The notes below the pieces were generated by a model. That model saw only the letters and a program-made list of their open reading frames with translations, was not told the DNA's origin and did no database searches. A stretch of DNA of 64,000 nt, taken from the IMG/VR virus record IMGVR_UViG_3300042515_001753, positions 1-64,000 of that record; one strand, 5' to 3'. The translations under genes were made by a program, and so were the position numbers. Positions 1 to 64,000 of the stretch are shown piece after piece; the first letter of the stretch is position 1, and each line of letters starts with the position of its first letter.

Positions 1-1
1 T

Positions 2-3000
2 ATTGAATATAATCTGCTTATTAATACCAGCAACAGGACCAATTAATCCTTGAAGACCTTGTGTTCCTTGAATACCTTGAAGACCCTGAAGTCCTTGTGT
101 TCCTTGAGTACCTGTACCTCCTGTTCCTCCAGCAGTACCTTGAAGACCCTGAAGTCCTTGTGTTCCTTGAGTACCTGTACCTCCTGTTCCTCCAGCAGTA
201 CCTTGAAGACCCTGAAGTCCTTGTGAACCAACTGTACCTTGTGAACCTACTGTACCCTGAAGTCCCTGAAGACCTTGAGTTCCTTGTGAACCTACTATAC
301 CCTGAAGTCCCTGAAGACCTTGAGTTCCTTGTGAACCTACTATACCCTGAAGTCCCTGAAGACCTTGTGAACCAACTGTACCTTGTGAACCTACCGTACC
401 TTGAGTCCCCTGAAGACCTTGAAGACCTTGAGTTCCTTGTGAACCAACTGTACCTTGAGTCCCCTGAAGACCCTGACGACCTTGAAGACCTTGAGTTCCT
501 TGTGCTCCTTGAGTACCCTGAAGTCCTTGAGTACCCTGAAGTCCTTGAGTACCTTGAGTACCTTGAGTACCCTGGAGTCCTTGAATACCTTGAGTACCTT
601 GAGTTCCCTGGAGTCCTTGAGTACCTTGGAGTCCTTGAGTACCTTGAGTACCTTGAGTACCTTGAGTACCCTGGAGTCCTTGTGTACCTTGAGTACCTTG
701 AGTACCTTGAGTACCCTGGAGTCCTTGTGTACCTTGAGTACCTTGAGTACCTTGAGTACCCTGGAGTCCTTGAGTACCTTGAGTACCTTGAGTACCTTGT
801 TGACCTTGAGTTCCTTGAGTACCCTGGAGACCTTGAGTACCTTGAGTACCTTGAGTACCTTGTTCTCCCTGAAGACCTTGAGTACCTTGTGTTCCCTGCT
901 GACCTTGAAGACCTTGAGTACCCTGGAGACCCTGAGTACCTTGTATTCCCTGTAGGGCTGCATCCTGAATTGTTGATTTATAAATTTGGTCAGTTGCATT
1001 ATCATAAATTAAAATCAAATCATCAGAAGTTACACTACTTGTAGATATTTGACCTTTAATCGCTTGTTTTGTAACAATACCATCAAGGTATGGAGAAGTT
1101 ACAGTAGTATCAGTAACTTGCATTCCACCAGCAGCAAGTCTTACTCCATAAGGAACTTGAGTTGAACCAATACCTACACCATAATTAAATAACCAAGCAT
1201 CAGTTCCAAGTCCAGAATAAGTTCCAGACCTAACCCACATTATTTGCTTGTAACTTTCTGGAAGTGTATTAGCAGTACCAACTTGGAATGGAACTAATGG
1301 GATTCCTTCGGTAGATGCAATAGCAATACCACCGTGATTTGCGGTCGTATCAGTCGGTAAAGATATTGTTGTTAAACCCAGGACAATTTCTTTGTCCTGA
1401 ACTCTTAGTTCTGTTGCACTAATATAAACTGATGTACCACCAATTGTTAGATTATTTTGAACATTTAAATCATAGACATTTAATTGAGTCCCATCAAAAG
1501 TTAAATTATTAGAACCAGTTGGATTATTAGAACCATCTTTATAAACAACTTGGTTTGCAGAACCTGCTACTGGACCGGTTTGACCTTGAAGACCCTGGAG
1601 TCCTTGTGTACCTTGAGTACCTTGAGTACCTTGAAGACCCTGGAGACCCTGAGCACCCTGAGCACCCTGAGTACCTTGAGTACCTTGAGTACCTTGAAGA
1701 CCCTGAAGTCCTTGAAGTCCTTGAAGACCCTGAGTACCTTGAGTTCCTTGTGAACCTACTGTACCTTGTAGACCCTGAGTGCCTTGAGTCCCCTGAAGAC
1801 CCTGAGTACCTTGAGTACCTTGAGTACCTTGAGTACCTTGAGTACCCTGCTCACCCTGTAGTCCCTGAGTACCCTGGAGTCCTTGTGTACCTTGAGTACC
1901 TTGAAGACCCTGGAGACCCTGAGCACCCTGAGCACCCTGAGTACCTTGAGTTCCTTGTGAACCTACTGTACCTTGTAGACCCTGAGTGCCTTGAGTCCCC
2001 TGAAGACCCTGAAGACCTTGAGTACCTTGAGTACCTTGAGTACCCTGCTCACCCTGTAGTCCCTGAGTACCCTGGAGTCCTTGTGTACCTTGAGTACCTT
2101 GAGTACCTTGAAGACCCTGAGCACCTTGAGTACCCTGCTCACCCTGTAGTCCCTGAGTACCCTGGAGACCTTGTGTACCTTGAGTACCTTGAGTACCCTG
2201 AGTACCCTGAGTACCTTGAGTACCTTGAAGACCCTGAGTACCCTGAGTACCTTGAGTACCTTGAAGACCCTGAAGTCCTTGAAGACCTTGAGTACCTTGA
2301 AGACCTTGAGTACCTTGGAGACCTTGAGTACCTTGAAGTCCTTGAAGACCCTGAGTACCTTGAGTACCCTGAGTACCTTGAAGACCTTGTATTCCCTGAG
2401 TACCCTGAGTACCTTGAAGACCTTGTATTCCCTGAGTACCCTGAGTACCTTGAAGACCTTGAGTTCCCTGGAGTCCTTGCTCACCCTGGAGTCCTTGAGT
2501 TCCTTGCGTACCTTGAGTACCTTGCGTACCTTGAGTACCTTGCTCACCCTGGAGTCCTTGAGTACCTTGCTCACCCTGGAGTCCTTGAGTACCTTGAGTG
2601 CCTTGATGACCTTGAAGACCCTGAGTACCTTGAGTGCCTTGATGACCTTGAGTACCTTGTTCTCCTTGAAGACCCTGAAGTCCTTGAGTACCTTGTTCTC
2701 CTTGAAGACCTTGAGTACCTTGAAGACCTTGAGTACCTTGTTCCCCTTGAAGACCCTGAGTACCTTGAGTACCCTGAGTACCTTGAAGACCTTGTATTCC
2801 CTGAGTACCCTGAGTACCTTGAAGACCCTGAAGTCCTTGAAGACCTTGAGTACCTTGAAGACCTTGAGTACCTTGTTCTCCTTGAAGACCCTGAAGTCCT
2901 TGAGTACCTTGTTCTCCTTGAAGACCTTGAGTACCTTGAAGACCTTGAGTACCTTGAAGACCTTGAGTACCTTGTTCTCCTTGAAGACCCTGAAGACCTT

Positions 3001-4720
3001 GTATTCCCTGAGTACCCTGAGTACCTTGAAGACCTTGAGTACCTTGTTCTCCTTGAAGACCCTGAAGTCCTTGAAGACCCTGAAGTCCTTGAAGACCTTG
3101 AAGACCTTGAGTACCTTGTTCCCCTTGAAGACCCTGAAGTCCTTGAAGACCTTGAGTACCTTGAAGACCTTGAGTACCTTGAAGACCTTGAGTACCTTGT
3201 TCCCCTTGAAGACCCTGAAGTCCTTGAAGACCCTGAAGACCCTGAAGTCCTTGAGTACCTTGAAGACCTTGCAACGCAGCATTTTGAATTGTTGCCTTTC
3301 CTACAACTGTCCCACTTACATCATAAAGAGCAATAAAGTCTCCACTCTGCGGATCGGCAATTAAAGGAAGACCATTAATATCAAGATTTGATGCAGTTCC
3401 ATTAAAACGAGTCGCAGTTACTTCAGTATCAGTAATCTGAACATTACCAACTGCCAAACGAACTCCATAAGGAACTTGAGTTGAACCAATACCAACACCA
3501 TAATTAAATAACCAGGCATCAGTATTCAATCCGGCAAAAGCACCGGACTTGAACCACATTATTTTCTTATATGTGGCAGGTAATGTTTCAATACCAACAA
3601 TATTGAGACTTACAAGAGGAGTTCCTTCGGTAGATGCAATTGCAATACCACCGTGATTTGCCGTTGTATCTGTGGAAACATCATTACCCTGAGAATCGGT
3701 TGTAAATCCAAGAATAATGTCCGCATCACTAACTCTAAAGTTTTCAACAAGAATATAACCTGCTGTACCACCAACAGTAATATTTCCAGTTACATTAAGA
3801 TTATTATTAACCTGTAAATCATTTCCAATCGTTACATTTCCAGGTAAAGTTGGATTTGTTGAAATTGAAACAACAGGAGTTGAACTTTCTCCCGTTCCTC
3901 CTGATACATAAATCTGATTTGCCGCCCCAGAAATTGTCTGAATATAATCTCCAAATGTATCAGTTCCTAACCCAACACTATTTGGTTGAATAGTTGCTGC
4001 TAATGATACATTACCAGTTCCATCAAAACTAATTGGAGAAGCAACAACATCTCCAGTAATTTCAAAAGTTCTTGGAGTGACTAATTGAATTGCAGATGCG
4101 GCAATGCCTGTCAAGCTGCCTACAAATCCACCAAGAGATGTAGTTATACCTGTAATATAAGCGTCTCCAGAAATAGTAATCCCAGATTCGGTTGTTTCAA
4201 GTTTTACATTATTATTATAATAAAGTTGAGCACCACCATTAGGATTAAAAATTGCGCTTGTAACTGTGGCAAAAGGATCCGCAATTTGAATGTTGTTGCC
4301 TAAAATATAAAGAGTAGATCCAGAAATATCACGAATTATTGAACTATTACCATTAGAATAAATCTCTAAATCTGGATTATCACCAAAATATAATCTATCA
4401 TTAGATCTAAAATATGCATTATTTTCAAATGTTGTAATTCCAGAAATAATTAAATCCGAATTAATACCAACTCTACCACCAAAAGTAGAAACTCCCGTTA
4501 CATTTAAATTATCTGCAGTAAGATCATCAAAAAATACATCATCGGTTACATATAAATCACCAACAATATTTGTATCACCAATAACTTTAAGAGAATATTG
4601 TTCGGCATTTGTCGTTCCAATACCTACCTTTCCCGTTACCTGAATAACAGTCTTATCTTCACTATAGGATGATAAACCTACTTTGAGTTCTCTTTGCCTA
4701 CCGCTGACGTACTTATCCAT
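2..4720 (-). CDS. Giant collagen-like tail fibre/virion protein, 3' end beyond window (>1570 aa)
   Basis: ATG at 4720 (MDKYVSGRQRELKVGLSSYSEDKTVIQVTGKVGIGTTN). Frame checked at 3280, 1576 and 949. Two long Gly-X-Gln blocks and VGIGT/GIGST fibre motifs. Absent from the ORF track, consistent with no stop inside the window. Confidence 0.85.
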   Translation of the reverse strand, partial: MDKYVSGRQRELKVGLSSYSEDKTVIQVTGKVGIGTTNAEQYSLKVIGDTNIVGDLYVTDDVFFDDLTADNLNVTGVSTFGGRVGINSDLIISGITTFENNAYFRSNDRLYFGDNPDLEIYSNGNSSIIRDISGSTLYILGNNIQIADPFATVTSAIFNPNGGAQLYYNNNVKLETTESGITISGDAYITGITTSLGGFVGSLTGIAASAIQLVTPRTFEITGDVVASPISFDGTGNVSLAATIQPNSVGLGTDTFGDYIQTISGAANQIYVSGGTGESSTPVVSISTNPTLPGNVTIGNDLQVNNNLNVTGNITVGGTAGYILVENFRVSDADIILGFTTDSQGNDVSTDTTANHGGIAIASTEGTPLVSLNIVGIETLPATYKKIMWFKSGAFAGLNTDAWLFNYGVGIGSTQVPYGVRLAVGNVQITDTEVTATRFNGTASNLDINGLPLIADPQSGDFIALYDVSGTVVGKATIQNAALQGLQGTQGLQGLQGLQGLQGLQGEQGTQGLQGTQGLQGTQGLQGLQGLQGEQGTQGLQGLQGLQGLQGLQGLQGEQGTQGLQGTQGTQGIQGLQGLQGEQGTQGLQGTQGLQGTQGLQGEQGTQGLQGLQGEQGTQGLQGTQGLQGLQGLQGTQGTQGIQGLQGTQGTQGTQGLQGEQGTQGLQGTQGLQGEQGTQGLQGLQGEQGTQGHQGTQGTQGLQGHQGTQGTQGLQGEQGTQGLQGEQGTQGTQGTQGTQGTQGLQGEQGLQGTQGLQGTQGTQGIQGLQGTQGTQGIQGLQGTQGTQGTQGLQGLQGTQGLQGTQGLQGTQGLQGLQGLQGTQGTQGTQGLQGTQGTQGTQGTQGTQGTQGLQGTQGLQGEQGTQGAQGLQGTQGTQGTQGLQGTQGLQGEQGTQGTQGTQGLQGLQGTQGTQGLQGTVGSQGTQGTQGAQGAQGLQGLQGTQGTQGLQGTQGLQGEQGTQGTQGTQGTQGTQGLQGTQGTQGLQGTVGSQGTQGTQGLQGLQGLQGLQGTQGTQGTQGAQGAQGLQGLQGTQGTQGTQGLQGLQGQTGPVAGSANQVVYKDGSNNPTGSNNLTFDGTQLNVYDLNVQNNLTIGGTSVYISATELRVQDKEIVLGLTTISLPTDTTANHGGIAIASTEGIPLVPFQVGTANTLPESYKQIMWVRSGTYSGLGTDAWLFNYGVGIGSTQVPYGVRLAAGGMQVTDTTVTSPYLDGIVTKQAIKGQISTSSVTSDDLILIYDNATDQIYKSTIQDAALQGIQGTQGLQGTQGLQGQQGTQGTQGLQGEQGTQGTQGTQGLQGTQGTQGQQGTQGTQGTQGLQGTQGTQGTQGTQGLQGTQGTQGTQGTQGLQGTQGTQGTQGTQGLQGTQGLQGTQGTQGIQGLQGTQGTQGTQGLQGTQGLQGTQGAQGTQGLQGRQGLQGTQGTVGSQGTQGLQGLQGTQGTVGSQGTVGSQGLQGLQGIVGSQGTQGLQGLQGIVGSQGTQGLQGLQGTVGSQGTVGSQGLQGLQGTAGGTGGTGTQGTQGLQGLQGTAGGTGGTGTQGTQGLQGLQGIQGTQGLQGLIGPVAGINKQIIFN
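35..949 (-). repeat. Collagen block 2, about 101 Gly-X-Y triplets
   Basis: Same 9-bp units, same frame as block 1. Confidence 0.95.
1571..3268 (-). repeat. Collagen block 1, about 188 Gly-X-Y triplets (mostly GTQ/GLQ)
   Basis: 9-bp unit (ccttgagta / ccttgaaga / ccctgagta) tandemly repeated. Confidence 0.95.
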
Positions 4721-4723
4721 TTT

Positions 4724-5071
4724 TTAGTTAAGAGTTTCGAGAATACTGGATACAAACTTAATATCAGTATTATTACTTGCAGATAATTTTAAAACATCAC
4801 TAGATTCAAGAACCAACTTTCCGGATAATAAATTTGCACTATCACTTGAGGAGATTGGATATGATTTAAGAAGTTCGGTAGTCACCGCAATTCCTGTTCT
4901 CTTATTAGTTCTTTGATGAGATAAAGAAACTATTTGAGTATCTGACCCTACATTTGTTGCCTGTGCCAAAAGAACAACACCAGTATATCCAACGGGTGCA
5001 GTATAAATTCCAACCGTGTTTGTTGACCCAACAGAAGTAATTGTTTTAAATATATTAAGTGCTAGTGCCAT
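4724..5071 (-). CDS. Small virion structural protein (hypothetical)
   Basis: 115 aa, beta-rich, between fibre genes. Confidence 0.6.
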   Translation of the reverse strand: MALALNIFKTITSVGSTNTVGIYTAPVGYTGVVLLAQATNVGSDTQIVSLSHQRTNKRTGIAVTTELLKSYPISSSDSANLLSGKLVLESSDVLKLSASNNTDIKFVSSILETLN

Positions 5072-5074
5072 TCT

Positions 5075-7240
5075 TTAATCTCCTCCTAGTGCTAAAATAA
5101 ATGGTGTAAGGGTCGAAAACAAACTCTTAGAATAAAATGTACCAGAGATAGTACCAGTCTGTTGATTAATTACAACACCATCACCAATTCTAAAGTTCCC
5201 AGATTGGTCCGTACTTGTAAATACAACTAATCCTCCATTACGAGCATCAGTTTCATTTTCCTGAATTGGAACACCACCAGTTGTAGGAAGAGCAGTTGCA
5301 ATTTCAGTACCAGAACCAATATATTCTAATGAATGCCCAGATGCCAAAATACGACTCTGTTTAAAAAATGGCACCTGAGTTCCGATTCCAACTTCATAAG
5401 GAACATTATCATTTACCGTAACAGTACAAATACCGGCAGAAATTGGAGTAGAACTTAAGATTGAATAATAAGTTGGAACCATTACGGGAACCGCTATTGC
5501 TGTATTTATCCCAACTTCAGGACCGGTTAATGTAACTGTCGGAGTAGAAACATATCCCCTACCACTAGAAACCATATCAATTGCAACCACCGACCCATCT
5601 TTAACTTCCGCAACTGCTTGTGCAGTAACTCCAAAATTAGTTTCTGGATCAGATATAGTAATTTCGGGAGAAACAGAATATCCAGACCCACCAATACTTA
5701 CCAATATTTTTTCTACTGTATAGAAAAGTTCACCAAAATAAATCACCTGACCGTCAAAGGGTCTTATGACATTAATCTTTGCAGTTCCACCAGAGGCATA
5801 AGTATGGGAAAATGTAGAAACTCCAGTATAAACTGAGAATGATGTAGATGAAGCAATACTCACGACTTCAAAAATGTATCCATAATTTCCAGAAGGAAAA
5901 TTGGAAATAGTGCTAATTGATACAATACCATTATTCACATAATTATGAGTAATTGTAGAAGTCCCTACATTTACCACAAACTGATTAGATGCCGGTATTG
6001 ATATTACATTAAAAATATGATTAGAAGCTCCATTATTATCTCCCGGTGCTGGTGGAAAATATGCCGTAGATATACCACCACCAGAATTACAAGAAAATAC
6101 CAAATTAGACATCGTAACACTGATACCAACAGTAAAATTATGATTAGTAGATGTCGTTACGGTCAAAATACCAGTCGTATTAGTATAATTTGCAGTACTA
6201 ATATTATAATTAGTAACTGCATTTACCGAAGAACAGGTAAATTTCAATCCGGAAATTGAAACTCCCATTCCAACATTAAAATTATGTGGAGCATTTAAAG
6301 TAATTGTAGAGAGTCCTGTAGTATTATTATAAAGTGCGTTTGTAACATTTAAAGTTGGAGTATTTAAATTCAATACAAAAGTATCTGAATTTTCTGCCGC
6401 AGCACTTGTGACTATTCCCGTATATTTCAAGGGTCCAATACCATCCGCAACTAGTCCAAAATTACCAAAAGAGGAGTTTGAGTTTGTAAGGTCACATGCA
6501 GCACCAGACCCACAAAAAACTGCAACATCATCGCAAATAGTAAAGAGAGAAACTAACTGAGCATATCCCTCATTGGTCATCGATGCTCCAATACCACCCT
6601 GATTATATTGAGTATAGGAGTCAAGAACCATACTCTTAGTTGGTCCTATGGCATCATTTCCATCAATCTTTAATCCAATACTGTTTGGAATAAAGTTTGT
6701 ACAGTTCTGAATATAAGGTGATTGATTGAAGTATCCAATCTCTACTGGATTAAAGGCAAAAATTGCACCAGTATTTGCAGGTCCAACAAAGGACATTTCG
6801 GCAATATAATTTCCATTACTTACATAAAAAAGGTCTGCTTGATTTTGTGGAGTGACGGAGACCTCTCTTAAACTATCCCCAACAATACTAACTTGTTCGG
6901 GAATCTTAATTGGATTATTTTCTATATAACTTCCAGCACTAACCTTAATAACAGTTCCTGTTGTTGCTGCCTCAACTGCTCCTCGGATGGTTCGTTTTGC
7001 GTCTCCGAGTTTTTTTCCTGTATTTGTATCGCTTCCGTCTGTTGTGACATATAAAATATTTGTTACTGTTGCTCCGGCGCCGATGCGGATAATATCAGTT
7101 CCTATTCCAGTACGGTCCCTCCTTGCGGTTAATTCACCATCATAAGTGTTGTAGGCTAATTCTCCACTTAAGAGATTCTCTATTGTAGGTCTTTTACCTG
7201 GAACAGCAGACCTTCTAATCCTAATGGGGGTTCCGTCCAT
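5075..7240 (-). CDS. Tail fibre/baseplate-associated structural protein
   Basis: N-terminal IRIRRSAVPGKRP..GELAYNTYDG, YVTTDGSDTNTG motif, SGxGY repeats; late promoter TATAAATA at 7293-7300. Confidence 0.7.
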   Translation of the reverse strand: MDGTPIRIRRSAVPGKRPTIENLLSGELAYNTYDGELTARRDRTGIGTDIIRIGAGATVTNILYVTTDGSDTNTGKKLGDAKRTIRGAVEAATTGTVIKVSAGSYIENNPIKIPEQVSIVGDSLREVSVTPQNQADLFYVSNGNYIAEMSFVGPANTGAIFAFNPVEIGYFNQSPYIQNCTNFIPNSIGLKIDGNDAIGPTKSMVLDSYTQYNQGGIGASMTNEGYAQLVSLFTICDDVAVFCGSGAACDLTNSNSSFGNFGLVADGIGPLKYTGIVTSAAAENSDTFVLNLNTPTLNVTNALYNNTTGLSTITLNAPHNFNVGMGVSISGLKFTCSSVNAVTNYNISTANYTNTTGILTVTTSTNHNFTVGISVTMSNLVFSCNSGGGISTAYFPPAPGDNNGASNHIFNVISIPASNQFVVNVGTSTITHNYVNNGIVSISTISNFPSGNYGYIFEVVSIASSTSFSVYTGVSTFSHTYASGGTAKINVIRPFDGQVIYFGELFYTVEKILVSIGGSGYSVSPEITISDPETNFGVTAQAVAEVKDGSVVAIDMVSSGRGYVSTPTVTLTGPEVGINTAIAVPVMVPTYYSILSSTPISAGICTVTVNDNVPYEVGIGTQVPFFKQSRILASGHSLEYIGSGTEIATALPTTGGVPIQENETDARNGGLVVFTSTDQSGNFRIGDGVVINQQTGTISGTFYSKSLFSTLTPFILALGGD

Positions 7241-7305
7241 TTATAACATTCGGTATTTACCAAAATTAGACAGTATATACTGCCATTTGATTTATTTATA
7301 AAACC

Positions 7306-7677
7306 TCAAGAAGCATTATTTTTTCTTGGACGATAGGCATAAAGATTTGTGGGTAATGGAGGTTTCATCCATTCTTGTATTTTATCAAATCGTTCTTCAC
7401 TATAAAAATCTTGCTGAACATACCACAGTTTCCAGTGCTCGTGCCCCTTAGATTGATTACAGGAATGGCAAGAGCATACTACATTCGTAGTAGTATCTAA
7501 TCCACCTTTTGATTGAGGAACTATGTGGTCTATTGTAAGATTATCTTCGGACTCACAATAGGCACACTTATGATTCCAACTCTCTTTGATATCTTTTCTC
7601 CATATTCGTTTAGCATCCCCAGAACTTGCTGTACAAAGATTAAACAGATACTCTTTAGGCGAATGGAGAGGTCCCAT
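7306..7677 (-). CDS. HNH endonuclease (McrA-like)
   Basis: CAYC..LTIDHIVPQSKGG..NVVCSCHSCNQSKG. Confidence 0.9.
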   Translation of the reverse strand: MGPLHSPKEYLFNLCTASSGDAKRIWRKDIKESWNHKCAYCESEDNLTIDHIVPQSKGGLDTTTNVVCSCHSCNQSKGHEHWKLWYVQQDFYSEERFDKIQEWMKPPLPTNLYAYRPRKNNAS

Positions 7678-7861
7678 AAGTTACTGCGACTTATGATTAT
7701 TTAGAGTTATTGAGATGGTTTCTTTTAGACAAATCCAAATATAACTAAACTGTTCGGATAATGTTGTCTTATGATTCATTCTTCTTTATTTCTTCCAAAA
7801 TTATAACCCCAATAAATGATATACAAATCAAAGAAAACATTAAACCAATTGATATTTTGCA

Positions 7862-8182
7862 TCATACCACAAAAGGTTTTTGTTGACCCTCGGGAAGTTT
7901 AATTTGTGGTAGTGATCTGTTAGGTCCATTTCCACCAGTTGAGATTGGACTTTCCCAAGAACTACCAACAGCACCTTGCACTACCTCATTCGTAGGAAGT
8001 GCTTTCGGCATTTCAATATCAATCACCTGACCCATCAGGAACTTATTTCTTAAGATTGACCGATTAGCAGGGTCAAAAGCAACCATTGCCAGTGCATCTT
8101 GTTCTTCACCACAGTCTAGGATTTTTCTACCAGTCTTAGTCTCAATGACGGAAAAATAATCTTCTGTATTATACTTTTTCAT
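7862..8182 (-). CDS. Hypothetical protein
   Basis: 106-aa ORF overlapping the upstream gene. Confidence 0.65.
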   Translation of the reverse strand: MKKYNTEDYFSVIETKTGRKILDCGEEQDALAMVAFDPANRSILRNKFLMGQVIDIEMPKALPTNEVVQGAVGSSWESPISTGGNGPNRSLPQIKLPEGQQKPFVV

Positions 8183-8402
8183 TATTTGGTTGCGAAGGAA
8201 TTACTGGATTACGATTGACATTCTTAATGACGATAAAAGCATCTTTTTGATAAGTAACAGTACCAAAAGGTTTAGACCACTTTGGATTTGCATCTGGATG
8301 AGTTGCAGTACCAGTTATGGCACAACCACCGACTTGTACTACAATCTCATCCGTTGGTTCCCATCCAAGTTCTGCGATGAGTTCGTTAATCCTTTCTATC
8401 AT
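8169..8402 (-). CDS. Hypothetical protein
   Basis: 77-aa ORF behind TTTACA-17-TATAAT (8425-8453). Confidence 0.65.
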   Translation of the reverse strand: MIERINELIAELGWEPTDEIVVQVGGCAITGTATHPDANPKWSKPFGTVTYQKDAFIVIKNVNRNPVIPSQPNNEKV

Positions 8403-8494
8403 TTTGCTTTTGAGTTCTTTCAGTATTATAGACCATTTTTATCGGTCTGTAAAGATTAGGCCAAGTATCTTGGATAATCTCTGCGAGGATATCA

Positions 8495-9199
8495 TCAATA
8501 CTTTTCCAAACAATATATGCCGTTCTTTTCAGTAATCGCAGAGCAAGTATCCACAAAATCACCACAACACATATAAGTGATTTTACCAAAGTTACGAATA
8601 TTTCCAGAATGTATATGCCCGCAAATTACACCAGAATATTTCTTATCTCTTTGGGCACAATAAGAAGCAATATCGGTCTCATATTGATTGATATAATTCT
8701 TTCCTCTTACAGTATTCTTGAGGAAATATACTAAAGAAAATCTAAAGAATCTTTCCAACCAAATACTTAAGGGTGTAATTAATTCATAACCTTTATTGAA
8801 CATTAATTGCTTCCAAGACCCAGAAGAGTACTCAGAATACTTATCTCCGTGAATACAAAGAAACTTATTTCCCTTTGAGTCCTTATGAATATACTCTTCT
8901 ACCATCTTAAAGTTCTTGTGTTCAAAGTCAGTATAACGACGAATCATTCCCTCGTGATTACCAAGAATATAAACAATCTCGGTTCCTTTCTTTGCGAGAT
9001 TGAGTATTTGATGAACGCATTCAGTATGTTCCTTTTTCCAAAGAGTATTATATTTTTCCATACAGTAGATGTCTATAATGTCACCTACCAGAACTAACTT
9101 TTTGGTTTTGAGTTCTTTCAGAAACTTAAGAAACTTTTCGGTATTACATCTTGGAGTTCCTAAATGCACATCTGAAACAAATACCGTATCGTAAGTCAT
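8495..9199 (-). CDS. Calcineurin-like metallophosphoesterase (LpxH-like)
   Basis: SDVHLG, GDIID, GNHE, HGD, GHIH motifs. Confidence 0.85.
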   Translation of the reverse strand: MTYDTVFVSDVHLGTPRCNTEKFLKFLKELKTKKLVLVGDIIDIYCMEKYNTLWKKEHTECVHQILNLAKKGTEIVYILGNHEGMIRRYTDFEHKNFKMVEEYIHKDSKGNKFLCIHGDKYSEYSSGSWKQLMFNKGYELITPLSIWLERFFRFSLVYFLKNTVRGKNYINQYETDIASYCAQRDKKYSGVICGHIHSGNIRNFGKITYMCCGDFVDTCSAITEKNGIYCLEKY

Positions 9200-9284
9200 A
9201 AAGAGTTATGGTTTTATCTTATGTATTATAGCAGAGACATTATGAAAAGGAACACTCCGAATGCTATGAATGCTGCGAGGATTG

Positions 9285-9905
9285 TTAGCATCTTTCTATA
9301 AATGAAATTACTTCTTGAACTGGTAAAGTATCTATAAAGTGTTCGGTCATTCCACGACCCATACTCATTTCATTTAGTGGTGCCTTATATGAAGAAAAAT
9401 GATTAAGAACTTTCCTTTCCAAGTTCCAAATATCTATGGACTTCCCAGACCATTCTCCAATCAGTTCTGCGGTTTCTTTTTTACGATATAACCAACCCTT
9501 ATAAGACCTACCGACTTTATACTTACCATTATGGAGTTTTATGAAATAGAGTTTGTCTGGATGCTCTGGGTCTTTACATACCCACCCGATTGATTGTGGA
9601 TATGGTTTTCCTTTTCTAGGACTAACTTTTCCAGTATTTGCTTTTTTGGTTGCTTCTATTGCTTTTTGAGAACAAGATTTTCCATAGTTTGGATTATTTT
9701 CTCCAGCATAACTTCTTCTTTTACTTATAACTCTTTCAGCAAAATCTGGTGCTTGTGCCGGATTTCCATAGTCATTACGAATACGAATTTTTACACCACA
9801 TTCCTTAAGAACTTTACTGACCTTATGATGAGAGATGTTAAGTTGTTTAGCAACATCTCTCATTTTCATACCAGAATTATATAAATCTATTATTTCATTT
9901 ACCAC
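9285..9905 (-). CDS. Putative free-standing homing endonuclease (HTH + NUMOD3 + GIY-YIG-like C-terminal domain)
   Basis: N-terminal HTH, GENNPNYGK, LYFIKL..YKVGRS..LERKVL..GMTEHF; late promoter 9929-9936. Confidence 0.65.
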   Translation of the reverse strand: MVNEIIDLYNSGMKMRDVAKQLNISHHKVSKVLKECGVKIRIRNDYGNPAQAPDFAERVISKRRSYAGENNPNYGKSCSQKAIEATKKANTGKVSPRKGKPYPQSIGWVCKDPEHPDKLYFIKLHNGKYKVGRSYKGWLYRKKETAELIGEWSGKSIDIWNLERKVLNHFSSYKAPLNEMSMGRGMTEHFIDTLPVQEVISFIERC

Positions 9906-9935
9906 AACTTCTATACCAAAGTTATAACTATTTAT

Positions 9936-9961
9936 AAAAAAAGGAACTTCGAAGAGTTCCC
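9936..9961 (-). terminator. Intrinsic terminator after psbA
   Basis: GGAACT-CTTCGA-AGTTCC followed by T-tract. Confidence 0.8.
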
Positions 9962-9988
9962 TTATTATACCATTATTTGGTTTTTATA

Positions 9989-11774
9989 TCAACCGATTGA
10001 CGGTGCCGTTAAAGCAACTTCTTGAGTAGAAGCGGCAGCAAGGTCAAGTGGAAAATTGTGAGCATTCCGTTCATGCCGTTTTTGTTATCGTAAGAACTCT
10101 TTATTTCTTACTTCTTACTGTCGCCAGTAAGACCAGACTATCTCTTCATCCGTTCTGGATGCTGGGCATTCGTGGGTAGATTATTGTTGGAACTCACTAC
10201 CTAGTCGTTAGACCTGCCGAAGAACCTATGTCCTCTTCGGATTGGTACGGGATTGTCTACTTGAGAGTTTCCCCGTTTAACCCAGTTTCGTCAAGGAATA
10301 TTCCTATTCCAGGGTGACTACATTTAGGAAATCACTTCCATACCAAGACCAGCACGATTAAGAATGTCAGCCCAAGTAGGAATTACTCGGTTTTGACTAT
10401 CAACGATGGACTGGTTAAAATTAAAACCGTTGCACTAGACCCATAAGTTTTCCATCCTTATGGAGTGGACTATATCTTCATCCCAGTAGGATGTCGGACG
10501 CTTAAACCTGTTATTAAGGAAACTATATTCCTCAGGTAGTCTCTGAACCTTTCTTGAGTGTACTCAAGACTTGGCTGCTGATTGCCCTTTTATTTGGAGG
10601 GTTTCCAGCAATTCATCCGATGTTTGCCGTTAAATTGCTTTAACGGAACCCCAATTGAGGTTAAAAGCCATCGTAGAAACCCCGAGAGCAGTGAACCAAA
10701 TTCCAACAACAGGCCATGTAGCAAGAAAGAAATGAAGCGACCTAGAGTTATTAAACGAAGCATATTGAAAAATAAGGCGTCCAAAATAACCATGAGCGGC
10801 AACGATATTGTATGTCTCTTCTTCTTGTCCGAACTTGTAACCATAATTCTGTGATTCAGTTTCTGTAGTTTCACGAACGAGTGACGAAGTAACCAAAGAA
10901 CCGTGCATCGCAGAGAACAGTGAACCACCGAACACACCAGCAACTCCAAGCATGTGGAATGGGTGCATAAGGATGTTATGTTCTGCCTGGAATACAAGCA
11001 TATAGTTAAAAGTACCAGAGATGCCTAGTGGCATAGCGTCAGAGAAAGAACCTTGACCGAAGGGATAGACCAAGAATACGGCACTCGCAGCAGCAACAGG
11101 TGCTGAGTAAGCGACGCAAATCCAAGGACGCATACCTAGACGGTAAGAAAGTTCCCATTCACGACCCATATAAGCATAGATGCCGATGAGGAAGTGAAAT
11201 ACAACGAGTTGGAATGGACCCCCATTATAGCAATCGGGGGACTATATGTTTCCATATAGATTGGACTATATCTTCACCTTATTTCTATTTAAGGTGTTGG
11301 GCGCTAATCTGGTATTACTCAACACGCTTGTTGACCCCAGTAGTCTCTGAACCTTCCACAGAAGTATCGTCTGTGGCTTGGCTGCTGATTGCCTTGTCGT
11401 ATAAACGATTTAGGGTTCCAGCAATTCACCCAATTTATAGTGACCCTATTTTACTTAAGCCACTCATCAAGACTTGCAGCTTCCCAGATTGGGTAGAAAT
11501 GCAGTCCGATAGCATTAGAAGAAGGAACAACGGCACCAGAGATGATGTTGTTACCATACATTAGAGAACCCGCTACTGGTTCACGAATGCCGTCAATGTC
11601 CACTGGGGGAGCACCAACGAAAGCGATAATGAAGCAAACCGTTGCCGCAAGAAGGCAAGGCACCATCAATACACCAAACCACCCGACATAAAGACGATTA
11701 TTGGTAGATGTAATCCAGTCACAGAAATCGTTCCAAGTATTTGTGGAACGTTGTTGAGCAATTGTAGCAGTCAT
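9989..11774 (-). CDS. psbA: Photosystem II D1 protein; exons 11458-11774, 10658-11230, 10331-10432, 9989-10076
   Basis: Exons total 1080 nt = 359 aa + stop; junctions restore EWL-YNGGP, FNL-NGFNF and [16 protein letters not shown] with H332/E333 at canonical numbering. Confidence 0.97.
10077..10330 (-). mobile_element. Group I intron 3 in psbA (254 nt, codon 331)
   Basis: P AAACGGGGAA, Q AATCCCGTA, R GTCTAACGACTA, S AAGAGATAGTCT; P1 GTGAT/GTCAC; terminal G. Confidence 0.93.
10433..10657 (-). mobile_element. Group I intron 2 in psbA (225 nt, codon 297)
   Basis: Same P/Q/R/S words as intron 1; P1 AACCT/GGGTT; terminal G. Confidence 0.95.
11231..11457 (-). mobile_element. Group I intron 1 in psbA (227 nt, codon 106)
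   Basis: Exon ends in U, intron ends in G; P AATTGCTGGAA, Q AATCAGCAG, R GTTCAGAGACTA, S AAGATATAGTCC; P1 AGTGGCT/GGTCACT. Confidence 0.95.
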
Positions 11775-11789
11775 TTAAATAAAAAGGGT

Positions 11790-11911
11790 AAGTATGAGTT
11801 CGGGGGAACGAACTGGTTACATTATGTTCCACGACACCCTCCATCGTGGATATGAGGGATTCTTTACTTCTCGTGATCCCGGTTGGAGAAGACACGGTTC
11901 TTAATCCGTGT
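11790..11911 (-). ncRNA. Structured psbA 5' leader (probably PhotoRC-II-like)
   Basis: Hairpins CACGG/CCGTG, CCACGAT/GTCGTGG (loop GAGGG complementary to upstream CCCTC), AGTTCG/CGAACT; family name from memory. Confidence 0.65.
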
Positions 11912-11919
11912 ATGTATAT

Positions 11920-11948
11920 ATAATAACACTGTTAGGAAATCCTGTCAA
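11920..11948 (-). promoter_or_regulatory. Sigma70-type psbA promoter
   Basis: TTGACA-17-TATTAT. Confidence 0.8.
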
Positions 11949-11993
11949 TAGGTCCAATTACCTAAGTGGCACAGCATAAATAAGAACCCTTTG

Positions 11994-12155
11994 TCAGCAG
12001 GAATATTCGTTGATTTTATCCAAAACCATATTCAAGTATTGGTCCGCAAGTGCTTTTGGGTCCGAAGTATATCCAATATGTTCAGTCTGAAGTTTCTGCT
12101 TCAACTTCAGAACCTGATACTTCATTTCTTCTTTAGTCAATTGTCCTCTGGGCAT
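11994..12155 (-). CDS. Small hypothetical protein (53 aa)
   Basis: MPRGQLTKEEMKYQVLKLKQKL..; CTAAATA late promoter in the loop of the hairpin 12161-12190. Confidence 0.7.
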   Translation of the reverse strand: MPRGQLTKEEMKYQVLKLKQKLQTEHIGYTSDPKALADQYLNMVLDKINEYSC

Positions 12156-12281
12156 AAAAAATCCTTCTCTCCGTATTTAGAGAGAAGGATTGATATAATT
12201 ATTTTTTTAATGTGAGTTTCAATATATTAAGTGCTATTGCTGATATGAATACTCCGCAGAATATTGAGAGAATATCAGAAG

Positions 12282-12401
12282 TCACCATACTCCCGGAAGA
12301 ATTTGACCGGTGGTAAGATAAGTGCCTACGGCAATTACAAAACCAAGCATGGCAAGTCTTCCGTTTAAAATTTCTGCCTCGGGGGTAAATCCAAATTTCA
12401 T
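12282..12401 (-). CDS. hli: High-light inducible protein (39 aa)
   Basis: MKFGFTPEAEILNGRLAMLGF..TGQILPGVW; below the ORF-track cutoff. Confidence 0.95.
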   Translation of the reverse strand: MKFGFTPEAEILNGRLAMLGFVIAVGTYLTTGQILPGVW

Positions 12402-12498
12402 TTTGTTTCTCCTTAGTAAGTGTCGGAAAGTTGATTGATAGAGTGTGCAAGAAGCACAAGAAAAGAAATGCTCGTTACGGTAAAAATGAGTTCGTTCA

Positions 12499-12708
12499 TC
12501 AGATTACACCAAAGAAGAGGTTCCCTGTGAGTGCATAAGAAACAACTGCGGCAACAAATCCTAGCATTGCCCATCTTGAATTTGCCTTTTCTGCTCTTTC
12601 CGCATAAGTCTCAAGTGCATAACGCTCTGCATCAGTTGGAGACACATACATTTCAGGTTCCTTTGCGAACAGGTTTTGTTGCCCGTGCTCATTAGTCGTA
12701 ACGGTCAT
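12499..12708 (-). CDS. hli: High-light inducible protein (69 aa)
   Basis: AEKANSRWAMLGF motif; promoter TTGACA-17-TATAAT at 12733-12761. Confidence 0.92.
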   Translation of the reverse strand: MTVTTNEHGQQNLFAKEPEMYVSPTDAERYALETYAERAEKANSRWAMLGFVAAVVSYALTGNLFFGVI

Positions 12709-12781
12709 CGTAGTTTCATTAAGAACTATGTCATTATATATGCAGAGGAGGGCGTTGTCAAGTACCCAAAGTCAGAAGACC

Positions 12782-13573
12782 CTAACTTTGTGGCGGGGAT
12801 GGGTTTGTAATCCTACCAAGATATGGATCATAATTCATCAAGTCATCAATTTTCATATCATAACCCTGGCGTTCCCAAAAATGAAGAAGACCATCGTGAC
12901 TTTGACGATGAAAAACATCAATATGTTCTGGATGAATGGAAGAACCTAAAGCAATCTTATAAAGGAACAAAGGAATTGAAAAAGTATTACCAGAATTGTA
13001 AATCAAGTCATCAGCAACTGCTCTGGGCTTTACACCATTATCAAGTTTGTACTTATCTCCACGAACATGATGTCTTAGAATCTTTTCTGCATGATGTCGA
13101 GTAATCATATAAGCGGCAGTTGAAAAATCATTCACAAATCTCTTATGAAGTTTAACATGTAAATCACCGGTACAAATAATGGCAAGTTGAATTACATCAT
13201 AATCATAAGGAACTTTAGCAACAAAATCACTCCAAGTAAAGTTCCAGAATCTGACAAGTTGTAAATCTACATCATCTTCCATAATCACCGCATAGGGACT
13301 GTCAGAGGTCTCTATCCAGTGCTTGAGTGCCTTGAGATGAGAAGTTGTACATCCAATCTCACCAGAGGTCATATTGTCAGGATAGCGACCCTTAATGATG
13401 TCGCTCAGGTCATCTTCTCTTCCATCATAGGCAGAGATACGAGTATAGTTTTCTATCTCCCAGTACTTAAACTGCTCCTCCATATATTCCTTTCTTTCTG
13501 GTTGCCCATCAAGATTAAGATAATAAATAGGTCCAATATTCTTAAGTTTATATGCCGCTTTATTTTTGTCCAT
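12782..13573 (-). CDS. Glycosyltransferase family 25
   Basis: YYLNLD..ERK, GEIGCTTSHLKA, IMEDDV. Confidence 0.88.
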   Translation of the reverse strand: MDKNKAAYKLKNIGPIYYLNLDGQPERKEYMEEQFKYWEIENYTRISAYDGREDDLSDIIKGRYPDNMTSGEIGCTTSHLKALKHWIETSDSPYAVIMEDDVDLQLVRFWNFTWSDFVAKVPYDYDVIQLAIICTGDLHVKLHKRFVNDFSTAAYMITRHHAEKILRHHVRGDKYKLDNGVKPRAVADDLIYNSGNTFSIPLFLYKIALGSSIHPEHIDVFHRQSHDGLLHFWERQGYDMKIDDLMNYDPYLGRITNPSPPQS

Positions 13574-13579
13574 CGTAAA

Positions 13580-14425
13580 TTAAATTTTATTTAAATTGTA
13601 AGATTGATATTTTTTCAAGTATTTTTGAGACTGATAATATCTCTCTAGTTGTTTTTGATTTAGACTTTGTAAGTAATCCCACAACTCATTATTTCTCCTA
13701 ATGTGTGGATTACCAAAGCCAGAATTATGACCTCTAAAATGTTCTAGATGATATACATATGAATAATCAATTCTCCCAACATTATAACCTAAAATTTTAA
13801 AACGTAAATATCTTTCTTTGTCTTCCGGAGACCAAGAAATAAAGTTCTCATTTTCCATTCCGGCATTAATATAGGATTTTCTCTTAAAGAATTGAACATG
13901 TCCAAACTCAGACCTATAAATATTTGATTTTTTTTCTAAAATTGAAAAATCAAAATCATTATTAATAAAATCACTTACAAGTTCATCAGTTGTAAAAATT
14001 TGATACTGATAGTCTCCAAACCCATACGGATAGACTAAATCATAATTTTTTTCTACGATTAATTTTACTGCTTCTATACATGCCTCTGGTTTCAATAAAG
14101 CATCACAATCATAATTAACCACAACATCAGTTTTTACTTGATCTAGCATTTCGTTTAGAATTTTCATTCTATGAAATTCTAAACTATCAGATTCTTCAAA
14201 CAAATATATAAGATTATTAATTTCATCTTCATCCAAAAATTCTTTAATTTGTTCTATAACATACTCTTGAACAAGAGGTTTAGAATCAACTTCTTTTAAG
14301 ATTACTTTGGTGTTAAAAGTTTTAAGAAGATAGCAAAGAACTGTAGTAATATTTCTAGTTCTATCACCAGAATCAATCCTAATAGGAATTATGAAAGTAC
14401 AATCTGATAAGTCTATTTTTTTCAT
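13580..14425 (-). CDS. GT-A fold glycosyltransferase (GT2/GT7-like)
   Basis: FIIPIRID, NYDCD (DxD), GMENENFISWSPED. Confidence 0.8.
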   Translation of the reverse strand: MKKIDLSDCTFIIPIRIDSGDRTRNITTVLCYLLKTFNTKVILKEVDSKPLVQEYVIEQIKEFLDEDEINNLIYLFEESDSLEFHRMKILNEMLDQVKTDVVVNYDCDALLKPEACIEAVKLIVEKNYDLVYPYGFGDYQYQIFTTDELVSDFINNDFDFSILEKKSNIYRSEFGHVQFFKRKSYINAGMENENFISWSPEDKERYLRFKILGYNVGRIDYSYVYHLEHFRGHNSGFGNPHIRRNNELWDYLQSLNQKQLERYYQSQKYLKKYQSYNLNKI

Positions 14426-15204
14426 ATTTTAATCCACTCATCCAAATATAAATCTTGTGTTTGATTTTTAGAAGTATTACTATCTTCCCCAAACCACCGC
14501 AAAGGAGCAATCACTTTTTTAGATTTTGCTAACCATGCACCCCACCAAGAGAATGAAGAATTAGCAATAATATGATAATCGCACATACTCATCAAACACA
14601 AATCAATAAATCCATTATGAGATTCTGAAATAATAAATCGTTCCGATTCAAATAATTTTTGCGACTGACACCAACCAACATCATCGGAAAAAATTATTAC
14701 AGGAATATCAGAATCAAAGTGTTCTAGTGCTCGTTCATAATACGAAAGACTGCAAGGAGGGTGATTCGTAGAATTAGATACATAATCAGTTCGTCTTACA
14801 TGCAGAGCAATAATTTCATCAAACTTAAAATTAGATACACAGGGTTCTAAAATATAATTTTTAAATGTAAAATCTTCTCTGATACTATCTTCAATATGTT
14901 TGAAATATTTTTCACTCTGATAATATCCATGTAAATTTACATTATCTGGACAGTTATCAACATACTCTGGGTCATAGTGAAATTGTTTTTCGGGATAAAA
15001 ATCTGCAGGAATGAATCCAATATTCTTTACACTCTTCATCTCAAAAACATCAAAGAGTTTATTATCTTTCCATTTATCACCATAATCAGTTTTAGGAATA
15101 CAAAAATCATATCCTTTAGTTGCAGAAATACCTCTCAGTGAGGCATATTGAAACATTTGATTTGCCAGTCTACCATACTGACCAAGATAATTAAATCCAA
15201 TCAT
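14422..15204 (-). CDS. Alpha-1,2-fucosyltransferase, GT11
   Basis: GRLANQMFQYA, GYYQSEKYF, HVRRTDY, NSSFSWWGAWL. Confidence 0.92.
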   Translation of the reverse strand: MIGFNYLGQYGRLANQMFQYASLRGISATKGYDFCIPKTDYGDKWKDNKLFDVFEMKSVKNIGFIPADFYPEKQFHYDPEYVDNCPDNVNLHGYYQSEKYFKHIEDSIREDFTFKNYILEPCVSNFKFDEIIALHVRRTDYVSNSTNHPPCSLSYYERALEHFDSDIPVIIFSDDVGWCQSQKLFESERFIISESHNGFIDLCLMSMCDYHIIANSSFSWWGAWLAKSKKVIAPLRWFGEDSNTSKNQTQDLYLDEWIKI

Positions 15205-15208
15205 GCTA

Positions 15209-15997
15209 CTAAGAATAAAGAATAGTTTTTTTGTCAGCAGGAGAATGAATCATCCTTGCAGAAAAATCAAACTCATTATCAGGATAATTTCCAGGTTTTG
15301 CAAAGGAAGGATGCAGTATGTGGAAATCATCATAATTTTCAATCCTATATCTATTTAAATGACTTTCATCATGTGCCGCTGCCATTACATTATTTTCCAA
15401 ATCTTTTTTGATTCTTTCATCAAGTTCATCAATTAATTTAAAAATTTCTGGAATTTTACCACCCCAAATACATCCTTGAAGATATACATCGTCCTTTTCC
15501 TCTTCTTCAGTTACACATGATAAGGATCTTGTATTTCTTTCAAAAGGTAAATATTGAAGAAATTTACTCCAGTTAGCACTAAAAGTCGGATGTTGTACTC
15601 CGAAAAATGGTTTTTCATCATTGAAAAAATCTTGATATGTAATTAACTGATCGCAACAATACATATCAGCATCAAAGTATACATACCAATCATAATCCTT
15701 TAATTGGCTTTCAATTTTTTTAATCTCTCCAAATCTTCTCAATCCACCGATACTATTATACATCAAATTATACCAATTATCTGAAGAATAATCTGATGTG
15801 GTAATTTCAATATTTTCAGATGATGGTATAATTTTAATATTGTCTGGAATGTCATCTCCAAGATCTCCATCTGTAAAAACAAAAAAATCTTTCTGACATT
15901 CTGGAACAAAATATTCCATCAGTGTCTCATAATACTTTGGAAAGAATTTAAGATAATTTCCCGTTCCAATAAAGTTTATTGCTATTTTTTTATTCAT
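15209..15997 (-). CDS. Glycosyltransferase family 6 (alpha-1,3-Gal/GalNAc transferase-like)
   Basis: FIGTGNY, FVFTD, FDAD, HDESHLNRY; start moved to the ATG at 15997. Confidence 0.88.
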   Translation of the reverse strand: MNKKIAINFIGTGNYLKFFPKYYETLMEYFVPECQKDFFVFTDGDLGDDIPDNIKIIPSSENIEITTSDYSSDNWYNLMYNSIGGLRRFGEIKKIESQLKDYDWYVYFDADMYCCDQLITYQDFFNDEKPFFGVQHPTFSANWSKFLQYLPFERNTRSLSCVTEEEEKDDVYLQGCIWGGKIPEIFKLIDELDERIKKDLENNVMAAAHDESHLNRYRIENYDDFHILHPSFAKPGNYPDNEFDFSARMIHSPADKKTILYS

Positions 15998-15998
15998 A

Positions 15999-16946
15999 TT
16001 AACTATTGGTAATGATTTTTTCAACTGAAGAAATATAATATTTTTGAAGTATCTCTTTCCAATCAAACTGCTTTGAATATTCTACAATTTCTTTTCTATT
16101 ATTTACAGCATATTTCCTATTCTCAATAATTTTATTCTCAACATACTCCAAATCGGAGATTTTGTTTTCGGGAATGATTGTAATAAATTCTTTATTAATA
16201 TCTAAATTTGCTCTCCCCCATTCACAAACAACCACACCAAGTCCAGCGGAAAGTGCCTCCATACAAACAAGTGGATGTGCTTCGCCATCGGAAAGTAAAA
16301 CAAGGTTTCCGTATTGAGTTAATTCATTATATAATGTATCTTTTCCCCACTCACCCAAATAATTTTTAGAAGTATCAAATCTAGAATCAGCAATATTTCC
16401 AGCATACCAAAGACTAGGAATTGTCTGAAACATAAACTGACGCTTCCTATAATCTACCTTTGCAAGATAGATTGAACGATCTGGATACTCTGGATTATCT
16501 ACATAATTAAATTTTCCTCTGTTTACTCCATTTGGTGTTAAGAACAACTTGTCTTCAGGCAGATTCAATAATACTTTATACATATTTTGAATTCCCTCAG
16601 ACAGACAGAATGTATTCGGTCTGAGTCGAGCAAAGTCATTAGCAATATTCACATATCCACCAAAGAGTTCAGGTCTTTCTAAGTAACCATAATGACTTGT
16701 AATTGCCTTTGGTTGTTGAATATGAGGATATAAAGTAATAAATTCATCATAATGAATGTGAACAAAATCAGATCCAAAAGAATTAACATCTTTTATAATC
16801 TGATTATAATCTTTAGTATTCACAATTTGAACTTGATGTCCTAGAGATTCTAAAGCAATTTTAGTGTCCCATATAAGAATTTCTACCGCACCCCAACCAA
16901 GAGGTGGAATAGGCATAATTCCAGGACCGATTAAAGATATTTTCAT
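15999..16946 (-). CDS. GT-B glycosyltransferase (GT4-like)
   Basis: IPPLGWGAVE, EAHPLVCMEALSAG. Confidence 0.85.
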   Translation of the reverse strand: MKISLIGPGIMPIPPLGWGAVEILIWDTKIALESLGHQVQIVNTKDYNQIIKDVNSFGSDFVHIHYDEFITLYPHIQQPKAITSHYGYLERPELFGGYVNIANDFARLRPNTFCLSEGIQNMYKVLLNLPEDKLFLTPNGVNRGKFNYVDNPEYPDRSIYLAKVDYRKRQFMFQTIPSLWYAGNIADSRFDTSKNYLGEWGKDTLYNELTQYGNLVLLSDGEAHPLVCMEALSAGLGVVVCEWGRANLDINKEFITIIPENKISDLEYVENKIIENRKYAVNNRKEIVEYSKQFDWKEILQKYYISSVEKIITNS

Positions 16947-17839
16947 AGATTCTTTTCAACCCATTCCTCTAATTTTACACTTGGATTCCAACCAAAAATT
17001 TTATTAATTTTTTTATTATTTGCAAGAGTAATTCTTGACTCTCCAGGTCTAGGTGCTAGATTAATAACATTATTCGAAATCATTCTTGCAATTTGATTAA
17101 TAGAATGATTTGTTCCGGTGCCGACATTATATACTTGCCCAAATGCTTCCCAATCTGGATTGGAAATAGCAGCCATCACATTTGCCTTCACAACATCACT
17201 AACATGAGTAAAGTCTCTCCGCTGATTACCATCACCAACGATAGTCAGAGGTTCTCCTGCTGCCCTCTGACGAAGAAAAATACCAATCACAGGAGCATAT
17301 TGTCCACGTAAAGGTTGACGCTCACCATAAACATTAAAGTATCTAAAGCAAACAGTGGGAAGACCATAAAGACTAGTATACATTTTGCATAGTTTTTCGC
17401 CATTTACTTTTGAAACTGAATAAGGATTTAAACAGTCATCAGGTTGTGTTTCAATATTTGGTGATTGATTCATTCCATATGCAGAAGAGGTTGAGGAGTA
17501 CATCAATCGCTTTACCCCTGCTTCTCTTGAGCACTGAAGAACTGTACATGTACCAACAGAGTTAATACTTACTGCTTGAATAGGATTTTCAATTGCAGGT
17601 TGAATACGTGCCTCTGCAGCAATATGGAAGACATAATCTACTCCATCGTATAGGGGGCGAGTGTTTTCATAATCACGAATGTCATACTTATAATTTTGCG
17701 CTTTATCATTCCAGTAAAACTGTTCATGAACATCCGAATATTCATTATCAATTACAACAACCTCGTGCCCCATTTCAAGAAGACAATCTACTAGATTTGA
17801 TCCGATAAATCCTGCGCCGCCAGTAACTAAACTTTTCAT
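16943..17839 (-). CDS. NAD-dependent nucleotide-sugar epimerase/dehydratase
   Basis: VTGGAGFIGS, YSVSK, RYFNVYG. Confidence 0.92.
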   Translation of the reverse strand: MKSLVTGGAGFIGSNLVDCLLEMGHEVVVIDNEYSDVHEQFYWNDKAQNYKYDIRDYENTRPLYDGVDYVFHIAAEARIQPAIENPIQAVSINSVGTCTVLQCSREAGVKRLMYSSTSSAYGMNQSPNIETQPDDCLNPYSVSKVNGEKLCKMYTSLYGLPTVCFRYFNVYGERQPLRGQYAPVIGIFLRQRAAGEPLTIVGDGNQRRDFTHVSDVVKANVMAAISNPDWEAFGQVYNVGTGTNHSINQIARMISNNVINLAPRPGESRITLANNKKINKIFGWNPSVKLEEWVEKNL

Positions 17840-18642
17840 ACCATTTCTTGAAATAAACAAAGATGATTTTTACCATTAACTCTATGAAACTTAGTAAAAA
17901 GATTCTCTTTTGTTTTACAGAGATATCCAATTGCTATTTGTTCATTATTTACATTTTTATTCTTAATCATATAATCCAAAACATGATCGATTTCATTGCT
18001 GATATTTTTAATAGCAATTTTATTTCCACCAAACATGCTTCCACAGATAAAAGACCGATTATCCCAAAAATAACTTTCGGATAATGTTTGAGAATTTACA
18101 AGATCAGGATAACATTCAGTATTATACTGGATTAAGAAGGTATTGTCAATTTGTTCTAATGCTTGAAGAGTATCTTCACTGGGGTAATCATTTTCAAGAT
18201 TGCAGTCATATAAAAATCGACTGGCACCTGCGTCTAACCAAAAGAAAAATTTAGAGTCAAAAGAATTAATCTCAGATGCTTTTTTCAACCACTTAAATTT
18301 AGAATATTGAATGACAGGATACATTGAGTAGTTGCACTCAACTCTATTTGTGTCTGCCATATTTTCTTTATAAAATTCAGAATCGATAACTTCTTGAATT
18401 GAATCTTTCAGATGAAAATATGGTATTTGTTCCAAAGGTTCAACAATAATTTCGGTCGGTAAATCTTGCCTGACTTCTTTAATAGTTTCAACCAAAGACT
18501 CTTCTGTAAAAATAATAAATGGACATTTTACACTTAATGTCTTTGAAAACCATTCTAGATAATCTTCCCAACTTCTATTATCATCTCTTTGTAGTTCTTG
18601 AACATTATATAAAGAAGTAACAATTACAAAATCAGTTTTCAT
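17836..18642 (-). CDS. HtrL/WlaTC-like glycosyltransferase
   Basis: IVTSLY, YSKFKWL, FWLDAG, NNEQ. Confidence 0.7.
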   Translation of the reverse strand: MKTDFVIVTSLYNVQELQRDDNRSWEDYLEWFSKTLSVKCPFIIFTEESLVETIKEVRQDLPTEIIVEPLEQIPYFHLKDSIQEVIDSEFYKENMADTNRVECNYSMYPVIQYSKFKWLKKASEINSFDSKFFFWLDAGASRFLYDCNLENDYPSEDTLQALEQIDNTFLIQYNTECYPDLVNSQTLSESYFWDNRSFICGSMFGGNKIAIKNISNEIDHVLDYMIKNKNVNNEQIAIGYLCKTKENLFTKFHRVNGKNHLCLFQEMV

Positions 18643-19204
18643 TTTTATAGAGGTAGATAATATCGTCATACTTATTTTTATTTGCTCTCAAATCAACAAT
18701 TTCAAAAGTATCAAGATATTCAGAAACTTTCCATCCTGGATTATCATCAACATCTTCAATAATATAATAACCACCTGGTTTAAGTTTTGATTTAAGAATA
18801 TTCCAAGTTTTTAATGTAAGATCCGGATTATGGGAAGCATCATCAATAATTAAATCAAATTGTGGGCAGTTTTCAAATGAACTTGGATCATCTTGAGACC
18901 CTTCTGGTAGAAAAATAAATCTTTCTTTCTCTTCTTCTGTAAGTTGGAGATTAGAATATTCTTTATCAAATCCATAGATTTTAGTTTTATCTGAAAAAAT
19001 ATCTCTCCACATTCTCAAACTATAACCAGAAGATACTCCTACCTCTAAAACACAAAGATCTTTATTGTCTTTAACTTTTTCGAAAACTTCCGGATAAAAA
19101 AGTTCATAAGAATGATCTGATCCCTTATCACTACAACCAGTCCAGGGGGTAGAACTATAATGTTGAATGATTTCTTTTGCTTTTTGTTTGAATGATTTTG
19201 CCAT
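18632..19204 (-). CDS. Class I SAM methyltransferase
   Basis: SDKGSDHSY, LEVGVSSG, IIDDASH, LKPGGYYIIED. Confidence 0.85.
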   Translation of the reverse strand: MAKSFKQKAKEIIQHYSSTPWTGCSDKGSDHSYELFYPEVFEKVKDNKDLCVLEVGVSSGYSLRMWRDIFSDKTKIYGFDKEYSNLQLTEEEKERFIFLPEGSQDDPSSFENCPQFDLIIDDASHNPDLTLKTWNILKSKLKPGGYYIIEDVDDNPGWKVSEYLDTFEIVDLRANKNKYDDIIYLYKNEN

Positions 19205-19205
19205 T

Positions 19206-20084
19206 TTATTTCATATTTTTAAAATGTTCAAAGTTAACATGCTCAACCCAATTTGGCCACATATTAACTTGTAAAGGTTTGCAAGATTCGTAGTCAAAAT
19301 TATGAATATAAAATTTGGAATCAATTTTATATTTCTCATACCAATCTGTTGCTTGTTTATATATGATCGCTCCAAAGTCGCCCAATCCGATTTTTAAATT
19401 TTTCCTAGAGCAAACTTCTATGCAATAGTCTCTTACATGAATTACACCATTTTCATAAACACTTGGAATAAATTCATACCATCCAGATAAAAACTTTTCC
19501 ATAGATTCTGGGTTTCCCAAGAAAAACCAATCGCAAGGATTATTAGGAAACTCTCCGGCATACAAATGACCACCATTCATTGAACTTTGAAAATATATTG
19601 TATCTGACTCTAGAGTAACCTGGGATAATATATCTTTAATTGGTTTAGTTAAAATAACATCTGGTCTAGATTTAATAACGACATCGATATTATTATATTT
19701 TTTAGTTTGCAAAAATGCTTGATAGTTGGAATAAGTTTGACTTAGAAGACCATATAAAACTATTGGAGTAATGATTTTATAATGCTCTATACTTTCACCC
19801 TTCCAAACATCAAAATTAAATTTTTTAAAGAATGTAATATCAAAATCTTTATGCTTTTCAACACTACAATCAGTTACCTTATATCTTTCTATAAATTGTT
19901 TATCTAAATTTTCATCACCAAACCGATCAGTAAACCATAACTTATAAACTTTTTTATGATAAGATTTATCCCACCAAAGATGAGAGCAAACCTTATCATT
20001 TTCATCTATCTGATAATTGGAAAAATAACTAATATTTTCATCATAAAAAATAGGTTGTCCAGAAAATAAAAAAGCGCAATTCAT
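19206..20084 (-). CDS. Putative glycosyltransferase-like protein
   Basis: FSGQP start, KSRPD, DWFFLG; paralogue of 24643-25386. Confidence 0.55.
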   Translation of the reverse strand: MNCAFLFSGQPIFYDENISYFSNYQIDENDKVCSHLWWDKSYHKKVYKLWFTDRFGDENLDKQFIERYKVTDCSVEKHKDFDITFFKKFNFDVWKGESIEHYKIITPIVLYGLLSQTYSNYQAFLQTKKYNNIDVVIKSRPDVILTKPIKDILSQVTLESDTIYFQSSMNGGHLYAGEFPNNPCDWFFLGNPESMEKFLSGWYEFIPSVYENGVIHVRDYCIEVCSRKNLKIGLGDFGAIIYKQATDWYEKYKIDSKFYIHNFDYESCKPLQVNMWPNWVEHVNFEHFKNMK

Positions 20085-20782
20085 TTTTCAAAAATAAAAT
20101 TTGCAACTTGTAGAGTATATTTCCCACAATGAATTGTAAAAGGATCTGGTTCAGAATAATCACAAGAACCTATCAGAGTTAAACCCGTCGATTCAATCAG
20201 TTTAACAACTAATTCCGGTTTAATAAACTCACCAAATTTATTTTCAACATCAACATCAGAAACAATAATAAATTTACCGCCAGGTTTGAGGACTCTATAA
20301 ACTTGTTCTGCAATATCTTTCCATCCCTGATTATTAATTTTATTAGTATGAGATCCATTAAAATGTGTTACAGCGCAAGAATCTACAAAATAATCTACTG
20401 AATTATTTTCCATATCCTTAACTTCGGCAAGAGCATCATTCAAAACCATCCGAACTAAACTTCCGGAAAATGAATGACTAACATCGCTAATATCAATTCC
20501 GGTTACATCATGACCCAATGAAGAGATGATGTGAGGTAGGGGAGAACTAGAACATCCAAGATCTACGACAGTTTTTTCAGTTTGATCTAGTTTTTCAAAA
20601 TAATCTGCGATTAAACACCACTTCATCAAAGCATCATCATTTTCCCAAGTAACATGGGGAAATTTTTGAAGATACCCATACTCTTTAACTTTACTTCTAC
20701 AAAACTCTAAATCAATTGCATTCAATAATTTACTATTAAAATTCATTTCAAACAACCTCTTTCCACTGTGCTGAGTTTTCAA
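20081..20782 (-). CDS. SAM-dependent methyltransferase
   Basis: VDLGCS, RVLKPGGKF. Confidence 0.85.
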   Translation of the reverse strand: MKTQHSGKRLFEMNFNSKLLNAIDLEFCRSKVKEYGYLQKFPHVTWENDDALMKWCLIADYFEKLDQTEKTVVDLGCSSSPLPHIISSLGHDVTGIDISDVSHSFSGSLVRMVLNDALAEVKDMENNSVDYFVDSCAVTHFNGSHTNKINNQGWKDIAEQVYRVLKPGGKFIIVSDVDVENKFGEFIKPELVVKLIESTGLTLIGSCDYSEPDPFTIHCGKYTLQVANFIFEK

Positions 20783-21431
20783 TAACCTCCATATCAGTAA
20801 TCAATCCAACTCCAACAATATCTTCGTGATACTCTGAGGTAACATCAGTATATGTTGGAACATATAATTTAACCCCATTTAATGCTCCCATAACTTCTCC
20901 AGGTCCACAAATTTTTCCACCACAAACATCATACTTAGCATGTGAAACATATGGGTTTTGGAAGTCGTCAATAAAAATTGTATAATTTTTAAAATTAGTA
21001 GTTACAAAATTGACTTCATCAAACAAGGGCCAGGAATACATATGCTGTCCGTTTTCCATCCACTCCCCATGTGCATCGAACCAAAAAACGGTTTTCTTAT
21101 CTTTTAGATCTGGTTCTTTAGCAAAGACATAATGAAGAATTTCTGGTGATGGCATTTTTTGCATATCAACATTCTTAAAATCCTTTAAGATATCATAAGA
21201 CACCGAATATCTGTAGTCATCAATCTCACAGGTATATACCTTTTTGTCCGAAAAATTATCAGCAATAAAATAGGAACTTTCAGCATAAGCAGTTCCGGTT
21301 TCAATAAAAATATCCGAATCTTTCATACACTCATAAACAGTATCAATAATGTAAGTGTCTCCATGAAAGGGATTACCATGCTCCCAACCTGCGGGATCTT
21401 TACTAAAGTTGGCTATTTTGTATTTTGCCAT
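20748..21431 (-). CDS. Methyltransferase-like protein
   Basis: FIETGT, FWFDAH, IFIDD. Confidence 0.65.
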   Translation of the reverse strand: MAKYKIANFSKDPAGWEHGNPFHGDTYIIDTVYECMKDSDIFIETGTAYAESSYFIADNFSDKKVYTCEIDDYRYSVSYDILKDFKNVDMQKMPSPEILHYVFAKEPDLKDKKTVFWFDAHGEWMENGQHMYSWPLFDEVNFVTTNFKNYTIFIDDFQNPYVSHAKYDVCGGKICGPGEVMGALNGVKLYVPTYTDVTSEYHEDIVGVGLITDMEVIENSAQWKEVV

Positions 21432-22159
21432 TTTCCTCCGTAATTAGTTGAATAAAGTTCTCTATGTTGATGCAATAATGGATGACCAGAGTTTTTCCAA
21501 TTTGGATTTCTGATACACTCGGTTTGGTCTGGATTATCTGTATAAGTATACCCAAATAAAGAAAAAAGAAAAGCGAGTAAGTAATCGTAACAAATCATTC
21601 TTGGATCTAATTCCAAACCACCAGAAAGTTTATCAAGATCATTCATCAACTTATCATACATCCCATAAAATGAAGATGTTTTCATGATACCGCCAGCGGG
21701 TCCCCAAGTTCCATTATTTTTACCTCCATTCATTATAACATATTTCTGAATGATTTTGGGCATTACATTCGCCGTTGGTCCAACAAGATCAGCATCAAAT
21801 GGATGCAACTCTCCTCTTACCAAAACATCTGGTTCCATCAAAACCATATATTCGGTTTTACAAAAGTCACATCCATTTTTTAGTCTTCTCAAAAACTCAA
21901 GTGAGATTCCCATAAAAAGGTCAATATCTCCAGAGTTTTCTCTAATATATTGATCTACATCTCTAGCAATACCAACTACCTCCATAGTTTCTTTTATAGT
22001 CTCAATATTTCCAAAATTTTCTTTTAGATAAGAAAAATCTAAACCATTATCAGAAACAAGGTAAATTGGATTTTCTGGGTAAAATTGTCTAAATTTTTCC
22101 AAAGAATACTCAATCGCCGCTTGTTCTTTGTAGCAGATATAAAATACACCTAAGTCCAT
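21413..22159 (-). CDS. GT-A-like glycosyltransferase
   Basis: LVSDNG, LMEPDV. Confidence 0.6.
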   Translation of the reverse strand: MDLGVFYICYKEQAAIEYSLEKFRQFYPENPIYLVSDNGLDFSYLKENFGNIETIKETMEVVGIARDVDQYIRENSGDIDLFMGISLEFLRRLKNGCDFCKTEYMVLMEPDVLVRGELHPFDADLVGPTANVMPKIIQKYVIMNGGKNNGTWGPAGGIMKTSSFYGMYDKLMNDLDKLSGGLELDPRMICYDYLLAFLFSLFGYTYTDNPDQTECIRNPNWKNSGHPLLHQHRELYSTNYGGKWQNTK

Positions 22160-22160
22160 A

Positions 22161-23651
22161 CTATTTAATTACTAAAAGAATGTTATTATCAATATGATTA
22201 TTTGAATTTGGAAGATTCATCAATTTAATATAATCTAAAGAATACTCATTTTTCAAGTTTAAAAGTATTGCTTTAAATGAATCATAAGTTGAAATGGTTA
22301 AATCTTCTACAATAAAAATGCCACCTGGTTTAAGTTTATAAATGGACTCTTTAAAAAAGTTTAGATTGGAAATAAATTCGTGCTTTCCATCATCAATAAT
22401 CACATCAAACTCAATATCATTAAGAGAATCATTTTTCCACATATTTTGAATTGACTGTGGATTATCTTGGTTACAATAAAAATATTCAACATCAAGATCT
22501 GAAATGGTTAAAAACGTTTCTTCATCAACATCTGCGGCATAAATTTTTGCCTTTGAGAAATATTCTCTCCAGCTCTTTATTGAAGACCCGTGATAAATTC
22601 CCACTTCAAAAAAGTTAATTTTTTCGTCTCTAAAATTCTTAAAAAAGTAATTATAAAGAGCAGAGTAATTATGCCAATTCGAGCACTTGTCTGATCCATG
22701 CTTCTCAAGGATACTGCAAAGGTCAGTTCTGTTTGCTAACTTATCTAAATCTAAAAATGAAAGAATTTCATTCTCAGCAATTTCAAGTGAAGTATTTTCC
22801 ATGTAGTTTAATAATTCAGTATTTTTTAATTCGCTAATACCAGTAAAATGGTAGTTATCATTATTTACACCACTCCAAAGGAATGGTCTATTTTCGTATC
22901 TTAACACCCGATATAAGAAAGAAAATCTTGGAAAAGTTCTAGGTAATTTTCCATCTAGTATATATCGGTACACCAAACAGTTCAAAACATCTTGATCGCC
23001 ACAAGACCATTGAAATTCTGGGTCTGGATTATGATTAGGACTCTTTGCGATTAAATCTTTATTCTTACATAAGTCAAGATACTCAGAAATAAATTGTCTT
23101 CCAAAATTATTATTTCTTACCAAGACTCTTGCAGCATTGATGAGATGTGAATTTTTCACTACTCGTTTTTCATCTTCACTGAAGAAATAATCTAATGTAT
23201 ATTCTTTGACAGATGACTTTACATAACAACCTTCCCTTTCCATCTGAAACCAAACATCACTTGAGTTCTCACTCAACATAGTTTCAGAAATGGATGTAAT
23301 GTTCTCCCAATCAGTTTGCCAATACTGTTCGTTCTTAATAAAATTACCATCGTGATATAAAAGTAAAGAACCCTCTGGAATGTTCTTTAATGTATAGTCA
23401 ATCAGAAATGGTTTAAAGTCAAAATAACCAAAATTATGAACGTGAGTGTTTTGGTCTAAAGGTTCATCATAACAATTACAAATGTCTTCACTATTAGGAA
23501 GAAGTTTTAAAGTTCGTTTTGTATGAACAAAAATATCTTCAAAAAATGGTGCTAAACGTTCTTTAATTTGGTTAGATGTTTCTAATAAAGAAAATCCCTC
23601 ATCATATGGTGGACCTTCGGAGCAAAAAGATAATAGATACATAATAATCAA
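22161..23651 (-). CDS. Fusion: GT-like N-terminal domain + class I methyltransferase
   Basis: FKPFLI..YHDG..DQDVL, then GSDK..HNY, FEVGI, IIDDGKH, LKPGGIFIVED. Confidence 0.7.
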   Translation of the reverse strand: MIIMYLLSFCSEGPPYDEGFSLLETSNQIKERLAPFFEDIFVHTKRTLKLLPNSEDICNCYDEPLDQNTHVHNFGYFDFKPFLIDYTLKNIPEGSLLLYHDGNFIKNEQYWQTDWENITSISETMLSENSSDVWFQMEREGCYVKSSVKEYTLDYFFSEDEKRVVKNSHLINAARVLVRNNNFGRQFISEYLDLCKNKDLIAKSPNHNPDPEFQWSCGDQDVLNCLVYRYILDGKLPRTFPRFSFLYRVLRYENRPFLWSGVNNDNYHFTGISELKNTELLNYMENTSLEIAENEILSFLDLDKLANRTDLCSILEKHGSDKCSNWHNYSALYNYFFKNFRDEKINFFEVGIYHGSSIKSWREYFSKAKIYAADVDEETFLTISDLDVEYFYCNQDNPQSIQNMWKNDSLNDIEFDVIIDDGKHEFISNLNFFKESIYKLKPGGIFIVEDLTISTYDSFKAILLNLKNEYSLDYIKLMNLPNSNNHIDNNILLVIK

Positions 23652-24646
23652 TAATTAACTACTTCAATAAGTTCTTTAACTCTGCTTATATAAGTATGAT
23701 TTTCTTTAACAAAAAGCATTTGAGATTTAATTAAGTCATAGTTCTCTTTTTCTTTTTGAGCATCAAAGAATAATTGATATGTATCCTCATTATAAATGAT
23801 ATTACCATCAAAAAATTCATATACTGGTTTTGAATTAGTAACTCCCAGTTGACCATAACTAATGTTTTTGAAATTCCTACAAGGAATATAACCCCACTCT
23901 TTAAATGCTTTGTGTCTTACATCGGGCGCAAGATAAGATTTTTGAATTATTTTCCTCTGTTCTTCAAAAGATTGAGGACTAATCCAAGGGCAGTTATACT
24001 TAAATTCAATACCACCCTCTTCACAAGCCCGAATAAAAGGATTTAAATAAACTAAGTTATCATACTCGGGTGGTGCAGTTTTACAATCTTTTGGACCACC
24101 CTGCCCGCCGCCAATTGTTCCAGCAAAGAAGACATAATTTTCTTTGGGAATATACATATCTTCTAAATTTATTTCATCGGGCAATAAGTCAGTTGCCCAA
24201 GTTGTATAAAAATAATCATATTCCGAACCTTTCTCAAAATAACAACCAGAACCAATCTTTGCTGCTTTACTGCGGTCTAAAGAATAGTTGTAATTTTTAT
24301 CAACCCATTTATCAGCATTATATCTAACATCAATCAATCGTCCAACCTTACCAAGATAAGCGCCTGCTCCAGGATTACCTTCTACACGATTATCTTTGTT
24401 TCCAATATAATGAACTGCATAAGTAGAGTTGCTAAACAGTGGAATATTTGGATTTCCAATAACTGCCCACTGTTCAGTAAAAATCAAAGCATCATTGAAT
24501 ATTTGAGGATCAAAATTATCTGAACCATCAATCCAATAAGTTTCATATCCTAGTGCCTTAAAAGCATTATAATATCCGGAATGAATATATGAATGTGTAT
24601 GAGAATATAATTTATATCCCCACACAATAACTCTTTTATGTTTCAA
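23648..24646 (-). CDS. GT-B-like protein
   Basis: HTHSYIH, GYIPCR, HTYISR C-terminus. Confidence 0.55.
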   Translation of the reverse strand: MKHKRVIVWGYKLYSHTHSYIHSGYYNAFKALGYETYWIDGSDNFDPQIFNDALIFTEQWAVIGNPNIPLFSNSTYAVHYIGNKDNRVEGNPGAGAYLGKVGRLIDVRYNADKWVDKNYNYSLDRSKAAKIGSGCYFEKGSEYDYFYTTWATDLLPDEINLEDMYIPKENYVFFAGTIGGGQGGPKDCKTAPPEYDNLVYLNPFIRACEEGGIEFKYNCPWISPQSFEEQRKIIQKSYLAPDVRHKAFKEWGYIPCRNFKNISYGQLGVTNSKPVYEFFDGNIIYNEDTYQLFFDAQKEKENYDLIKSQMLFVKENHTYISRVKELIEVVNY

Positions 24647-25386
24647 AATGATACCCCCAAATCTAATGACTTTGTTTTAATTTGATTATTTTTTAAATGA
24701 TTTCTAAGTAATAGTTCAACACACCAAATATTTTCTTCAGACATTACTTGATGATAAACTGGTTCAAAATGATAATATAGACTACTCCAAACATTCATAA
24801 TTTTAGGAGATCCCATTCCAAACCAATCACTAATCATACCTGAAGGTTGATTTAAATCTTGATAATATAAGATATCTGATTCAAATTTTGAATTTAAAAA
24901 ATCTATCTTAACAGAAGGGCTTACATCATATCTTAAAGTAATTACAAAATCATACTTTACATTATTTTCAATAGAATAATTTTCCCTAAGAAAATTGACC
25001 ACCATTTTACTATAGCATTGACTATGGCATCTATCAATAGTATACTTTTCAAAAAATTCTATTCCATTTGGATCATCCAACCCATAATCAAAACATTTTT
25101 TAATGTTTTCTTCTGTTACTTTAATATTTGAATTTTCCCAAAGTTTTGGTTTTTCAAAGTAAAAAGATTTTGGAGCATAGATATCTAAAAGTTTTTTATC
25201 CATATCAATGTCACAAGATCTACCCCAATGCCCTGGAGTTCTTTTGCCATAATCTAGATTATTAGGATCATACCAACAATGTAGAAAAACGTCTACATCA
25301 TTACCATCTATGAGAGTTTGTTTAATTCTTTGAGAAGTTTGTATGGCATTACGTGGTTGACCAGACAAACATAATGCAATTTTCAT
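24643..25386 (-). CDS. Putative glycosyltransferase-like protein
   Basis: KIALCLSGQPR, DVFLHCW, LRYD. Confidence 0.55.
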   Translation of the reverse strand: MKIALCLSGQPRNAIQTSQRIKQTLIDGNDVDVFLHCWYDPNNLDYGKRTPGHWGRSCDIDMDKKLLDIYAPKSFYFEKPKLWENSNIKVTEENIKKCFDYGLDDPNGIEFFEKYTIDRCHSQCYSKMVVNFLRENYSIENNVKYDFVITLRYDVSPSVKIDFLNSKFESDILYYQDLNQPSGMISDWFGMGSPKIMNVWSSLYYHFEPVYHQVMSEENIWCVELLLRNHLKNNQIKTKSLDLGVSF

Positions 25387-26372
25387 AAGGAAATTTCTTT
25401 TACCACTTTTTTAATTAAAAATTCAATATTTGTATTAGGTTCCCATCCCAAAATTTGTTTTGCTTTTTGATAAGTTCCCTTAGAATATTTATTGGTTTCT
25501 TTTGCAACAATTTGCTTATCGAGTGAATAAAACCCATCGAATAGTTCTGGATAATTATCCCAAAGTTTTGATGCTTCTCTATAAATTGGTTTAATATTTG
25601 TGTTAAACACTTCACAGATATAACTTGCGATTTGATTTACAGAAACAAGTGTCCCCGTACAAACATTAAAGGTATCATCTGGTTTTTTCTCTAAACATAA
25701 ATCAATCAATTTGACAACATCATCAACATGAATATAATCTCTACTCTGTTCACCATTAGAATGTAGTATTGGAGAATTATTATTCATAATTTCCCTAACA
25801 ATATAGTTAATCAAAGGTGGGTGTTTTCTATGAATATCTTGTCTTGGACCAAATACATTAAAAAATCTGAGTGTAGTAACTGGCATACCATAATTTAATC
25901 GGTATGATTCGCAAACTTCCTCAGACATTTTTTTAGATAAAGAATACCAAAGTCTTGGATTTACTTTTAAATCTTCAGTAAAAACTTTTTCTTTATTATT
26001 CTCGTAAACTGCACTTGTACTTGCAAAAATTACATGGGGAACATTCCATTTCCTAGCACATTCAAGAATATTCATTGTGCCAGAAACATTTACATTAATA
26101 GTTTCAACTGCATTAGTTTCACAATCAGGAAGTGCGGTAATAGCGGCAAGATGAATAATACAATCATAATCATCTTTGATTAATTCATTTAGATTAGAAT
26201 TACAAATACTAAGATTATAAAATTTTCCAAAAGTTTCACCGTTAATGGTTAAATTTTCCAAATATCCATTTCTTAAATTATCAATAAATGTAAGTATGTG
26301 TCCTTTTTTATATAAGTAATATCCTAAAGTAGATCCTATTCCACCTGCCGCTCCTGTTAAAAGTATTTTCAT
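25383..26372 (-). CDS. NAD-dependent epimerase/dehydratase
   Basis: LTGAAGGIGS, YSLSK, RFFNVFGP. Confidence 0.9.
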   Translation of the reverse strand: MKILLTGAAGGIGSTLGYYLYKKGHILTFIDNLRNGYLENLTINGETFGKFYNLSICNSNLNELIKDDYDCIIHLAAITALPDCETNAVETINVNVSGTMNILECARKWNVPHVIFASTSAVYENNKEKVFTEDLKVNPRLWYSLSKKMSEEVCESYRLNYGMPVTTLRFFNVFGPRQDIHRKHPPLINYIVREIMNNNSPILHSNGEQSRDYIHVDDVVKLIDLCLEKKPDDTFNVCTGTLVSVNQIASYICEVFNTNIKPIYREASKLWDNYPELFDGFYSLDKQIVAKETNKYSKGTYQKAKQILGWEPNTNIEFLIKKVVKEISL

Positions 26373-27427
26373 TTTAAGAACTCCTTTAAATTATCACTAT
26401 TTCTTGGTATATTAATTGCCTCGCAAGAAGGATATGGATTACTTTTTGCAAAATCATTAATGATCACTCTCTTACAATGAGGTAATCCCATAACTAGTTC
26501 ATCATATAAAATATTTTTTTCTTCTAATTCAGAGACCGTTATATCTTTCATATGTTTTGGTCTACTTGTTGTCAAAATTATTTTTACTTTACCTGATGCA
26601 TATAAAGAATTTAAATAATTAATATTGTCTTGAAGAGGATCGGCATTACCAATATAAGGTGGAAAATGTATAGAAGAGTTTGTTACCAAAGTTCCATCGA
26701 TATCAACAAATAAACACTTATATTGAGATTTATACTTGTTCCAAGATTCAAGCGTTCCCCAATCTTTAAAATTAAAAGTTTTAAGACCATAAAAAGTAGA
26801 ACCAGATAACATCATCTCAAATATAATATGGCTAATATAGCACTCACCTTCCATGTCTTTTAGTTTCTCATAGGTAACACAAAATTCTTTTGCATCAGAG
26901 AAAGCATATCCACCACTGGAAAAAGTAGAACTAATAACTTGTTTTTCTACAATATTAGTTACTATTTCATTAATATCAAGTTCAATATAACTTTTAGTTC
27001 TAGCATTAATATTATCCATATCATTTAAGTCAAAATATGCAATTTGGTTTTTTTCTTCTACCAATTCACATTCATAATATCCATCAGAATCTTTAATAAA
27101 AATGAATCCATCTAATGAATTTTTATTTAAAAAATTATAAACAGTCTCTGACTGAGATTTAGTTTGATTGGATAGTAGAATAATATTTGATTTTTTATTT
27201 AATTGAAGTTCTTCAAGTTCTTCAGTAAAACCTTTTATAAAATTATATTTGTCTTCATGTTCTTGAAGGCAAATAAAATATATACTTTCAAAAAAATCTA
27301 AATTTAATCCTAATATAGATTCCGTAACCATAAATCTATTAGTCATTGGATGTGTTAGCATCCATTTTGGTCTCATATTTGGGAAACGACTAGACCTTCC
27401 CGCCATAGGAATTATTAAAGTCCGCAT
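26369..27427 (-). CDS. Nucleotidyltransferase fused to HAD phosphatase
   Basis: IIPMAGRSSRF..PKW, DWGT, then VDIDGT, TTSR, IIND. Confidence 0.85.
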   Translation of the reverse strand: MRTLIIPMAGRSSRFPNMRPKWMLTHPMTNRFMVTESILGLNLDFFESIYFICLQEHEDKYNFIKGFTEELEELQLNKKSNIILLSNQTKSQSETVYNFLNKNSLDGFIFIKDSDGYYECELVEEKNQIAYFDLNDMDNINARTKSYIELDINEIVTNIVEKQVISSTFSSGGYAFSDAKEFCVTYEKLKDMEGECYISHIIFEMMLSGSTFYGLKTFNFKDWGTLESWNKYKSQYKCLFVDIDGTLVTNSSIHFPPYIGNADPLQDNINYLNSLYASGKVKIILTTSRPKHMKDITVSELEEKNILYDELVMGLPHCKRVIINDFAKSNPYPSCEAINIPRNSDNLKEFLK

Positions 27428-28217
27428 ATAACTTTGACGATTTTACCATTGTATCAAGTATACTTCTTTGATCAGAAAAAGTCAAGTAAGGTTCAATTCT
27501 CAAACTATTCATTGCTTCTAAAATATCAAATTCATCAGTATCAATAAATTTAGAGTATCTATAATAAAGTTGATTCCAGATATGTTTATAAATTTGCTCC
27601 AATCTATTTGACTGTATGTTTTGAGTTTTGATACCCCAGAGATGGTAAAGATCTTGTTTCAATTTGACAAGATCAGAAATAAAACTATCAACATAACAGT
27701 CAAGAAAATCAATAAAAAATAATCTATTTTTATGAAAAATAATATTATTAAAAGTTAAATCTCCATGACAAAAAGTTTTAGGAACATAAACATCTTGCTT
27801 ACCAATTAAAAGTTCAATGTATTCCAAATAATTCTTATAACAAGTTTTATTTTTTAAAAATTTAATTTTTTCATCAATATTTGGTTGAACATTAATCAAT
27901 CGATAGTTTGAAATAAGAGAATCAAAATATTCAAATAAAGTATCAATGACAAATTCTATGTCCTTAATAGAAGATGTAGAAAAAAATTTCACAAAAGATT
28001 TTCCAGGAATGTATTCCATATCAAAATACCCGTCCTGAATATTATGAACTTTGGGGGTATCTATATTCTTTAAAATTCGATGAGAAAATAAAACTTGTTT
28101 ATTAACTTGTAAAGAAAGTCTTGAGTTATAATTGATTGATGAAGAATATTTTCTAAGTACTCTGCTATCAATTAATTCAAGTTTACATCCAGATAATCCT
28201 ACAGAAAAATCTAACAT
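27390..28217 (-). CDS. APH/choline-kinase-like phosphotransferase
   Basis: GLSG, MEYIPG, CHGDLTFNNI, FIDF. Confidence 0.8.
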   Translation of the reverse strand: MLDFSVGLSGCKLELIDSRVLRKYSSSINYNSRLSLQVNKQVLFSHRILKNIDTPKVHNIQDGYFDMEYIPGKSFVKFFSTSSIKDIEFVIDTLFEYFDSLISNYRLINVQPNIDEKIKFLKNKTCYKNYLEYIELLIGKQDVYVPKTFCHGDLTFNNIIFHKNRLFFIDFLDCYVDSFISDLVKLKQDLYHLWGIKTQNIQSNRLEQIYKHIWNQLYYRYSKFIDTDEFDILEAMNSLRIEPYLTFSDQRSILDTMVKSSKLYADFNNSYGGKV

Positions 28218-28260
28218 TGAGGATATTGATAAATTTTATGCTACTTTCATTAGAAATAAT

Positions 28261-29193
28261 TTAAATAATATTTTCCAAATACCACTTATAAGTTGATTGA
28301 ATACCTTCACGAAGACCAATTTTGGGATTCCAACCAAGTGCTTTAATTTTATCCACATTCAAAAGTTTTCTTGGTGTTCCATTTGGTTTTGTTGCATCCC
28401 AATTGATATGACGGTCATAACCAACAACATCAGAAATTGTTTCTGCCAGTTGTTTAATTGTCACATCCTCACCAGTCCCAACATTAATATGTTCTGGATT
28501 ATTATAATTTTTCATAGAAATATAACATGCTTCAGCCAAATCGTCAACATGAAGAAATTCTCTCATAGCAGAACCATCTCCCCATAGTTTCACTTCCCAA
28601 TGTTCGCTATGGTTAAGGGAATTATGAAACTTAGCAATCATCGCAGGAAGAACGTGCCCAGTCTCCCAATCAAAGTTATCATAAGGACCATAAAGATTTG
28701 TAGGCATTAAAGAAATTGCCTTAAACCCATATTGCTTATAATATGCTTGACACATTTTAACGCCAGCAATTTTTGCTATTGCATAAGCATCATTTGTAGG
28801 TTCTAGAGGGCTTGATAATAGTTGATCTTCAGTAATCGGTTGTTTAGCAAGTTTTGGATAAATGCAAGATGAACCAAGAAATAAAAGTTTCTTAACACCA
28901 AAATTATAAGATGAATTAATGATATTATTTTGTATCATTAAGTTATCATATATGAATTCTCCAGGATAATTGTAATTTGCCATAATACCACCAACTTTTG
29001 CAGCGGCAAGAAAAACATATTCAGGTTCTTCTGAGCAAAAATATCTTTCAGTTTCATCTTGATTTGTAAAATCTACATCGTCACGAGTTCCTTTGATGAT
29101 GTTAGTATATCCTTTACTTGCAAGATTTCTGACAATTGCAGATCCAACCATTCCGTTGGCACCTGCAACTAAAATTTTAGAATCACTGTCCAT
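28261..29193 (-). CDS. fcl: GDP-L-fucose synthase
   Basis: [39 protein letters not shown]. Confidence 0.95.
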
Positions 29194-30184
29194 AAATGCA
29201 CATATCCTCAACTAATTGATTAAAAGAAATCTTAGGTTCCCAACCTAATTTTTTCTTTGCCTTAGAGGCATCCCCCAATAAAGTCTCTACTTCAGCAGGT
29301 CTAAAATATTTAGGATTGACTTTAATGACTGCTTTCTTAGTATTCCAATCATATCCCACCTCATCAAGACCTTCACCCATCCATTCAATCTTCATACCAA
29401 AGTAAGGTGCTGCTGCCTCAACGAACTCACGCACCGAGTACTGCTCTCCTGTGGCAATTACATAATCATCTGCCTCATCTTGCTTAAGCATTAACCACAT
29501 CGCCTCTACGAAGTCCTTAGCGTGTCCCCAGTCCCTCTTTGAGTTTAGATTCCCGAGATATAATATATCTTGTTCCCCAGTTGAAATGCGTGATAATCCT
29601 CTAGTGATTTTTCTTGTAACAAAAGTTTCTCCTCTTCTAGGGGATTCGTGATTGAAAAGAATTCCAGAAGATGCATGTAATCCGTAAGATTCTCTGTAGT
29701 TTTTGACGATCCAGTATCCATATAATTTTGCAACTCCATAAGGTGAACGAGGATAAAATGGTGTGGTTTCTTTCTGAGGTATCTCTTGAACTTTACCGAA
29801 CATCTCAGAAGTAGATGCCTGATAAATTCGGGTTTTATTCTCCATACCAAGAAGACGAACTGCCTCAAGAATACGAAGAGTGCCGAGACCATCAACCATA
29901 CCAGTATACTCAGGTATCTCAAAAGACACTTTTACATGACTCTGAGCACCCAGATTATATATTTCATCTGGTTGAACTTGCTGAATAACTCTTACAAGAT
30001 TTGTGGAGTCAGTCAAATCACCATAGTGCAATTTGATTTGATTGTAAATATGATCAATTCTTTGAGTATTGATTTGAGAAGCACGACGAATAATACCATG
30101 AACTTCATATCCTTTCTCTAGGAGAAGTTCGGCAAGATATGATCCGTCTTGACCTGAAATTCCCGAAATTAAAGCAACTTTCAT
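29183..30184 (-). CDS. gmd: GDP-mannose 4,6-dehydratase
   Basis: [39 protein letters not shown]. Confidence 0.97.
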
Positions 30185-30204
30185 ATAAGAACTACTTTTT
30201 TATT

Positions 30205-30239
30205 ATTATAGCAAAAAAGGAGAGTTTATGCAACTCTCC
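30205..30239 (-). promoter_or_regulatory. Terminator with embedded promoter for the glycan operon
   Basis: GGAGAGTT-GCATA-AACTCTCC-T6 overlapping TTGCAT-17-TATAAT. Confidence 0.75.
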
Positions 30240-30293
30240 TTGTATAGCATGTAATAACCCTTTAATCAAGGGGGAGTTGCGCTTCTCCAGGTT

Positions 30294-30388
30294 GCTCGCC
30301 ACCAATTCTTTGACTGGAAATTGGAAACCAGACGGGAGTAACCTCCATCCGCACCAGTCGTCATTTATATCGCCCATACGACAAGGGC
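30294..30388 (-). ncRNA. wcaG-like RNA motif
   Basis: Two pseudoknot-like units each ending in UGGUG, upstream of gmd/fcl; family name from memory. Confidence 0.65.
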
Positions 30389-30412
30389 ATTAAGGGGTCA
30401 TATTTGACTCCA

Positions 30413-30487
30413 CCAGTACTTTTAGAGTCTCTCCGTGACTAAAGGGGGTTCATCACCGACCAGTACTTTTAGAGACTCTCCGTGTCT
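30413..30487 (-). repeat. Two 28-nt direct repeats (30413-30440, 30460-30487)
   Basis: 26/28 identical; the two differences are compensatory in a stem. Confidence 0.9.
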
Positions 30488-30726
30488 TCATCATCGTCTC
30501 TTATATAACAAGGTACTCTATCAGGGTCCAACCATTTAGCATAATTAAAGTCTTCCATAGCAGTCAAGCACTGCATCTGATTATCAAACAGATAGATATC
30601 ATTCCATCGTTTGGTATAATAATCTTTTTTCTGAAGGCGATAATCGGGTTTGTTGTTAAGTTCAATAATACCCTTTTCTACAAACCGATATTCTTCTCGT
30701 TCCAAGAGAACTTTAGATTGAATCAT
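30469..30726 (-). CDS. Hypothetical protein
   Basis: 85-aa ORF, ATGA overlap with the upstream gene. Confidence 0.7.
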   Translation of the reverse strand: MIQSKVLLEREEYRFVEKGIIELNNKPDYRLQKKDYYTKRWNDIYLFDNQMQCLTAMEDFNYAKWLDPDRVPCYIRDDDEDTESL

Positions 30727-30938
30727 TTTACTTCAACAGTTTCAAGGTCCTGAATAAGATAATCAATTAGAATGTCATAGTTATCCAAAGCATCCTCAGA
30801 GAACATTACACCTTCATTTTGATAATATCGACGAATTTTTTTGTAAAGTTTTGGACTCTTTACATCAAGATAAAAATCACCATTCGCGGCGGCACGAAGA
30901 GTACTAAGTTCTTTCTTGAATTTGATAGTCAGAGACAT
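30723..30938 (-). CDS. Hypothetical protein
   Basis: 71 aa; promoter TTGACA-17-TATAAT at 30962-30990. Confidence 0.7.
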   Translation of the reverse strand: MSLTIKFKKELSTLRAAANGDFYLDVKSPKLYKKIRRYYQNEGVMFSEDALDNYDILIDYLIQDLETVEVK

Positions 30939-31014
30939 CGCTTTGATTTGTTTACCTTGTTATTATAGAGTGATTTGAGTTTTATGTCAAGTGTACCAGT
31001 CTCGGAACTGGCAA

Positions 31015-31088
31015 TCGGGCATAGAGGATTTGAACCTCTGACCTTTCCGGCCCAAGCGGAACGCGCTACCAAACTGCGCTAATGCCCG
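31015..31088 (-). tRNA. tRNA-Pro(TGG)
   Basis: Cloverleaf; anticodon loop CTTGGGC. Confidence 0.93.
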
Positions 31089-31132
31089 TATTTCTTTATG
31101 TATAATACCATGACTACCCCATCATGTCAATA

Positions 31133-31215
31133 CGGAAAGAACAGGAATCGAACCTGCGAAGTTTTTACACCCAGCCGCTTTCAAGGCGGTGTCCTCGACC
31201 AACCGGACTCTTTCC
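31133..31215 (-). tRNA. tRNA-Ser(TGA)
   Basis: Cloverleaf with long variable arm; loop CTTGAAA. Confidence 0.9.
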
Positions 31216-31226
31216 AAAATAAGTCC

Positions 31227-31487
31227 TTAACGGACTTCAAAATCAAGTCGTCTTACTTTACGCTGACGCCTTGCTTCTTGAAAGGCAAGGTCTTCATTCG
31301 TAAGAACAGTAGACTTTTCTTTGATACTCATATAGTTTACCATAACGACCTTTGATAAGTCAAGTGCCGCAATATTTTCATTATTACGAATGGTTGCCAT
31401 ATTAGGACATCCACAAGTAATTGTTTTACCAGACTTCCCTTCAATCTCGCTTCCGCAAGGCTTACATCTAACTTTTAAGTTTTCCAT
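31227..31487 (-). CDS. Hypothetical Zn-ribbon protein
   Basis: CxxC..CGC. Confidence 0.7.
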   Translation of the reverse strand: MENLKVRCKPCGSEIEGKSGKTITCGCPNMATIRNNENIAALDLSKVVMVNYMSIKEKSTVLTNEDLAFQEARRQRKVRRLDFEVR

Positions 31488-31499
31488 CGCTATAATTAA

Positions 31500-31943
31500 T
31501 TATTCAGTAAATGATCTTAACATCCAAACTGCTTTTCCGTGAGATTCATTCAAATCGTCAACAAGATTAATAGTTCCTTTTGAGTTTTGTTTCTCTGCTT
31601 CATCGGACACCTCGGTAAGCATCTCAATAATTTTCTTATGGTCTCCCATCAATTGCTCAACCATAGTCTTGGCATCAATAGACTGTGTGCTATTTGACGC
31701 CTGCTCCACTCCAGAGACCTCTGTAATGCGTGTGAGGGTGCTTACAGGTTTCATACCCAGGAATCGCATATGCTCGGTGATACGGTCGATTTCCTCAAAC
31801 ATTTCCTCATATTGCCCACCAAACAAATCGTGATACTCCTTAAAATTGGGTCCAACAACATTCCAGTGATATATCCAAGTTTTATGAAATAAGACGAAAA
31901 GTGATGCCTGTGTATCACTCAATAGTTTGAATAGTTTTTCCAT
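31500..31943 (-). CDS. dps: Dps/ferritin-like DNA-protection protein
   Basis: HWNVVGPNFKEYHDLF..EIDRITE; late promoter 31963-31970. Confidence 0.92.
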   Translation of the reverse strand: MEKLFKLLSDTQASLFVLFHKTWIYHWNVVGPNFKEYHDLFGGQYEEMFEEIDRITEHMRFLGMKPVSTLTRITEVSGVEQASNSTQSIDAKTMVEQLMGDHKKIIEMLTEVSDEAEKQNSKGTINLVDDLNESHGKAVWMLRSFTE

Positions 31944-31971
31944 TACTCAAAGTAGTTTTGAGTATTTATAA

Positions 31972-32044
31972 TGAGCAATCGCAGATTCGAACTGCGGACT
32001 TTCTGAATGTAAATCAGACACTCTAACCGCTGAGTTAATCGCCC
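31972..32044 (-). tRNA. tRNA-Val(TAC)
   Basis: Cloverleaf; loop TTTACAT. Confidence 0.93.
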
Positions 32045-32050
32045 CTAAAG

Positions 32051-32215
32051 TCAAGACTGATTCATCATATATTCTACCGTAGTTGCTATATCATTCATAG
32101 CATCACGGAGATTTTCTCTTTGACCAGATTCTTGTTTACGAATTGGACGAGAACTATCACACAGAGTCCACCTCCACTGATTCATTTCTGAGCAGAACCA
32201 TAGATTTATCTTCAT
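32051..32215 (-). CDS. Small hypothetical protein (54 aa)
   Basis: MKINLWFCSEMNQWRWTL..ESGQRENLRDAMND; read manually. Confidence 0.7.
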   Translation of the reverse strand: MKINLWFCSEMNQWRWTLCDSSRPIRKQESGQRENLRDAMNDIATTVEYMMNQS

Positions 32216-32399
32216 TCTTATAGTGTTCTAACTTAATCCAATTTATAAGAGCATTTACTTCCATCATTTTTTGTTCATCTTGTTTAATGACGATATCAGA
32301 AGGAAGTTCTCCAAAGTTAATGATTAATGGAATTGCAGTTTTATAGTATTCTAATGCTTCTATAGCAAGTTTTCTATCACGTTGAGAAATAAGCGACAT
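32157..32399 (-). CDS. Hypothetical protein
   Basis: MSLISQRDR after an AGGAGG RBS; promoter at 32421-32449. Confidence 0.65.
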   Translation of the reverse strand: MSLISQRDRKLAIEALEYYKTAIPLIINFGELPSDIVIKQDEQKMMEVNALINWIKLEHYKNEDKSMVLLRNESVEVDSV

Positions 32400-32464
32400 A
32401 GACCTCCTAACTCGTTTCTTATTATACGACAAAAGGGAGGTTTCGTCAACCCCCCATATCTATA

Positions 32465-33427
32465 TCAGTTACCGATACGCTTTACGGCAATTCTTGATTT
32501 GTTGAGAATGCTACCGGCAAGAGGAACATAACCCAGATCATCAGCAAGCATTTGTGCCTTAGAACTCAAAGCATAATTGAGTGCCTGTTGAATATCACCA
32601 GTCTTTGCACCATTTCCAGTCTTATAGGCAAGAATCCAAGTCAGAGTGGAGATAGGATATGCACCAGAGGCAGAAGGATTAGGATTTTCGCCAGCAAGAT
32701 TTGCATCCAGTTTGATAGAGTTTAGAGCAATAGCACCAGACTTAGCAGTAGGAAGAACAAACTGCCCTGCCTTATTTTGAACTGCTGCTGTCTGAAGTTT
32801 ATTTGCTTTCACAAATCCGGTATTCACATAACCAATAGAACCAGGAGTGGTCTTAACAGTACCAGAAACACCTTCATTTCCTTTACCACCAATACCAACA
32901 GGCCATTTTACTGACTTACCAACTCCAGGTTTCCAACCACCAAAAGCATCCAGAGAATTAGTAAATGCAAAAGTAGTTCCAGAACCATCAGAACGATGAA
33001 CCACAAGAATAGGTCCAGCAGCACATCCAAGTGCCTTCCAGTTCTTGATGGTTCCAGAAAACACATCTACAGTTTGCTTCTGAGTGAGTTTCAGAGTGCA
33101 TCCAGGTTTGTTATAAGCAACGGCAATAGTTCCACCCACCATAGGAATTTGAACCACGCCACGCTTAACTTTACTTGCCTCTTTTGACGAAATAGGTTCA
33201 TCAGTTGCACCAAAATCGACAGTTCCTGCGACATACTGACGGACACCAGAACCAGAACCAACTGACTGATAATTCACACGATTGCCAGTTTCAGAAGCAT
33301 AACCTTGGAACCAGCGTTGATAGATGGGTGCTGGAAAGGTGGCACCAGCACCATTCAAAGGAGGTCCAGCAAGAGCGGCAACAGGAGCAGCAACCAGACC
33401 AGCAACAATAAGATTTTTGAGTTTCAT
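32465..33427 (-). CDS. pstS: Phosphate ABC transporter substrate-binding protein
   Basis: Signal peptide, GAGATFPAP, YQSVGSGSG, HRSDGSGTT. Confidence 0.97.
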   Translation of the reverse strand: MKLKNLIVAGLVAAPVAALAGPPLNGAGATFPAPIYQRWFQGYASETGNRVNYQSVGSGSGVRQYVAGTVDFGATDEPISSKEASKVKRGVVQIPMVGGTIAVAYNKPGCTLKLTQKQTVDVFSGTIKNWKALGCAAGPILVVHRSDGSGTTFAFTNSLDAFGGWKPGVGKSVKWPVGIGGKGNEGVSGTVKTTPGSIGYVNTGFVKANKLQTAAVQNKAGQFVLPTAKSGAIALNSIKLDANLAGENPNPSASGAYPISTLTWILAYKTGNGAKTGDIQQALNYALSSKAQMLADDLGYVPLAGSILNKSRIAVKRIGN

Positions 33428-33450
33428 AAAAAGTGAATAACTACAGAGTA

Positions 33451-33495
33451 ATTATAAGGTAAAGGAAAGATAAAATCAACTAAGATTTGGTTAAG
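33451..33495 (-). promoter_or_regulatory. Putative pho box and -10 for pstS
   Basis: CTTAACCA-N3-CTTAGTTG plus two degenerate TTTA units at ~11-bp period, then TATAAT. Confidence 0.6.
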
Positions 33496-33497
33496 AC

Positions 33498-33527
33498 AAA
33501 AAAAAGCACCCAAAGAATGGGTGCTTC
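33498..33527 (-). terminator. Terminator after porin
   Basis: AAGCACCCA-TTCTT-TGGGTGCTT + T-tract. Confidence 0.85.
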
Positions 33528-33549
33528 TACTCATATTATGAGTTGTTTA

Positions 33550-35034
33550 TCAGAATGTGAACTTAGTCTGGACTACACCACCCCACTTGCTGGAATCTTG
33601 ATAACGCTGATTGTTATCAACATAGAACAGAGCAGGAGTAATGCTGATGTTATCGGTGACTTGGAACTTGTAGAAGATTTCAAGCAGAGTTGCATCATCT
33701 ACACCAGCGGTTTCGGCAGAAGGTGCTTGACCCAAAGCAATACCAGCAGAGTTACCCTTAGCAAAGACATCGCTCCACTGAAGACCAACCATCCAAGAAT
33801 TGGAATCAGTAGCATCACCCGAACCAGGAGTACCACTTACACCATTATATCCATAAGCAGCAGAAACGGAAGGAACCCAACCAGATTGTTGTGGTTGCCA
33901 ATAAGCATTAAGAGCAACACTATTGGATTCTTGACCAGCAGCAAGAGTACCATTAGCACTCAAGAGACCGTTGTAGGTGCGCGAACGAGTGCCTTCAGTA
34001 CCATAACGGTAACCTACGGCAACACCCCACTGAGGAGCACGATAACCAACTTGAGCAAGCAGGTTCAGAGCACCATCAGCATTGAATACACCAGTTTCGG
34101 AATCATCACCGTTCTGAGCAACATAGTTCAGACCAGCAACAAATCCACCTTGACCTTTCTTGGTAGGTTGTTTCCACTGAGCACCAAAACCAGCACCAGT
34201 TGCCTTGTTATAGACACCGGGAACACCAGAAACAGCAAAGAAGTCAAGAATTTCTGACTTATAAGCAGAAGGAATCCATGCCATCTCGGTATTACGAACC
34301 AGAGGACCAGCAGTTAGAGTTAGACTCTTACTTACAGGGAACTGGTAGTAAAGACGATCGATCTCTACAGTTCTATCGGTAGATTCTGCCTTATCAAGTT
34401 TGAACAAAGAAGAACTAGAACCAAAAGGATCGCTACTGAAGTTACCGGAACGAAGACGAGTACGGAGCAAGTCCTTACCAGTAAACGAGGTATCAAAGTT
34501 CAGACGCAGATCATAGTTGAATGCGGTGTTACCCACATCAGCACCTTTATTGGTTTCAAGACTAGGAACTCCACCAAGCATGAAATTGACTTCACCCTTG
34601 AGTTTAGTAGTGGTAGAGAATTGTGTTGCTTCCAAGTTTCCAACACGGTTCTCCAGACCATCTACACGACCCTTGAGTACTGCAAGTTCACTCTTGAATT
34701 CGTTCAGCAGTCGTTGAAGTTCATCTGTAGTTTCAGTCACACGATCCAAACAGGCATTCAGCAGTGCTGCTGCTTCAAAGCGAGTCATTGCCTGACCACC
34801 TTTGTATGTGCCGTTAGGATAACCAGCAACGCAACCATAACGGTCTACGAGGTTGGTAAGTGCCTGATATGCCCAATCAGTAGGTTGGACATCAGAGAAT
34901 TGAGTAACACTTGTAACCTGTGCTGCCGAAGCATACTTATTGACATCCTCAGTATTGAGTTCTGCAGCGATAGCAGCAGGAGCAACAAGACCCAGAGCAA
35001 CAGGGACGAGCATTAGTTTTTTAAGAAAATTCAT
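33550..35034 (-). CDS. Cyanobacterial outer-membrane porin (Som/OprB-type with SLH domain)
   Basis: FSDVQPTDWAYQAL..YGCVAGYP, TRFEAAALL, QFSTTTKLKGE, terminal Phe. Confidence 0.95.
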   Translation of the reverse strand: MNFLKKLMLVPVALGLVAPAAIAAELNTEDVNKYASAAQVTSVTQFSDVQPTDWAYQALTNLVDRYGCVAGYPNGTYKGGQAMTRFEAAALLNACLDRVTETTDELQRLLNEFKSELAVLKGRVDGLENRVGNLEATQFSTTTKLKGEVNFMLGGVPSLETNKGADVGNTAFNYDLRLNFDTSFTGKDLLRTRLRSGNFSSDPFGSSSSLFKLDKAESTDRTVEIDRLYYQFPVSKSLTLTAGPLVRNTEMAWIPSAYKSEILDFFAVSGVPGVYNKATGAGFGAQWKQPTKKGQGGFVAGLNYVAQNGDDSETGVFNADGALNLLAQVGYRAPQWGVAVGYRYGTEGTRSRTYNGLLSANGTLAAGQESNSVALNAYWQPQQSGWVPSVSAAYGYNGVSGTPGSGDATDSNSWMVGLQWSDVFAKGNSAGIALGQAPSAETAGVDDATLLEIFYKFQVTDNISITPALFYVDNNQRYQDSSKWGGVVQTKFTF

Positions 35035-35093
35035 ATAGTTCGTTAAGAATTACAACTACGAAGTTTATTTAGACCCCCTGATATTTTAGGGGA

Positions 35094-35164
35094 AGCGGAT
35101 ACACGGATTTGAACCGAGGATAAAAGTTTGGAAAACTCTTGTGTTACCACTACACCATATCCGC
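35094..35164 (-). tRNA. tRNA-Gly(TCC)
   Basis: Cloverleaf; loop TTTCCAA. Confidence 0.92.
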
Positions 35165-35166
35165 AA

Positions 35167-35240
35167 TGTTGAGAGTGGAAGGTTTCGCATCCTTCTACTG
35201 TATCCCTTGTCGGGGTGCCTTACTTTTGGCATCACTCTCA
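35167..35240 (-). ncRNA. tRNA-sized cloverleaf RNA without a canonical anticodon arm
   Basis: TGAGAGTG/CACTCTCA, TGCC/GGCA, CCC/GGG, GAAGG/CCTTC. Confidence 0.6.
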
Positions 35241-35291
35241 GCGTACTTCCTTCACACCATGGAATTATAAGACATAATGAGTATTATGTCA

Positions 35292-35362
35292 AGCCCCATA
35301 ACAGAATTGAACTGTTCTCTGCAGTTTACAAAACTGCTGCATCACCACAATGCTTATAGGGC
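35292..35362 (-). tRNA. tRNA-Thr(TGT)
   Basis: Cloverleaf; loop TTTGTAA. Confidence 0.9.
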
Positions 35363-35670
35363 GGATTGTGTAATTCTCTATGGCAGTTAGCACAAACAAG
35401 AATACACTTTTTTGCTTCTTCTCTTTGTTTTTCAAGAGAAAGAGTAGACCCAATTATACCACCTTCCTTTACGGTTGGGTCAAGATGGTGGAAATCTAAT
35501 GCGGCAATGCACTTATTATACCCACATATAGAGCAACAGTTTCCTGCTTCCTCTTTTAGAATAGCAACATTTTTCCTTCTGGTAGCGGATACACGCTCTG
35601 CGCTTTTCTTTGCCCAATCAGGATTTTTTGCTTTTCTTTCAGCATAAGTTCGTGTTTCTATTTTTGCCAT
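35326..35670 (-). CDS. HNH endonuclease in the tRNA cluster
   Basis: CSICGY..ALDFHHLDP..KCILVCANCHRELH; late promoter 35692-35699. Confidence 0.88.
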   Translation of the reverse strand: MAKIETRTYAERKAKNPDWAKKSAERVSATRRKNVAILKEEAGNCCSICGYNKCIAALDFHHLDPTVKEGGIIGSTLSLEKQREEAKKCILVCANCHRELHNPPYKHCGDAAVL

Positions 35671-35706
35671 TATTATTGGTATAACTTTTATTATTTATAC
35701 CGATAA

Positions 35707-35779
35707 CTCCCCCACCTGGACTCGAACCAGGAACACTTTGATTAACAGTCAAATACTCTGCCAATTGAGCTATAGGGGA
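35707..35779 (-). tRNA. tRNA-Asn(GTT)
   Basis: Cloverleaf; loop CTGTTAA. Confidence 0.95.
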
Positions 35780-35783
35780 ATAT

Positions 35784-35898
35784 TGGTAGGAGGGGGAGAA
35801 CAAAGTGACTACCTCATCCCTCTTGCACATCATCTAGACTTTTGGACAGACCAGAGAGAGGTGTTGCACTTCCTACATTTTGATAGAGGCGCCTATCA
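35784..35898 (-). ncRNA. Structured RNA of unknown function ending in CCA
   Basis: GTAGGA/TCCTAC closing stem, ACCTC/GAGGT inner stem; own promoter 35904-35933. Confidence 0.55.
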
Positions 35899-35934
35899 GT
35901 TTATATAGTAACAAACTTTTGAAGGTTTGTCAAG

Positions 35935-36008
35935 CGTCCTTTGAGAGATTCGAACTCCCGACACATAGGTTCGTAGCCTACTGCTCTAATCCACTGAGCT
36001 AAAAGAAC
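35935..36008 (-). tRNA. tRNA-Arg(ACG)
   Basis: Cloverleaf; loop CTACGAA. Confidence 0.93.
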
Positions 36009-36012
36009 AAGG

Positions 36013-36084
36013 CGAAGGGTGAGGGATTTGAACCCCCATCGCAAGGTTTTGGAGACCTGCATCTTACCGTTAGACTAACCCAAC
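36013..36084 (-). tRNA. tRNA-Trp(CCA)
   Basis: Loop CTCCAAA; two U-U mismatches in the acceptor stem. Confidence 0.82.
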
Positions 36085-36106
36085 AAAATTTGGATATAAA
36101 ATCCAA

Positions 36107-36180
36107 TGCCCGATACAGGACTCGAACCTGTAAAACCTTGTTTCTAAGACAAGTATGTATTCCAATTCCATCAATCGGGC
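36107..36180 (-). tRNA. tRNA-Leu(TAG), short variable loop
   Basis: Loop CTTAGAA; 74 nt. Confidence 0.88.
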
Positions 36181-36254
36181 TGGCTGAGAAACTAGGACTC
36201 GAACCTAGATAAACGCCTTCAAAGGGCGGTGTCCTACCATTAGACGATTTCTCA
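36181..36254 (-). tRNA. tRNA-Gln(TTG)
   Basis: Loop CTTTGAA; encoded CCA. Confidence 0.93.
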
Positions 36255-36255
36255 T

Positions 36256-36330
36256 TGGGGTGTCGTGAGGGAATCGAACCCTCGTAGGGAGAATCACAAT
36301 CTCCAGTCTTAACCACTAGACTAACGACAC
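36256..36330 (-). tRNA. tRNA-His(GTG)
   Basis: Loop TTGTGAT; C73, encoded CCA. Confidence 0.92.
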
Positions 36331-36332
36331 AG

Positions 36333-36405
36333 TGGCTGTAGATGGATTCGAACCACCGACGACTTCCGTATGAAAGAAGCGTTCTACCAACTGAACTATA
36401 CAACC
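36333..36405 (-). tRNA. tRNA with CAT anticodon (elongator Met or Ile2)
   Basis: Loop TTCATAC; no initiator features. Confidence 0.88.
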
Positions 36406-36491
36406 TGGTGGAAGATGTTGGATTCGAACCAACGGAGGTTTTATCCTCACGGTTTAGCAAACCGATGCATTAACCGCTCTGCCAATCTTCC
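36406..36491 (-). tRNA. tRNA-Ser(GCT)
   Basis: Loop TTGCTAA; long variable arm; encoded CCA. Confidence 0.92.
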
Positions 36492-36494
36492 AAG

Positions 36495-36585
36495 TGGGGA
36501 GAAGGTGGAATCGAACCACCATTGCCAAAGGACGGAATCGAACCGTCTCTAACACCGTCGTGCTCACCATCCAAGGTGCTCTCCC
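36495..36585 (-). ncRNA. tRNA-like RNA with two T-arms and no anticodon arm
   Basis: GGGAGAG/TTCTCCC; GACGG-TTCGATT-CCGTC and GGTGG-TTCGATT-CCACC. Confidence 0.75.
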
Positions 36586-36588
36586 AAG

Positions 36589-36695
36589 TTGATAAGGGCG
36601 CCTGATTTAAAGTGCGCTTGGGTCGTTTAACTAGGGGACTATTTCACCCTCCTCCCCCGTCACACTAATGTTTGGTGGGGGTGGACCCTTATCAA
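36589..36695 (-). ncRNA. Structured RNA of unknown function (107 nt)
   Basis: Perfect 10-bp terminal stem TTGATAAGGG/CCCTTATCAA spanning the whole spacer. Confidence 0.6.
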
Positions 36696-36767
36696 TAGGA
36701 ATACCCAGATTTGAACTGGAATCTATCGGTTATCAACCGATTGCTCTAACCATTGAGCTATATTCCT
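36696..36767 (-). tRNA. tRNA-Ile(GAT)
   Basis: Loop TTGATAA. Confidence 0.93.
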
Positions 36768-36771
36768 GAGG

Positions 36772-36845
36772 CGGGAACAATTGGATTTGAACCAATAACA
36801 CCTTGTTCTTCAAACAAGTGCTCTACCAATTGGAGCTATGTTCCC
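36772..36845 (-). tRNA. tRNA-Phe(GAA)
   Basis: Loop TTGAAGA. Confidence 0.92.
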
Positions 36846-36849
36846 AAGG

Positions 36850-36923
36850 TCTGAGAGGCAGGATTTGAACCTGCGACTTGAGCGTTCCAAACACCCAGCT
36901 CTACCAAACTGAGCTACTCCCAG
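36850..36923 (-). tRNA. tRNA-Pro(TGG), second divergent copy
   Basis: Loop TTTGGAA; C1-G72, A73. Confidence 0.88.
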
Positions 36924-36926
36924 ATA

Positions 36927-36998
36927 CATTCCTAACGGGATTCGAACCCGTGTTACCTCCTTGAAAGGGAGGTGACCTAACCGCTAGTCGATAGGAAC
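36927..36998 (-). tRNA. tRNA-Glu(TTC)
   Basis: Loop CTTTCAA. Confidence 0.93.
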
Positions 36999-37003
36999 TT
37001 GAT

Positions 37004-37068
37004 TTGAAGGCAGGTGCGGTATCATCCCGAAGGCGTTCCCATGCTCCTTTTACTTTCCTTGCCTCCAA
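37004..37068 (-). ncRNA. Small structured spacer RNA (65 nt)
   Basis: TTGGAGGCA/TGCCTTCAA terminal stem. Confidence 0.45.
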
Positions 37069-37140
37069 CGACCCTAACGAGATTCGAACTCGTGATTCTT
37101 CTTAGACAGAGAAGTATGATAACCACTTCATCATAGGGTC
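37069..37140 (-). tRNA. tRNA-Asp(GTC)
   Basis: Loop CTGTCTA. Confidence 0.9.
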
Positions 37141-37144
37141 AAGG

Positions 37145-37233
37145 TGGGAGAAGAGGGAATTGCACCCCCAACGGTTCTTATGTAACAGTTTTACAGACTG
37201 CCGCCACACATATCTAATAGTAGCCTTTCTCCC
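37145..37233 (-). tRNA. Atypical tRNA-Tyr(GTA)
   Basis: Loop CTGTAAA; enlarged D-arm; T-loop TGCAATT. Confidence 0.8.
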
Positions 37234-37236
37234 AAA

Positions 37237-37309
37237 TGGGTCGTAGAGGAGTTGAACCTCTCTCTACCGGTTAAAAGCCGGGTGCATAAAACCGATCTGC
37301 CAACGACCC
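37237..37309 (-). tRNA. tRNA-Lys(TTT)
   Basis: Loop CTTTTAA. Confidence 0.9.
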
Positions 37310-37331
37310 AAATAATATGGATAAATATTCG

Positions 37332-37385
37332 GTTGTCTAGGTTCTGGTGGAGAGGCAATCCCTCAACCACTTGATTAGAATACCA
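37332..37385 (-). promoter_or_regulatory. tRNA-array leader: extended -10, boxB-like hairpin, boxA-like element
   Basis: TGGTATTCT, hairpin 37347-37370, AGAACCTAGACAAC 37332-37345. Confidence 0.6.
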
Positions 37386-37439
37386 CCGTTTGGTCTCTGG
37401 GGGGAGATTGGTGGGCACTTAGGAAACTGGTACAGGCAA

Positions 37440-37477
37440 CAAAAAAGGGGAGGAAACTTTTGGTTTCTCTCCCCCTT
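37440..37477 (-). terminator. Intrinsic terminator
   Basis: GGGGAG-AGAAAC..GTTTC-CTCCCC + T6. Confidence 0.8.
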
Positions 37478-37503
37478 CTTATTTGCTTTTTATGGATTAC
37501 ATC

Positions 37504-37605
37504 TTACATATGTCTTTCCATATCCGCAAACAGGGGAGAACCCTCAATATGCCAATAGCGGCAATCGAGATTACTAATCTGTTTTGTGGGCATCGGATAA
37601 GACAT
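37504..37605 (-). CDS. 33-aa peptide
   Basis: MSYPMPTKQISNLDCRYWHIEGSPLFADMERHM between TATAAATA (37627-37634) and a terminator. Confidence 0.45.
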   Translation of the reverse strand: MSYPMPTKQISNLDCRYWHIEGSPLFADMERHM

Positions 37606-37658
37606 TGTTTTCGACCTAAGTGTTTTTATTTATAAGACTTTTTTGTTAAAAAGTCAAG

Positions 37659-37732
37659 TGGAGAATATCGGACTCGAACCGATGACATCTTGCTTGCAAA
37701 GCAAGTGCTACTACCAACTGAGCTAATTCCCC
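37659..37732 (-). tRNA. tRNA-Ala(TGC)
   Basis: Loop TTTGCAA; G3-U70. Confidence 0.95.
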
Positions 37733-37735
37733 AAG

Positions 37736-37809
37736 CGTCCCGAGCTGGATTCGAACCAGCGACCCACATCTTAGAAGGATGTTGCACTAATCCGCTGTGC
37801 TATCGGGAC
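37736..37809 (-). tRNA. tRNA-Arg(TCT)
   Basis: Loop CTTCTAA. Confidence 0.95.
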
Positions 37810-37922
37810 ATAAGGAACCTCCCTGTTTGTGCTTCTATGAGAGGCATGGGAGGTGTGGGATTTATAAGAAGTTTGGACCTCCTCCACCCGTGAACCTACT
37901 ATAAGGCATCAGGGTACTAAAG

Positions 37923-38111
37923 TCAACCCTTTGCTTCCTTACGGGCGTTCTTCTCTTCGGTAATCTCGCCTCTACGGGTCTTGACGAGTTTGGCAACTTC
38001 CTGAAGTGCCTTACGGGCACGAGTACCGGCGGCACTATTACCAGCAGTGAACTTTTCGTCTTCTACTTTCCACGCTTCAATAGCAGTCAGTAGTTCTTGT
38101 GATACAGACAT
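37923..38111 (-). CDS. Small basic protein, histone H1-like Hc1 N-terminal-like
   Basis: EKFTAGNSAAGTRARKALQE; GGAG RBS before the ATG at 38111. Confidence 0.7.
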   Translation of the reverse strand: MSVSQELLTAIEAWKVEDEKFTAGNSAAGTRARKALQEVAKLVKTRRGEITEEKNARKEAKG

Positions 38112-38148
38112 AATAATCTCCAAAATAAAATAGGATATGTTTATATAG

Positions 38149-38556
38149 CTAGTTTTTGGGGCAATCAGGCATCCAGGGAGCACATAAACGCATTTCTCCG
38201 CCGAGTGACTTACATTCTTCGGTATAACACACGGATTCATCAACAGGTTTTTCTGAAAATATTGGAGCAGGAACTTCTACTGGTTTCTCTCCAGATTGTT
38301 TCCAATAATCATCAATTGCTCTATCCACATCCCGTCCAATTCTTCTTTTGAGTTTTTCATCATCTTTGATAATAAACTCATTTAGTATAGTTTGTGGAAA
38401 ATATTTTCTTTGTATCTCATCCAGTAAATCCCAAAGTTGATTGCTGGGAATACTAGAGCACTGTGAAAGTATTGCAATCACAGAAGATAGTACGACTCCT
38501 ATAATTGCATATTGTTTAATATCAGGTTTCTTCTTACCAAAATTGAAATTAAACAT
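38149..38556 (-). CDS. Hypothetical membrane-anchored protein
   Basis: N-terminal TM segment, Cys-rich C-terminus. Confidence 0.65.
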   Translation of the reverse strand: MFNFNFGKKKPDIKQYAIIGVVLSSVIAILSQCSSIPSNQLWDLLDEIQRKYFPQTILNEFIIKDDEKLKRRIGRDVDRAIDDYWKQSGEKPVEVPAPIFSEKPVDESVCYTEECKSLGGEMRLCAPWMPDCPKN

Positions 38557-38610
38557 AAAAAAAGAGGAGTATAGAACTCCTCAGTATTTATTGTGGACTT
38601 ATGATTTTTA

Positions 38611-39255
38611 TCATACTTCAGTAAGAACCATCTTATTAGCATAACCATAAGCAAAGTCAGTTCGGGCACCGTGATGACCCCAACGAATCCACTTTCTAGC
38701 AAGTCTCATATAATCAGTAATGGACTTACCAGGGGTTTTCATTTGGTTCTCAATCATCTTCCAATCACCTTCGTGTAACATATACTGCAATTGAGTATCA
38801 AGAGTGGAAGGGTCTCCACCAATACGGGCAGCAAACTTACCAAGTCCATAGTATCTTGGAGCATTTGTCCATTGGAGTATTCCTACCCCACCGCTCCTAC
38901 ACTGGTGATAAGGCACTCTAGCACCACCCTCACATATGTTAGGAGTGAAGGTAGATTCTTGTTTAATATTGCCCATAATGGTTGCTAGGGCGTTTTTGTC
39001 AGTGATTCCTCGTTTCTGTAAGAATTCCAGAGTACGGGACTCATTAGTATTACATCCTTTACAAACTAATCGTTTTACCTTAGGTTTTTCGGGAACAACC
39101 TCTTTGGTCTCTGTCTCTTGAGTTGGCGCTTCAGGAACAATTGAAAATGGTTGTACTACTGAAGATGTTGCCATACTCGGTGTTGGCAGTGTTGCCGCTG
39201 ATGTTGCAACCGCACCCAAAATCGCTACGGTTACATTTGTTAGGTTTTTAAGCAT
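38611..39255 (-). CDS. Exported cell-wall hydrolase (phage tail-lysozyme family)
   Basis: Signal-like N-terminus; ATIMGNIKQES, GILQWT, LDTQLQY. Confidence 0.85.
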   Translation of the reverse strand: MLKNLTNVTVAILGAVATSAATLPTPSMATSSVVQPFSIVPEAPTQETETKEVVPEKPKVKRLVCKGCNTNESRTLEFLQKRGITDKNALATIMGNIKQESTFTPNICEGGARVPYHQCRSGGVGILQWTNAPRYYGLGKFAARIGGDPSTLDTQLQYMLHEGDWKMIENQMKTPGKSITDYMRLARKWIRWGHHGARTDFAYGYANKMVLTEV

Positions 39256-39263
39256 TTAGTTTA

Positions 39264-39416
39264 ATAGAATTCGGCATCCGTATAGAAGAGGGGTACACCC
39301 AACTCTCGGAGGGCATCTTCCACGGCTCTAAGTGTCACGTCACAGACTCATTATGACAAAACCCACCTTTTGAGTGGGTTCCTTTGCATTATATGAGATT
39401 ATTTAGGTTTTGTCAA
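39264..39416 (-). promoter_or_regulatory. Promoter and structured 5' leader of the hydrolase gene
   Basis: TTGACA-17-TATAAT 39388-39416; stems CCCAC/GTGGG and CCGTGGAAGA/TCTTCTATACGG. Confidence 0.65.
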
Positions 39417-39494
39417 GTGTGCCAGTTTGAGAAGTGGTTAGGGGTGAATAAGTCTCCCAAGAATCTAAATACTTCAAACTACTTTTCACATTTT

Positions 39495-39689
39495 ATGCCA
39501 CGGGAGTGGAATACACCTCATAGAGAAGACTGGAACGCACCGATACATAATATGCTTAAAGCAATAGATAATCACACTCACGAGTACTTCAAGAGTGGTG
39601 ATGAATGGCATCTAAATAAGGCACAAGAACTCAGAAAATATGTTGCTGAGTTGAAGGAATGGATACACCAAACCGAAGGACGATTATGA
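39495..39689 (+). CDS. Hypothetical protein
   Basis: MPREWNTPHREDWNAPIH; late promoter CTAAATA 39465-39471. Confidence 0.7.
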   Translation: MPREWNTPHREDWNAPIHNMLKAIDNHTHEYFKSGDEWHLNKAQELRKYVAELKEWIHQTEGRL

Positions 39690-39979
39690 AATTCAAATAT
39701 CCAACACTTGATAATATAGTTCCTGTGATGGTTGCATTTGTAGCAGCAGCAATTGTTGGAATGACTTTCACAAATTATGTAATATGTAATTTCAAGGTAA
39801 TGACTAGTTTACATTATCTGTATCTTGTAAAGGCATTTGATAAAAGTGGAGCAAAACCTCCAAGTAAATGTGACGATAATACATCAGAATCAATTCAAGT
39901 TTTGATGTCTCTTCTAGCAACTATTATTGCTTTGAAGGCAAACTTAAATAAAAAACCCGAAGAAAAAGAAAATGACTGA
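39686..39979 (+). CDS. Hypothetical membrane protein
   Basis: Two hydrophobic segments; ATGA overlap. Confidence 0.65.
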   Translation: MKFKYPTLDNIVPVMVAFVAAAIVGMTFTNYVICNFKVMTSLHYLYLVKAFDKSGAKPPSKCDDNTSESIQVLMSLLATIIALKANLNKKPEEKEND

Positions 39980-40082
39980 CCCAGTATGGAGTGTAAATAT
40001 ACTATTAGGTATTGGACTTGCCGGTGCTGCTTATATCATATACTATATACTTAAATTAGCATACGAAGAAGATAATGTATAA
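39972..40082 (+). CDS. 36-aa single-TM peptide
   Basis: MTDPVWSVNILLGIGLAGAAYIIYYILKLAYEEDNV. Confidence 0.6.
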   Translation: MTDPVWSVNILLGIGLAGAAYIIYYILKLAYEEDNV

Positions 40083-40416
40083 CTATAGAATCAAGAAGAT
40101 AGAAAGAATTGTTGATGGAGACACATTAGATGTTTCAATAGATTTGGGATTCAATCTTACAACTGTTCAAAGAGTTCGTCTCAAAGGTATTAATGCAGCA
40201 GAAACAAGAACCAAAGACCTTAAAGAAAAGGCAGAAGGTCTTGCGACAAAAGCGTGGTTAGAAAAAGAACTGTCCCGAGAAGGTGAATGGGTAATTGAAA
40301 CTTTCAAAGAAGATAAGTATGGAAGAATACTCGGCACTCTTTATTTTGTTGGAGACCCAGTTACGGTGAATGAGAGAATGATAAATGAAGGAATAGCAAA
40401 ACCTTTTATGGTGTAG
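40075..40416 (+). CDS. Thermonuclease (SNase-like)
   Basis: IVDGDT, RVRLKGINAAE, DKYGRILG. Confidence 0.9.
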   Translation: MYNYRIKKIERIVDGDTLDVSIDLGFNLTTVQRVRLKGINAAETRTKDLKEKAEGLATKAWLEKELSREGEWVIETFKEDKYGRILGTLYFVGDPVTVNERMINEGIAKPFMV

Positions 40417-41023
40417 ACCAAAGTTTTCCTTCTGCTTTTCTCCTTCTTAATAATCCTGCTTCAACATTAGTTCCAGGATTACGATAGAGTTTAAGTGCTT
40501 CCGGAACTTTATCCCATTCCTTATTCTTTAGGACTCTTGTAATAGTATTGAAGTCAGGATTACCATAAAAATCTGCACCGAGATTATAAGCAAAGCAAAG
40601 TAGAGCCCCTTTTTGACTGTCATTCATTTCACTCCAGTAAGGTATTTTTTGGAGAGCAGGAATAAACTCACGACGCAGTTGATAGTAGAACAAATCATCT
40701 GCTTCTTCTTGAGTGATTTTGTTTCCAATCATAAATCGGGTTCCATCCTTTCTACGAGTGCTTCCCCAACCTATCGTAATGGGCAAACCACCTGTAAGAG
40801 GATCGTAATATGCTTTAAGATGACATTTCTCAAATTCCTTAATAAGTTCTACACCTTCAATAGGCAATCCATCAAGTGTTGGTTCTATCTTTTGATTTCT
40901 ATAAATCCTAGCAAACTCATCCAAGATTTCTTTGTGAACTGATGCCTGAAGAAATGCCCAGGCACGATTTTGATGCTCCAGGTCTTTATGGTTCTCTACG
41001 GCATCTATGAATTTGATAGTCAT
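40406..41023 (-). CDS. Lysozyme GH24 (endolysin)
   Basis: IKEFE..AYYD..TIGWG, ALLCFAYNLG, GLLRRRKAE. Confidence 0.92.
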   Translation of the reverse strand: MTIKFIDAVENHKDLEHQNRAWAFLQASVHKEILDEFARIYRNQKIEPTLDGLPIEGVELIKEFEKCHLKAYYDPLTGGLPITIGWGSTRRKDGTRFMIGNKITQEEADDLFYYQLRREFIPALQKIPYWSEMNDSQKGALLCFAYNLGADFYGNPDFNTITRVLKNKEWDKVPEALKLYRNPGTNVEAGLLRRRKAEGKLWSTP

Positions 41024-41718
41024 TTAAAGATTCTTCCCCAACCAGTTTTATCCTTACCGTTCTCTAACCATCTATACTTTAGAACTTCAACAGGATAAAC
41101 GGCACCTTTACCTTTATTTACGGGTGTAGTATAACCCGACATCAAATCCCCATATGGGTCATTACAGATATAAGATTTTCCATCAGGACTTTTTCCTATT
41201 ACACACAGCATGTGCCCACCAGTAGGAGAAGATAGAGTACCACGGTGGAGTATGCCAATAACAACGGGTCTCCCAGCAGATAACTCACGATCAAGATCAG
41301 CAAAAGAAAGATTGTAACTAAAGCGTGACTTAATTCCATAAGAATCAAGAACTTTGGTCTGAACCGTGTGATCAGTTGAGTCACCGATTGCAAACACTTT
41401 CTGAACATAGGCATCATCGCCCTTTGCTCCCTTTAAAGTACCTGGCTTAAAATACTCAAGGCACATAGCACAGGAAGAACTATTGCAAGTACGATTAGCG
41501 TCTCTATAATTATCTGTCTGAGGATAATATGGAACATTCAAAATTCCAGGAATGACTGCTTCTATTTTTGTTCTAAAGATTTTGACCCAGTTAGCAGTAT
41601 CCTCTATCAGGTCCGGACACTTACTTGCAAGATTCACTTCAAGTTGCTCTACTGCCGCAACATGTTTTGGGTTCTTTGGGTCATAATGTAGAAAAAAGTT
41701 GTGAAGGTCTATTCTCAT
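41020..41718 (-). CDS. Peptidase C39-like protein
   Basis: LNVPYYPQ, CNSSSCAM, GGH, NDPYG. Confidence 0.85.
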   Translation of the reverse strand: MRIDLHNFFLHYDPKNPKHVAAVEQLEVNLASKCPDLIEDTANWVKIFRTKIEAVIPGILNVPYYPQTDNYRDANRTCNSSSCAMCLEYFKPGTLKGAKGDDAYVQKVFAIGDSTDHTVQTKVLDSYGIKSRFSYNLSFADLDRELSAGRPVVIGILHRGTLSSPTGGHMLCVIGKSPDGKSYICNDPYGDLMSGYTTPVNKGKGAVYPVEVLKYRWLENGKDKTGWGRIFK

Positions 41719-41900
41719 TATTCGTCTCCTAAGTATTCAAGTGAAAAAACATCGTGTTCAGAAATATCGGGGTCCATCCATTCTCTAAACTCTGCCTGAA
41801 TTGCCTGAGCATCTTCAGTACCTTTATTCTCACATAATGTATGTATGCGATCAACTGCCCAATCATGTGATGTTCTTAGAGTCTGCTCTAGTAGTGTCAT
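41718..41900 (-). CDS. Hypothetical protein
   Basis: ~60-aa ORF in operon. Confidence 0.6.
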   Translation of the reverse strand: MTLLEQTLRTSHDWAVDRIHTLCENKGTEDAQAIQAEFREWMDPDISEHDVFSLEYLGDE

Positions 41901-42318
41901 CATAATAATCTTTCCGAAAATAACGATTTAGAATATTAGAATTATAGTACGCTGGAACCCCAGAGTCAAGTGATTCGGTCAGTACATTATTTAGAAAAAG
42001 TTGTCTTGTTTCCTCAAAGTTACACTTACCTTTGGTCTTATGAAGACTTATAATTTCTCTACTGAACAACTCTTTGCCATACTGAATTATATCTTCTTTC
42101 AGTTCGGGGCAAGAACCATAATAATTTTTCCAATCAGATTCTGACTTTACTTTTCTCTTCTTTCCTTTTGGTGTTCTGAACTGCCAAAGGTACTTGCGTC
42201 CAATATAATTTCTACCGGTGGTCTTACAGGATATGAGATATACGAATCCAAAATAATCTTCTATATGAGTTGACTCAAAAATCTCCCCATTATATCTCCA
42301 AGGATTCTCATAGCTCAT
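41863..42318 (-). CDS. GIY-YIG-like endonuclease
   Basis: GFVYLI..YIGRK..YYGS..YYN. Confidence 0.75.
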   Translation of the reverse strand: MSYENPWRYNGEIFESTHIEDYFGFVYLISCKTTGRNYIGRKYLWQFRTPKGKKRKVKSESDWKNYYGSCPELKEDIIQYGKELFSREIISLHKTKGKCNFEETRQLFLNNVLTESLDSGVPAYYNSNILNRYFRKDYYDDTTRADSKNIT

Positions 42319-42425
42319 TTAGTAGTCTTATAGAGCTATTATTTATCCTTCAACGGAGACAAACCTAGTCTACATAAAAAAAGGAGACTTGTCAAGCCTC
42401 CTTTAAGTTATGTTAGGATTTTAGA

Positions 42426-42824
42426 TTATAAACCTAACATTTTTTTCAGTTGTTCTCTTTTTGAATCTTCACGCTTATTGCGTTCTCCAAATAAATCGTC
42501 TCTACGACTTTTTAGACGACCTCCCATTCTTTTTGCCTTTTCTTCTCTTTCGCCTCTTGGAAGTTTATTCAATCCTTTACTTCTACCTTGATGTTGATTA
42601 TCAAGAACATTTTGTGCCTTATAAGTCGTCTTTACACCTTTATCAATTTGCTTATCAGATTGGTCTGCCGCTGCCTCAACAATAGTTCCAATAGCTTCGG
42701 CATCCATCTCCATCATTACATAATGTGCCTCTTCTACGGTCTCTACGTGCCCCTGTGAGAGGAGATACTCAAGCACAAGGTCATAGGCATCACACTCGTA
42801 AGAGTCGGTAGTAAATGTTTTCAT
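42426..42824 (-). CDS. Late hypothetical protein (possible internal head protein)
   Basis: YDLVLEYLLSQGHVETVEEA motif; TATAAATA 42843-42850. Confidence 0.65.
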   Translation of the reverse strand: MKTFTTDSYECDAYDLVLEYLLSQGHVETVEEAHYVMMEMDAEAIGTIVEAAADQSDKQIDKGVKTTYKAQNVLDNQHQGRSKGLNKLPRGEREEKAKRMGGRLKSRRDDLFGERNKREDSKREQLKKMLGL

Positions 42825-42899
42825 TTTTTTTACTTTTTTAGTTATTTATAAAAAAACCCCTCCGGGTGGAGAGGTCTTGTGATTACTTGAAAAATAATA

Positions 42900-44012
42900 T
42901 CAACCTTCTTTTTTTGGCATTTTGGCGCCAGAAGTGTGCCTTTCAGTGCCTGCAGAATCTCTATAGGTTTCTCTTTCTCTTCTTGGTGTTACATAACCTA
43001 CGCCGGGAACAGCACCAGTCTTTCCAGCATCTCTGGCAGCATTTCTTTCTGCTGCTCTTTTTGCTGCTCTTTGACGATTTTTATCGTAATTATCACCCTC
43101 ATCTAAAATACTCTGTCTCCACTCTTCACTCATATTTGCCATAATGACCAGAGCCGCTTCATTTGTATCAGCATAACCTTCGGCAACTAGGTGCTCAAGC
43201 ACAGTATCAAAAGTATCATACTCCATTTCCATATTCAGGCGCTGCTGTCTAGGAGTTGGTTTTGCAGCAGGAGTAGGCGATGTTTTTGCAACAGCAGGAG
43301 TTGGACTAAATGCAGCAGGTTTTGATGCTGCTGCTACAGTATTACTTAGTGTATTACTTGGAGCAACTTTAGGGGCACCGGCAGACTTTGCTGCCTGAAG
43401 TGCTTTCTCTGGAGATGCTCCAGATGCTCTTGCTGCTTGTGCTGCCTTCAATTCGGAGGAAGTTGGAGTTCTTCTCTCAAATGAAGTTTTACCTAACATA
43501 CCAGTTGCTGGTTTTGCCGGTGCTGTGGGTTTTGTGGGTGCTACTTTAGCGCCAGCGGGTGCTGGTGTAGCAGGTCTAGCGGCAGCGGGTGCTGCTGGTT
43601 TTGTGGCAGCGGGTGCTGGTGCTGCTGGTTTTGCGCCAGCGGGTGCTGGTGCTGCTGCTGGTTTTGCGGCAGGAGCAGGAGTAGTAGCGGGTCGTACTGA
43701 ACCAGGAGAAGAACCACTACCTCTCCTACCACCACTACCAGACCCACCAGCACTACCTGCGCCAGGAGTTGTTGGTAATGTAAAAACTGAAGAATTTTGT
43801 CCCGTGGTTCTTGCTCGACCTTGCTCTTCAAGATAAGACTCATACATCTCTTCCCAAGTATAATCACTCAGGTCATAACCCTCTTCAATAAGGCCATTTA
43901 CCCAAGTCTCAACTTCTTCCCAAACCTGCTCTTCGGTGAGTTCTTGAGGGGCATATACATTATTATATGCCTCCATCAAACCATATGCATCAGTACCAGT
44001 AAGTCTAGACAT
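42900..44012 (-). CDS. Late Pro/Ala-rich hypothetical protein
   Basis: Low-complexity PAA linker; FDTVLEHLVAEGYADTNEAA motif; TATAAATA 44039-44046. Confidence 0.7.
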   Translation of the reverse strand: MSRLTGTDAYGLMEAYNNVYAPQELTEEQVWEEVETWVNGLIEEGYDLSDYTWEEMYESYLEEQGRARTTGQNSSVFTLPTTPGAGSAGGSGSGGRRGSGSSPGSVRPATTPAPAAKPAAAPAPAGAKPAAPAPAATKPAAPAAARPATPAPAGAKVAPTKPTAPAKPATGMLGKTSFERRTPTSSELKAAQAARASGASPEKALQAAKSAGAPKVAPSNTLSNTVAAASKPAAFSPTPAVAKTSPTPAAKPTPRQQRLNMEMEYDTFDTVLEHLVAEGYADTNEAALVIMANMSEEWRQSILDEGDNYDKNRQRAAKRAAERNAARDAGKTGAVPGVGYVTPRRERETYRDSAGTERHTSGAKMPKKEG

Positions 44013-44059
44013 CTTTTCTTATAAGTTCTTTATAGTTTTATTTATAAAAAAAGAGAGCC

Positions 44060-44221
44060 TCAAGGACTCTCATTAGTTTTATTATTCAACCAAATATAAG
44101 AATAGTCGTGGTCTCCAAAAAGCACATCATCATATTCGGCAGCATCCTTATAACATTTTATAATTTCTTCTTCACACCACTCATCGTAATTTCCATCACT
44201 ATTGAGTATTTTTGGTGTCAC
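44060..44221 (-). CDS. Small acidic protein (53 aa)
   Basis: GTGA overlap with the nrdB stop; read manually. Confidence 0.5.
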   Translation of the reverse strand: MTPKILNSDGNYDEWCEEEIIKCYKDAAEYDDVLFGDHDYSYIWLNNKTNESP

Positions 44222-45399
44222 AACTTGAATCCGGAGAAAGTGTCGGGTTTTACATCAGACTTAATACCTCCAACCAAATATGAAGTTATCTCTGATTCTT
44301 GTGGTGCTATTTGTACTTCTCTTGAATTCAACCAGTGTGAGGTCCAAGGAAGAGGATTATTCTTCGCAGGAATATCATAAAGTGGGCGAAGACCAATTGC
44401 CTTCATTCTGCGGTTGGCAGTCCATTCAACATACTGGCAAAGAAGTTTATCATTCAGTCCGATCATAGAACCATCCTTGAACAAATATTCTGCCCAGAGT
44501 TTTTCTTGATTGACTGCATTCTCAAAAGTCTTATAGACCCACTGCTCTTCTTCCTGTGAGATTTTCTTCATATCTGGGTCATCACCTTCCTTCCACTTGT
44601 TGAGGATGTTCTGGGTAATGACTAGGTGCTGACTCTCATCACGGGCAATTAGACCGATGATTTTTGCACTTCCTTCCATAAGTTTGAGTTCGCCAAATGC
44701 AAAACTGCAAGCGAAACTGACGTAAAAGCGAATACCTTCAAGAATATTAACGTTTGCAACTGCTCTGAAAAGTTTTCGTTTGAGTTCATATCTTTCTGCC
44801 TGTGCGTAGGGAACTGATTCTTGGGCATGTTTCCAAAGTTCAGAAGTTCCATAATGATGGGCACTATTGATGAAATCATTATATGCTTCGGTGACACTCA
44901 CGGCACGTTCTAGGATTCTTTCATCACGAAGAATTGTATCAAAGACATCCGCAGGGTCCGAATAAACATTCTTAATGATATAGGTATATGAGCGACTATG
45001 AATCATCTCCATAAACTCCCAGACCTTCATACACGCTTCCAGTTCAGGAAGAGAGCAGTAGGGAGCAAATGCCATACCAGGACCTCTTCCCTGAACCGAA
45101 TCAAGCATAATCTGATATTTCAGATTACTCGTAAAAATATGTTTTTGTTCCTGGCGTAATGTTTGATAATCACCACGATCTTTTTGTAAGGAGATTTCTT
45201 CGGGTCTCCAAAAGTATCCAAGTTGTTGTTGAGTTAATTTATCAAAGATTGGATACTTGTAAGAATCATAACGCTGAATGCCCAGAGGTGCTCCAAAAAA
45301 CATCGGTTGCTTTTTAGTATCTACCTCCTGAGAGTTAAAAACTGTCATTTGATTGACCACATTTTTCTCCTCTAGTTTTGTTTTAAAGTTAAAATCCAT
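44218..45399 (-). CDS. nrdB: Ribonucleotide reductase class Ia beta subunit
   Basis: FWRPEEI, LDSVQGR, EMIHSRSY, LEGIRFY, RDESQH. Confidence 0.97.
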   Translation of the reverse strand: MDFNFKTKLEEKNVVNQMTVFNSQEVDTKKQPMFFGAPLGIQRYDSYKYPIFDKLTQQQLGYFWRPEEISLQKDRGDYQTLRQEQKHIFTSNLKYQIMLDSVQGRGPGMAFAPYCSLPELEACMKVWEFMEMIHSRSYTYIIKNVYSDPADVFDTILRDERILERAVSVTEAYNDFINSAHHYGTSELWKHAQESVPYAQAERYELKRKLFRAVANVNILEGIRFYVSFACSFAFGELKLMEGSAKIIGLIARDESQHLVITQNILNKWKEGDDPDMKKISQEEEQWVYKTFENAVNQEKLWAEYLFKDGSMIGLNDKLLCQYVEWTANRRMKAIGLRPLYDIPAKNNPLPWTSHWLNSREVQIAPQESEITSYLVGGIKSDVKPDTFSGFKL

Positions 45400-45444
45400 A
45401 ATTTTTTTTCTCCAAATTAACTCACACTTTTATATTTACTCAGG

Positions 45445-47745
45445 TCAGATTTTGCAACTTTCACAGTCGTCTTCATCAGAACTCATAATATCATACAGGA
45501 GGGATTGAAGTTCTTCTTTAGATTCTTCAACCACTTCATCAGTCTTAATATCATAAGTATTCTGATAATAACTTGTTTTCCAACCTAGTTTATAAGTTGT
45601 AAGAAGGTCTTGTGCCATTACCGACACAGGTACTTCATTATTGGGATAATTTTCTGGATTATACGACCAGTTTCCAGAAATTGCCTGATCAAAGAACTTT
45701 TGCATAACAGCAACAATATTGATATAACCAGTATTGCTAGGCATATCCCAAAGAAGCGTATAGTTGTTCTTAAGAGTTTGATACTGGGGGACAATCTGCT
45801 TGAGAGGTCCTTTCTTTGATTTCTTAATGGACAAGTATCCCCGAGGTGGTTCAATTCCATTTGTTGCATTTGACACAACGGAACTGCTCTCCGAAGGCAT
45901 TTGTGCCGACAGTGTTGAGTTCCGTACTCCATATTGCTTAACTTGTTCCCTAAGACTATCCCAATCATACTTTAAGTTATTCGGAACAATTTCATCAACA
46001 TCCTTCTTGTATGTATCAATCGGTAGAATACCCTGACCATACTTAGTACGATGAGAATACTCACAGGCACCTTTTTCTTTCGCAAGATTTACGGTTGCCT
46101 TAATCAGATAATATTGGAATGCCTCACTCAAGTCGTGTACTAGTTTCCAGGCACCAGGGTCTCCATAGTTTTCTCCATTCTTGGCAAGATAGTGTGCCAG
46201 ACCAATATAACCTATCCCAAGTGATCGGCGCCTCTTGGTGAAGTTCTCTGCTGCCTTTACGGGGTAATTTTGATAGTCAATAATCTCATCCAAAGCACGA
46301 ACAGAAAGATCGCAAAGTTCTTTCATATCATCAAAGTGCTTTAATTTTCCAACATTTATCGCAGATAGAATACAAGTTGCGACTTCTCCATTCTCATCAT
46401 CAATATGCTGTATTGGAGTCGTGGGTTCGGTGATCTCCATACAAAGGTTACTCATATTAACCTTATCCAGATAAGAACTATGAGAGTTGCAGTGGTCAAT
46501 ATTCATAATGTAAATACGACCGGTCTCTGCTCTTTCCTTCAGAAGATCCAGAAAAAGTTCTTGTGCTCCAATAGTTTTTCTTGGAATAGACTCATCTTGC
46601 TCCGCATTTACATATATCTCATCGAATGAATCTGTACCAAAAGCATCATACAATCCGGGAACTGAGTGTGGGGAGAAAAGTGTGATCTCCTGATTCTTGA
46701 TGAATCTTTCATAGAACAGTTTGGATATTTGAATTCCATAATCCAATTTACGAACACGATTATCTTCAGTTCCTTTGTTATTTTTGAGAACTAGAATGTC
46801 TTCTATTTCTTGGTGCCAGATAGGAAAGAAAACTGTAGCAGAACCACCTCTGATGCCGTTCTGAGTGCAGCATCGGACAGTTGCCTCAAACTTCTTAAGG
46901 AAGGGCACCACGCCTGTGTGTTGTACCTCTCCGCCTCTGATTTTGCTGTTGATGCCACGTATTCTACCAGCGTTAATGCCGATACCAGCCCTTTGTGAGA
47001 CATATTTACCAATAGCCACATCGCTGCTAAAGATGCTATCGAGGGTGTCATCAACATCAACGAGAACACAAGATGCAAATTGACGAAGTGGAGTTCTGAC
47101 TCCTGCCATAATCGGCGTTGGGATGTTGATTTTGTGTTTGCTGATTGCGTCATAATATTTTTTAACGTAATCCAAACGAGTTTCCTTTGGATATTTAGAG
47201 AAGATGGTAGCAGCAATCATCAGGTACATAAACTGAGGAGTCTCATAAAGAGCACCGGAACTTCTGTCCTGAACCAGATACTTATCAACCACCTGACGGA
47301 GACCCGCATAGGTGAAGAGATAATCACGCTCATGTACAATAAAGGACTGAAGTTTCTCAAACTCTTCATCACTATAAAGACTCAGAATCTCGGCATCATA
47401 GACACCCTTATCAACACAATTATGAACGTGTTCAATCAGAGTAGGGCACTCGTGCATACGACCGAATAACTGCTTGCGGAGAGCGAACAGAAGCAGGCGA
47501 GCGGCAACAAACTGATAGTTAGGGTGGTCTAGGTCAATCAAGTCGCTTGCAGAGCGAATTAGAATCTCCTGAACCTCCGATGTGGTAATGCCATCATAAA
47601 ACTGAATACCGGACTGCATTTCAACTTGAGATGCCGATACTCCTGCTAAGTCCTTACACGCTTCTTCTACCATTAGGTGAAGTTTGTTTAAGTCAAGACC
47701 CTCAATCGATCCGTTTCTTTTAATAACCTTTGTTCCGTTGCTCAT
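45445..47745 (-). CDS. nrdA: Ribonucleotide reductase class Ia alpha subunit
   Basis: ATP cone, QFASC, SNLCME, C-terminal CESC. Confidence 0.97.
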   Translation of the reverse strand: MSNGTKVIKRNGSIEGLDLNKLHLMVEEACKDLAGVSASQVEMQSGIQFYDGITTSEVQEILIRSASDLIDLDHPNYQFVAARLLLFALRKQLFGRMHECPTLIEHVHNCVDKGVYDAEILSLYSDEEFEKLQSFIVHERDYLFTYAGLRQVVDKYLVQDRSSGALYETPQFMYLMIAATIFSKYPKETRLDYVKKYYDAISKHKINIPTPIMAGVRTPLRQFASCVLVDVDDTLDSIFSSDVAIGKYVSQRAGIGINAGRIRGINSKIRGGEVQHTGVVPFLKKFEATVRCCTQNGIRGGSATVFFPIWHQEIEDILVLKNNKGTEDNRVRKLDYGIQISKLFYERFIKNQEITLFSPHSVPGLYDAFGTDSFDEIYVNAEQDESIPRKTIGAQELFLDLLKERAETGRIYIMNIDHCNSHSSYLDKVNMSNLCMEITEPTTPIQHIDDENGEVATCILSAINVGKLKHFDDMKELCDLSVRALDEIIDYQNYPVKAAENFTKRRRSLGIGYIGLAHYLAKNGENYGDPGAWKLVHDLSEAFQYYLIKATVNLAKEKGACEYSHRTKYGQGILPIDTYKKDVDEIVPNNLKYDWDSLREQVKQYGVRNSTLSAQMPSESSSVVSNATNGIEPPRGYLSIKKSKKGPLKQIVPQYQTLKNNYTLLWDMPSNTGYINIVAVMQKFFDQAISGNWSYNPENYPNNEVPVSVMAQDLLTTYKLGWKTSYYQNTYDIKTDEVVEESKEELQSLLYDIMSSDEDDCESCKI

Positions 47746-48713
47746 ACTTTCTTCCATTCGTTAAACTTTACTTTTGCTTCTAAACCTGTTCGTGTATTCA
47801 ATTTTAACACATCCATAACCGAAAGTCCAGCAAGCACCATATCATTAATGTCCTTTTGCTGAATAGATTTTGACCAAATCACAACCTTACTTCCACTCTC
47901 AATAATCTTATTCATACGATTACAGATTTCTCGATTTCGTGGTTCATTATCAAAGACATAAACAACATCCTTAAAATTGCAGGATGATACATCAACATCG
48001 GCACCACACATAGCGATTCCATTCTCTACAAACTCAGAGTCAAATGGTCCTTCGACAATATAAACCGTCTCATTTGCATTTACCTTATTGAGTCCATAAA
48101 GTTTGGGAATCGAATCATCCAAGATGACGGTAATGTATTTAACACTATTCGGTCCTAGTGCTCTTCCTTGAAATCCGAAGACTTCTCCTTCCCTAGTGTA
48201 TAGTGGTATGACTATACGACTCTCATCCTTTACAATCCTACTAAATGTAGGTTTTTGAGTATTCACCCACTCCTGAAACTTGTCAGCAAAATAAAACTTT
48301 TCCGGATTGAGTTTTCTTTTTTCCAAGTATTCTTTAGCAATTTGATTGGACGATGCTTTAGGAAGATTTAGTTTCTTTTGGAAGACTGGTTTTGAGAACT
48401 CAAACTTTGGTTCTTCAACCACAAAGTTCTTACCAGTATGACCTTCCTTAAATTTCTCAAGTGTATATTGTTTGTGAAGAGTTGGGTCCAGTTCTTTGAG
48501 GAAGTTATTAAATGATAAACTTGACCCACAGTTATGGCACTTAAAGTTTGTATTAGTCTTTACGGCATACAAATATCCCCTTGTCTTACTTTTATTCTTT
48601 TGAGAATCTCCACAAAGAGGGCAGCGAAAATTGTAGAGGTTTGATTTAACTCTTTTAAATTTCTGAAGGCGTGACGAAACTAATCCAATATACTTGGAAT
48701 CAATCAAATCCAT
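47742..48713 (-). CDS. 61: DNA primase (T4 gp61)
   Basis: FRCPLCGDS..CHNC, IVEGPFDS, FDNEPRN. Confidence 0.95.
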   Translation of the reverse strand: MDLIDSKYIGLVSSRLQKFKRVKSNLYNFRCPLCGDSQKNKSKTRGYLYAVKTNTNFKCHNCGSSLSFNNFLKELDPTLHKQYTLEKFKEGHTGKNFVVEEPKFEFSKPVFQKKLNLPKASSNQIAKEYLEKRKLNPEKFYFADKFQEWVNTQKPTFSRIVKDESRIVIPLYTREGEVFGFQGRALGPNSVKYITVILDDSIPKLYGLNKVNANETVYIVEGPFDSEFVENGIAMCGADVDVSSCNFKDVVYVFDNEPRNREICNRMNKIIESGSKVVIWSKSIQQKDINDMVLAGLSVMDVLKLNTRTGLEAKVKFNEWKKV

Positions 48714-48724
48714 TATAAAGGGTA

Positions 48725-49168
48725 CTATTTTGCTTTTTCTATTCTAATCTTTTCTGCGTCTGGTGTCAAGACATCCACAACCATACTTGACTGAGAAAAC
48801 GCAAAAGAAACTATTACTAAAGCACCCGCAACTAACCAACGAAACTTTGTTACGTCATCAACCTTTTTATCTACAGATTCTATACGATTATCTATCTTTT
48901 TTTCTAATGATTCAAACCTTTCGATTACTCTACCGTGCTCTTCTGTATTTTTATCTTCCATCACCCGAATTCGACTAAAAATTACCTCATCAGTCTTATT
49001 AGTATTATCCAACTTTTCTTCATGGACTGCTAACATCTTCGATATGCTTTGACTAGTCTGTCCCATTATCTGAATGGCTTCATCTATCTTTTTCATCATA
49101 ACCTCATAGGAAGTAAGACGTTCTTCGAGAACCGCTATTTTTGTTTCGTTAGATGATTTGGTAAACAT
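48725..49168 (-). CDS. Coiled-coil protein with C-terminal TM segment
   Basis: KIAVLEER..MLAVHEEK..FRWLVAG. Confidence 0.65.
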   Translation of the reverse strand: MFTKSSNETKIAVLEERLTSYEVMMKKIDEAIQIMGQTSQSISKMLAVHEEKLDNTNKTDEVIFSRIRVMEDKNTEEHGRVIERFESLEKKIDNRIESVDKKVDDVTKFRWLVAGALVIVSFAFSQSSMVVDVLTPDAEKIRIEKAK

Positions 49169-49232
49169 TTTTTTTGTTGGTGGGTATATGGTTCTACAAA
49201 ACAAAAAAATCAAGTAGTGGTCTTGCTATTAT

Positions 49233-49445
49233 TTATTTGGGTTTTCTTCTTTGCATTCTGGCAAGATTTTTGAAGAATGGGTTCCAATTCCTTCTCTTTC
49301 CTTTTCTCAAATCTACTGGAGGATTATCACCTGCTTCTACTGTACCGGCAATCTTTCCACCAGCAAGACTATTAGTAGGGGCAGCACCACCCTCACCCTC
49401 CTCTTTGAGATTATGAATAATATCAATAATCTTGTTTATATCCAT
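49233..49445 (-). CDS. Hypothetical protein
   Basis: EE..PTNSLAGGKIAG. Confidence 0.6.
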   Translation of the reverse strand: MDINKIIDIIHNLKEEGEGGAAPTNSLAGGKIAGTVEAGDNPPVDLRKGKRRNWNPFFKNLARMQRRKPK

Positions 49446-49816
49446 TAGATTTTTTGTAGTTGAGATAGGCACTCAGAATCTTCAACAATTTCGTGTATCT
49501 GAGTTTTGGGATATTCCGGTAAACGATTTAAGAACAGTAAAAAACTTTTAATAGACGGCCACAGTTCCTTTTCTAAGTTATAGAATAATAAAGGAACTGC
49601 GGCATCATTAAAAACATTAAAGAGAATAATGAGATGATTTAAGATGAGATGAGTTTTTAATTCTCCGGTATTTTTATATCTTTTTAATAATCTTTTTACA
49701 TATCTTATTCTTTTCAAATCAGACTCAAAGTCCTCCATCGTGACTGATTGAGGATTTTCATAATACTTAATGGCAAATAATATATAATTATTCTCATTCA
49801 ACTCATCAAATCTCAT
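49445..49816 (-). CDS. Conserved T4-like cyanophage protein
   Basis: FAIKYYENP..HLILNHLIILFNVF. Confidence 0.75.
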   Translation of the reverse strand: MRFDELNENNYILFAIKYYENPQSVTMEDFESDLKRIRYVKRLLKRYKNTGELKTHLILNHLIILFNVFNDAAVPLLFYNLEKELWPSIKSFLLFLNRLPEYPKTQIHEIVEDSECLSQLQKI

Positions 49817-49822
49817 AGGTTA

Positions 49823-50695
49823 TTATGCGTAATCAAGAGTTGCTGCGTTAGAAGTTGCTGTTGCTCCACCAGTTGAAGTAACCACGGTACGATACTGGTA
49901 TCCATCAGGAATATTAGCACCGACAGTTGTTGAACCAATTCCGACTGTTGCCGTAGTTACATTACTGTAAATTCCACCGTTGGCAAGGTTAGTAAATCCT
50001 GCACCAACATAAGAAGCATACTGCCACTGGAATGTGAGAGGTGCTGTTGGGGTTGCACTTGCTACAACACTAAATGATTGTGCCGCAGTTGTAGAAACTC
50101 CACTCAGACTTACTGGTTGAGTAGTAATTGTAATGTAACGGTCTGGGAATACGGCATCATCAAGAGCATCACCTGTTGCACCATAAGTTGCGGGTACATT
50201 AGAACTAATACCAGACATAGCTACGAGAACTTCTGATTTGACTCTTAAGTATCCGTGCTGGTCAATGTAAGTGTGAATCCCAACCCAACCGGCGTGTGCT
50301 ACTTTATACTTAGAACCAGTTGCGGCGTTGGCAGCAGCTTCGTATTCATCTACACCATAAACTGCATTGGTTAAACCAGTAGAAGTGGTTTGAATACCTG
50401 CGTAATTTGAATCTTCTAATGTATAAACTGGTTTTTGCGTTAAAGTATATCCAACTCCAGAAATTGCTGCTCCACTCAGATATTGAGTTGTTGCAATTGA
50501 AACAACTAGATCCGAAGTAATTCCGGAAATTACTGCCTGCCCGTATGTACCTCCTACACCAATAACAATTGTAGTTCCAGTTGAAATACCAGCAGCGGTA
50601 AATGAAGTACCAGCTCCAGTAATAGTTTCAGTAGAGTAGTTTACTGAAACTGTACCGGGAGAAAATAAATTGTCTGCCTTGCCCCAAAGAGCCAT
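49823..50695 (-). CDS. Virion structural protein with C-terminal Ig-like domain
   Basis: MALWG, AHAGWV, ITTQP..FQWQ..GYQYR..SNAATL; late promoter 50727-50734. Confidence 0.75.
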   Translation of the reverse strand: MALWGKADNLFSPGTVSVNYSTETITGAGTSFTAAGISTGTTIVIGVGGTYGQAVISGITSDLVVSIATTQYLSGAAISGVGYTLTQKPVYTLEDSNYAGIQTTSTGLTNAVYGVDEYEAAANAATGSKYKVAHAGWVGIHTYIDQHGYLRVKSEVLVAMSGISSNVPATYGATGDALDDAVFPDRYITITTQPVSLSGVSTTAAQSFSVVASATPTAPLTFQWQYASYVGAGFTNLANGGIYSNVTTATVGIGSTTVGANIPDGYQYRTVVTSTGGATATSNAATLDYA

Positions 50696-50783
50696 GTTTC
50701 TTACCTATAAAATTCTTTTCTGATAATATTTATAAAAAAAGGAGACCTTGGTTTTGGTCTCCTTATTATTAACTTAGTTTAAT

Positions 50784-50969
50784 TCAGGGAGTAGGGTCTA
50801 CTGCACCTTTTTTCTTAAGATGTGTTTGAATTTGAAGAATTACAAAAGAAACAATTCCATTTGCTTTTAGTTGTGGAATTGAACCAAGTAATTCGGAAAC
50901 AACTAGAAGAATAGTTGCTACTGTCGCTTCATTTGCAACAATCCATGCCCAGATAAGTCCAGTGGTCAT
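50784..50969 (-). CDS. Small membrane protein
   Basis: Hydrophobic 61 aa; GAGG RBS. Confidence 0.6.
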   Translation of the reverse strand: MTTGLIWAWIVANEATVATILLVVSELLGSIPQLKANGIVSFVILQIQTHLKKKGAVDPTP

Positions 50970-51006
50970 AATTACCTCGTGTGAAGAGTTCTGTTTTATT
51001 TATGAA

Positions 51007-52485
51007 CTAGGTTCCTCTAGTATCCATTCTAAAGTCTGCTGCTGCTTTTCTAGCATTACGGCGTAGTGCTGCTTTACGTTCTAAAGGACTAAGAACACCC
51101 TTTTTTCTAGCCTCCTCACTAGGAGAGGGTGGTTTTTCTCCACTCTTTGGTTCTTGCCTTGAACCACCATACTTCAGGGGTGGTTTATTTCTTTCTTTAA
51201 CTCTAGGGTCGCCACCTTTTTGAGTTGGTCTACCAGTCTTTGTATTAATACCGGTTTCTCTTTCGGAACGATTCAGCTCATCAATCTGCTCACCTTCTGG
51301 TTCATAAGACATCTTAAGACCCATCAATCCAAGTTTAGTTCTTAATCTATCCCTCACAGTTTTCATAGAACGGGGGTCTTCCTCTTCACCATTCTTTTTT
51401 TTCTTATCATCAGAACCACATTCCATTTCTTCCTTTACTTTTTCTGGAAGACCTTTGTGCTTGGTTGATGCAAACTTCTTTGCTTCTTTTTTGGTAATTT
51501 CTTTTGCAGCTTGGGCAACTTCAGGACTTGCGGCAGGTTTTCCTTTTTTGGCAGCATAAACCATACCCATAAAACGCTGTTGTGCCTGACTAACTGCCTT
51601 TTCGGCAATCAGTTCACCCTCAAGTTCATTATGTGCCATTAGTCCCTTACCTTGTTCGGGAGCAACAACTACTTTATTCTTAACTTTTCCTTTTTTATAA
51701 TCAATTTTTGTGGTATTAGAATCTTCGGTTTCTGCTTCGTGAATGAACTCTTCTTTACGAGTTGCGATAGCATTTCCAATCGCACCACGCCTCTTCATTA
51801 GGTACTTATCGGACTTATCCTTATCTCCATCATTATCAACATCACCATCTTCTTGACCTACGGGGTCTAATCCTTTACCTGCCGCAACTCTTGCCGTTTG
51901 AGAACCCTTCTTTCTCTCACCCTCATAAGGTTCGCCATACTGAGTCATCTCAACGGATTCAATATTTGGATTCGCACGAAGTTGATTAATTTTCTCACGG
52001 GTTGCCATTCTCACATAAGACCTTTTAGTATTCTTATCGGTTACTCTTACCTTATACTTTCTGTGCTCTGCCGAATCCAATTCTTCAACATAGGTTAGAG
52101 AAATTGGTTCTTGTTCTTGCTCGGTTCCTTCAACAAAAACCTTAAAGAGTGCCTTCGCAAGAGAATCTGATGCGGCACTCTTAAATGCAGGATTAAAATC
52201 TTCTGCCTTCATACTACTACCTTCTTTGCCGAATAGTTTTGCCTTGACCATCTTTCTTTCCTCACCTCCCATACTGCTATTTTGCATATATTGAGAAAAT
52301 GCCTGAGGAAGTGGAATATCTTCTCTTCTTGCTCTATAACGAATATCATATACTGCCTGCTTTGCCTTTTTCTCAGGAGACTTTCCAGAATCTTCTTTTT
52401 TATCGTTCTTGTCAGTAGGACCAGAACCGGCAGCAGCAGGAGCAAATTTTCTTGCTGGCAATTCTTCGGCAATATGATTTTTCAT
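51007..52485 (-). CDS. Large charged hypothetical protein
   Basis: DGDVDNDGDKDKSDKYL, AVSQAQQRFMGMV..FASTKHKGLPE. Confidence 0.7.
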   Translation of the reverse strand: MKNHIAEELPARKFAPAAAGSGPTDKNDKKEDSGKSPEKKAKQAVYDIRYRARREDIPLPQAFSQYMQNSSMGGEERKMVKAKLFGKEGSSMKAEDFNPAFKSAASDSLAKALFKVFVEGTEQEQEPISLTYVEELDSAEHRKYKVRVTDKNTKRSYVRMATREKINQLRANPNIESVEMTQYGEPYEGERKKGSQTARVAAGKGLDPVGQEDGDVDNDGDKDKSDKYLMKRRGAIGNAIATRKEEFIHEAETEDSNTTKIDYKKGKVKNKVVVAPEQGKGLMAHNELEGELIAEKAVSQAQQRFMGMVYAAKKGKPAASPEVAQAAKEITKKEAKKFASTKHKGLPEKVKEEMECGSDDKKKKNGEEEDPRSMKTVRDRLRTKLGLMGLKMSYEPEGEQIDELNRSERETGINTKTGRPTQKGGDPRVKERNKPPLKYGGSRQEPKSGEKPPSPSEEARKKGVLSPLERKAALRRNARKAAADFRMDTRGT

Positions 52486-52505
52486 ATTAAGACTTTACTA
52501 CTTTA

Positions 52506-53825
52506 CTATTTTCTATACTTATTTATAAACTCCCTGATATTGGATACCTTATAACCACGATAGGGTTTTGCTCCGTATTGTAGATTTGTTTCGGGTGCCT
52601 CGGGAGTCATATCCGCAACATACTTATAGAATCCAGATGTTCCAACTAAAGTATTTGGTTTTCCAGGTTCTCTCATCTTTCTATTCATCGTAACTTCGGT
52701 ATATTTCTTTGTTTCCATTACATCCTTAATCCAGGACTTAAACATCATACCAGATTCGGTTACACAAATCAGATAGTTAGTACCACGACGCAGGATTCTT
52801 CCAACAAGTCCGGTATTCAGATTCTCAACTAGTTGACCGATTTGGAAGATTTTTTCTGAAATATAATTCTCACGAAGAGTCTGGTAATCAAACTTAGGAG
52901 CAATTTCCCAGAGGTTCCAACTTTCATTAATACCCATAGATGCTCTTACGGAATCAAATAATTCCTGTGCCGATTTACGCTTCATCTCTGGCGGAAGACC
53001 TTCTCTAAACTTACGAAAATCTCCTTCGGCAGCGGCAAGTCTCATTCTGGAAGCCGACATTCCCTCAACACCTTTGGCATCGGGGTCTCTATCACCGGCA
53101 GAAACTACTTCAATATTATCAAAGGCATACAGTTGCCCGTTATAATTACCAGAAAGTTTCTCAAACTCCTTTACACGGTCAGAACCACCCACAATTCTAA
53201 CATTCGTATATCCATCATTATGTGCCTTCTTAAGAACATCAAAGATAGTTTTATTTGCGGCATCATTCACAATTCTTTCACTATGAGCAGGAAACATCTG
53301 TCTCATATATGAAATCTTTGTATCAGGGTCCAGCGGATTCTTTTTCTTATCCTGACTTCTGGATGGATAGATTAGATAGTCTCCACCATCTGCCTGTGAT
53401 GAAGCAGCGGCAACATCCATCAATTGCTGGTGTCCGACCGTAGGGGGATTAAAACGACCAAAAGCAATCGTAAGAGTTCCCTTGGTCTTAGGAACTGGTG
53501 GTGGCGTTGCCACCGGTTGTTGAGGTTCCTGTGCTACTGGTTGCTGCTCTGGTGCTGGTTCTTGCTGCTGCTGTGGTGGTTGTTGAGCATTTGGGTCATT
53601 ATAACTTGGAGAAGGAACATCCTTTTCGTGTGGAGTTTGATTTGGGTCCTTTCCTACTCTCTGTCTCTTATTATAGAACTTTAACTTTCCACCTTCTGTT
53701 TTGGCAACAAACTCATTAGTTCTTCTATCATACCAACCACCGTGCCCGTCACCCTGCAATCCAACACGCTGAGCTTGGTCTGCTGCAGAAGTTGCTTCTG
53801 ATATGAACTGAAAGAAACTTTTCAT
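52506..53825 (-). CDS. Cytidylyltransferase-like nucleotidyltransferase
   Basis: FGRFNPPTVGH, VGGSDR, SAGDRDPD, MSASRMR. Confidence 0.85.
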   Translation of the reverse strand: MKSFFQFISEATSAADQAQRVGLQGDGHGGWYDRRTNEFVAKTEGGKLKFYNKRQRVGKDPNQTPHEKDVPSPSYNDPNAQQPPQQQQEPAPEQQPVAQEPQQPVATPPPVPKTKGTLTIAFGRFNPPTVGHQQLMDVAAASSQADGGDYLIYPSRSQDKKKNPLDPDTKISYMRQMFPAHSERIVNDAANKTIFDVLKKAHNDGYTNVRIVGGSDRVKEFEKLSGNYNGQLYAFDNIEVVSAGDRDPDAKGVEGMSASRMRLAAAEGDFRKFREGLPPEMKRKSAQELFDSVRASMGINESWNLWEIAPKFDYQTLRENYISEKIFQIGQLVENLNTGLVGRILRRGTNYLICVTESGMMFKSWIKDVMETKKYTEVTMNRKMREPGKPNTLVGTSGFYKYVADMTPEAPETNLQYGAKPYRGYKVSNIREFINKYRK

Positions 53826-54073
53826 TACTTACTTAATTTTTTCTTACGAATATTCGCCATTATTGCTTCTTTATTAGCAACAATATAGTTTAATCCATTT
53901 TTTCTAATCTTAATATATTTATTCTTTAACAATTCTGATTTATTTAATTTAATTTCATTATCAAGAGTAAAGTAAAAATACTTTATAAAATCATTCATTA
54001 CATCTTTTGGTAATGATTTTTTAGTGGTGAAGATATCAATAATATTATTAAGAAATGCTTGGAGGTCTTTCAT
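53825..54073 (-). CDS. Hypothetical protein
   Basis: 82-aa ORF, coupled on both sides. Confidence 0.6.
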   Translation of the reverse strand: MKDLQAFLNNIIDIFTTKKSLPKDVMNDFIKYFYFTLDNEIKLNKSELLKNKYIKIRKNGLNYIVANKEAIMANIRKKKLSK

Positions 54074-55203
54074 ATTAGAAACATTCCTGGTTGTGCTTCA
54101 AGGTAATTTCTTGGATAAAATCTATATGATTTTCCCATAGAAGCATTTGAACTTGCTACTTCCATTTTATATCTAATTTGAATAATTAAATTACTATTAC
54201 CAGAAAGTCTAGTTCCATCCGGTTTTGAAAGATAAATCTCTATTTTGGGGTCTCCAGATGCATTCATTCTAGCACTATATCTACTGTTTGCAAGTATATC
54301 TCTAAACTCTCTATTGGCAACTCTGGTCTTTACTTGACCTGTGCTTGTAAATTTAACTAGTTCGGTATTTACATTTCTAGATAGTCCAAAAATAATATAA
54401 TCAGCAAATTTAACTTTAGTATCCGTAGATTCTACAGTATCTAATCCTTCATTTAATTTTTCAGTTGCATATGCATAAACAAGTCTTGCCGCTTTTTTTA
54501 ACTGTTCTCCACCACCAGTAGACTTTGCCGATTCCCTTGATGGATACTTTTTAGTGTATACTTCAATATCAAAAAAATTATCAATAAATTTCTGATATTT
54601 TTCTTGAATTGGAGATACATCTAAACCCATCTCACCAAAAATACTTAAAAACTTATCAAATCCTTGTCCCGATACTTGATGGAATTGTTCCCCACCAGAA
54701 ACCTTTAAAGAATAGTCAATATTTCTAAACCTTTTATCAGGATTGGTGGGGGAATTAACTTCTACGTTAACATCTGCTTTAGTTCCTTTTTGGTCTAATG
54801 TTCCTGCAGCAGATATTCTAATATTATCTTCTCTTTCATTAATTGATAGTCCCCTTGCTTGAGCATTCAATCTACTATGAGAATTAACAAATGATACTGC
54901 ACCGGATCTTAAATCTGAAACTTTATTCCAATTTGCTCTAACTGATAAAAAATCTTGAGCCTTTCTAGGAACAGATACTGTTACTGAAACCGTATCAATT
55001 ACAGCACTCCCAACATCATTAACTTGTTTAGCATACCCACGCTTCATCATTTCAGTCAATATAATATCAACATCAGATGTATTTACAGTTGGTAATGTTT
55101 TTGAAGTCTTTAGTTTTGCTCTTTTTACAAACCGAGCAGCAACTGCGGCAGCAAAAAATACCTCAAATAAATCACCTCTATTTGCTGGAATAGATTCTGC
55201 CAT
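54070..55203 (-). CDS. Hypothetical protein, possible PD-(D/E)XK nuclease fold
   Basis: RGDLFE..KADV..YSLK; late promoter CTAAATA. Confidence 0.5.
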   Translation of the reverse strand: MAESIPANRGDLFEVFFAAAVAARFVKRAKLKTSKTLPTVNTSDVDIILTEMMKRGYAKQVNDVGSAVIDTVSVTVSVPRKAQDFLSVRANWNKVSDLRSGAVSFVNSHSRLNAQARGLSINEREDNIRISAAGTLDQKGTKADVNVEVNSPTNPDKRFRNIDYSLKVSGGEQFHQVSGQGFDKFLSIFGEMGLDVSPIQEKYQKFIDNFFDIEVYTKKYPSRESAKSTGGGEQLKKAARLVYAYATEKLNEGLDTVESTDTKVKFADYIIFGLSRNVNTELVKFTSTGQVKTRVANREFRDILANSRYSARMNASGDPKIEIYLSKPDGTRLSGNSNLIIQIRYKMEVASSNASMGKSYRFYPRNYLEAQPGMFLI

Positions 55204-55244
55204 AAGTATTTTATTTTTATTTAGTGCTTAAGACTACCGAAGGG

Positions 55245-55424
55245 TCATTCACCAACTACAGCACCAATCTTTTCATCAAGGTCTAAAATCACGGCACGAA
55301 TGTCAGAAATACGAGGAGGAACAGAAAGTTCATCATAGGTATAACCTTTTTGATTCTCAAAAAGAATTTGACGAACGGCAGCGGCAGTCCGAACATCCAT
55401 CTTAACAGATACTGTTTTAGTCAT
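55245..55424 (-). CDS. Hypothetical protein
   Basis: ~60-aa ORF. Confidence 0.6.
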   Translation of the reverse strand: MTKTVSVKMDVRTAAAVRQILFENQKGYTYDELSVPPRISDIRAVILDLDEKIGAVVGE

Positions 55425-55834
55425 CAAATGTCTCCATCTTCACGATTTTCACTATAGTATGCGTCAAAAAATCCGTCTGGATAACGCTTCATCAGTTTAT
55501 CAATATTAGTCTGAATTACTTCATCAAAAGAGACATCAAGAGCAATACACGCTTGTGCCACATACCACATCGTATCACCCAGTTCCTTAATCAAGTGAGT
55601 ACGGGTCTCATCATTCCAAGACTTACCTTGAAAGACCATTTTCTTGACTATTTCTAAAAACTCACCACCCTCGGCATTAATTCCCACAGAGGCAGTCAGA
55701 AGACGCTCAATATTAGCACCTTTCTCATCCAACTGAACCATACGGTCAGAAAGAGCAAGGAAATCTTTGGATGCATCAGAAGTTACGGCATCTACGAAGT
55801 TCTGATACTTATTAAAATCAACTCGTTGTGTCAT
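55424..55834 (-). CDS. mazG: MazG-like nucleotide pyrophosphohydrolase
   Basis: AEGGEFLEIVKK, KELGDTMWY, NIDKLMKRYP. Confidence 0.92.
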   Translation of the reverse strand: MTQRVDFNKYQNFVDAVTSDASKDFLALSDRMVQLDEKGANIERLLTASVGINAEGGEFLEIVKKMVFQGKSWNDETRTHLIKELGDTMWYVAQACIALDVSFDEVIQTNIDKLMKRYPDGFFDAYYSENREDGDI

Positions 55835-57003
55835 GAAAATTTAAATCCCTCAAATGATTTTTTTGGTTTATTTTCTTCATTATTATACTCCTCTTCTTTA
55901 CCGCTGTCAAGTATGTCGTTTTGTGCGGACTGTTCTACATCATAAAGTCTCATTTTGGCACGGTCAATTCCAACAACGAAACGCTTAAAGATTGTTGGGT
56001 CATTATATCTGTTTTTAAGTTGCTTCACCATAATCTGCCCTAGACCTTCTAATTCCTCGGTACTAATCAGAGCAAACATAAGGTCGGCAGTAGCAGGAAG
56101 ACCGAACGATTCAGAAGTATCGGTCAATTCTACATCGGAAGAACCAAAACCGCTCCTAGTCGTCTGTGTCGCACTCATAATAGGAACATTAAACTCTACT
56201 GCCAAACCACGAAGTTCTTCGGCAATAGACTTAACCAAAGTATAAGAATTGATATTACTACCACTCTTAAATCGTGAGGAGGAGCAAATATTCAAATAGT
56301 CAATAAAGATAATATCAGGTCTAAATGATTTCTTCAGAGCAAGTTCATTCAGAAGTGCCTTGAAGTGCCCGGAGTGTGCCGAAGCAGTAGGATATTCTTT
56401 GATTACCAAAGAACCCCGAGTCTTCTTGGAAATACCATTTACTTTATTCTCAAATGCTGAGCGTGGTAAATCAATCAGTTGTTGAATTGGAACATTAAGA
56501 AGATTCGCATCAATTCTTTCGGCAATTCTTTCTTCTGCCATTTCAAGAGTAATATAAAGAACATTTCTATTCTGTAGTAAGGCAGAACTGGCAACGTGAC
56601 ACATAAAGAGAGATTTTCCAACTCCAGTATTGTGAGAGGAAACTCCATTAGTGTAATATCTATGATTTGGATGATTTACATTAATATCTACAATAGGTAT
56701 TTGTTTATTGTTTTTATAAACCCGACCAATTTTAATACCCTCGTTAGTAATCAATTTGTATATTAAGTTAGATTGTTCCATTTCTTTAGCGGAAATCCAA
56801 CCTTCAGTAGTTTCAAACAAATGGGACTCATTACAACTAACTTTATTACCCCCCATCATAAGCAATTCATATTCTTCATACATCCCCTTATTAATAAAAA
56901 AATTAACAGGAACATATCCATCGGGAGAATCAACCTCCACTTCATATCCATTATCAAGTAATGTTTTGATTTCAGCAATCGATGTTTCTTTTTCAATCCA
57001 CAT
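55831..57003 (-). CDS. 41: gp41 helicase C-terminal half preceded by split-intein IntC
   Basis: 125-aa Hint region ending SSHN, then TGVGKS, ITLEMAEE, IDYLNI, SATQTTR, KNRY. Confidence 0.95.
   Translation of the reverse strand: MWIEKETSIAEIKTLLDNGYEVEVDSPDGYVPVNFFINKGMYEEYELLMMGGNKVSCNESHLFETTEGWISAKEMEQSNLIYKLITNEGIKIGRVYKNNKQIPIVDINVNHPNHRYYTNGVSSHNTGVGKSLFMCHVASSALLQNRNVLYITLEMAEERIAERIDANLLNVPIQQLIDLPRSAFENKVNGISKKTRGSLVIKEYPTASAHSGHFKALLNELALKKSFRPDIIFIDYLNICSSSRFKSGSNINSYTLVKSIAEELRGLAVEFNVPIMSATQTTRSGFGSSDVELTDTSESFGLPATADLMFALISTEELEGLGQIMVKQLKNRYNDPTIFKRFVVGIDRAKMRLYDVEQSAQNDILDSGKEEEYNNEENKPKKSFEGFKFS
56629..57003 (-). mobile_element. Split intein C-fragment (125 aa)
   Basis: Block B CNESH, block F VDINV..HRYYTNG, terminal HN followed by Thr. 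Confidence 0.93.
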
Positions 57004-57035
57004 TTTGTATAAATACCATTAGCAGGGACAGGGAA

Positions 57036-57704
57036 ATGTTTAATCAAATCTATTCTAACTTATGTGAAGGCAATAAGTCAAGAAAAGAAAACTATAAAAA
57101 ATATTCTGGGTTACACGAACATCATATTATTCCCAAACATATGGGGGGAAGTGATGAAGATTTTAATCTAACATATTTAAATGTTAGAGAACATATATTG
57201 GCACATTATTTGTTGTGGAAGATATATAAAAATCCAAATGATTTAAGGTCTATGAAAATGTTGGGAGCAAACTTATCTCCACAATATAGAAAAATAACAG
57301 GAGAATTTTGTCGTGACAATAATATTGGTATTTTTTCCATTCCATCAAATGAAAGAAAAAAATGGACAATAAAAGGAATAGAAAGTCAAAAACAAGATTA
57401 CTTAACAAATCAAACAAAAAATTTTTACTATTGGAGCACCGAAGAGGGAAGAAAAGAAAGGGCATCTCTTGGAGGAAAGAAGATGGGGTCAAAAGAATTT
57501 AGTTATTGGGCATCTAATGAAGGAAGAAAAACACGATCATCATTAGGGGGAAAGGCGCATAAAGGAAAAAAGGTAATGCATTTGCCCGGAACAAAGGGAT
57601 GGAAAAGAATATCACCAGAAGAAGTTGATATAAAACTAAATGAAGGTTGGAAGTTTGGAACTGGAGAACCAGCACCAAACTCCAAAATCAAGAAATCTTC
57701 CTAA
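57036..57704 (+). CDS. HNH homing endonuclease, inverted between the gp41 halves
   Basis: HEHHIIPKHMGG..NLTYLNVREHILAHYLL; late promoter TATAAATA 57008-57015. Confidence 0.9.
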   Translation: MFNQIYSNLCEGNKSRKENYKKYSGLHEHHIIPKHMGGSDEDFNLTYLNVREHILAHYLLWKIYKNPNDLRSMKMLGANLSPQYRKITGEFCRDNNIGIFSIPSNERKKWTIKGIESQKQDYLTNQTKNFYYWSTEEGRKERASLGGKKMGSKEFSYWASNEGRKTRSSLGGKAHKGKKVMHLPGTKGWKRISPEEVDIKLNEGWKFGTGEPAPNSKIKKSS

Positions 57705-58320
57705 ATCTAATTTTAACTATAGTTTCTGGATGAACGCAACCGGCAAGAGCAATATTCAGAGTCTTATTAGGTAATCCACCTTTTGTGATTTTGTTGAAAT
57801 ATTCTAGGTCAAATTCAATCTTATCTTCTTTACGATGATAAAACTCATATCGTTCCTCATAATTCTGAAGATAATCGTGACCTATATTATTATCAAAAGA
57901 TACTGCCAAGGCATCGGAAAGAATACTGGGAATGGCATCTCTACCTTTTTTATCATCCTTACCATCGGCAATATGAATGGACTCCATGAGTGCCAAGTAA
58001 ATAGCACGGTCACGGCACCACTTTTCGGTAGTATCCAGTATCCACTGCTTATCCACAGGACTATCATTAAGTTTAGAAAGTAATTCTACTATTTCCTTAT
58101 TTTCAGATTCTGTCAAATCTCTACGATTATCAATCTCAATATTGAGTGCTTCTATTGTAATTGAAGAACCATACTTAACGATGAACTCAACAATTTCCTC
58201 AAAAACTATCTTTTCTACTCTTTGCTCATAGTACTCCGGTTGAATAAAAGGAATAACCTTTCTGGCATAGTCTTCATTAAATACTAAGTTTCTAAGGATT
58301 GTAAGTTCAAGTCGTTCCAT
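57688..58320 (-). CDS. 41: gp41 helicase N-terminal half with split-intein IntN
   Basis: TEKWCRDRAIY, SFDNNIGHDY, TKGGLPNKTLNIALAG. Confidence 0.95.
   Translation of the reverse strand: MERLELTILRNLVFNEDYARKVIPFIQPEYYEQRVEKIVFEEIVEFIVKYGSSITIEALNIEIDNRRDLTESENKEIVELLSKLNDSPVDKQWILDTTEKWCRDRAIYLALMESIHIADGKDDKKGRDAIPSILSDALAVSFDNNIGHDYLQNYEERYEFYHRKEDKIEFDLEYFNKITKGGLPNKTLNIALAGCVHPETIVKIRFRKIS
57691..57738 (-). mobile_element. Split intein N-fragment (16 aa)
   Basis: CVHPETIVKIRFRKIS-stop directly after IALAG. Confidence 0.9.
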
Positions 58321-58328
58321 TATTTTAA

Positions 58329-58874
58329 TTAAAGATTTCGTTTATGATGCGGAACATCGAATACAAAAGTAATTCTAATGTTGTCGCCAATATTAACTGC
58401 CTTATGGGGTAGTTTATTATTGAACCAAAATAGTGTTCCCGGTTCAATAGTTGTAGTTTCATCCCCAACAGTATACTCGTATTTTCCCTGAATGGAAAGG
58501 TGATATCTATCCTTCGTAAGATAATAAGTTCCTTCGTCAATATGAGAACCCACAATTTCACCGACTGGAAGTGCCAAGAATCCACAACGACGGAGTTTCT
58601 TAAAATACTTTCCCAAGTAATTAAGAATCTCCGTATGTTTTTCATATGCCGGGGTTTTAATACATATTTCAGTATTCCCGACATATTGGTTCTCTTTTTC
58701 AACTCCACCCATTATAAGTTGCAACACATCCACAGTAACAGTATATTCTGTGGGGTCTAGTTGTTCGGAGTCTTCAATATTTTTTTGAGAACCCCAGTCT
58801 TCAGGATATTGCTTAAGTTGTTCTAATATTTTAGAAACATTTACATTAGTTTTTATTATACGAATATTTTTCAT
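58329..58874 (-). CDS. Asp/Asn beta-hydroxylase-like 2OG-Fe(II) oxygenase
   Basis: HIDEG, RYHL, WFNNKLPH, RITFVFD. Confidence 0.85.
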   Translation of the reverse strand: MKNIRIIKTNVNVSKILEQLKQYPEDWGSQKNIEDSEQLDPTEYTVTVDVLQLIMGGVEKENQYVGNTEICIKTPAYEKHTEILNYLGKYFKKLRRCGFLALPVGEIVGSHIDEGTYYLTKDRYHLSIQGKYEYTVGDETTTIEPGTLFWFNNKLPHKAVNIGDNIRITFVFDVPHHKRNL

Positions 58875-59899
58875 ACACCATAACTAAACTCACCCTTGGC
58901 AATCACATCAAGTTTTTCCATTACTTCTGGTGTAAAATATTTTTCGGTATTTTTTAAGATTTCTTTGGCATAAAGTTTCTTACCATCAATCTCATAACGA
59001 CCTGCTACATTCTTCCAGAGTCCACCAATCTCACCAAGTTCAAGAAGACCGTAGTAACGATCAAGACCGCGCTCATCATAATACAGACGGATTTCAACAT
59101 CTTGATTCTCCTTACTTAAACGTGATTTGTGAGTCTTTGCCCTGATAATGTTTCCAATTACTTCCGTTCCATCTTTTTCTTTTGACTTAGAAAGATAGAT
59201 AATTGTAGACGCTGCATATTGCAATCCAGAACCACCAGACATTTGTTTACCACCATAAAGAGACATCGACTCATAGGTGTGATTTGTCACTAGCATAGGA
59301 ATCTTTGCCTGTCCCAATTTGAGAGTCAGCATACGGAAGGCACCTTTGATAAGTTGTGCCTTCGTCATATCACGAGTATCCTTCTCTGCCAGAGCATCAT
59401 TAATTTCTTTGTTGGTAGAAAGCATTCCCAGAGAATCTAATACAAAGATACAAGGGTTTCTTTCATCCTCTTTTTTCTTTAGGTAAATATCAACTGCCTT
59501 GAGTGTTTTGGTACGAAACTCTTCTACCGTAACTACATTGACAACCACCAGACGACTTGTGTCAACTCCCCTACTTTCCAGAAGGGATTTTGTGATTGCT
59601 GCTTCAGTATCAAAATACAGACAATATCCAGTAGGATTATTATCAAGGAAATTTTTAACGACGGCAAGACTGAAGAAAGTTTTTCCAGTAGAAGTTTCAC
59701 CAGCGATTGCAGTAATCTTATTCCCAGATACACCACCAAATATACTGCCGGATACAAGAGCATTAAAAATGTACGAACCCGTATCCACATAAGTTTCAGT
59801 TTCATCAATATCCGAAGCGAGTTGAGTGTATTCTCCACCAATCTCCTTCACTATGTCACGCAAAAAATTTAATCCAGAATCTGCCATTTTTCTACCCAT
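58871..59899 (-). CDS. uvsX: RecA-like recombinase
   Basis: AGETSTGKT, YFDTE, LDSLG, GGSGLQYAAS. Confidence 0.95.
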   Translation of the reverse strand: MGRKMADSGLNFLRDIVKEIGGEYTQLASDIDETETYVDTGSYIFNALVSGSIFGGVSGNKITAIAGETSTGKTFFSLAVVKNFLDNNPTGYCLYFDTEAAITKSLLESRGVDTSRLVVVNVVTVEEFRTKTLKAVDIYLKKKEDERNPCIFVLDSLGMLSTNKEINDALAEKDTRDMTKAQLIKGAFRMLTLKLGQAKIPMLVTNHTYESMSLYGGKQMSGGSGLQYAASTIIYLSKSKEKDGTEVIGNIIRAKTHKSRLSKENQDVEIRLYYDERGLDRYYGLLELGEIGGLWKNVAGRYEIDGKKLYAKEILKNTEKYFTPEVMEKLDVIAKGEFSYGV

Positions 59900-59932
59900 T
59901 TTTAATGATTATACTACAAAAACCACTTCAAG

Positions 59933-60721
59933 TCAACTTTGTTGAGGAACAGCACGATAACCTTTATGTGATTTCGTATTCCTTTTATAATTAAGAAGAT
60001 TCCAAGTAGTTCCAACATCTAAATTATTTTCTTTACAAAATTTAGTAATATTTTTCCCACAAATAATTTCACCCTGAGGATTTATAATTGAAAATTCTTT
60101 ACTTTTCTTCTCCACTATTTTATTTACAATTTCAATATCTCGTTTCTTTCCATAAAGATAATGCTTTTCCCCACTTCTTGCTTCACTCCATTTTTTCTTG
60201 GTTTCTTCTGTGTGAATTCTGCCTTTATTTGCTTCACTTATTTTTAACTTAGATTCTTCACTATGAATTTTTCCTTTCCAAGAATCTAATAATTTATTTC
60301 TATGTTCTTGAGTTAAGGGTATTCCATATTTTGGATGATTTTCTCCACTTTTAGATATACTCATTTTATTTCTAGTTTCCTCAGTCATAACATATGGTTT
60401 TTTACCTTTCTTTGATTCGGACATTCTAATTCTTGCGATTCCATAAAGATGAGAATTATAATATCTACCTTTTGATTTCATTAAAATATGAGCGTGAATC
60501 ATTTTAGTAGTTTTTTTATCCTTAATTCCACACCTCTTAATATAAATCTTTTCCAATAAAGCGTGAGCGATATAATGTTCCCTTGATGTTAGAACTACAA
60601 TCCTTTTATTATTTCCAAAGATACTTTTTGGAAATGTATGATGCTTTTCTGTATAACCTTCAGGTGGAGTTCTGTTCTCTACTTTCCTGATAAGATTGCA
60701 ATAATGCTTTAGATAGTTCAT
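59933..60721 (-). CDS. HNH homing endonuclease with NUMOD3 repeats
   Basis: EKHHTFPKS..LTSREHYIAHALL; repeated HSEESK/HTEETK, GENHPKYG. Confidence 0.9.
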   Translation of the reverse strand: MNYLKHYCNLIRKVENRTPPEGYTEKHHTFPKSIFGNNKRIVVLTSREHYIAHALLEKIYIKRCGIKDKKTTKMIHAHILMKSKGRYYNSHLYGIARIRMSESKKGKKPYVMTEETRNKMSISKSGENHPKYGIPLTQEHRNKLLDSWKGKIHSEESKLKISEANKGRIHTEETKKKWSEARSGEKHYLYGKKRDIEIVNKIVEKKSKEFSIINPQGEIICGKNITKFCKENNLDVGTTWNLLNYKRNTKSHKGYRAVPQQS

Positions 60722-60731
60722 TTATATTCTA

Positions 60732-60823
60732 TTGAGAGTGCATTACTATTTATAATAGAAAAGGTGCCCTGAAGCACCTAATCTTCCTGTGAAATTGCAC
60801 TCTCAACAGGTGTAGTTATTTAT
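60732..60823 (-). promoter_or_regulatory. Tandem late promoters, terminator and 11-nt inverted repeat upstream of the HNH gene
   Basis: ATAAATA 60817-60823, hairpin 60762-60779 + T, TATAAATA 60747-60754, TTGAGAGTGCA/TGCACTCTCAA. Confidence 0.7.
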
Positions 60824-60953
60824 CTTCCTGTTTTTGTTTATTGAGATAATTCATTTTATAAGACCAAAGTTTTTGATAAAGAGCAGTATCTCCACCAATC
60901 CTCATAGCACTAATAATAGTATTCAGTTCTTTTTCGTTAATAGGTAAATTCAT
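60816..60953 (-). CDS. Small hypothetical protein (45 aa)
   Basis: MNLPINEKELNTIISAMRIGGDTALYQKL; TGATG coupling to gp43. Confidence 0.65.
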   Translation of the reverse strand: MNLPINEKELNTIISAMRIGGDTALYQKLWSYKMNYLNKQKQEDK

Positions 60954-63454
60954 CAGGTAAAAAATGAATCAAGATTTGTTGTATGTTCGGTTTTCCATCC
61001 AATCGAATCCAAAATAGACTTGAGTGGGTCTAAGAAACTCTTCTCAAATTGTAGTTCATAATCAATATATTTGTCAAGTCCCAATTCCTTTGGAAATTCG
61101 GAGATGAAGGAAATAACATTCTCTTGTATAATATTGGGTTTTTTTAAGAAAATATACTTAACTTTCTCACCATTATTAATAAGTGAATATTTGTTAGTAA
61201 GTTTTTTCTCTTTTATATAATGATTGAAGAGAAGTGCTCCACGAACATGAATTGGAGTTTTGGATGCGTAAATATTTGATGATGAATAATATTTACGGAC
61301 ATCAGATGCCGTTCGGGGAAAAGCAATTTGCTCTGGTGGAAGAGATTTAAATTCTTGGAGGCACTCATCAATAAATCGAATCACCTCATCTTCAGTTCCA
61401 CTCATCATAATCTTCAGACCATCTTTAATCATCTTGCGGCAAGGTGCCGGAGTTGAAGACTTGACTGCCTCAATACCCATCATCTTCAATTTAGGTTCGG
61501 TGTATCGCACACCTTCACTATCCCAAACATTCAGAATGTAACGCTTCTTGGCAGTCCAAATTCCACGGTCGGCAATATTCTCCCGTTTCATTTGCATCTT
61601 TTGATCGTATGCGTTTACATAGTCCGCCAGTTCTTGGTAGCAACCTTCAATATACTTTTCAAGTTCCACCTTACAGATCTTATCAAGGAACGAAACAACG
61701 CTTTCAGTAGTTTTCTCTCTTCCCTGGTATACAGTTTCAACCAAAGGACCCATATTGAGATAAATGGAGTCAGTATCAGAAGCAATAACATAATCAACAC
61801 TCTTAGTTTTAAGAACTTTGTTTAGATAAGAGTTCATCTTCTCTTCAATCCAACGAATGGCAACCTGACCCGAAAGAGTAATTGCCTCAGCATTTGCTAG
61901 TTTGAAATAACGGAAATACTGATTCCCAATAGCACCATAAGCAGAGTTAAGAGAAATCTTTTTTGCCATTTGGATGTTATTACATCTTGCAATTTCTTTC
62001 TCAAGTTCTTTTGATTTTTTCTTCTCATACTGTTTTTTTGCCTCAATCATCTTCTCCTTATATACAACACGATCATTATACATTTTCTCCATTAGTTCTG
62101 GAAGAAAACCACGAATGTCCTTACGGTACATAGCACCATTAGGGCAAACTGCATAATCCTTATACATATCAAAAGTAAGTTCCTGATTGAGAATTTTATC
62201 CACGGTTACACTAGGATGCCTTTCTTCAACAAGTGTTTCGGGACTTACATTAAATTGCATAATCAAATGTGGATAAAGACTGTTTAAGTCAAAATTAACC
62301 ACCCAATCATACTTTCCAGGAATTGGTTCTTTTACATAAGCTCCAGCATACTTGGAATCTTTATCAGTTTTTTCTTTCGGAGGAATTACAATATTCCTCT
62401 GCTTAAGATAATTATAGATAATCGTATCCCACATTCTTACCTGAGAAAACACATCCTCATAGTTTACCTTACCATCATATGCCATAGTCAAGGCAAGTTC
62501 AATCAGTTTCATCTTGTCTTCCAAACGGTCAACAAGTTCTACGTCAACGATGTTGTATTCTACAAACTTCTGCCAACCTTTAGTATAGAAGTCCTTAAAA
62601 GTATCAAACTCAGAGTGATCCAGTTTTTTCTGATTGAGTTCTACGCTGGCAATATGATCTAGACGATAAGATTCCTGCGCTTTATAAGTGAATTTCTTAT
62701 AAAGTTTAATGTAATCTAATTGACTAATACCACCAATATCATAGGAAATGTGCTTTCTTCCAGATATGTAAACTTCATCCTCAGTCACAAGACCCCAGGG
62801 TGACATACGCTTCATCAATTTCTCACCCAAAACTCTATCCAGGCGACGAACGAGATAGGGAATATCATAAAGTTCACTGTTCCAACCAGTAATAACCTCT
62901 GGAGTATTATCCTCAATCATCCACCAGTGAATAAAATCATTTAATAGACTATACTCATCAGAGAATCCTCGGTAAGAAACATTTGATTGATTATTATCAA
63001 ACTTACCCAATCCCCAAGTACGAATTTGTTTCGTATTATAGTCTTGAAGTGTAATGAGTAGTACTTCTTCTGCCGCATTTTCCACATCAGGAAATCCATT
63101 TTCGGATGCAACCTCAATGTCAATTGTGGTAAGTTTAATTTTACTAATATCAAACTTAATTTCATTTTCCGGATATTTGTCCGAAATATATTGATAGATG
63201 TACTTGTCGTTTCCGTAAATTTTAAAGTTTTGTACATCAGTATACTTCTTAATAAACTCTCTACAATCCCTTACAGAACCAGGTTGAATAGGTTCTACAT
63301 ATTCTCCCTGAAGTGTCGTATATTTGGTTGTTTTTTTAGACGGAACAAAAAGAGTAGGAGAGAACTTCTCACGGGTCATAAAATGTCTACCATTTTCATA
63401 ACCACGAACCAAGAAGTGGTCCCCAACCATTTGCACGTTTGTATAAAAATTCAT
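60953..63454 (-). CDS. 43: Family B DNA polymerase (T4 gp43)
   Basis: DIEV, DLNSLYP, KISLNSAYG, SDTDS, KKRY. Confidence 0.97.
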   Translation of the reverse strand: MNFYTNVQMVGDHFLVRGYENGRHFMTREKFSPTLFVPSKKTTKYTTLQGEYVEPIQPGSVRDCREFIKKYTDVQNFKIYGNDKYIYQYISDKYPENEIKFDISKIKLTTIDIEVASENGFPDVENAAEEVLLITLQDYNTKQIRTWGLGKFDNNQSNVSYRGFSDEYSLLNDFIHWWMIEDNTPEVITGWNSELYDIPYLVRRLDRVLGEKLMKRMSPWGLVTEDEVYISGRKHISYDIGGISQLDYIKLYKKFTYKAQESYRLDHIASVELNQKKLDHSEFDTFKDFYTKGWQKFVEYNIVDVELVDRLEDKMKLIELALTMAYDGKVNYEDVFSQVRMWDTIIYNYLKQRNIVIPPKEKTDKDSKYAGAYVKEPIPGKYDWVVNFDLNSLYPHLIMQFNVSPETLVEERHPSVTVDKILNQELTFDMYKDYAVCPNGAMYRKDIRGFLPELMEKMYNDRVVYKEKMIEAKKQYEKKKSKELEKEIARCNNIQMAKKISLNSAYGAIGNQYFRYFKLANAEAITLSGQVAIRWIEEKMNSYLNKVLKTKSVDYVIASDTDSIYLNMGPLVETVYQGREKTTESVVSFLDKICKVELEKYIEGCYQELADYVNAYDQKMQMKRENIADRGIWTAKKRYILNVWDSEGVRYTEPKLKMMGIEAVKSSTPAPCRKMIKDGLKIMMSGTEDEVIRFIDECLQEFKSLPPEQIAFPRTASDVRKYYSSSNIYASKTPIHVRGALLFNHYIKEKKLTNKYSLINNGEKVKYIFLKKPNIIQENVISFISEFPKELGLDKYIDYELQFEKSFLDPLKSILDSIGWKTEHTTNLDSFFT

Positions 63455-63708
63455 CAGGCAGTTAATTCAAGATACTTGTTAACGATTTCGGGAGTTGGTT
63501 CTGCGATTGTGAGAATACTATCAGAATGAATCATTAATTCGGTCTGATTAGTAACCTCGGGCCAGGGTTTCATATCATCCACACTAAAAAATTCATATGG
63601 ATTAATTAACTTACAATCAGGTTCACCAAGTTCGGATCCAATCTCAACAATTTCGGTAATTAAGATAGTATCAACCTTCAAGAGAAGACACTTCACATTC
63701 CTTTCCAT
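63454..63708 (-). CDS. Hypothetical Sm-like protein
   Basis: LGEPDCKLINP..PWP. Confidence 0.6.
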   Translation of the reverse strand: MERNVKCLLLKVDTILITEIVEIGSELGEPDCKLINPYEFFSVDDMKPWPEVTNQTELMIHSDSILTIAEPTPEIVNKYLELTA

Positions 63709-64000
63709 TTACTTTTTCCTCATACATTTGTTTGATAGCCTCTACTGGTTCAACAATTGTCACAACCCAATCTAGACGAACTGGAATCTCATTATCACTT
63801 GTAAAGAGAATCCAGGAAGAAAATGTTACACTAACTGTACCATCTTCTGGTTCTATTGGTTCTTCTGTTAAGAAGATTGAATTGCTGATCTTCATTTTAT
63901 GCGGATTCGTGAACAAATATCCACATACTTTATCTTCAGAAATCAACTCCTTAATATCGGCAATTACTGATTCTCCAGATTTTAATAGAGCAATTTTTAC
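63671..64000 (-). CDS. Hypothetical Sm-like protein, start beyond window
   Basis: VKIALLKSGESVIADIKE.. open to the right edge. Confidence 0.6.
   Translation of the reverse strand, partial: VKIALLKSGESVIADIKELISEDKVCGYLFTNPHKMKISNSIFLTEEPIEPEDGTVSVTFSSWILFTSDNEIPVRLDWVVTIVEPVEAIKQMYEEKVNGKECEVSSLEG

What the first reader, a model, noticed from the sequence alone, without database searches (positions are those of the whole stretch)
30294..30487. Four-unit UGGU RNA array upstream of the glycan operon, with internal covariation
Seen: four units each ending in UGGU followed by a G-rich stretch. Units 1 and 2 are 28-nt repeats whose only two differences swap a base pair (AGAC/GTCT versus AGTC/GACT) around an invariant ACGGAGA loop. 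Units 3 and 4 can form H-type pseudoknots (GCCC/GGGC + GTCGT/ACGAC; CTGG/CCAG + CCAATT/AATTGG). A terminator follows and gmd has its own promoter. Inference: a stand-alone multivalent protein-binding RNA, longer than the wcaG motif as I recall it.
Basis: partly seen in the sequence, partly recalled or inferred. Interest (0 to 1): 0.6.

Follow-up and report, generated by a model that had tools for sequence, protein, structure and literature searches.

The report
Tandem wcaG-type pseudoknot RNA array
A cyanophage carries four related small RNA pseudoknot modules in a row: the last two are the known "wcaG RNA" motif of unknown function, and the first two are a diverged, unannotated copy, which suggests a repeated binding platform at the end of an early phage transcript and not a classic riboswitch.

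Summary
On the minus strand, 30487→30294 holds four modules. Each is a small H-type pseudoknot, then UGGYG/UGGUC, then (units A–C) a G-rich/C-rich hairpin. Rfam wcaG (RF01761) covers only units C+D (30390→30288, 71.4 bits). Units A+B (30487→30394) match no Rfam family, but they are a diverged wcaG copy: in a related locus the equivalent A+B module scores above the wcaG threshold.

In 100 viral contigs chosen only by the wcaG core, 98 carry A- and/or B-type units upstream, and small ORFs are often inserted between units.

The array follows two conserved orphan ORFs driven by a near-consensus promoter. It ends at an intrinsic terminator whose loop holds the −35 box of the gmd promoter. I therefore read it as the 3′ tail of an early transcript carrying reiterated binding sites for a trans factor (inferred, untested). 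It does not look like a stand-alone gene or a 5′-UTR riboswitch. Expression could not be checked.

Verdict: a new variant of a known orphan motif, of moderate interest.

The parts
30962..30990 (-). Sigma-70-type promoter (TTGACA-17-TATAAT) upstream of the two small ORFs; likely start of the transcript that carries the array
   Evidence: 12/12 consensus match. The equivalent TTGAC(T/A)-N16-18-TATAAT is present in 121/122 unique homologous upstream regions, against 7/122 shuffled controls.
30723..30938 (-). ORF 'p249' (71 aa), a conserved cyanomyovirus orphan (phrog_552; 'T4-like GC 249' in S-SM2)
   Evidence: AF2 model all-helical, pLDDT 85. No informative fold match.
30469..30726 (-). ORF 'p250' (85 aa), a conserved orphan (phrog_481; 'T4-like GC 250'). 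Its stop codon UAA (30471-30469) lies inside the linker of unit A.
   Evidence: AF2 model with four strands and two helices, pLDDT 81. Best PDB matches Z<5.
30444..30487 (-). Unit A: S1 AGAC (30487-30484) / GUCU (30476-30473); loop ACGGAGA; linker CUAAAAGUA; CUGGUCGG (30463-30456); G...C-run tail. Pseudoknot pair C30482-G30466.
   Evidence: S1 covariation and the loop-linker pair C-G 46 / U-A 13. 83/84 unique heads paired, 0/2000 permutations as good.
30394..30440 (-). Unit B: S1 AGUC (30440-30437) / GACU (30429-30426); loop ACGGAGA; linker CUAAAAGUA; CUGGUGGAGUC (30416-30406); hairpin-like tail ending GACCCC (30399-30394)
30331..30388 (-). Unit C (wcaG P1/P2): S1 GCCC (30388-30385) / GGGC (30375-30372); S2 GUCGU (30382-30378) / ACGAC (30361-30357); UGGUGCGGAUGG (30356-30345); P2 hairpin to 30331
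   Evidence: Rfam alignment. S2 94.5% paired with compensations at 6/7 pairs. S1 of at least 3 bp in 76/97 unique C heads, against a control mean of 25.
30294..30331 (-). Unit D (wcaG P3 plus the known pseudoknot): S1 CUGG (30331-30328) / CCAG (30317-30314); S2 CCAAUU (30324-30319) / AAUUGG (30307-30302); UGGCGAGC (30301-30294)
   Evidence: both helices 100% paired; compensations at 3/4 and 4/6 pairs. The pseudoknot is already in the discoverers' SS_cons_1.
30288..30390 (-). Extent of the Rfam wcaG RNA (RF01761) match; equals units C+D
   Evidence: 71.4 bits against gathering score 42, model 1-98.
30211..30241 (-). Intrinsic-terminator-like hairpin (30241-30217) plus U-run; ends the transcript that carries the array
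   Evidence: An equivalent hairpin plus U-run lies 15-25 nt after UGGCG in 127/136 unique arrays.
30205..30233 (-). Promoter-like site for gmd: -35-like TTGCAT (30233-30228) in the terminator loop, 17-nt spacer, TATAAT (30210-30205). A composite terminator/promoter.
   Evidence: Read. Of the 127 terminator-bearing arrays among 136 unique ones, 94 have a -10-like hexamer (TATAAT in 92) just after the hairpin, and 85 of those have TTGnnn 16-18 nt upstream.
29183..30184 (-). gmd (GDP-mannose 4,6-dehydratase), first gene of the glycan cluster downstream
   Evidence: Pfam PF16363, E 3.8e-153.

Best explanation
The region is a four-module structured RNA made of two tandem copies of the two-unit wcaG motif.

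Shown:
- Each module is a compact H-type pseudoknot: stem S1, stem S2 and an A-rich crossing linker. The UGGYG core (UGGUC in unit A) follows directly, and in units A-C a G-rich/C-rich hairpin comes next.
- Modules are self-contained. In relatives they change order and number, and small ORFs are inserted between them.
- The array sits 3' of two conserved orphan ORFs that have a near-consensus early-type promoter. It is closed by an intrinsic terminator that overlaps the promoter of the downstream glycan genes.

Inferred:
- The array is transcribed early, as the untranslated tail of that short transcript, and may later be processed from it.
- It works as a multivalent platform. The four pseudoknot-presented UGGYG sites are bound by several copies or subunits of one trans factor, most likely a protein. 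That would either titrate the factor or assemble it on the RNA next to the terminator.
- The binding partner and the consequence of binding are unknown.
For: - Rfam wcaG covers units C+D only.
- The A+B module of L140 scores 48.4 bits on the wcaG model, across model positions 1-98. Rows of the original seed alignment align A/B-type units as wcaG.
- The order A-B-C-D holds in 60/83 loci chosen by the upstream ORF.
- 98/100 loci chosen only by the wcaG core carry A and/or B upstream: A~B-C-D in 22, A-B-C-D in 20, A-B~C-D in 10.
- Covariation supports S1 of A and B, the loop-linker pairs, the S1 stem of C and D and the S2 stems of C and D.
- ORFs inserted between units start just after the A tail and stop inside the next unit's A-rich loop. 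A single cooperative aptamer should not tolerate this.
- Promoter upstream of p249 in 121/122 loci. Terminator after the array in 127/136 loci. Among those 127, a -10-like hexamer follows the hairpin in 94 (TATAAT in 92), and 85 of these have TTGnnn 16-18 nt upstream.
- The discoverers noted that duplicated UGGYG could be sites for a dimeric protein.
Against: - Co-transcription, processing and stability are inferred from promoter and terminator anatomy only.
- No binding partner is identified. The two adjacent orphan proteins show no recognisable RNA-binding fold, and no CsrA is encoded in the 68%-complete phage record.
- The invariant UGGYG cores could be paired inside the RNA. RNAalifold pairs A's GGUC with B's GACC and A's C-run with B's GGUGG, but all of these are invariant, so this is untestable.
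- The first gene downstream is a sugar-nucleotide or glycan gene in roughly four of five arrays by cluster size; only the window's own genes were checked against Pfam. This fits a cis-regulatory role equally well.
Confidence: 0.45

Rival explanations
1. Cis-acting riboswitch or attenuator, the original classification. One or more units bind a metabolite, for example a nucleotide sugar, and set how much transcription from the upstream promoter reads through the terminator at 30241-30217 into gmd and the glycan genes. Tandem units would sharpen the response.
For: - The discoverers rated wcaG as probably cis-regulatory and a possible riboswitch.
- The first ORF after the array is a sugar-nucleotide or glycan gene in most loci: 70 SDR epimerase/dehydratase and 35 cytidylyltransferase-like of 159.
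- A terminator follows 15-25 nt after unit D in 127/136 arrays.
- Compact H-type pseudoknots with A-rich linkers are a known aptamer design (preQ1-I, SAM-II; my own knowledge).
- In this window only, 30280-30271 can pair with the terminator's 5' arm (I4).
Against: - The terminator does not overlap unit D.
- Unit D's tail stays constant while the terminator stems vary, judged by eye across the loci and not counted.
- Downstream genes have their own promoter inside the terminator, so most of their transcripts would lack the array.
- In S-CREM1 the array is followed by a promoter and tRNA genes, not glycan genes.
- ORFs of about 75 aa split the array between units in about a third of loci.
- No ligand is known.
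Confidence: 0.25
2. Intercistronic punctuation. Each unit is an mRNA-level boundary element that marks ORF ends, blocks exonucleases or guides endonucleolytic processing, and couples termination of one ORF to initiation of the next. The array is then a stack of such boundaries left where cassettes were lost.
For: - Stop codons of upstream ORFs fall inside units: p250 UAA in the linker of A here, UAG in the 5' arm of S1 in other lineages, and the inserted ORF's UAA in the A-rich loop of the next unit.
- GGGAG of the A tail lies about 10 nt before the AUG of the inserted ORF.
- Units change order and number.
- A vestigial A head survives where the array is deleted (L008).
Against: - In the 146-kb phage record the loose A/B-type linker-plus-anchor pattern occurs only at this one locus, so the units are not general boundary signals.
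- About a fifth of arrays (20/100) have four contiguous units with no ORF between them.
- The strongly conserved UGGYG core and bulged GG are not needed for a simple protective hairpin.
Confidence: 0.15
3. DNA-level element. The repeated CTGGTSG-containing units act as recombination joints for cassette shuffling (PeSL-like), or as Chi-like sequences, and have no RNA function.
For: - ORF cassettes are inserted or deleted exactly between units.
- The adjacent terminator/promoter composite resembles the PeSLs described for T4-type phages.
- CTGGTGG is 7/8 of the E. coli Chi octamer (my own knowledge).
Against: - Compensatory base changes keep four different helices and a loop-linker pair intact. 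This points to selection on a folded single strand.
- The cores differ (UGGUC, UGGUG, UGGCG), so there is no single octamer.
- CTGGTSGG is not enriched in the window: 4 found against 1.55 expected.
Confidence: 0.03

Closest known systems
wcaG RNA motif (Rfam RF01761; Weinberg et al. 2010, PMC2864571)
   Same: Units C+D are a full-length member at 71.4 bits. They share hairpins P1-P3, the P3 pseudoknot and the two UGGYG sites. They occur in T4-like cyanophages, upstream of nucleotide-sugar genes.
   Different: The window carries a second, diverged copy (units A+B) directly upstream, which the Rfam model does not detect. Its heads are a compact 4-bp stem with a 7-nt N-Y-G-G-N-N-N loop that pseudoknots with the linker. 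Unit C also forms a pseudoknot that is not in the published consensus. The published description treats wcaG as one two-site, probably cis-regulatory motif. Here it is a modular array of 3-5 units lying 3' of conserved ORFs.
Multi-site protein-sponge RNAs (CsrB/RsmZ type)
   Same: Reiterated short G-rich motifs are presented by small structures on one non-coding RNA that ends at an intrinsic terminator. Many A/B loops contain GGA.
   Different: There is no sequence or Rfam relation. The units here are pseudoknots with a UGGYG core. No CsrA is encoded in the phage record. The resemblance is functional analogy only.
Small H-type pseudoknot aptamers (preQ1-I, SAM-II) and tandem riboswitches (glycine)
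   Same: Each unit is about 35-45 nt, with two short stems, an A-rich linker crossing stem 1, and conserved unpaired purines. The units are arranged in tandem.
   Different: There is no Rfam similarity, no ligand and no expression platform overlapping the units. The units tolerate being separated by ORFs.
PeSL promoter-terminator cassettes of T4-type phages (PMC2839356, PMC4122927)
   Same: The element at 30241-30205 is a stem-loop/terminator fused to a sigma-70-like promoter. It lies at a boundary where gene cassettes vary.
   Different: PeSLs were described for phages of enterobacteria, vibrios and related hosts, and cyanophages are not mentioned in the 2014 paper. The four-unit array itself is not a PeSL.

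Membership tests
wcaG RNA (RF01761), units C+D | Covariance-model score at or above the gathering threshold over the full model | tested here: met
   71.4 bits against 42, model 1-98, 30390->30288 on the minus strand.
wcaG RNA (RF01761), units C+D | Two UGGYG sites, and the pseudoknot between the linker before P3 and the P3 loop | tested here: met
   UGGUG at 30356 and UGGCG at 30301. CUGG/CCAG is 100% paired across 40 arrays, with compensatory changes at 3/4 pairs. These features are listed in the discoverers' files.
wcaG RNA (RF01761), units A+B | Covariance-model score at or above the gathering threshold | tested here: not met
   No second wcaG hit in 30100-30750, even at E<=10. The equivalent module passes in 1 of 20 related loci (L140, 48.4 bits). 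A/B-type rows also occur in the original seed alignment. The units are therefore homologous but outside the current model's reach.
Riboswitch (cis-acting metabolite sensor) | Located in the 5' UTR of the regulated gene, on the same transcript | tested here: inconclusive
   The array is 3' of two ORFs. A terminator and a separate promoter-like site separate it from gmd. Read-through transcripts are possible but were not measured.
Riboswitch (cis-acting metabolite sensor) | Expression platform (terminator or SD) that overlaps or competes with the aptamer | tested here: not met
   The terminator starts 15-25 nt after UGGCG in 118 of the 127 terminator-bearing arrays, and about 55 nt after it here. 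Unit D's tail is constant while the terminator stems vary, as read by eye across the loci.
Riboswitch (cis-acting metabolite sensor) | Specific ligand binding | not testable with these tools
   Needs in-line probing or ITC. No ligand is reported in the literature searched.
Protein-sponge / multivalent protein-binding RNA | Several copies of one short motif, each displayed in a similar structural context | tested here: met
   Four UGGY(G/C) cores, each directly 3' of a pseudoknot. The motif is conserved across roughly 200 loci.
Protein-sponge / multivalent protein-binding RNA | An identified binding protein and a titration effect | not testable with these tools
   The neighbouring orphan proteins gave no RNA-binding signal. 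No CsrA was found.
PeSL promoter-terminator composite | Stem-loop/terminator physically overlapping an early sigma-70-like promoter at a cassette boundary | tested here: met
   This applies to 30241-30205 only. TTGCAT lies in the hairpin loop, followed by 17 nt and TATAAT. The same layout is seen in 85/136 unique arrays.
T-box-like tRNA 3'-end sensor | Specifier loop, stem I platform and T-box antiterminator with a UGGN bulge | tested here: not met
   No T-box hit in Rfam at E<=10. Only the UGGN-like core is shared.

The most novel reading that the evidence does not exclude
The array is a trans-acting decoy RNA. It is made at high level from a near-consensus early promoter, released at its own terminator, and displays four or more pseudoknot-mounted UGGYG sites that capture a host factor early in infection. 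One speculative target is the single-stranded CRCCA-3' end of tRNAs, to which UGGYG is complementary as in the UGGN of T-box leaders. The array nearly always sits beside the phage tRNA cluster. A host RNA-binding protein or RNase is the more conventional target.
Probability: 0.2. Interest if true: 0.75.

Novelty: new variant of a known kind. Interest (0 to 1): 0.5.

Why it matters
wcaG RNA has been an orphan "riboswitch candidate" since 2010, and it is annotated in cyanophage genomes as a cis-regulator of exopolysaccharide genes.

This analysis changes what should be tested:
- The 98-nt Rfam motif is only the downstream half of a longer array.
- That array is built from one repeated pseudoknot–UGGYG module.
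- It sits at the 3′ end of a strongly promoted early transcript, in front of a terminator/promoter composite.

These points favour searching for a multimeric binding partner over searching for a metabolite. Constructs for probing should include all units. The Rfam model and genome annotations miss half of the element. The compact A/B heads also give a small, well-covaried pseudoknot with a bulged GG, which would suit structural work.

Tried and rejected
- Thermodynamic signal: the MFE z-score of the 207-nt array is −0.45, which is not significant. The support comes from covariation, not from energy.
Only 2 are real arrays, both on low-GC MAG contigs (L242, L287). The rest are chance matches in high-GC genomes. 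This served as a negative control and is not evidence of a host copy.
- p249 and p250 as the binding proteins: Pfam gave nothing, and PHROGs gave "unknown function". The AF2 models are confident, but Foldseek found no match at E ≤ 0.001 and the best VIA Z-scores were 4.8 and 5.2. The Atlas gave only unnamed viral clusters. A weak PC4-like resemblance for p250 (Z 4.2) is not usable.
- CsrA-type partner: not encoded in the 68%-complete phage record.
- Internal promoter for a stand-alone RNA: a 9/12 match at 30567–30538 lies inside the p250 coding sequence. It is absent from S-SM2 and Bellamy; other loci were not checked.
- Antiterminator pairing between unit D's tail (GGCGAG) and the terminator's 3′ arm: the tail is constant while the terminator stems vary, judged by eye across the loci, so there is no covariation.
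- Long-range pairing of A's GGUC with B's GACC: all partners are invariant, so it cannot be judged.
- Glutamine-riboswitch, guanidine-II (ACGR loops) and T-box resemblances: no Rfam hit at E ≤ 10.
- Chi-like DNA reading: rejected on covariation and lack of enrichment.
- Coding potential of the overlapping ORFs 30139–30393 (+) and 30192–30377 (−): the aligned arrays show indels that are not multiples of three in loop regions, so these ORFs are probably spurious.

Full report
**What the window is.** The window comes from a T4-like cyanomyovirus. The best DNA matches are Synechococcus and Prochlorococcus phages of the Kyanoviridae. It holds a cluster of more than 20 tRNA genes, PhotoRC-II and group I introns. 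The record is a 146-kb viral contig estimated at 68% complete. Everything discussed here is on the minus strand.

**Checking the observation.**
- Unit A (30487–30444) has stem AGAC/GUCU around the loop ACGGAGA, then CUAAAAGUA, then CUGGUCGG and a C-run.
- Unit B (30440–30394) has stem AGUC/GACU around the same loop and linker, then CUGGUGGAGUC…GACCCC.
- The two heads form a 29-nt direct repeat with two differences. Those two differences are the two sides of one base pair.
- Unit C (30388–30331) can form GCCC/GGGC plus GUCGU/ACGAC before UGGUGCGGAUGG.
- Unit D (30331–30294) can form CUGG/CCAG plus CCAAUU/AAUUGG before UGGCGAGC.
- A terminator-like hairpin with a U-run follows at 30241–30217.
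- The hairpin loop holds TTGCAT. Seventeen bases further on lies TATAAT (30210–30205), 20 nt before the gmd start codon.

**Relation to Rfam.** The wcaG model (RF01761) matches 30390→30288 over its whole length at 71.4 bits, against a gathering score of 42.

**Is the extension real and conserved?** I fetched 80 IMG/VR loci through the ORF that ends in unit A, and 120 loci through a pattern specific to unit C alone.
- In the first set, the four signature cores occur in the order A-B-C-D in 60 of 83 loci, and never upstream of the ORF.
- In the second set, which is unbiased with respect to A and B, 114 of 119 loci with enough upstream sequence carry A and/or B within 1.5 kb.
- Of the 100 loci with at least 1 kb of context, only 2 lack them. 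The commonest layouts are A~B-C-D (22), A-B-C-D (20), A-B~C-D (10) and B-A-C-D (6), where "~" marks an inserted stretch of 90–450 nt.
- As a control, 118 chance matches of the same pattern in bacterial genomes show no such neighbours. The two genuine arrays found there lie on low-GC MAG contigs.
- In the window's own 146-kb record, a loose pattern for the A/B-type linker plus core matches only at these two units.

**What A and B are.** They are a diverged copy of the wcaG two-unit motif.
- In L140 the A+B module, which lies about 340 nt upstream of that locus's C+D, scores 48.4 bits on the Rfam wcaG model across positions 1–98.
- Several rows of the discoverers' own Stockholm alignment align an A-type head plus CUGGUCGGGAUGG and a B-type tail as "wcaG". 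Some scaffolds are hit twice about 100 nt apart.
- The tandem, modular nature was thus present in their data but was not described. Later papers repeat only the cis-regulatory annotation.

**One module design for all four units.** Pooling 84 unique A/B-type heads shows a 4-bp stem S1 with several compensatory versions: AGUC/GACU, AGAC/GUCU, CGUC/GACG, CGUG/CACG and UGCC/GGCA.
- The 7-nt loop reads N-Y-G-G-N-N-N.
- Loop position 2 pairs with the third base before CUGG in 83 of 84 heads (C-G 58, U-A 25; 0 of 2000 permutations as good).
- Where the linker is longer, loop position 5 pairs with the fourth base before CUGG (A-U 25, G-C 22, U-A 6). Further pairs appear in longer variants.
- The tool count on a MAFFT alignment of 63 A+B modules agrees: 93% of cells are paired, 8 of 10 pairs show double changes, and 0 of 500 shuffles reach the observed covariation score.

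Units A and B are therefore H-type pseudoknots with a bulged GG and an A-rich crossing linker, not simple hairpins.

Units C and D have the same topology with a longer second stem: S1(5′)–UUU–S2(5′)–S1(3′)–A-rich linker–S2(3′)–UGGYG.
- For D, S1 is the pseudoknot already annotated by the discoverers. It is 100% paired across 40 arrays, with compensatory changes at 3 of 4 pairs.
- Across unique sequences, D's S1 takes the forms CUGG/CCAG, CCUG/CAGG, CAGG/CCUG, CUAG/CUAG, AUAG/CUAU and others. It is present in 57 of 62, against a control mean of 14.
- For C, an S1 of at least 3 bp is found in 76 of 97 unique heads, against a control mean of 25 and maximum of 40. It varies as GAG/CUC, AGG/CCU, UGG/CCA and the window's own GCCC/GGGC.
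- Heads and tails are interchangeable between units. For example, B tails occur behind C/D-type heads when an ORF precedes them.

**Context.**
- Unit A overlaps the stop codon of an 85-aa ORF (p250). That ORF overlaps a 71-aa ORF (p249).
- Both are conserved cyanomyovirus orphans (phrog_481 and phrog_552; "T4-like GC 250/249" in S-SM2).
- Of the 120 loci chosen by the wcaG core, 83 have p250 upstream of the array, usually ending just before the first unit. In at least ten of the others p249 ends just before the first unit.
- Upstream of p249, 121 of 122 unique sequences carry TTGAC(T/A)–N16–18–TATAAT ending 20–24 nt before the ATG, against 7 of 122 shuffled. The window's copy at 30990–30962 is a 12/12 consensus match.
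- Downstream, 127 of 136 unique arrays are followed by a terminator-like hairpin plus U-run, and in 118 of these it starts 15–25 nt after UGGCG. Among those 127, 94 have a −10-like hexamer just after the hairpin (TATAAT in 92), and 85 of the 94 have TTGnnn, mostly TTGCAT, 16–18 nt upstream of it. In the window this TTGCAT lies in the hairpin loop.
- This composite resembles the PeSL cassettes of other T4-type phages.
- The first ORF after the array belongs to an SDR epimerase/dehydratase cluster in 70 of 159 loci and to a cytidylyltransferase-like cluster in 35. The smaller clusters look mostly glycan-related, judged by N-terminal sequence; only the window's own genes were checked against Pfam. 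In S-CREM1, however, a promoter and tRNA genes follow the array.
- Where ORFs are inserted between units, they start a few bases after the tail of the preceding unit and end inside the A-rich loop of the next. An example is L030, ORF 794–1021.

**Interpretation.** The anatomy defines a short early transcription unit: promoter, p249, p250, four-unit array, terminator. The array is the 3′ untranslated part of that unit, and no conserved promoter of its own was found. It is not a typical 5′-UTR riboswitch for three reasons. The terminator does not overlap it. The downstream genes have their own promoter. The units tolerate being separated by ORFs.

The repeated display of one short conserved core on four equivalent scaffolds is what a multivalent binding platform would look like. 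I take that as the most likely mode of action (confidence about 0.45). The partner and the outcome are unknown.

The main rival is a read-through attenuator or riboswitch for the glycan genes (0.25). Next comes a role as intercistronic boundary or stability elements (0.15). A purely DNA-level role is disfavoured by the covariation (0.03).

A speculative reading worth recording: UGGYG is complementary to the CRCCA-3′ end of tRNAs, as is the UGGN of T-box leaders. The array also nearly always lies beside the phage tRNA cluster. No T-box features were found.

**What failed.**
- The two orphan proteins fold confidently (pLDDT 81 and 85) but match nothing informative.
- The MFE z-score is not significant.
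- RNAalifold proposes long-range pairing between invariant segments of A and B, which cannot be evaluated.

**Verdict.** It is a new variant and extension of a known orphan motif. It is of moderate interest because it redefines what should be tested to find the motif's function.

Noticed in passing
window 9989-11904 (- strand): psbA appears to be split by three group I introns. The Rfam hits are at 11479-11242, 10667-10441 and 10366-10114. D1 exon-like frames lie at 11774-~11480, 11241-~10668, ~10434-10367 and 10084-9989, and PhotoRC-II lies at 11904-11814. A 232-aa open frame (stop to stop) follows at 9983-9285 and could be a homing endonuclease. As I recall, one intron is known in S-PM2 psbA, so three would be unusual.
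   Followed up: partly
window 30242-30293 (- strand), especially 30280-30271: Between unit D and the terminator this phage has about 35 nt more spacer than the typical array, as do the identical contigs L004-L006. Part of the spacer (GCAACUCCCC) is 90% complementary to the terminator's 5' arm and loop (30239-30230), so it could act as an antiterminator here. It is absent from the other loci I read.
   Followed up: partly
window 31015-37853 (- strand): There are 23 tRNA matches directly upstream of the p249 promoter, and an abiF RNA motif hit at 37853-37817. In related loci the array is almost always next to tRNA genes, sometimes on both sides (L120, S-CREM1).
   Followed up: partly
L030:794-1021; also L031-L034, L051, L059, L060, L078, L079, L083: A 75-aa hydrophobic ORF (phrog_2318, unknown function) is inserted precisely between units A and B in about a fifth of arrays. 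S-SM2 and Bellamy instead carry a 64-66-aa ORF between B and C that looks like a coiled coil, and other loci carry yet other small ORFs.
   Followed up: partly
window 30469-30938 (- strand): p249 and p250 are conserved orphans that almost always precede the array. They give confident AF2 models (pLDDT 85 and 81) with no PDB match above Z 5.2. Their tight linkage to the RNA makes them candidates for a functional partnership, but nothing tested here supports or excludes that.
   Followed up: partly
L008:1725-1860 (and L009, L010): In a few relatives the array is missing. Only a degenerate unit-A head survives, as the C-terminal codons of p250, and the terminator/promoter composite follows directly. 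This shows the array can be lost as a block.
   Followed up: no
window 26369-30184 (- strand): The downstream cluster is gmd (PF16363), a second SDR epimerase/reductase (a GDP-fucose-synthase-like candidate), a kinase-like protein (weak APH/choline-kinase hits) and a 352-aa protein with a faint HAD-like hit. This looks like a phage-borne nucleotide-sugar pathway.
   Followed up: partly
window 31500-31943 (- strand): A ferritin-like domain protein (PF00210, E 2e-23) is encoded within the window's tRNA-rich region.
   Followed up: no

What the first reader, a model, noticed from the sequence alone, without database searches (positions are those of the whole stretch)
35167..35240. 74-nt cloverleaf with a collapsed anticodon arm
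Seen: 8-bp closing stem, 4-bp D-like arm, a 3-bp arm with a 5-nt loop (GACAA), a T-like arm with loop ATGCGAAA, and an ACA 3' end 2 nt from tRNA-Gly. The other stems are perfect, which argues against simple decay. Promoter TTGACA-17-TATAAT at 35264-35292.
Basis: partly seen in the sequence, partly recalled or inferred. Interest (0 to 1): 0.6.

Follow-up and report, generated by a model that had tools for sequence, protein, structure and literature searches.

The report
Conserved tRNA-shaped phage RNA without anticodon
A freshwater cyanophage carries, just ahead of its glycine tRNA gene, a small gene for an RNA shaped like a tRNA but with no usable anticodon. It is kept almost letter for letter in about a hundred phage contigs, so it is a working tRNA look-alike of unknown job, not a dead gene.

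Summary
The cloverleaf is real. It lies on the minus strand at 35240..35167 and folds exactly as described (-26.4 kcal/mol, z = -5.4). No tRNA finder or Rfam model calls it.

Comparison with other contigs refines the anatomy:
- 7-bp acceptor-like stem plus an unpaired A
- 3-bp D-like stem
- 3-bp arm with a GAYAA pentaloop
- 5-bp T-like stem with G53:C61 and a loop A-UGCRA-AA

It follows a perfect sigma-70 promoter and lies 5 nt (4-6 nt in most related contigs) upstream of tRNA-Gly(UCC). It occurs 110 times (16 variants) in freshwater and estuarine cyanomyovirus contigs. It is absent from 185,579 prokaryote genomes and from cultured phages.

The core is about 98% identical across contigs, while the flanking tRNA-Gly and tRNA-Thr are only about 73% identical. 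It is therefore not a decaying pseudogene. Stem changes are one compensatory pair and several wobble changes that pair only on the minus strand.

The same leader position can instead hold a covarying GNRA hairpin, a 50-nt module, a 100-nt tRNA-like RNA, an abiF antitoxin-type motif, or nothing.

Best reading: a non-decoding tRNA mimic, cut out by the tRNA-processing enzymes and acting in trans, possibly as a decoy. Processing and function are inferred, not shown.

The parts
35264..35292 (-). Sigma-70-type promoter: -35 TTGACA at 35292..35287 and -10 TATAAT at 35269..35264. The spacer holds an 8-bp inverted repeat (35290..35271). The -35 hexamer starts on the last base of tRNA-Thr.
   Evidence: It is a 12/12 consensus match. 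It is conserved in related contigs. The inverted repeat is kept by compensatory and G.U-type changes in 51 distinct promoters.
35241..35263 (-). 23-nt leader holding the conserved GUGUGAAG (35257..35250). It may form a small 5' hairpin, GUGUG / UACGC, with the loop AAGGAAG.
   Evidence: The sequence is, the fold and the conservation. The cloverleaf does not need it: contigs with an HNH gene inserted upstream lack the leader but keep the cloverleaf.
35170..35239 (-). 70-nt tRNA-shaped core, in window coordinates: acceptor-like stem 35239..35233 with 35177..35171; D-like stem GCC/GGC 35230..35228 with 35219..35217; D-like loop 35227..35220; 3-bp arm 35214..35212 with 35206..35204; loop GACAA 35211..35207; 8-nt linker 35203..35196; T-like stem 35195..35191 with 35182..35178; T-like loop 35190..35183; discriminator-like A at 35170.
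   Evidence: The fold is, the covariance model R1, the variants, and the conservation against the neighbouring tRNAs.
35165..35169 (-). 5-nt spacer ACAUU between the core and tRNA-Gly. It is variable in other contigs (4-6 nt, or 68-143 nt where there are insertions).
35094..35164 (-). tRNA-Gly(UCC), the gene that follows the cloverleaf in every contig that reaches far enough.
   Evidence: ARAGORN and Rfam give 63.7 bits. The linkage holds in 43 of 43 such contigs.
35074..35093 (-). Trailer hairpin (CCCC ... GGGGG) after tRNA-Gly, followed by CUAAAUAAA. It is a possible unit end or processing site ahead of the porin gene (35034..33550).
   Evidence: The sequence is. It recurs, with changed stems, in related contigs. 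Its function was not tested.
35292..35362 (-). tRNA-Thr(UGU), the usual upstream neighbour and the end of the preceding unit.

Best explanation
The element is a functional, non-decoding tRNA mimic encoded by a T4-like freshwater cyanophage.

Shown:
- It is the first element of a short unit: sigma-70 promoter, 23-nt leader, cloverleaf, 5 nt, tRNA-Gly(UCC).
- It keeps the parts of a tRNA that the maturation enzymes read: a 7-bp acceptor stem stacked on a 5-bp T stem, G53:C61, a U...A T-loop core with C56 and a purine at 57, one D-loop G, an unpaired A after the stem, and tRNA-like spacing to the next tRNA.
- In place of the anticodon limb it has a 3-bp stem capped by a GNRA-like pentaloop, GA(Y)AA.
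- It is under much stronger constraint than the real tRNAs beside it.
- It survives intact when the leader, the promoter or the adjacency to tRNA-Gly is lost.

Inferred:
- RNase P cuts at its 5' end and at the 5' end of tRNA-Gly.
- RNase Z and the CCA-adding enzyme finish its 3' end, as they do for the other CCA-less tRNAs of the cluster.
- This releases a stable RNA of about 70-74 nt that cannot decode.
- That RNA acts in trans by occupying a protein that recognises the tRNA elbow and acceptor end. The most plausible target is a host tRNA-targeting defence or toxin enzyme, for which an RNA without an anticodon loop would be an uncleavable decoy.
For: Structure and strand:
- The fold is far more stable than shuffles.
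- All stem changes among 16 variants are one compensatory C:G to U:A change or changes to G:U. The G:U changes pair only on the minus strand.

Constraint:
- The core has mean identity 98.5% (minimum 95.7%). tRNA-Gly has 73.7% and tRNA-Thr 72.2% in the same contigs.
- The leader-matching set gives the same picture: 98.1% for the core, 73.9% for tRNA-Gly and 90.5% for the leader.
- The loops are as invariant as the stems.

Linkage and autonomy:
- The next gene is tRNA-Gly(UCC) in all 43 contigs that reach far enough, mostly 4-6 nt away.
- The core stays intact when 68-143 nt are inserted before tRNA-Gly, and when an HNH gene replaces the promoter and leader.

Phage-specific and accessory:
- There is no match in 185,579 prokaryote genomes or in the phage isolate collection.
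- Contigs with the same promoter, leader and tRNA-Gly allele carry the cloverleaf, a hairpin or nothing.

Precedent in the same position:
- The abiF-motif RNA sits in the same promoter-leader-module-tRNA arrangement in this window (37853..37817) and in relatives. In L043 it shares one leader with a cloverleaf.
- The abiF-motif RNA is an experimentally shown RNA antitoxin that binds an AbiF HEPN toxin (bioRxiv 10.1101/2025.04.15.648962). This phage record has no Abi_2 protein.

RNA libraries:
- Metatranscriptome assemblies from three studies contain the cloverleaf joined to tRNA-Gly.
Against: - No RNA ends, CCA addition or discrete small RNA could be shown. The RNA-library evidence is contigs only, and one contig also spans the promoter, so read-through or DNA carry-over is possible.
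- Covariation power is low: one compensatory pair, reached by 24 of 500 shuffles.
- The T-like loop has 8 nt rather than 7, and the D-like loop has one G rather than GG, so elbow formation and RNase P recognition are assumed.
- A plain 7-bp GNRA hairpin occupies the same position in most related phages. That fits a simple cis role for the closing stem.
- No binding partner is known, and no defence gene is linked to the element.
- High identity next to diverged flanks could partly reflect recent horizontal spread near homing endonuclease genes rather than constraint alone.
Confidence: 0.45

Rival explanations
1. It is a cis-acting leader structure. Only the closing helix next to tRNA-Gly matters, for example to stabilise the 5' end of the precursor, to insulate the purine-rich leader from the tRNA body, or to set the RNase P context. 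The cloverleaf would then be one elaborate version of the common leader hairpin.
For: - In leader-anchored contigs the same position holds a 6-8-bp GNRA hairpin in 85 loci, against the cloverleaf in 39 and the 50-nt module in 15.
- 5 of the 6 hairpin pairs show compensatory changes.
- The outer 6 bp of the hairpin stem and of the cloverleaf stem are alike: UGGGAG/CUCCCA against UGAGAG/CUCUCA.
Against: - A helix-only role does not explain why the three inner arms, both large loops and the 8-nt linker are nearly invariant.
- It does not explain why the core is kept when it is moved 68-143 nt away from tRNA-Gly, or when it is stripped of leader and promoter.
- Some close relatives lack the whole leader and keep tRNA-Gly.
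Confidence: 0.27
2. It is a decaying tRNA pseudogene: a former tRNA whose anticodon arm collapsed and which is drifting.
For: It lies in a tRNA cluster, at tRNA-like spacing, with a tRNA-like shape. One contig (L220) carries a larger, 100-nt tRNA-like RNA in the same position, which suggests descent from a tRNA.
Against: - It is conserved far better than the functional tRNAs on either side.
- 15 of the 16 variants have no disruptive stem change. The exception is a single A.A mismatch in L243.
- Similarity to 729 distinct phage tRNAs does not exceed shuffled controls.
Confidence: 0.03
3. It is a ligand- or protein-sensing regulatory aptamer (riboswitch-like four-way junction) that controls expression of tRNA-Gly and the downstream porin and pstS genes.
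For: It sits close to a promoter, has very conserved loops and junctions, and carries a GNRA-like loop that could make a tertiary contact.
Against: - It matches no Rfam aptamer class at E <= 10.
- It has no expression platform: the next tRNA starts 4-6 nt after the closing stem, with no terminator or ribosome-binding site to sequester.
- The element is optional among close relatives.
Confidence: 0.06
4. It is an aminoacylatable tRNA-like carrier. It would be charged by a synthetase that ignores the anticodon (Ser, Leu or Ala type) and used outside the ribosome, or it would be a true decoder with an exotic anticodon arm.
For: It has a 3-bp D-like stem and a short hairpin after it, as in class II tRNAs, an A at the discriminator position, and an intact acceptor/T helix. 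That the synthetases for Ser, Leu and Ala do not read the anticodon is established knowledge cited from memory.
Against: - It has no G3:U70 pair and no long variable arm in the usual place.
- A 5-nt loop on a 3-bp stem cannot present an anticodon.
- It has no similarity to the phages' own tRNA-Ser genes.
- No partner transferase gene is known nearby.
Confidence: 0.07
5. It is a DNA-level feature: a conserved recombination or homing-endonuclease target cassette whose RNA has no function.
For: - HNH genes or their remnants sit directly upstream (the L020/L034 type) or downstream (L055/L056) of the core, and one lies next to tRNA-Thr in the window.
- Modules swap between identical flanks.
Against: - The substitutions respect RNA pairing on one strand only, through G:U wobble changes and one compensatory pair.
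- An endonuclease target explains why a conserved sequence is exploited, not why it is conserved.
- The fold is exceptionally stable.
Confidence: 0.05

Closest known systems
Phage T4 stable RNAs species 1 and 2 (rnaC, rnaD) in the T4 tRNA cluster (recalled from memory, not compared here)
   Same: They are small stable RNAs of unknown function, encoded among the tRNA genes of a T4-type phage and co-processed with tRNAs.
   Different: They are longer (roughly 120-140 nt). No sequence was on hand to test homology. The present RNA is a compact 70-nt cloverleaf found so far only in uncultured cyanomyoviruses.
tRNA-like processing elements: plant mitochondrial t-elements (PMC1920247), and from memory mascRNA and the gammaherpesvirus-68 tRNA-like RNAs
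   Same: These are tRNA-shaped RNAs that are not decoders. They are recognised by RNase P and RNase Z through the acceptor/T helix and the elbow (PMC4919913 describes the elbow being clamped). Their excision defines the ends of neighbouring RNAs.
   Different: Those examples are eukaryotic or organellar. Here the neighbour is itself a tRNA, so no extra processing signal is needed. The element is also far more conserved than a mere cleavage signal requires.
abiF-motif RNA (Rfam RF03085), the RNA antitoxin of AbiF HEPN toxins (bioRxiv 10.1101/2025.04.15.648962)
   Same: It occupies the same arrangement in this phage group: promoter, leader, small structured RNA, a few nt, then the first tRNA. 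In L043 it shares a leader with a cloverleaf. It is an orphan in the phage record, which has no Abi_2 protein.
   Different: The fold and sequence are unrelated: a 37-nt hairpin against a four-helix junction. The cloverleaf does not match RF03085.
Phage tRNAs that escape or neutralise tRNA-targeting defences, and the pseudo-ToxI RNA of phage PhiTE (recalled from memory)
   Same: Both are phage-encoded RNAs that counter host toxins aimed at RNA, either by replacing a cleaved tRNA or by mimicking an antitoxin.
   Different: Those tRNAs are full decoders with altered anticodon loops. This RNA has no anticodon loop at all. A decoy role is a hypothesis, not a result.
YrlA, the bacterial and phage Y RNA with a tRNA-like domain (RF02553)
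   Same: It is a non-decoding RNA with tRNA-like acceptor, D and T elements.
   Different: YrlA is larger and carries a Ro-binding helix. No YrlA match covers the cloverleaf.

Membership tests
canonical tRNA (Rfam RF00005 / ARAGORN) | 7-bp acceptor stem with an unpaired discriminator base | tested here: met
   GAGAGUG/CACUCUC is invariant or wobble-compatible in 15 of 16 variants. The base before the stem varies, while the A after it is fixed.
canonical tRNA (Rfam RF00005 / ARAGORN) | 5-bp anticodon stem with a 7-nt loop carrying U33 and an anticodon | tested here: not met
   The arm is a 3-bp stem with a 5-nt loop GAYAA in all 16 variants.
canonical tRNA (Rfam RF00005 / ARAGORN) | T arm: 5-bp stem, G53:C61, 7-nt loop T54-psi55-C56-R57-A58 | tested here: inconclusive
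   The 5-bp stem with a G:C closing pair is kept. The loop has 8 nt, A-UGCRA-AA. U, C, R (G or A) and A are in the right order, but there is an extra A, and a G where psi55 would be.
canonical tRNA (Rfam RF00005 / ARAGORN) | D loop with G18 G19 | tested here: not met
   The loop AAAAGUAA has a single G. The stem has 3 bp.
canonical tRNA (Rfam RF00005 / ARAGORN) | score above the family threshold | tested here: not met
   There is no RF00005 match even at E <= 10. ARAGORN makes no call at default settings, at -ps80, at -ps60, in -mt mode or in intron mode.
tRNA pseudogene | recognisable sequence descent from a functional tRNA | tested here: not met
   The best local alignment score against 729 distinct phage tRNAs is 22, within the range 19-26 given by shuffled cloverleaves.
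tRNA pseudogene | relaxed constraint relative to functional neighbours | tested here: not met
   The core is 98.5% identical, against 73.7% for tRNA-Gly and 72.2% for tRNA-Thr. A second sample gives 98.1% against 73.9%.
tRNA-like RNase P / RNase Z substrates (t-elements, mascRNA type) | 12-bp acceptor/T coaxial helix with a T-loop-type cap and a single-stranded 3' trailer | tested here: met
   The helix is 7 + 5 bp with no intervening base. The T-like loop and the trailers CAUU / ACAUU are present.
tRNA-like RNase P / RNase Z substrates (t-elements, mascRNA type) | cleavage at both ends and CCA addition in vivo or in vitro | not testable with these tools
   Only assembled contigs of RNA libraries were available, and they cannot show RNA ends.
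abiF-motif RNA (RF03085) | match to the 37-nt hairpin model | tested here: not met
   No RF03085 match lies in 35000-35450. The true abiF motif of the window is at 37853..37817.
riboswitch | known aptamer class plus an expression platform | tested here: not met
   There is no Rfam aptamer match at E <= 10. The closing stem is followed after 4-6 nt by a tRNA, not by a terminator or ribosome-binding site.
T4 species 1/2 stable RNAs | sequence or structure homology | not tested
   No T4 rnaC or rnaD sequence was fetched. Only the shared location in a tRNA cluster is noted.

The most novel reading that the evidence does not exclude
The 5' leaders of tRNA units in these cyanomyoviruses may be cassette sites for small anti-defence RNAs that tRNA processing sets free.
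- The cloverleaf would be an uncleavable tRNA decoy. It has the elbow and acceptor end but no anticodon loop, so it could jam a host tRNA-targeting nuclease or tRNA-modifying toxin.
- The abiF-motif RNA in the neighbouring leader would be a stolen antitoxin.
- The hairpin, the 50-nt module and 'module D' would be further members.
- The alternative forms found between identical flanks (cloverleaf, hairpin, 50-nt module, or nothing) would then be the trace of an arms race.
Probability: 0.22. Interest if true: 0.85.

Novelty: new variant of a known kind. Interest (0 to 1): 0.64.

Why it matters
Phage tRNA clusters are usually read as codon-usage or anti-nuclease spare parts. This one holds a non-decoding, tRNA-shaped RNA that is better conserved than the tRNAs around it, is specific to phages, and is missing from Rfam.

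It shares its genomic position with a motif now known to be an RNA antitoxin. If it is a decoy or cofactor for a tRNA-binding protein, it would add an RNA-only counter-defence class. It would also give a concrete way to find such RNAs: look in the leaders of phage tRNA units.

If instead it acts only in cis, it still documents an unrecognised, covarying leader architecture for phage tRNA-Gly that is present in the cultured phages S-SRM01 and S-SKS1.

Tried and rejected
- Rfam 15, permissive scans. The cloverleaf region, the L220 tRNA-like region, and the 50-nt module and 'module D' gave no family match for any of these modules.
- ARAGORN with relaxed thresholds, in mitochondrial mode and in intron mode made no call.
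- Covariance model R1 found one copy in the window and in the whole 146-kb record. It found no diverged paralogue in 54 related loci.
- BLAST of the core against 50,697 phage records gave nothing.
- Exact-pattern scans of 185,579 prokaryote genomes found neither the cloverleaf nor the leader-plus-hairpin. A host origin is therefore not supported.
- Loops-only patterns with free stems, meant to find covarying relatives, returned only near-identical copies. Covariation statistics stay weak as a result.
- A hammerhead or other self-cleaver was considered and dropped. By eye, the core motifs do not fit, and the Rfam ribozyme models gave no match.
- A glycine riboswitch was considered because of GAGAG... 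and ...CCGAAGGGG-like strings in L220. It was dropped because there was no RF00504 match.
- A coding reading was considered: the 49-aa ORF 35235..35086. It was dropped because it runs through tRNA-Gly and its frame is broken by the variable spacer and by insertions.
- A tRNA-Ser (class II) origin was suggested by the 3-bp D-like stem, but it has no sequence support.
- No CCA-adding enzyme (PF01743) is present in the record.
- Supplementary files of the viral structured-RNA catalogue PMC10690425 are not held, so I could not check whether the motif is listed there.
- The sequencing-run evidence consists of contigs only, so it gives no RNA ends.

Full report
**Observation**

The element is the minus strand of window 35167-35240. 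The energy is -26.4 kcal/mol, against -12.5 +/- 2.6 for dinucleotide shuffles. That gives z = -5.39, and none of 200 shuffles folds as well.

The window is part of a 146-kb IMG/VR virus record. It is a T4-like cyanomyovirus:
- It carries PhotoRC-II and wcaG RNAs and three group I introns.
- It carries a porin gene and a pstS gene.
- It has 20 ARAGORN-called tRNA genes on the minus strand.

The cloverleaf is not among the called tRNAs. The Rfam tRNA model does not match it even at E <= 10. ARAGORN does not call it at 60% thresholds or in mitochondrial mode.

On the minus strand the layout is as follows:

| Feature | Coordinates |
|---|---|
| tRNA-Thr(UGU) | 35362..35292 |
| Promoter, a perfect TTGACA-17-TATAAT | 35292..35264 |
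| 23-nt leader | 35263..35241 |
| Cloverleaf (U35240, then the 70-nt core) | 35240..35170 |
| Spacer ACAUU | 35169..35165 |
| tRNA-Gly(UCC) | 35164..35094 |
| Trailer hairpin | 35093..35074 |
| Porin gene | 35034..33550 |

**Homologues**

Several independent searches retrieved copies:
- A 25-mer from the T-like arm and 3' strand found 43 IMG/VR contigs.
- A pattern that fixed only the loops and left every stem free found 44 contigs.
- A similar loops-only pattern, slightly relaxed at two loop positions, found 48 stretches in metagenome contigs.
- Two samples did not depend on the core. One held 80 loci anchored on the downstream porin protein. The other held loci anchored on the -10 box plus the leader word GUGUGAAG.

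Together these gave 110 instances and 16 distinct 70-nt variants.

Nothing was found in 50,697 phage isolate records or in one genome each of 185,579 prokaryote species. The element is therefore known only from uncultured lake and estuarine phages. Lake-water runs hold the stretch.

**Refined anatomy**

| Part | What the variants show |
|---|---|
| Closing stem | The base before it varies U/C/A while its supposed partner A is fixed. The stem is 7 bp plus an unpaired, discriminator-like A. |
| Position 9 | It varies U/A/C and pairs with A24 in only 10 of 16 variants. The D-like stem is therefore 3 bp, GCC/GGC. |
| T-like stem and loop | The stem keeps a G:C closing pair. The loop reads A-UGCRA-AA, and the R varies G/A. 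This is the canonical order U54, C56, purine 57, A58, with one extra A. |
| Short arm | It is CCC/GGG capped by GAYAA with a variable third base. From memory, this is the pattern of GNRA-like pentaloops such as phage P22 boxB. |
| Trailer | CAUU, ACAUU, CAAU or CAAAAU comes before tRNA-Gly. This matches the spacing of tandem tRNAs in the cluster. |

The RNA thus keeps what RNase P, RNase Z and the CCA-adding enzyme read on a tRNA. PMC4919913 describes RNase P clamping the tRNA elbow. The RNA lacks what the ribosome and most synthetases read.

**Is it decaying?**

No.
- Among 43 contigs the core is 98.5% identical on average (minimum 95.7%).
- In the same contigs the adjacent tRNA-Gly(UCC) has 15 distinct sequences and 73.7% mean identity (minimum 52.8%).
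- tRNA-Thr(UGU) has 12 distinct sequences and 72.2% mean identity.

That first sample was chosen by the core itself, so I repeated the comparison on the cloverleaf loci that match the promoter-plus-leader pattern. The result was 98.1% for the core (minimum 90.0%), 73.9% for tRNA-Gly and 90.5% for the leader. That set still includes loci first fetched by core patterns, so it is not fully independent of the core.

Changes in stems among the 16 variants:
- one compensatory pair, C28:G34 to U:A, in L188
- three positions changed to G:U (A2G, C58U, C62U)
- one A.A mismatch in a single contig

The G:U changes would be C.A mismatches on the plus strand, so the minus strand is the functional RNA. Because the family is so uniform, covariation has little power: 24 of 500 shuffles reach the observed score.

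No parent tRNA can be recognised. The best alignment score against 729 distinct phage tRNAs is 22, while shuffled cloverleaves reach 19-26.

**The leader position is a cassette site**

The core-independent samples show that tRNA-Gly(UCC) in this phage group is usually preceded by three things:
- the same promoter
- the word GUGUGAAG
- a stem-closed module that ends a few nt before the tRNA (4-6 nt for the cloverleaf)

The module takes several forms (counts):

| Module | Loci | Notes |
|---|---|---|
| 6-8-bp hairpin with a GNRA loop | 85 | 5 of 6 pairs have compensatory changes |
| Cloverleaf | 39 | the element studied here |
| 50-nt irregular hairpin with a GAAA loop | 15 | |
| 100-nt tRNA-like RNA | 1 (L220) | canonical T loop, 5-nt 'anticodon' loop; not matched by Rfam or ARAGORN |

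The outer six pairs of the hairpin stem and of the cloverleaf stem are alike. Contigs with the same promoter, leader and tRNA-Gly allele carry the cloverleaf (L015), the hairpin (L013), or only a remnant of the 3' strand (L012, L014, L064).

The cloverleaf is kept intact in three altered contexts:
- when an HNH gene replaces the promoter and leader (the L020/L034 type)
- when 68-143 nt are inserted between it and tRNA-Gly
- when the leader is nearly absent (L054, L030)

The unit under selection is therefore the cloverleaf itself. It is also dispensable in some lineages. Both features are typical of an accessory function.

**A known RNA in the same kind of position**

The window's abiF motif (RF03085, 44.8 bits, 37853..37817) lies between a promoter (37926..37898) and tRNA-Arg(UCU). 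It ends 7 nt before the tRNA.
- S-SRM01 has the same arrangement.
- In L043 an abiF motif lies 4 nt before tRNA-Gly, in one leader together with a cloverleaf and a further 64-70-nt module.
- Of 33 distinct abiF-like contexts in the fetched loci, 25 lie within 12 nt upstream of a tRNA.

The abiF-motif RNA has been shown to be an RNA antitoxin that binds and neutralises an AbiF/Abi_2 HEPN toxin (bioRxiv 10.1101/2025.04.15.648962). The phage record has no Abi_2 protein, so its motif is an orphan. This does not show what the cloverleaf does. It does show that leaders of tRNA units in these phages carry trans-acting RNAs, and that one of them belongs to the defence/counter-defence world.

**Expression**

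Six metatranscriptomic runs hold part of the stretch. Four runs from three studies were laid on the window.
- Contigs cover tRNA-Gly plus the cloverleaf, for example two 103-nt contigs at 35137-35239.
- One 159-nt contig reaches 35295, which includes the promoter.
- There is no depth over the HNH ORF (35446-35717).
- The same runs also contain the hairpin form.

Contigs cannot show RNA ends, and DNA carry-over cannot be excluded. This is weak support for transcription and gives no evidence on processing.

**Mechanism**

Shown:
- the promoter
- the fold and the functional strand
- strong constraint, stronger than on the neighbouring tRNAs
- autonomy from leader, promoter and adjacency to tRNA-Gly
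- restriction to phages

Inferred:
- excision by RNase P and RNase Z, with CCA addition, giving a free 70-74-nt RNA
- action in trans on a protein that reads the elbow and acceptor end

The most attractive target is a tRNA-directed host nuclease or toxin, for which an RNA without an anticodon loop would be an uncleavable competitor.

The main rival is a purely cis role of the closing helix, shared with the hairpin form. It explains the position but not the invariance of the inner arms and loops.

**Novelty**

tRNA-like non-decoders are known. Examples are the T4 stable RNAs, t-elements, mascRNA, YrlA and viral tRNA-like RNAs. The kind is therefore not new.

This particular fold is not in Rfam 15. 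It is not called by tRNA finders and was not found in any cultured phage. Its membership in a set of swappable leader modules has, as far as the searchable literature shows, not been described. I file it as a new variant of a known kind.

Noticed in passing
window 37817-37853 (-), with promoter 37926..37898 and tRNA-Arg(UCU) 37809..37735: An abiF-motif RNA (RF03085, 44.8 bits) sits in the leader of the first tRNA of the main array. The same arrangement occurs in S-SRM01 (L001 968-1004) and in L043 (4809-4845, before tRNA-Gly). The record has no Abi_2 protein, so this is an orphan antitoxin-type RNA in a lytic phage.
   Followed up: partly
window 35271-35290 (-), inside the promoter spacer: The inverted repeat GACAnnnn-N4-nnnnTGTC overlaps the -35 box. 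It is kept by compensatory and G.U-type changes in 51 distinct promoters. It looks like an RNA hairpin, perhaps the end of the tRNA-Thr unit, sharing its sequence with the next promoter.
   Followed up: partly
L016 1334-1401 (-), L024 5685-5759 (-), L178 12219-12291 (-): An optional 64-70-nt 'module D' lies between the cloverleaf and tRNA-Gly in 18 loci. It has a conserved closing helix and one compensatory pair. It has no Rfam match.
   Followed up: partly
L112 1241-1295 (+) and about 14 other loci: A 50-nt leader module (GUGGGG ... CCCCAC, with an inner GAAA-capped arm that covaries AGG/CCU against AGAG/CUCU) occupies the cloverleaf's place. It has no Rfam match.
   Followed up: partly
L220 3579-3677 (-): A 100-nt tRNA-like RNA occupies the same position. 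It has an 8-bp closing stem, a canonical T loop, an extra arm and a 5-nt 'anticodon' loop. Neither ARAGORN nor Rfam matches it.
   Followed up: partly
window 31133-31216 (-): A class II tRNA with the loop CUUGAAA, most likely tRNA-Ser(UGA). ARAGORN misses it. Rfam places it at 30.8 bits with the tRNA model and 42.2 bits with tRNA-Sec, below that family's threshold.
   Followed up: partly
window 35326-35670 (-): A 114-aa HNH-type endonuclease ORF whose 3' end overlaps the 5' part of tRNA-Thr. Related contigs carry HNH genes or remnants directly beside the cloverleaf.
   Followed up: no
window 10114-11479 (-): Three group I intron matches lie within 1.4 kb (108, 98 and 58 bits), next to a PhotoRC-II RNA at 11814-11904. 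This is probably a multiply interrupted photosystem gene.
   Followed up: no
L112 446-653 and L072 4169-4376: manA RNA motifs (110-114 bits) sit between tRNA genes inside phage tRNA clusters.
   Followed up: no
L043 5730-5982: A phage contig gives a cyanobacterial-type (permuted) tmRNA match at 83 bits, at the end of its tRNA array.
   Followed up: no
L021 12569-12636: Only the T-like arm and the 3' strand of the cloverleaf remain here, fused 3 nt after a tRNA-Ser(UGA). This is a deletion derivative.
   Followed up: no

Follow-up and report, generated by a model that had tools for sequence, protein, structure and literature searches.

Conserved structured RNAs, one of them an abiF-type antitoxin-like RNA, in the tRNA operon of a cyanophage

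The abiF RNA (Rfam RF03085; examples are RCd22 of Clostridioides difficile and the PbAbiF ncRNA) is the type III antitoxin of the AbiF/Abi_2 HEPN RNase. It neutralizes AbiF in trans (bioRxiv 10.1101/2025.04.15.648962; PMC12737573) and also acts in cis on transcription in bacteria (bioRxiv 10.1101/2025.04.15.648962). An abiF hit has previously been published for the cyanophage S-CREM1, but only as a conserved sRNA, before the antitoxin role of the family was known (PMC9964418). Phages can carry type III antitoxins without the toxin: the lytic myovirus PhiTE of Pectobacterium has an orphan copy of a type III RNA antitoxin, pseudo-ToxI, that could neutralize the host toxin and block abortive infection. 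In PhiTE, the mimic had to be expanded or acquired in escape mutants, and its function was shown experimentally (PMC3475682). The RNA products of phage tRNA loci have also been proposed or shown to defeat host nucleases; these are functional decoding tRNAs that replace cleaved host tRNAs (PMC10264068), including T5 tRNA-Lys against PARIS (reviewed in PMC13728456). Lastly, the tRNA cluster of phage T4 encodes species 1 and 2 (rnaC and rnaD), small stable RNAs of unknown function that are matured from the same precursors as the tRNAs.

We investigated a 64,000-nucleotide stretch of IMG/VR record IMGVR_UViG_3300042515_001753 (positions 1 to 64,000; here, "the window"), which derives from a freshwater T4-like cyanophage (Kyanoviridae, a relative of S-SRM01). 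An earlier note, made from the sequence alone, had proposed that a tRNA array in the window carries a set of unknown stable RNAs in its long spacers. As the note had suggested as a check, we scanned the window with ARAGORN and Rfam, and we identified 18 tRNAs on the minus strand between 35094 and 37809. Ten spacers are 0 to 22 nt long, whereas the long ones are 69, 94, 127, 153, 204, 343, and 347 nt, in addition to an 85-nt leader. The long spacers are filled by discrete folds, and three of the elements (A, F, and G) lie directly behind conserved sigma-70-like promoters (Table 1). The observation in the note was therefore confirmed. Three long spacers had been left out of the note; these hold a divergent tRNA-Tyr, an HNH open reading frame (ORF), and a region with a 33-amino-acid ORF, a terminator, and two conserved hairpins.

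Table 1. Features of the tRNA array and its leader, with supporting evidence
Position	Strand	Feature	Evidence
37898..37926	-	Promoter P_A (TTGACT-17-TATAGT); the -35 hexamer overlaps the stop codon of the Hc1 histone-like gene	Conserved in 33 of 80 related loci at 92-100% identity
37817..37889	-	Element A, two-hairpin leader RNA (spacer fold examined, 37811-37895)	See text
37857..37889	-	5' hairpin domain of A; P1, 3 bp (37889-37887 with 37859-37857); P2, 5 bp (37884-37880 with 37870-37866); loop GGUCCAAAC	Compensatory changes at 2 of 3 pairs of P1 and 4 of 5 pairs of P2
37817..37853	-	abiF RNA motif (RF03085); 6-bp outer stem, bulged A, 3-bp inner stem, loop CUCUCAUAGAA, 3' internal loop CAAACA	44.8 bits (gathering score, 37); E 5.5e-5 for the whole window; compensatory changes at 3 of 6 outer-stem and 2 of 3 inner-stem pairs (inner pair varies as U-A, A-U, and C-G)
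37735..37809	-	tRNA-Arg(UCU), 7 nt downstream of the abiF motif; its 5' end is the inferred RNase P site that would release leader A	In 64 of 75 distinct related leaders a tRNA starts 4-10 nt after the motif; 51 of these are Arg(tct)
37643..37655		boxA-like match in the array	3 mismatches; see text
37311..37657		Spacer with a 33-amino-acid ORF, a terminator, and two conserved hairpins	
37347..37475	-	Intrinsic terminator (37440-37475) followed by hairpins 37383-37414 (CCACC...GGUGG) and 37347-37370 (related to the recurrent GGUGG-UUGAGAGA-CCACC motif), ahead of tRNA-Lys	18 distinct variants in 39 loci; covariation not counted
37146..37233	-	Divergent tRNA-Tyr(GUA) (spacer 37142-37235), with an odd D arm and an unpaired long variable region	Missed by the default ARAGORN run; Tyr(gta) at a relaxed threshold; 26.9 bits with the tRNA-Sec model; relatives have tRNA-Tyr in the same Lys-Tyr-Asp position
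37004..37067	-	Element C; fold closed by a roughly 10-bp stem, conserved core GGAAAGUAAAAGGAGCAUGGGAAC...GAUACCGCACCUGCC, variable-length inner hairpin	Four distinct variants; absent from RNA-library contigs of related phages (joint 36998-37068); no Rfam match
36589..36695	-	Element D; 107-nt four-way junction closed by the 10-bp stem UUGAUAAGGG/CCCUUAUCAA; behaves as a cassette inserted after tRNA-Ile	A different phage (L207) has a 98% identical copy between a diverged tRNA-Ile and tRNA-Ser, both changes at unpaired positions; no match in cultured phages
36495..36585	-	Element E; tRNA-like RNA with acceptor, D, and T arms; a GACG-tetraloop hairpin plus a second T-arm-like hairpin replace the anticodon and variable arms	All 26 pairs kept in 4 variants, 3 compensatory
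35905..35933	-	Promoter P_F (TTGACA-17-TACTAT with an extended -10 TG)	Conserved in relatives
35882..35897	-	Short hairpin GAUAGGCGCCUCUAUC ahead of F	Expanded to a roughly 55-nt hairpin in most relatives
35785..35876	-	Element F; member of a conserved RNA family closed by GUAGGA/UCCUAC; the window copy keeps the conserved 5' half but has a replaced 3' half; tRNA-Asn starts 4 nt after it	19 distinct variants; helix 19-21/57-59 of the alignment covaries as CAC/GUG, UCC/GGA, ACC/GGU, and CCC/GGG; no Rfam match
35363..35705		HNH ORF	
35264..35292	-	Promoter P_G (TTGACA-17-TATAAT, 12 of 12); overlaps the 3' end of tRNA-Thr	Promoter and its 23-nt leader conserved in 53 loci
35167..35240	-	Element G; 74-nt cloverleaf tRNA-like RNA; mini-hairpin CCC-GACAA-GGG in place of the anticodon arm; tRNA-Gly follows	Family shares ACACCCCGACAAGGGA; family cloverleaf has 98% of cells paired, 8 of 20 pairs compensatory

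We next determined whether the folds are better than expected by chance. Of the six folds listed in the note, those of G, D, E, C, and F are each closed by a terminal stem, as the note had stated, but A is not; it consists of two adjacent hairpin domains. Folding energy was better than that of shuffled sequences for G (z, -5.4; 0 of 200 shuffles) and D (z, -3.1; 0 of 200 shuffles), was borderline for E (z, -2.0), and was no better than that of shuffles for A, C, and F (z, -1.2, -0.75, and -0.4, respectively). Lack of conservation and of covariation had been named in advance as grounds for rejecting the observation. We compared the elements with their relatives, and this supported A, F, G, and E by covariation (Table 1).

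The 3' half of element A is a bona fide abiF RNA. It is a full-length match to model positions 1 to 37, scores above the curated gathering score, and has all the conserved loop nucleotides; relatives score 47 to 56 bits. In an alignment of 26 distinct phage copies, 98.2% of cells were paired and 11 of 17 pairs had compensatory changes, whereas slid controls gave 2 to 6 and 0 of 500 shuffles reached the observed values. The loops CCUCUCA and CAAA are invariant in the abiF-type copies. The conserved 5' domain has no counterpart in the Rfam family, and we have no explanation for its role. The element is present in 53 of 80 loci retrieved through the neighboring Hc1 gene, in more than 120 viral contigs (a lower bound), and in the cultured phages S-SRM01 (49.3 bits) and S-CREM1, where it lies 4 nt before tRNA-Gly inside a tRNA cluster. 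It is also kept in phages that have no tRNA downstream of it (loci L010, L013, L068, and L089), indicating that it is more than a tRNA leader.

The association that named the abiF family is a position immediately upstream of an abiF/Abi_2 gene. We verified this arrangement in PCC 7002 and in locus L199, a Bacteroidales genome in which the motif plus a U-tract precedes an Abi_2 gene (Pfam, 2.6e-55). In contrast, the phage element is followed by tRNA-Arg, with no U-tract terminator. We found no AbiF homologue in the window or in 2.16 Mb of related sequence (205 loci). Among 50,697 phage records, 67 carry AbiF; all are temperate phages of Firmicutes and none is a cyanophage, in a set that includes the complete S-SRM01 and S-CREM1 genomes, which do carry the RNA. 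The window covers 64 kb of a genome of about 234 kb, so an AbiF gene elsewhere in this phage is not excluded. We conclude that the antitoxin RNA is carried without the toxin at the loci examined.

To determine whether a possible target exists, we searched for AbiF in cyanobacteria. AbiF genes occur on at least 7 cyanobacterial plasmids, including those of Picosynechococcus, Synechocystis, and Cyanobacterium aponinum. Two abiF-like motifs lie upstream of the PCC 7002 gene, the one examined, although they score below the Rfam gathering threshold (27 and 25 bits). However, a genome scan with the phage-type stems found no cyanobacterial genome, the actual host of this phage is unknown, and no AbiF has been shown in freshwater picocyanobacteria, such that these observations do not settle whether the host lineage carries the cognate toxin. 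Evidence for expression is limited to the conserved promoter and to presence in metatranscriptome contigs, which carry no ends or strand and for which DNA carry-over is possible; RNA stability, processing, and CCA addition were not measured.

Elements E and G have acceptor, D, and T arms forming a cloverleaf, but neither has the 5-bp anticodon stem and 7-nt loop of a canonical tRNA. In G, the GACAA pentaloop is on a 3-bp stem (5 bp in relatives). In E, the compensatory changes contradict the tRNA-Leu anticodon stem that ARAGORN draws for the copy in locus L037. The window copies were not called by ARAGORN or by the Rfam tRNA model, although relatives of G reach 32 to 39 bits with the latter. 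The divergent tRNA-Tyr, in contrast, has an anticodon loop, a T arm, an acceptor stem, and a conserved position in the array; its D arm is aberrant, so its function is uncertain. F is a new conserved RNA family, found in about 45 contigs, and C and D are cassette-like folds with few relatives. The note had also proposed a boxA leader. The window has 38 matches to the boxA consensus with up to 3 mismatches, compared to 37.2 expected, and the match in the array lies in a palindromic promoter region whose sequence differs in relatives. Hence, the boxA claim is at chance level.

The phage element thus shares with bacterial abiF RNAs the 37-nt motif (6-bp outer stem, bulged A, 3-bp inner stem, CUCUCA..GA loop, and CAAA internal loop), but it is fused to a phage-specific 5' hairpin domain and to a tRNA, and it is carried by lytic cyanomyoviruses rather than by a defense island or prophage. 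It parallels pseudo-ToxI as an orphan type III antitoxin copy in a lytic myovirus, but it belongs to a different toxin family (HEPN AbiF rather than ToxN), is a single motif rather than tandem repeats, and is a fixed, widely conserved part of wild phages; its function is untested. The S-CREM1 study did not note the missing toxin gene, the tRNA linkage, or the wide spread among cyanophages, and S-CREM1 lacks the 5' hairpin domain arrangement seen here. The T4 species 1 and 2 RNAs, the analogy drawn in the note, likewise lie in the tRNA cluster of a T4-type phage; maturation was not examined and no sequence comparison with T4 was run, which leaves the kinship undecided. The cyanophage set is larger, modular, and includes a member with an identifiable family. 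With respect to phage tRNAs that counter tRNA-cleaving systems, the candidates here are a non-tRNA antitoxin mimic and tRNA-like RNAs that cannot decode.

We considered whether element A could instead be a purely cis-acting leader of the operon (a 5' stabilizer, a processing platform, or a transcription-control element) whose abiF fold has been reused, or is ancestral, without any link to AbiF. The element always sits at the 5' end of a transcription unit directly behind a promoter, and relatives carry other structured leaders of unrelated sequence at the same position, as would be expected for a generic leader function; the cis activity of bacterial abiF RNA is also consistent with this. However, every loop nucleotide that defines the AbiF-binding family is invariant across copies whose stems have changed, no U-tract terminator follows the phage copies, and the same motif occurs inside tRNA clusters away from any promoter (S-CREM1 and a second copy in locus L019) and in unrelated phage contexts. 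We consider this reading unlikely. Less likely still is that the RNA is the antitoxin of a phage-encoded AbiF-like toxin located elsewhere in the genome, serving superinfection exclusion or addiction, as in the C. difficile prophage system. AbiF systems are often phage or prophage borne, and only about a quarter of this genome was visible, but the distribution of AbiF among phages described above and the canonical adjacency of RNA and gene argue against it.

For E and G, the suggestion in the note that they are tRNA-mimic decoys, soaking up host toxins that act on tRNAs, is possible but doubtful, as is a role as bare RNase P/Z handles that punctuate the precursor. Both keep the tRNA arms under covariation, and in other cyanophage contigs G-type elements follow the abiF motif directly, where a true tRNA stands in this phage. 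Phage tRNAs are known countermeasures to tRNA-cleaving defenses (PMC10264068). However, no target has been identified, a decoy for anticodon nucleases should keep an anticodon loop, the window copy of G has lost the canonical T loop, and few variants are available (5 distinct sequences of G and 4 of E). It is also unlikely that C, D, E, and G are decaying tRNA genes or recombination and homing-endonuclease debris. The array is highly rearranged between relatives, an HNH gene sits inside it, contigs of related phages lack C or G, and C and D have few relatives. In contrast, compensatory changes maintain the non-tRNA hairpins of E and G, D is nearly identical between phages whose flanking tRNA-Ile genes have diverged, and F is conserved.

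The interpretation in the note was partly supported. The spacers hold genuine structured RNAs positioned such that tRNA processing could free them, two are tRNA mimics without an anticodon loop, and an anti-defense role is the best reading for the first element. However, the set is heterogeneous rather than one system, A is not unknown, and its likely target is a type III toxin-antitoxin nuclease; no tRNA-targeting defense is shown. The explanation that we favor, with only moderate confidence, is that the early tRNA operon of this phage doubles as a carrier of structured RNA cassettes. In this view, host RNA polymerase would make the leader-tRNA precursor early in infection, starting about 2 nt before the first stem of A, and RNase P would cut at the tRNA 5' end and free an RNA of about 80 nt. 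Our data establish membership of the abiF family by covariance model, covariation, promoter conservation, tight linkage to a tRNA, absence of AbiF in the window and in the related loci, and the presence of AbiF in cyanobacterial plasmids, with abiF-like RNAs upstream in the one examined. Early expression, RNase P release, AbiF binding, and the benefit to the phage are inferences; neither AbiF binding and neutralization nor rescue from abortive infection was assayed. The other cassettes are all placed such that tRNA-end processing would excise them; F, C, and D have no identified partner, and we leave undecided whether these cassettes serve as decoys, processing handles, or regulators. If the proposed mechanism is correct, the released RNA would replace the labile antitoxin RNA of the host when host transcription collapses, AbiF would stay inhibited, and abortive infection would fail; the phage would thus use its tRNA operon to make and release an orphan antitoxin decoy that disarms a host defense.

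To place the tRNA array in context, we searched the window with Rfam and examined the neighboring genes. Rfam identified PhotoRC-II, wcaG and group I introns, and the genes next to the array encode an Hc1 histone-like protein, an OprB/SLH porin, PstS and Dps. The nearest cultured relatives are the Synechococcus phages S-SRM01, S-CREM1 and S-PM2. Contigs identical to the window come from IMG/VR, the longest being 233,886 bp. This is a T4-like cyanomyovirus, and all the features discussed here lie on the minus strand. Outside the array, three separate Rfam group I intron matches (57.8 to 108 bits) lie within about 1.4 kb. An ORF fragment among them looks like D1/PsbA, and a PhotoRC-II RNA lies upstream; several introns in one cyanophage psbA gene would be unusual. 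A weak tRNA match (30.8 bits) lies next to tRNA-Pro, at the position where relatives carry tRNA-Ser(UGA), and is probably a diverged or decaying tRNA-Ser.

Locations of the features described in this part (L numbers are our identifiers for the loci compared)
Feature	Location	Strand
Three Rfam group I intron matches	window 10114-11479	-
ORF fragment resembling D1/PsbA	window 10630-11169	
PhotoRC-II RNA	window 11814-11904	-
Weak tRNA match next to tRNA-Pro	window 31133-31215	-
tRNA array (18 tRNAs)	window 35094-37809	-
HNH endonuclease ORF	window 35326-35670	-
tRNA called Leu(UAG)	window 36107-36180	-
Two conserved hairpins ahead of tRNA-Lys	window 37347-37414	-
Intrinsic terminator	window 37440-37475	
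33-aa ORF	window 37504-37605	-
Promoter-like site of the 33-aa ORF	window 37628-37657	
abiF RNA (RF03085) in element A	window 37853-37817	-
abiF-like motifs, Picosynechococcus PCC 7002 plasmid pAQ3	L205 968-1007 and 1142-1178	
tRNA cluster with wcaG and manA RNAs, S-CREM1	L211 (S-CREM1 9745-10643)	

An earlier note proposed that every long noncoding spacer of the array is filled by a fold closed by a terminal stem, with three of the folds directly behind their own promoters, and suggested ARAGORN and Rfam scans as a check. We ran both, and they agreed on 18 tRNAs. Read in the direction of transcription, ten spacers are 0 to 22 nt, whereas the long ones are 347, 94, 69, 204, 153, 343 and 127 nt, and an 85-nt leader precedes the first tRNA. 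Of the six folds listed in the note, five (elements C, D, E, F and G) are closed by a terminal stem; the sixth, the leader RNA (element A), consists of two adjacent hairpin domains. Folding energy alone is convincing only for G (z −5.4) and D (z −3.1). Three strong sigma-70-type promoters stand directly ahead of A, F and G and are conserved in relatives. We concluded that the observation is real.

Three long spacers were omitted from the note's list. One is a divergent tRNA-Tyr. One is an HNH endonuclease ORF whose 3′ end overlaps the 5′ half of tRNA-Thr, and which is nearly absent from the RNA-library contigs that cover its neighbors. The third holds a 33-aa ORF with its own promoter-like site, a strong intrinsic terminator and two conserved hairpins. 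The 33-aa ORF is conserved at 85 to 97% DNA identity in about 27 related loci and has no Pfam match. The hairpin GGUGG-UUGAGAGA-CCACC, seen here and in loci L043, L032 and L121, recurs ahead of tRNA-Lys and as the first element of one type of alternative leader (class 2); it looks like a reused protein-binding or processing motif. Within the array, the tRNA called Leu(UAG) is only 74 nt long and has no long variable arm. Relatives also carry 74-nt Leu tRNAs, which is atypical for bacterial-type tRNA-Leu.

We next examined element A. Rfam places an abiF RNA (RF03085) in this element, scoring 44.8 bits against a gathering score of 37; every conserved loop nucleotide matches, and the stem is changed in a compensated way. 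Using the neighboring Hc1 gene as an anchor, we fetched 80 related loci, 53 of which carry the element at the same place behind the same promoter. A lack of conservation and of covariation among the spacers had been named in advance as grounds for rejecting the proposal. We aligned 26 distinct copies of element A. The alignment supports four helices: a 3-bp and a 5-bp helix forming a 5′ domain with the invariant loop GGUCCAAAC, and the two helices of the abiF motif. In this alignment, 98.2% of cells are paired and 11 of 17 pairs show compensatory change, whereas slid controls give 2 to 6 and no shuffle reaches the observed values.

A pattern scan of viral contigs identified the motif in at least 120 contigs, which fall into two contexts. 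Class I is the arrangement seen here. In class II, the motif is flanked by AACAC and UCAC, and in the low-GC (cyanophage-like) class II contigs it is often followed by a tRNA or a tRNA-like element. Among class I copies, 64 of 75 distinct downstream contexts have a tRNA starting 4 to 10 nt after the motif, and 51 of these are tRNA-Arg(UCU). The cultured phage S-SRM01 has the same layout, unannotated in its GenBank record. In S-CREM1, the published abiF hit (PMC9964418) lies 4 nt before tRNA-Gly inside a tRNA cluster that also interleaves wcaG and manA RNAs. These two RNAs are usually treated as cis-regulatory, and their placement among tRNA genes, like that of the abiF RNA, suggests that they too may be released as free RNAs. 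Four related loci keep the element although no tRNA follows it. It is therefore not merely a tRNA leader.

The abiF RNA is the antitoxin of the AbiF/Abi_2 HEPN RNase; it binds the toxin directly and works in trans, and its stem structure matters but its stem sequence does not (bioRxiv 10.1101/2025.04.15.648962; PMC12737573). We verified the canonical arrangement, consisting of the motif, a U-tract and then an Abi_2 gene, in a Bacteroidales genome. In contrast, no AbiF homologue exists in the window or in 2.16 Mb of related viral loci, and a tblastn search of 50,697 phage records found AbiF only in temperate Firmicutes phages. Cyanobacteria do carry the toxin: it is encoded on plasmids of Picosynechococcus PCC 7002, 8807 and 73109, NIES-970, Synechocystis PCC 6714 and Cyanobacterium aponinum. 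Two abiF-like motifs, both below the Rfam threshold and one of them 23 nt upstream, precede the annotated Abi family protein gene of PCC 7002, next to a type I restriction gene. This two-motif layout resembles RCd22 of Clostridioides difficile. However, a scan of genome contigs with the phage-type stems gave 7 hits, none of them in a cyanobacterium and four of them phage pieces in MAGs.

We propose that an early host-polymerase promoter drives a leader-tRNA precursor and that RNase P cleavage at the tRNA 5′ end releases an RNA of about 80 nt. This RNA would act as an orphan antitoxin and keep host AbiF inhibited when host transcription is shut off. Expression timing, processing and binding are all inferred. 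Metatranscriptome data show that the region, spacers included, is present in RNA libraries, but these data are contigs from which no RNA ends, strand or processing sites could be read. The closest precedent is pseudo-ToxI of phage PhiTE (PMC3475682).

We then compared the remaining elements with their relatives. Element E, a tRNA-like RNA, is conserved in four variants, and all 26 predicted pairs are kept; a compensated GACG hairpin and a second T-arm-like hairpin replace the anticodon and variable arms. ARAGORN calls the copy in one relative (locus L037) tRNA-Leu(cag), and the window has UAG at the same place. However, the U-to-C change is compensated by an A-to-G change across the GACG hairpin, which excludes that anticodon stem and rules out the tRNA-Leu call. 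Element G belongs to a family that shares ACACCCCGACAAGGGA and folds as a cloverleaf with a GACAA pentaloop instead of an anticodon loop; 8 of 20 pairs are compensatory. In other cyanophage contigs, the same kind of element directly follows the abiF motif. Element F belongs to a family of at least 19 distinct sequences, each ending a few bases before a tRNA. One helix covaries strongly, and the window copy has a replaced 3′ half. Element C has four variants with a variable inner hairpin, and element D is found nearly unchanged in a second phage whose flanking tRNA has diverged. None of these elements matches Rfam, and neither do the class 2 and class 3 leaders or the hairpins ahead of tRNA-Lys. 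A blastn search of cultured phages found nothing for D or F; only the hairpin ahead of F matches S-SRM01 and S-CREM1. We also considered whether F is an expanded abiF motif, since it shares a CAC/GUG inner stem, a CUCUCG...GAU loop and an AAA 3′ loop. The Rfam model gives no hit even at an E value of 10 on a 121-nt stretch, so this stays an unsupported lead.

The promoter-proximal slot that A occupies here holds other, unrelated structured leaders in relatives (L017-type relatives, for example L021, L044, L037, L019a and L043). One variant keeps the 5′ domain and outer stem but swaps the core to CCCACUGGGUCGAUAAAGAU. A second type starts with the same GGUGG-UUGAGAGA-CCACC hairpin, and a third starts with GGGGGUUGAGAGAUCAACUGCGACAUUCCCC. 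None matches Rfam. A two-hairpin module (AAGUCCUGC..GCAGG, then CCAGGRGRGUUGAUCRCCYCCUG) precedes the abiF motif in many non-myovirus cyanophage contigs (L081, L091, L110, L168, L187 and L194), and in some myovirus relatives (L044, L054 and L020) it follows the class 2 leader. RNA-library contigs of related phages lack G or C. These RNAs therefore behave as interchangeable cassettes.

The note interpreted the spacer RNAs as tRNA-mimic decoys or regulators and, together with a boxA leader, as a candidate undescribed system. This interpretation is partly supported: it is right in spirit for several elements, but the set is heterogeneous, and its head element belongs to a known family whose presence in a cyanophage was already reported. 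The boxA part of the claim is at chance level, since the frequency of boxA matches equals that expected by chance and the array copy is a 3-mismatch hit inside a palindromic promoter. What is new is the orphan status of the abiF motif, its tight coupling to tRNA genes, its wide conservation, its 5′ domain and the anti-AbiF reading, together with the anticodon-less tRNA-like families and the F family.

A broader reading, which we regard as possible but unlikely, is that cyanophage tRNA operons are modular RNA anti-defense islands in which swappable cassettes are all excised by the host's own tRNA-processing enzymes. The cassettes would include the orphan AbiF-antitoxin RNA, at least three alternative leader types at the same promoter-proximal slot, the anticodon-less tRNA-like RNAs E and G, and the F, C and D families, and each would neutralize a different host RNA-binding or RNA-cutting defense protein. 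The abiF-type member would then be a natural RNA inhibitor of the nuclease family from which Cas13 is thought to descend.

The E, G and F families are new conserved RNAs absent from Rfam. Element A may offer a compact natural RNA ligand for AbiF-family HEPN nucleases, and it is directly testable with cultured systems: S-SRM01, which infects Synechococcus KCZYC6, S-CREM1, which infects CB0101, and the AbiF of PCC 7002, WP_012308467.1. If the decoy reading is right, RNA-based antitoxin mimicry is not a laboratory escape curiosity but would be a fixed, widespread trait of ecologically dominant cyanophages, and AbiF-type abortive infection would be a real selective force in picocyanobacteria. The reading also gives phage tRNA arrays a concrete extra function: they would act as expression-and-processing scaffolds for small RNAs, which bears on the old question of why phages carry tRNA clusters and what the T4 species 1 and 2 RNAs are for.
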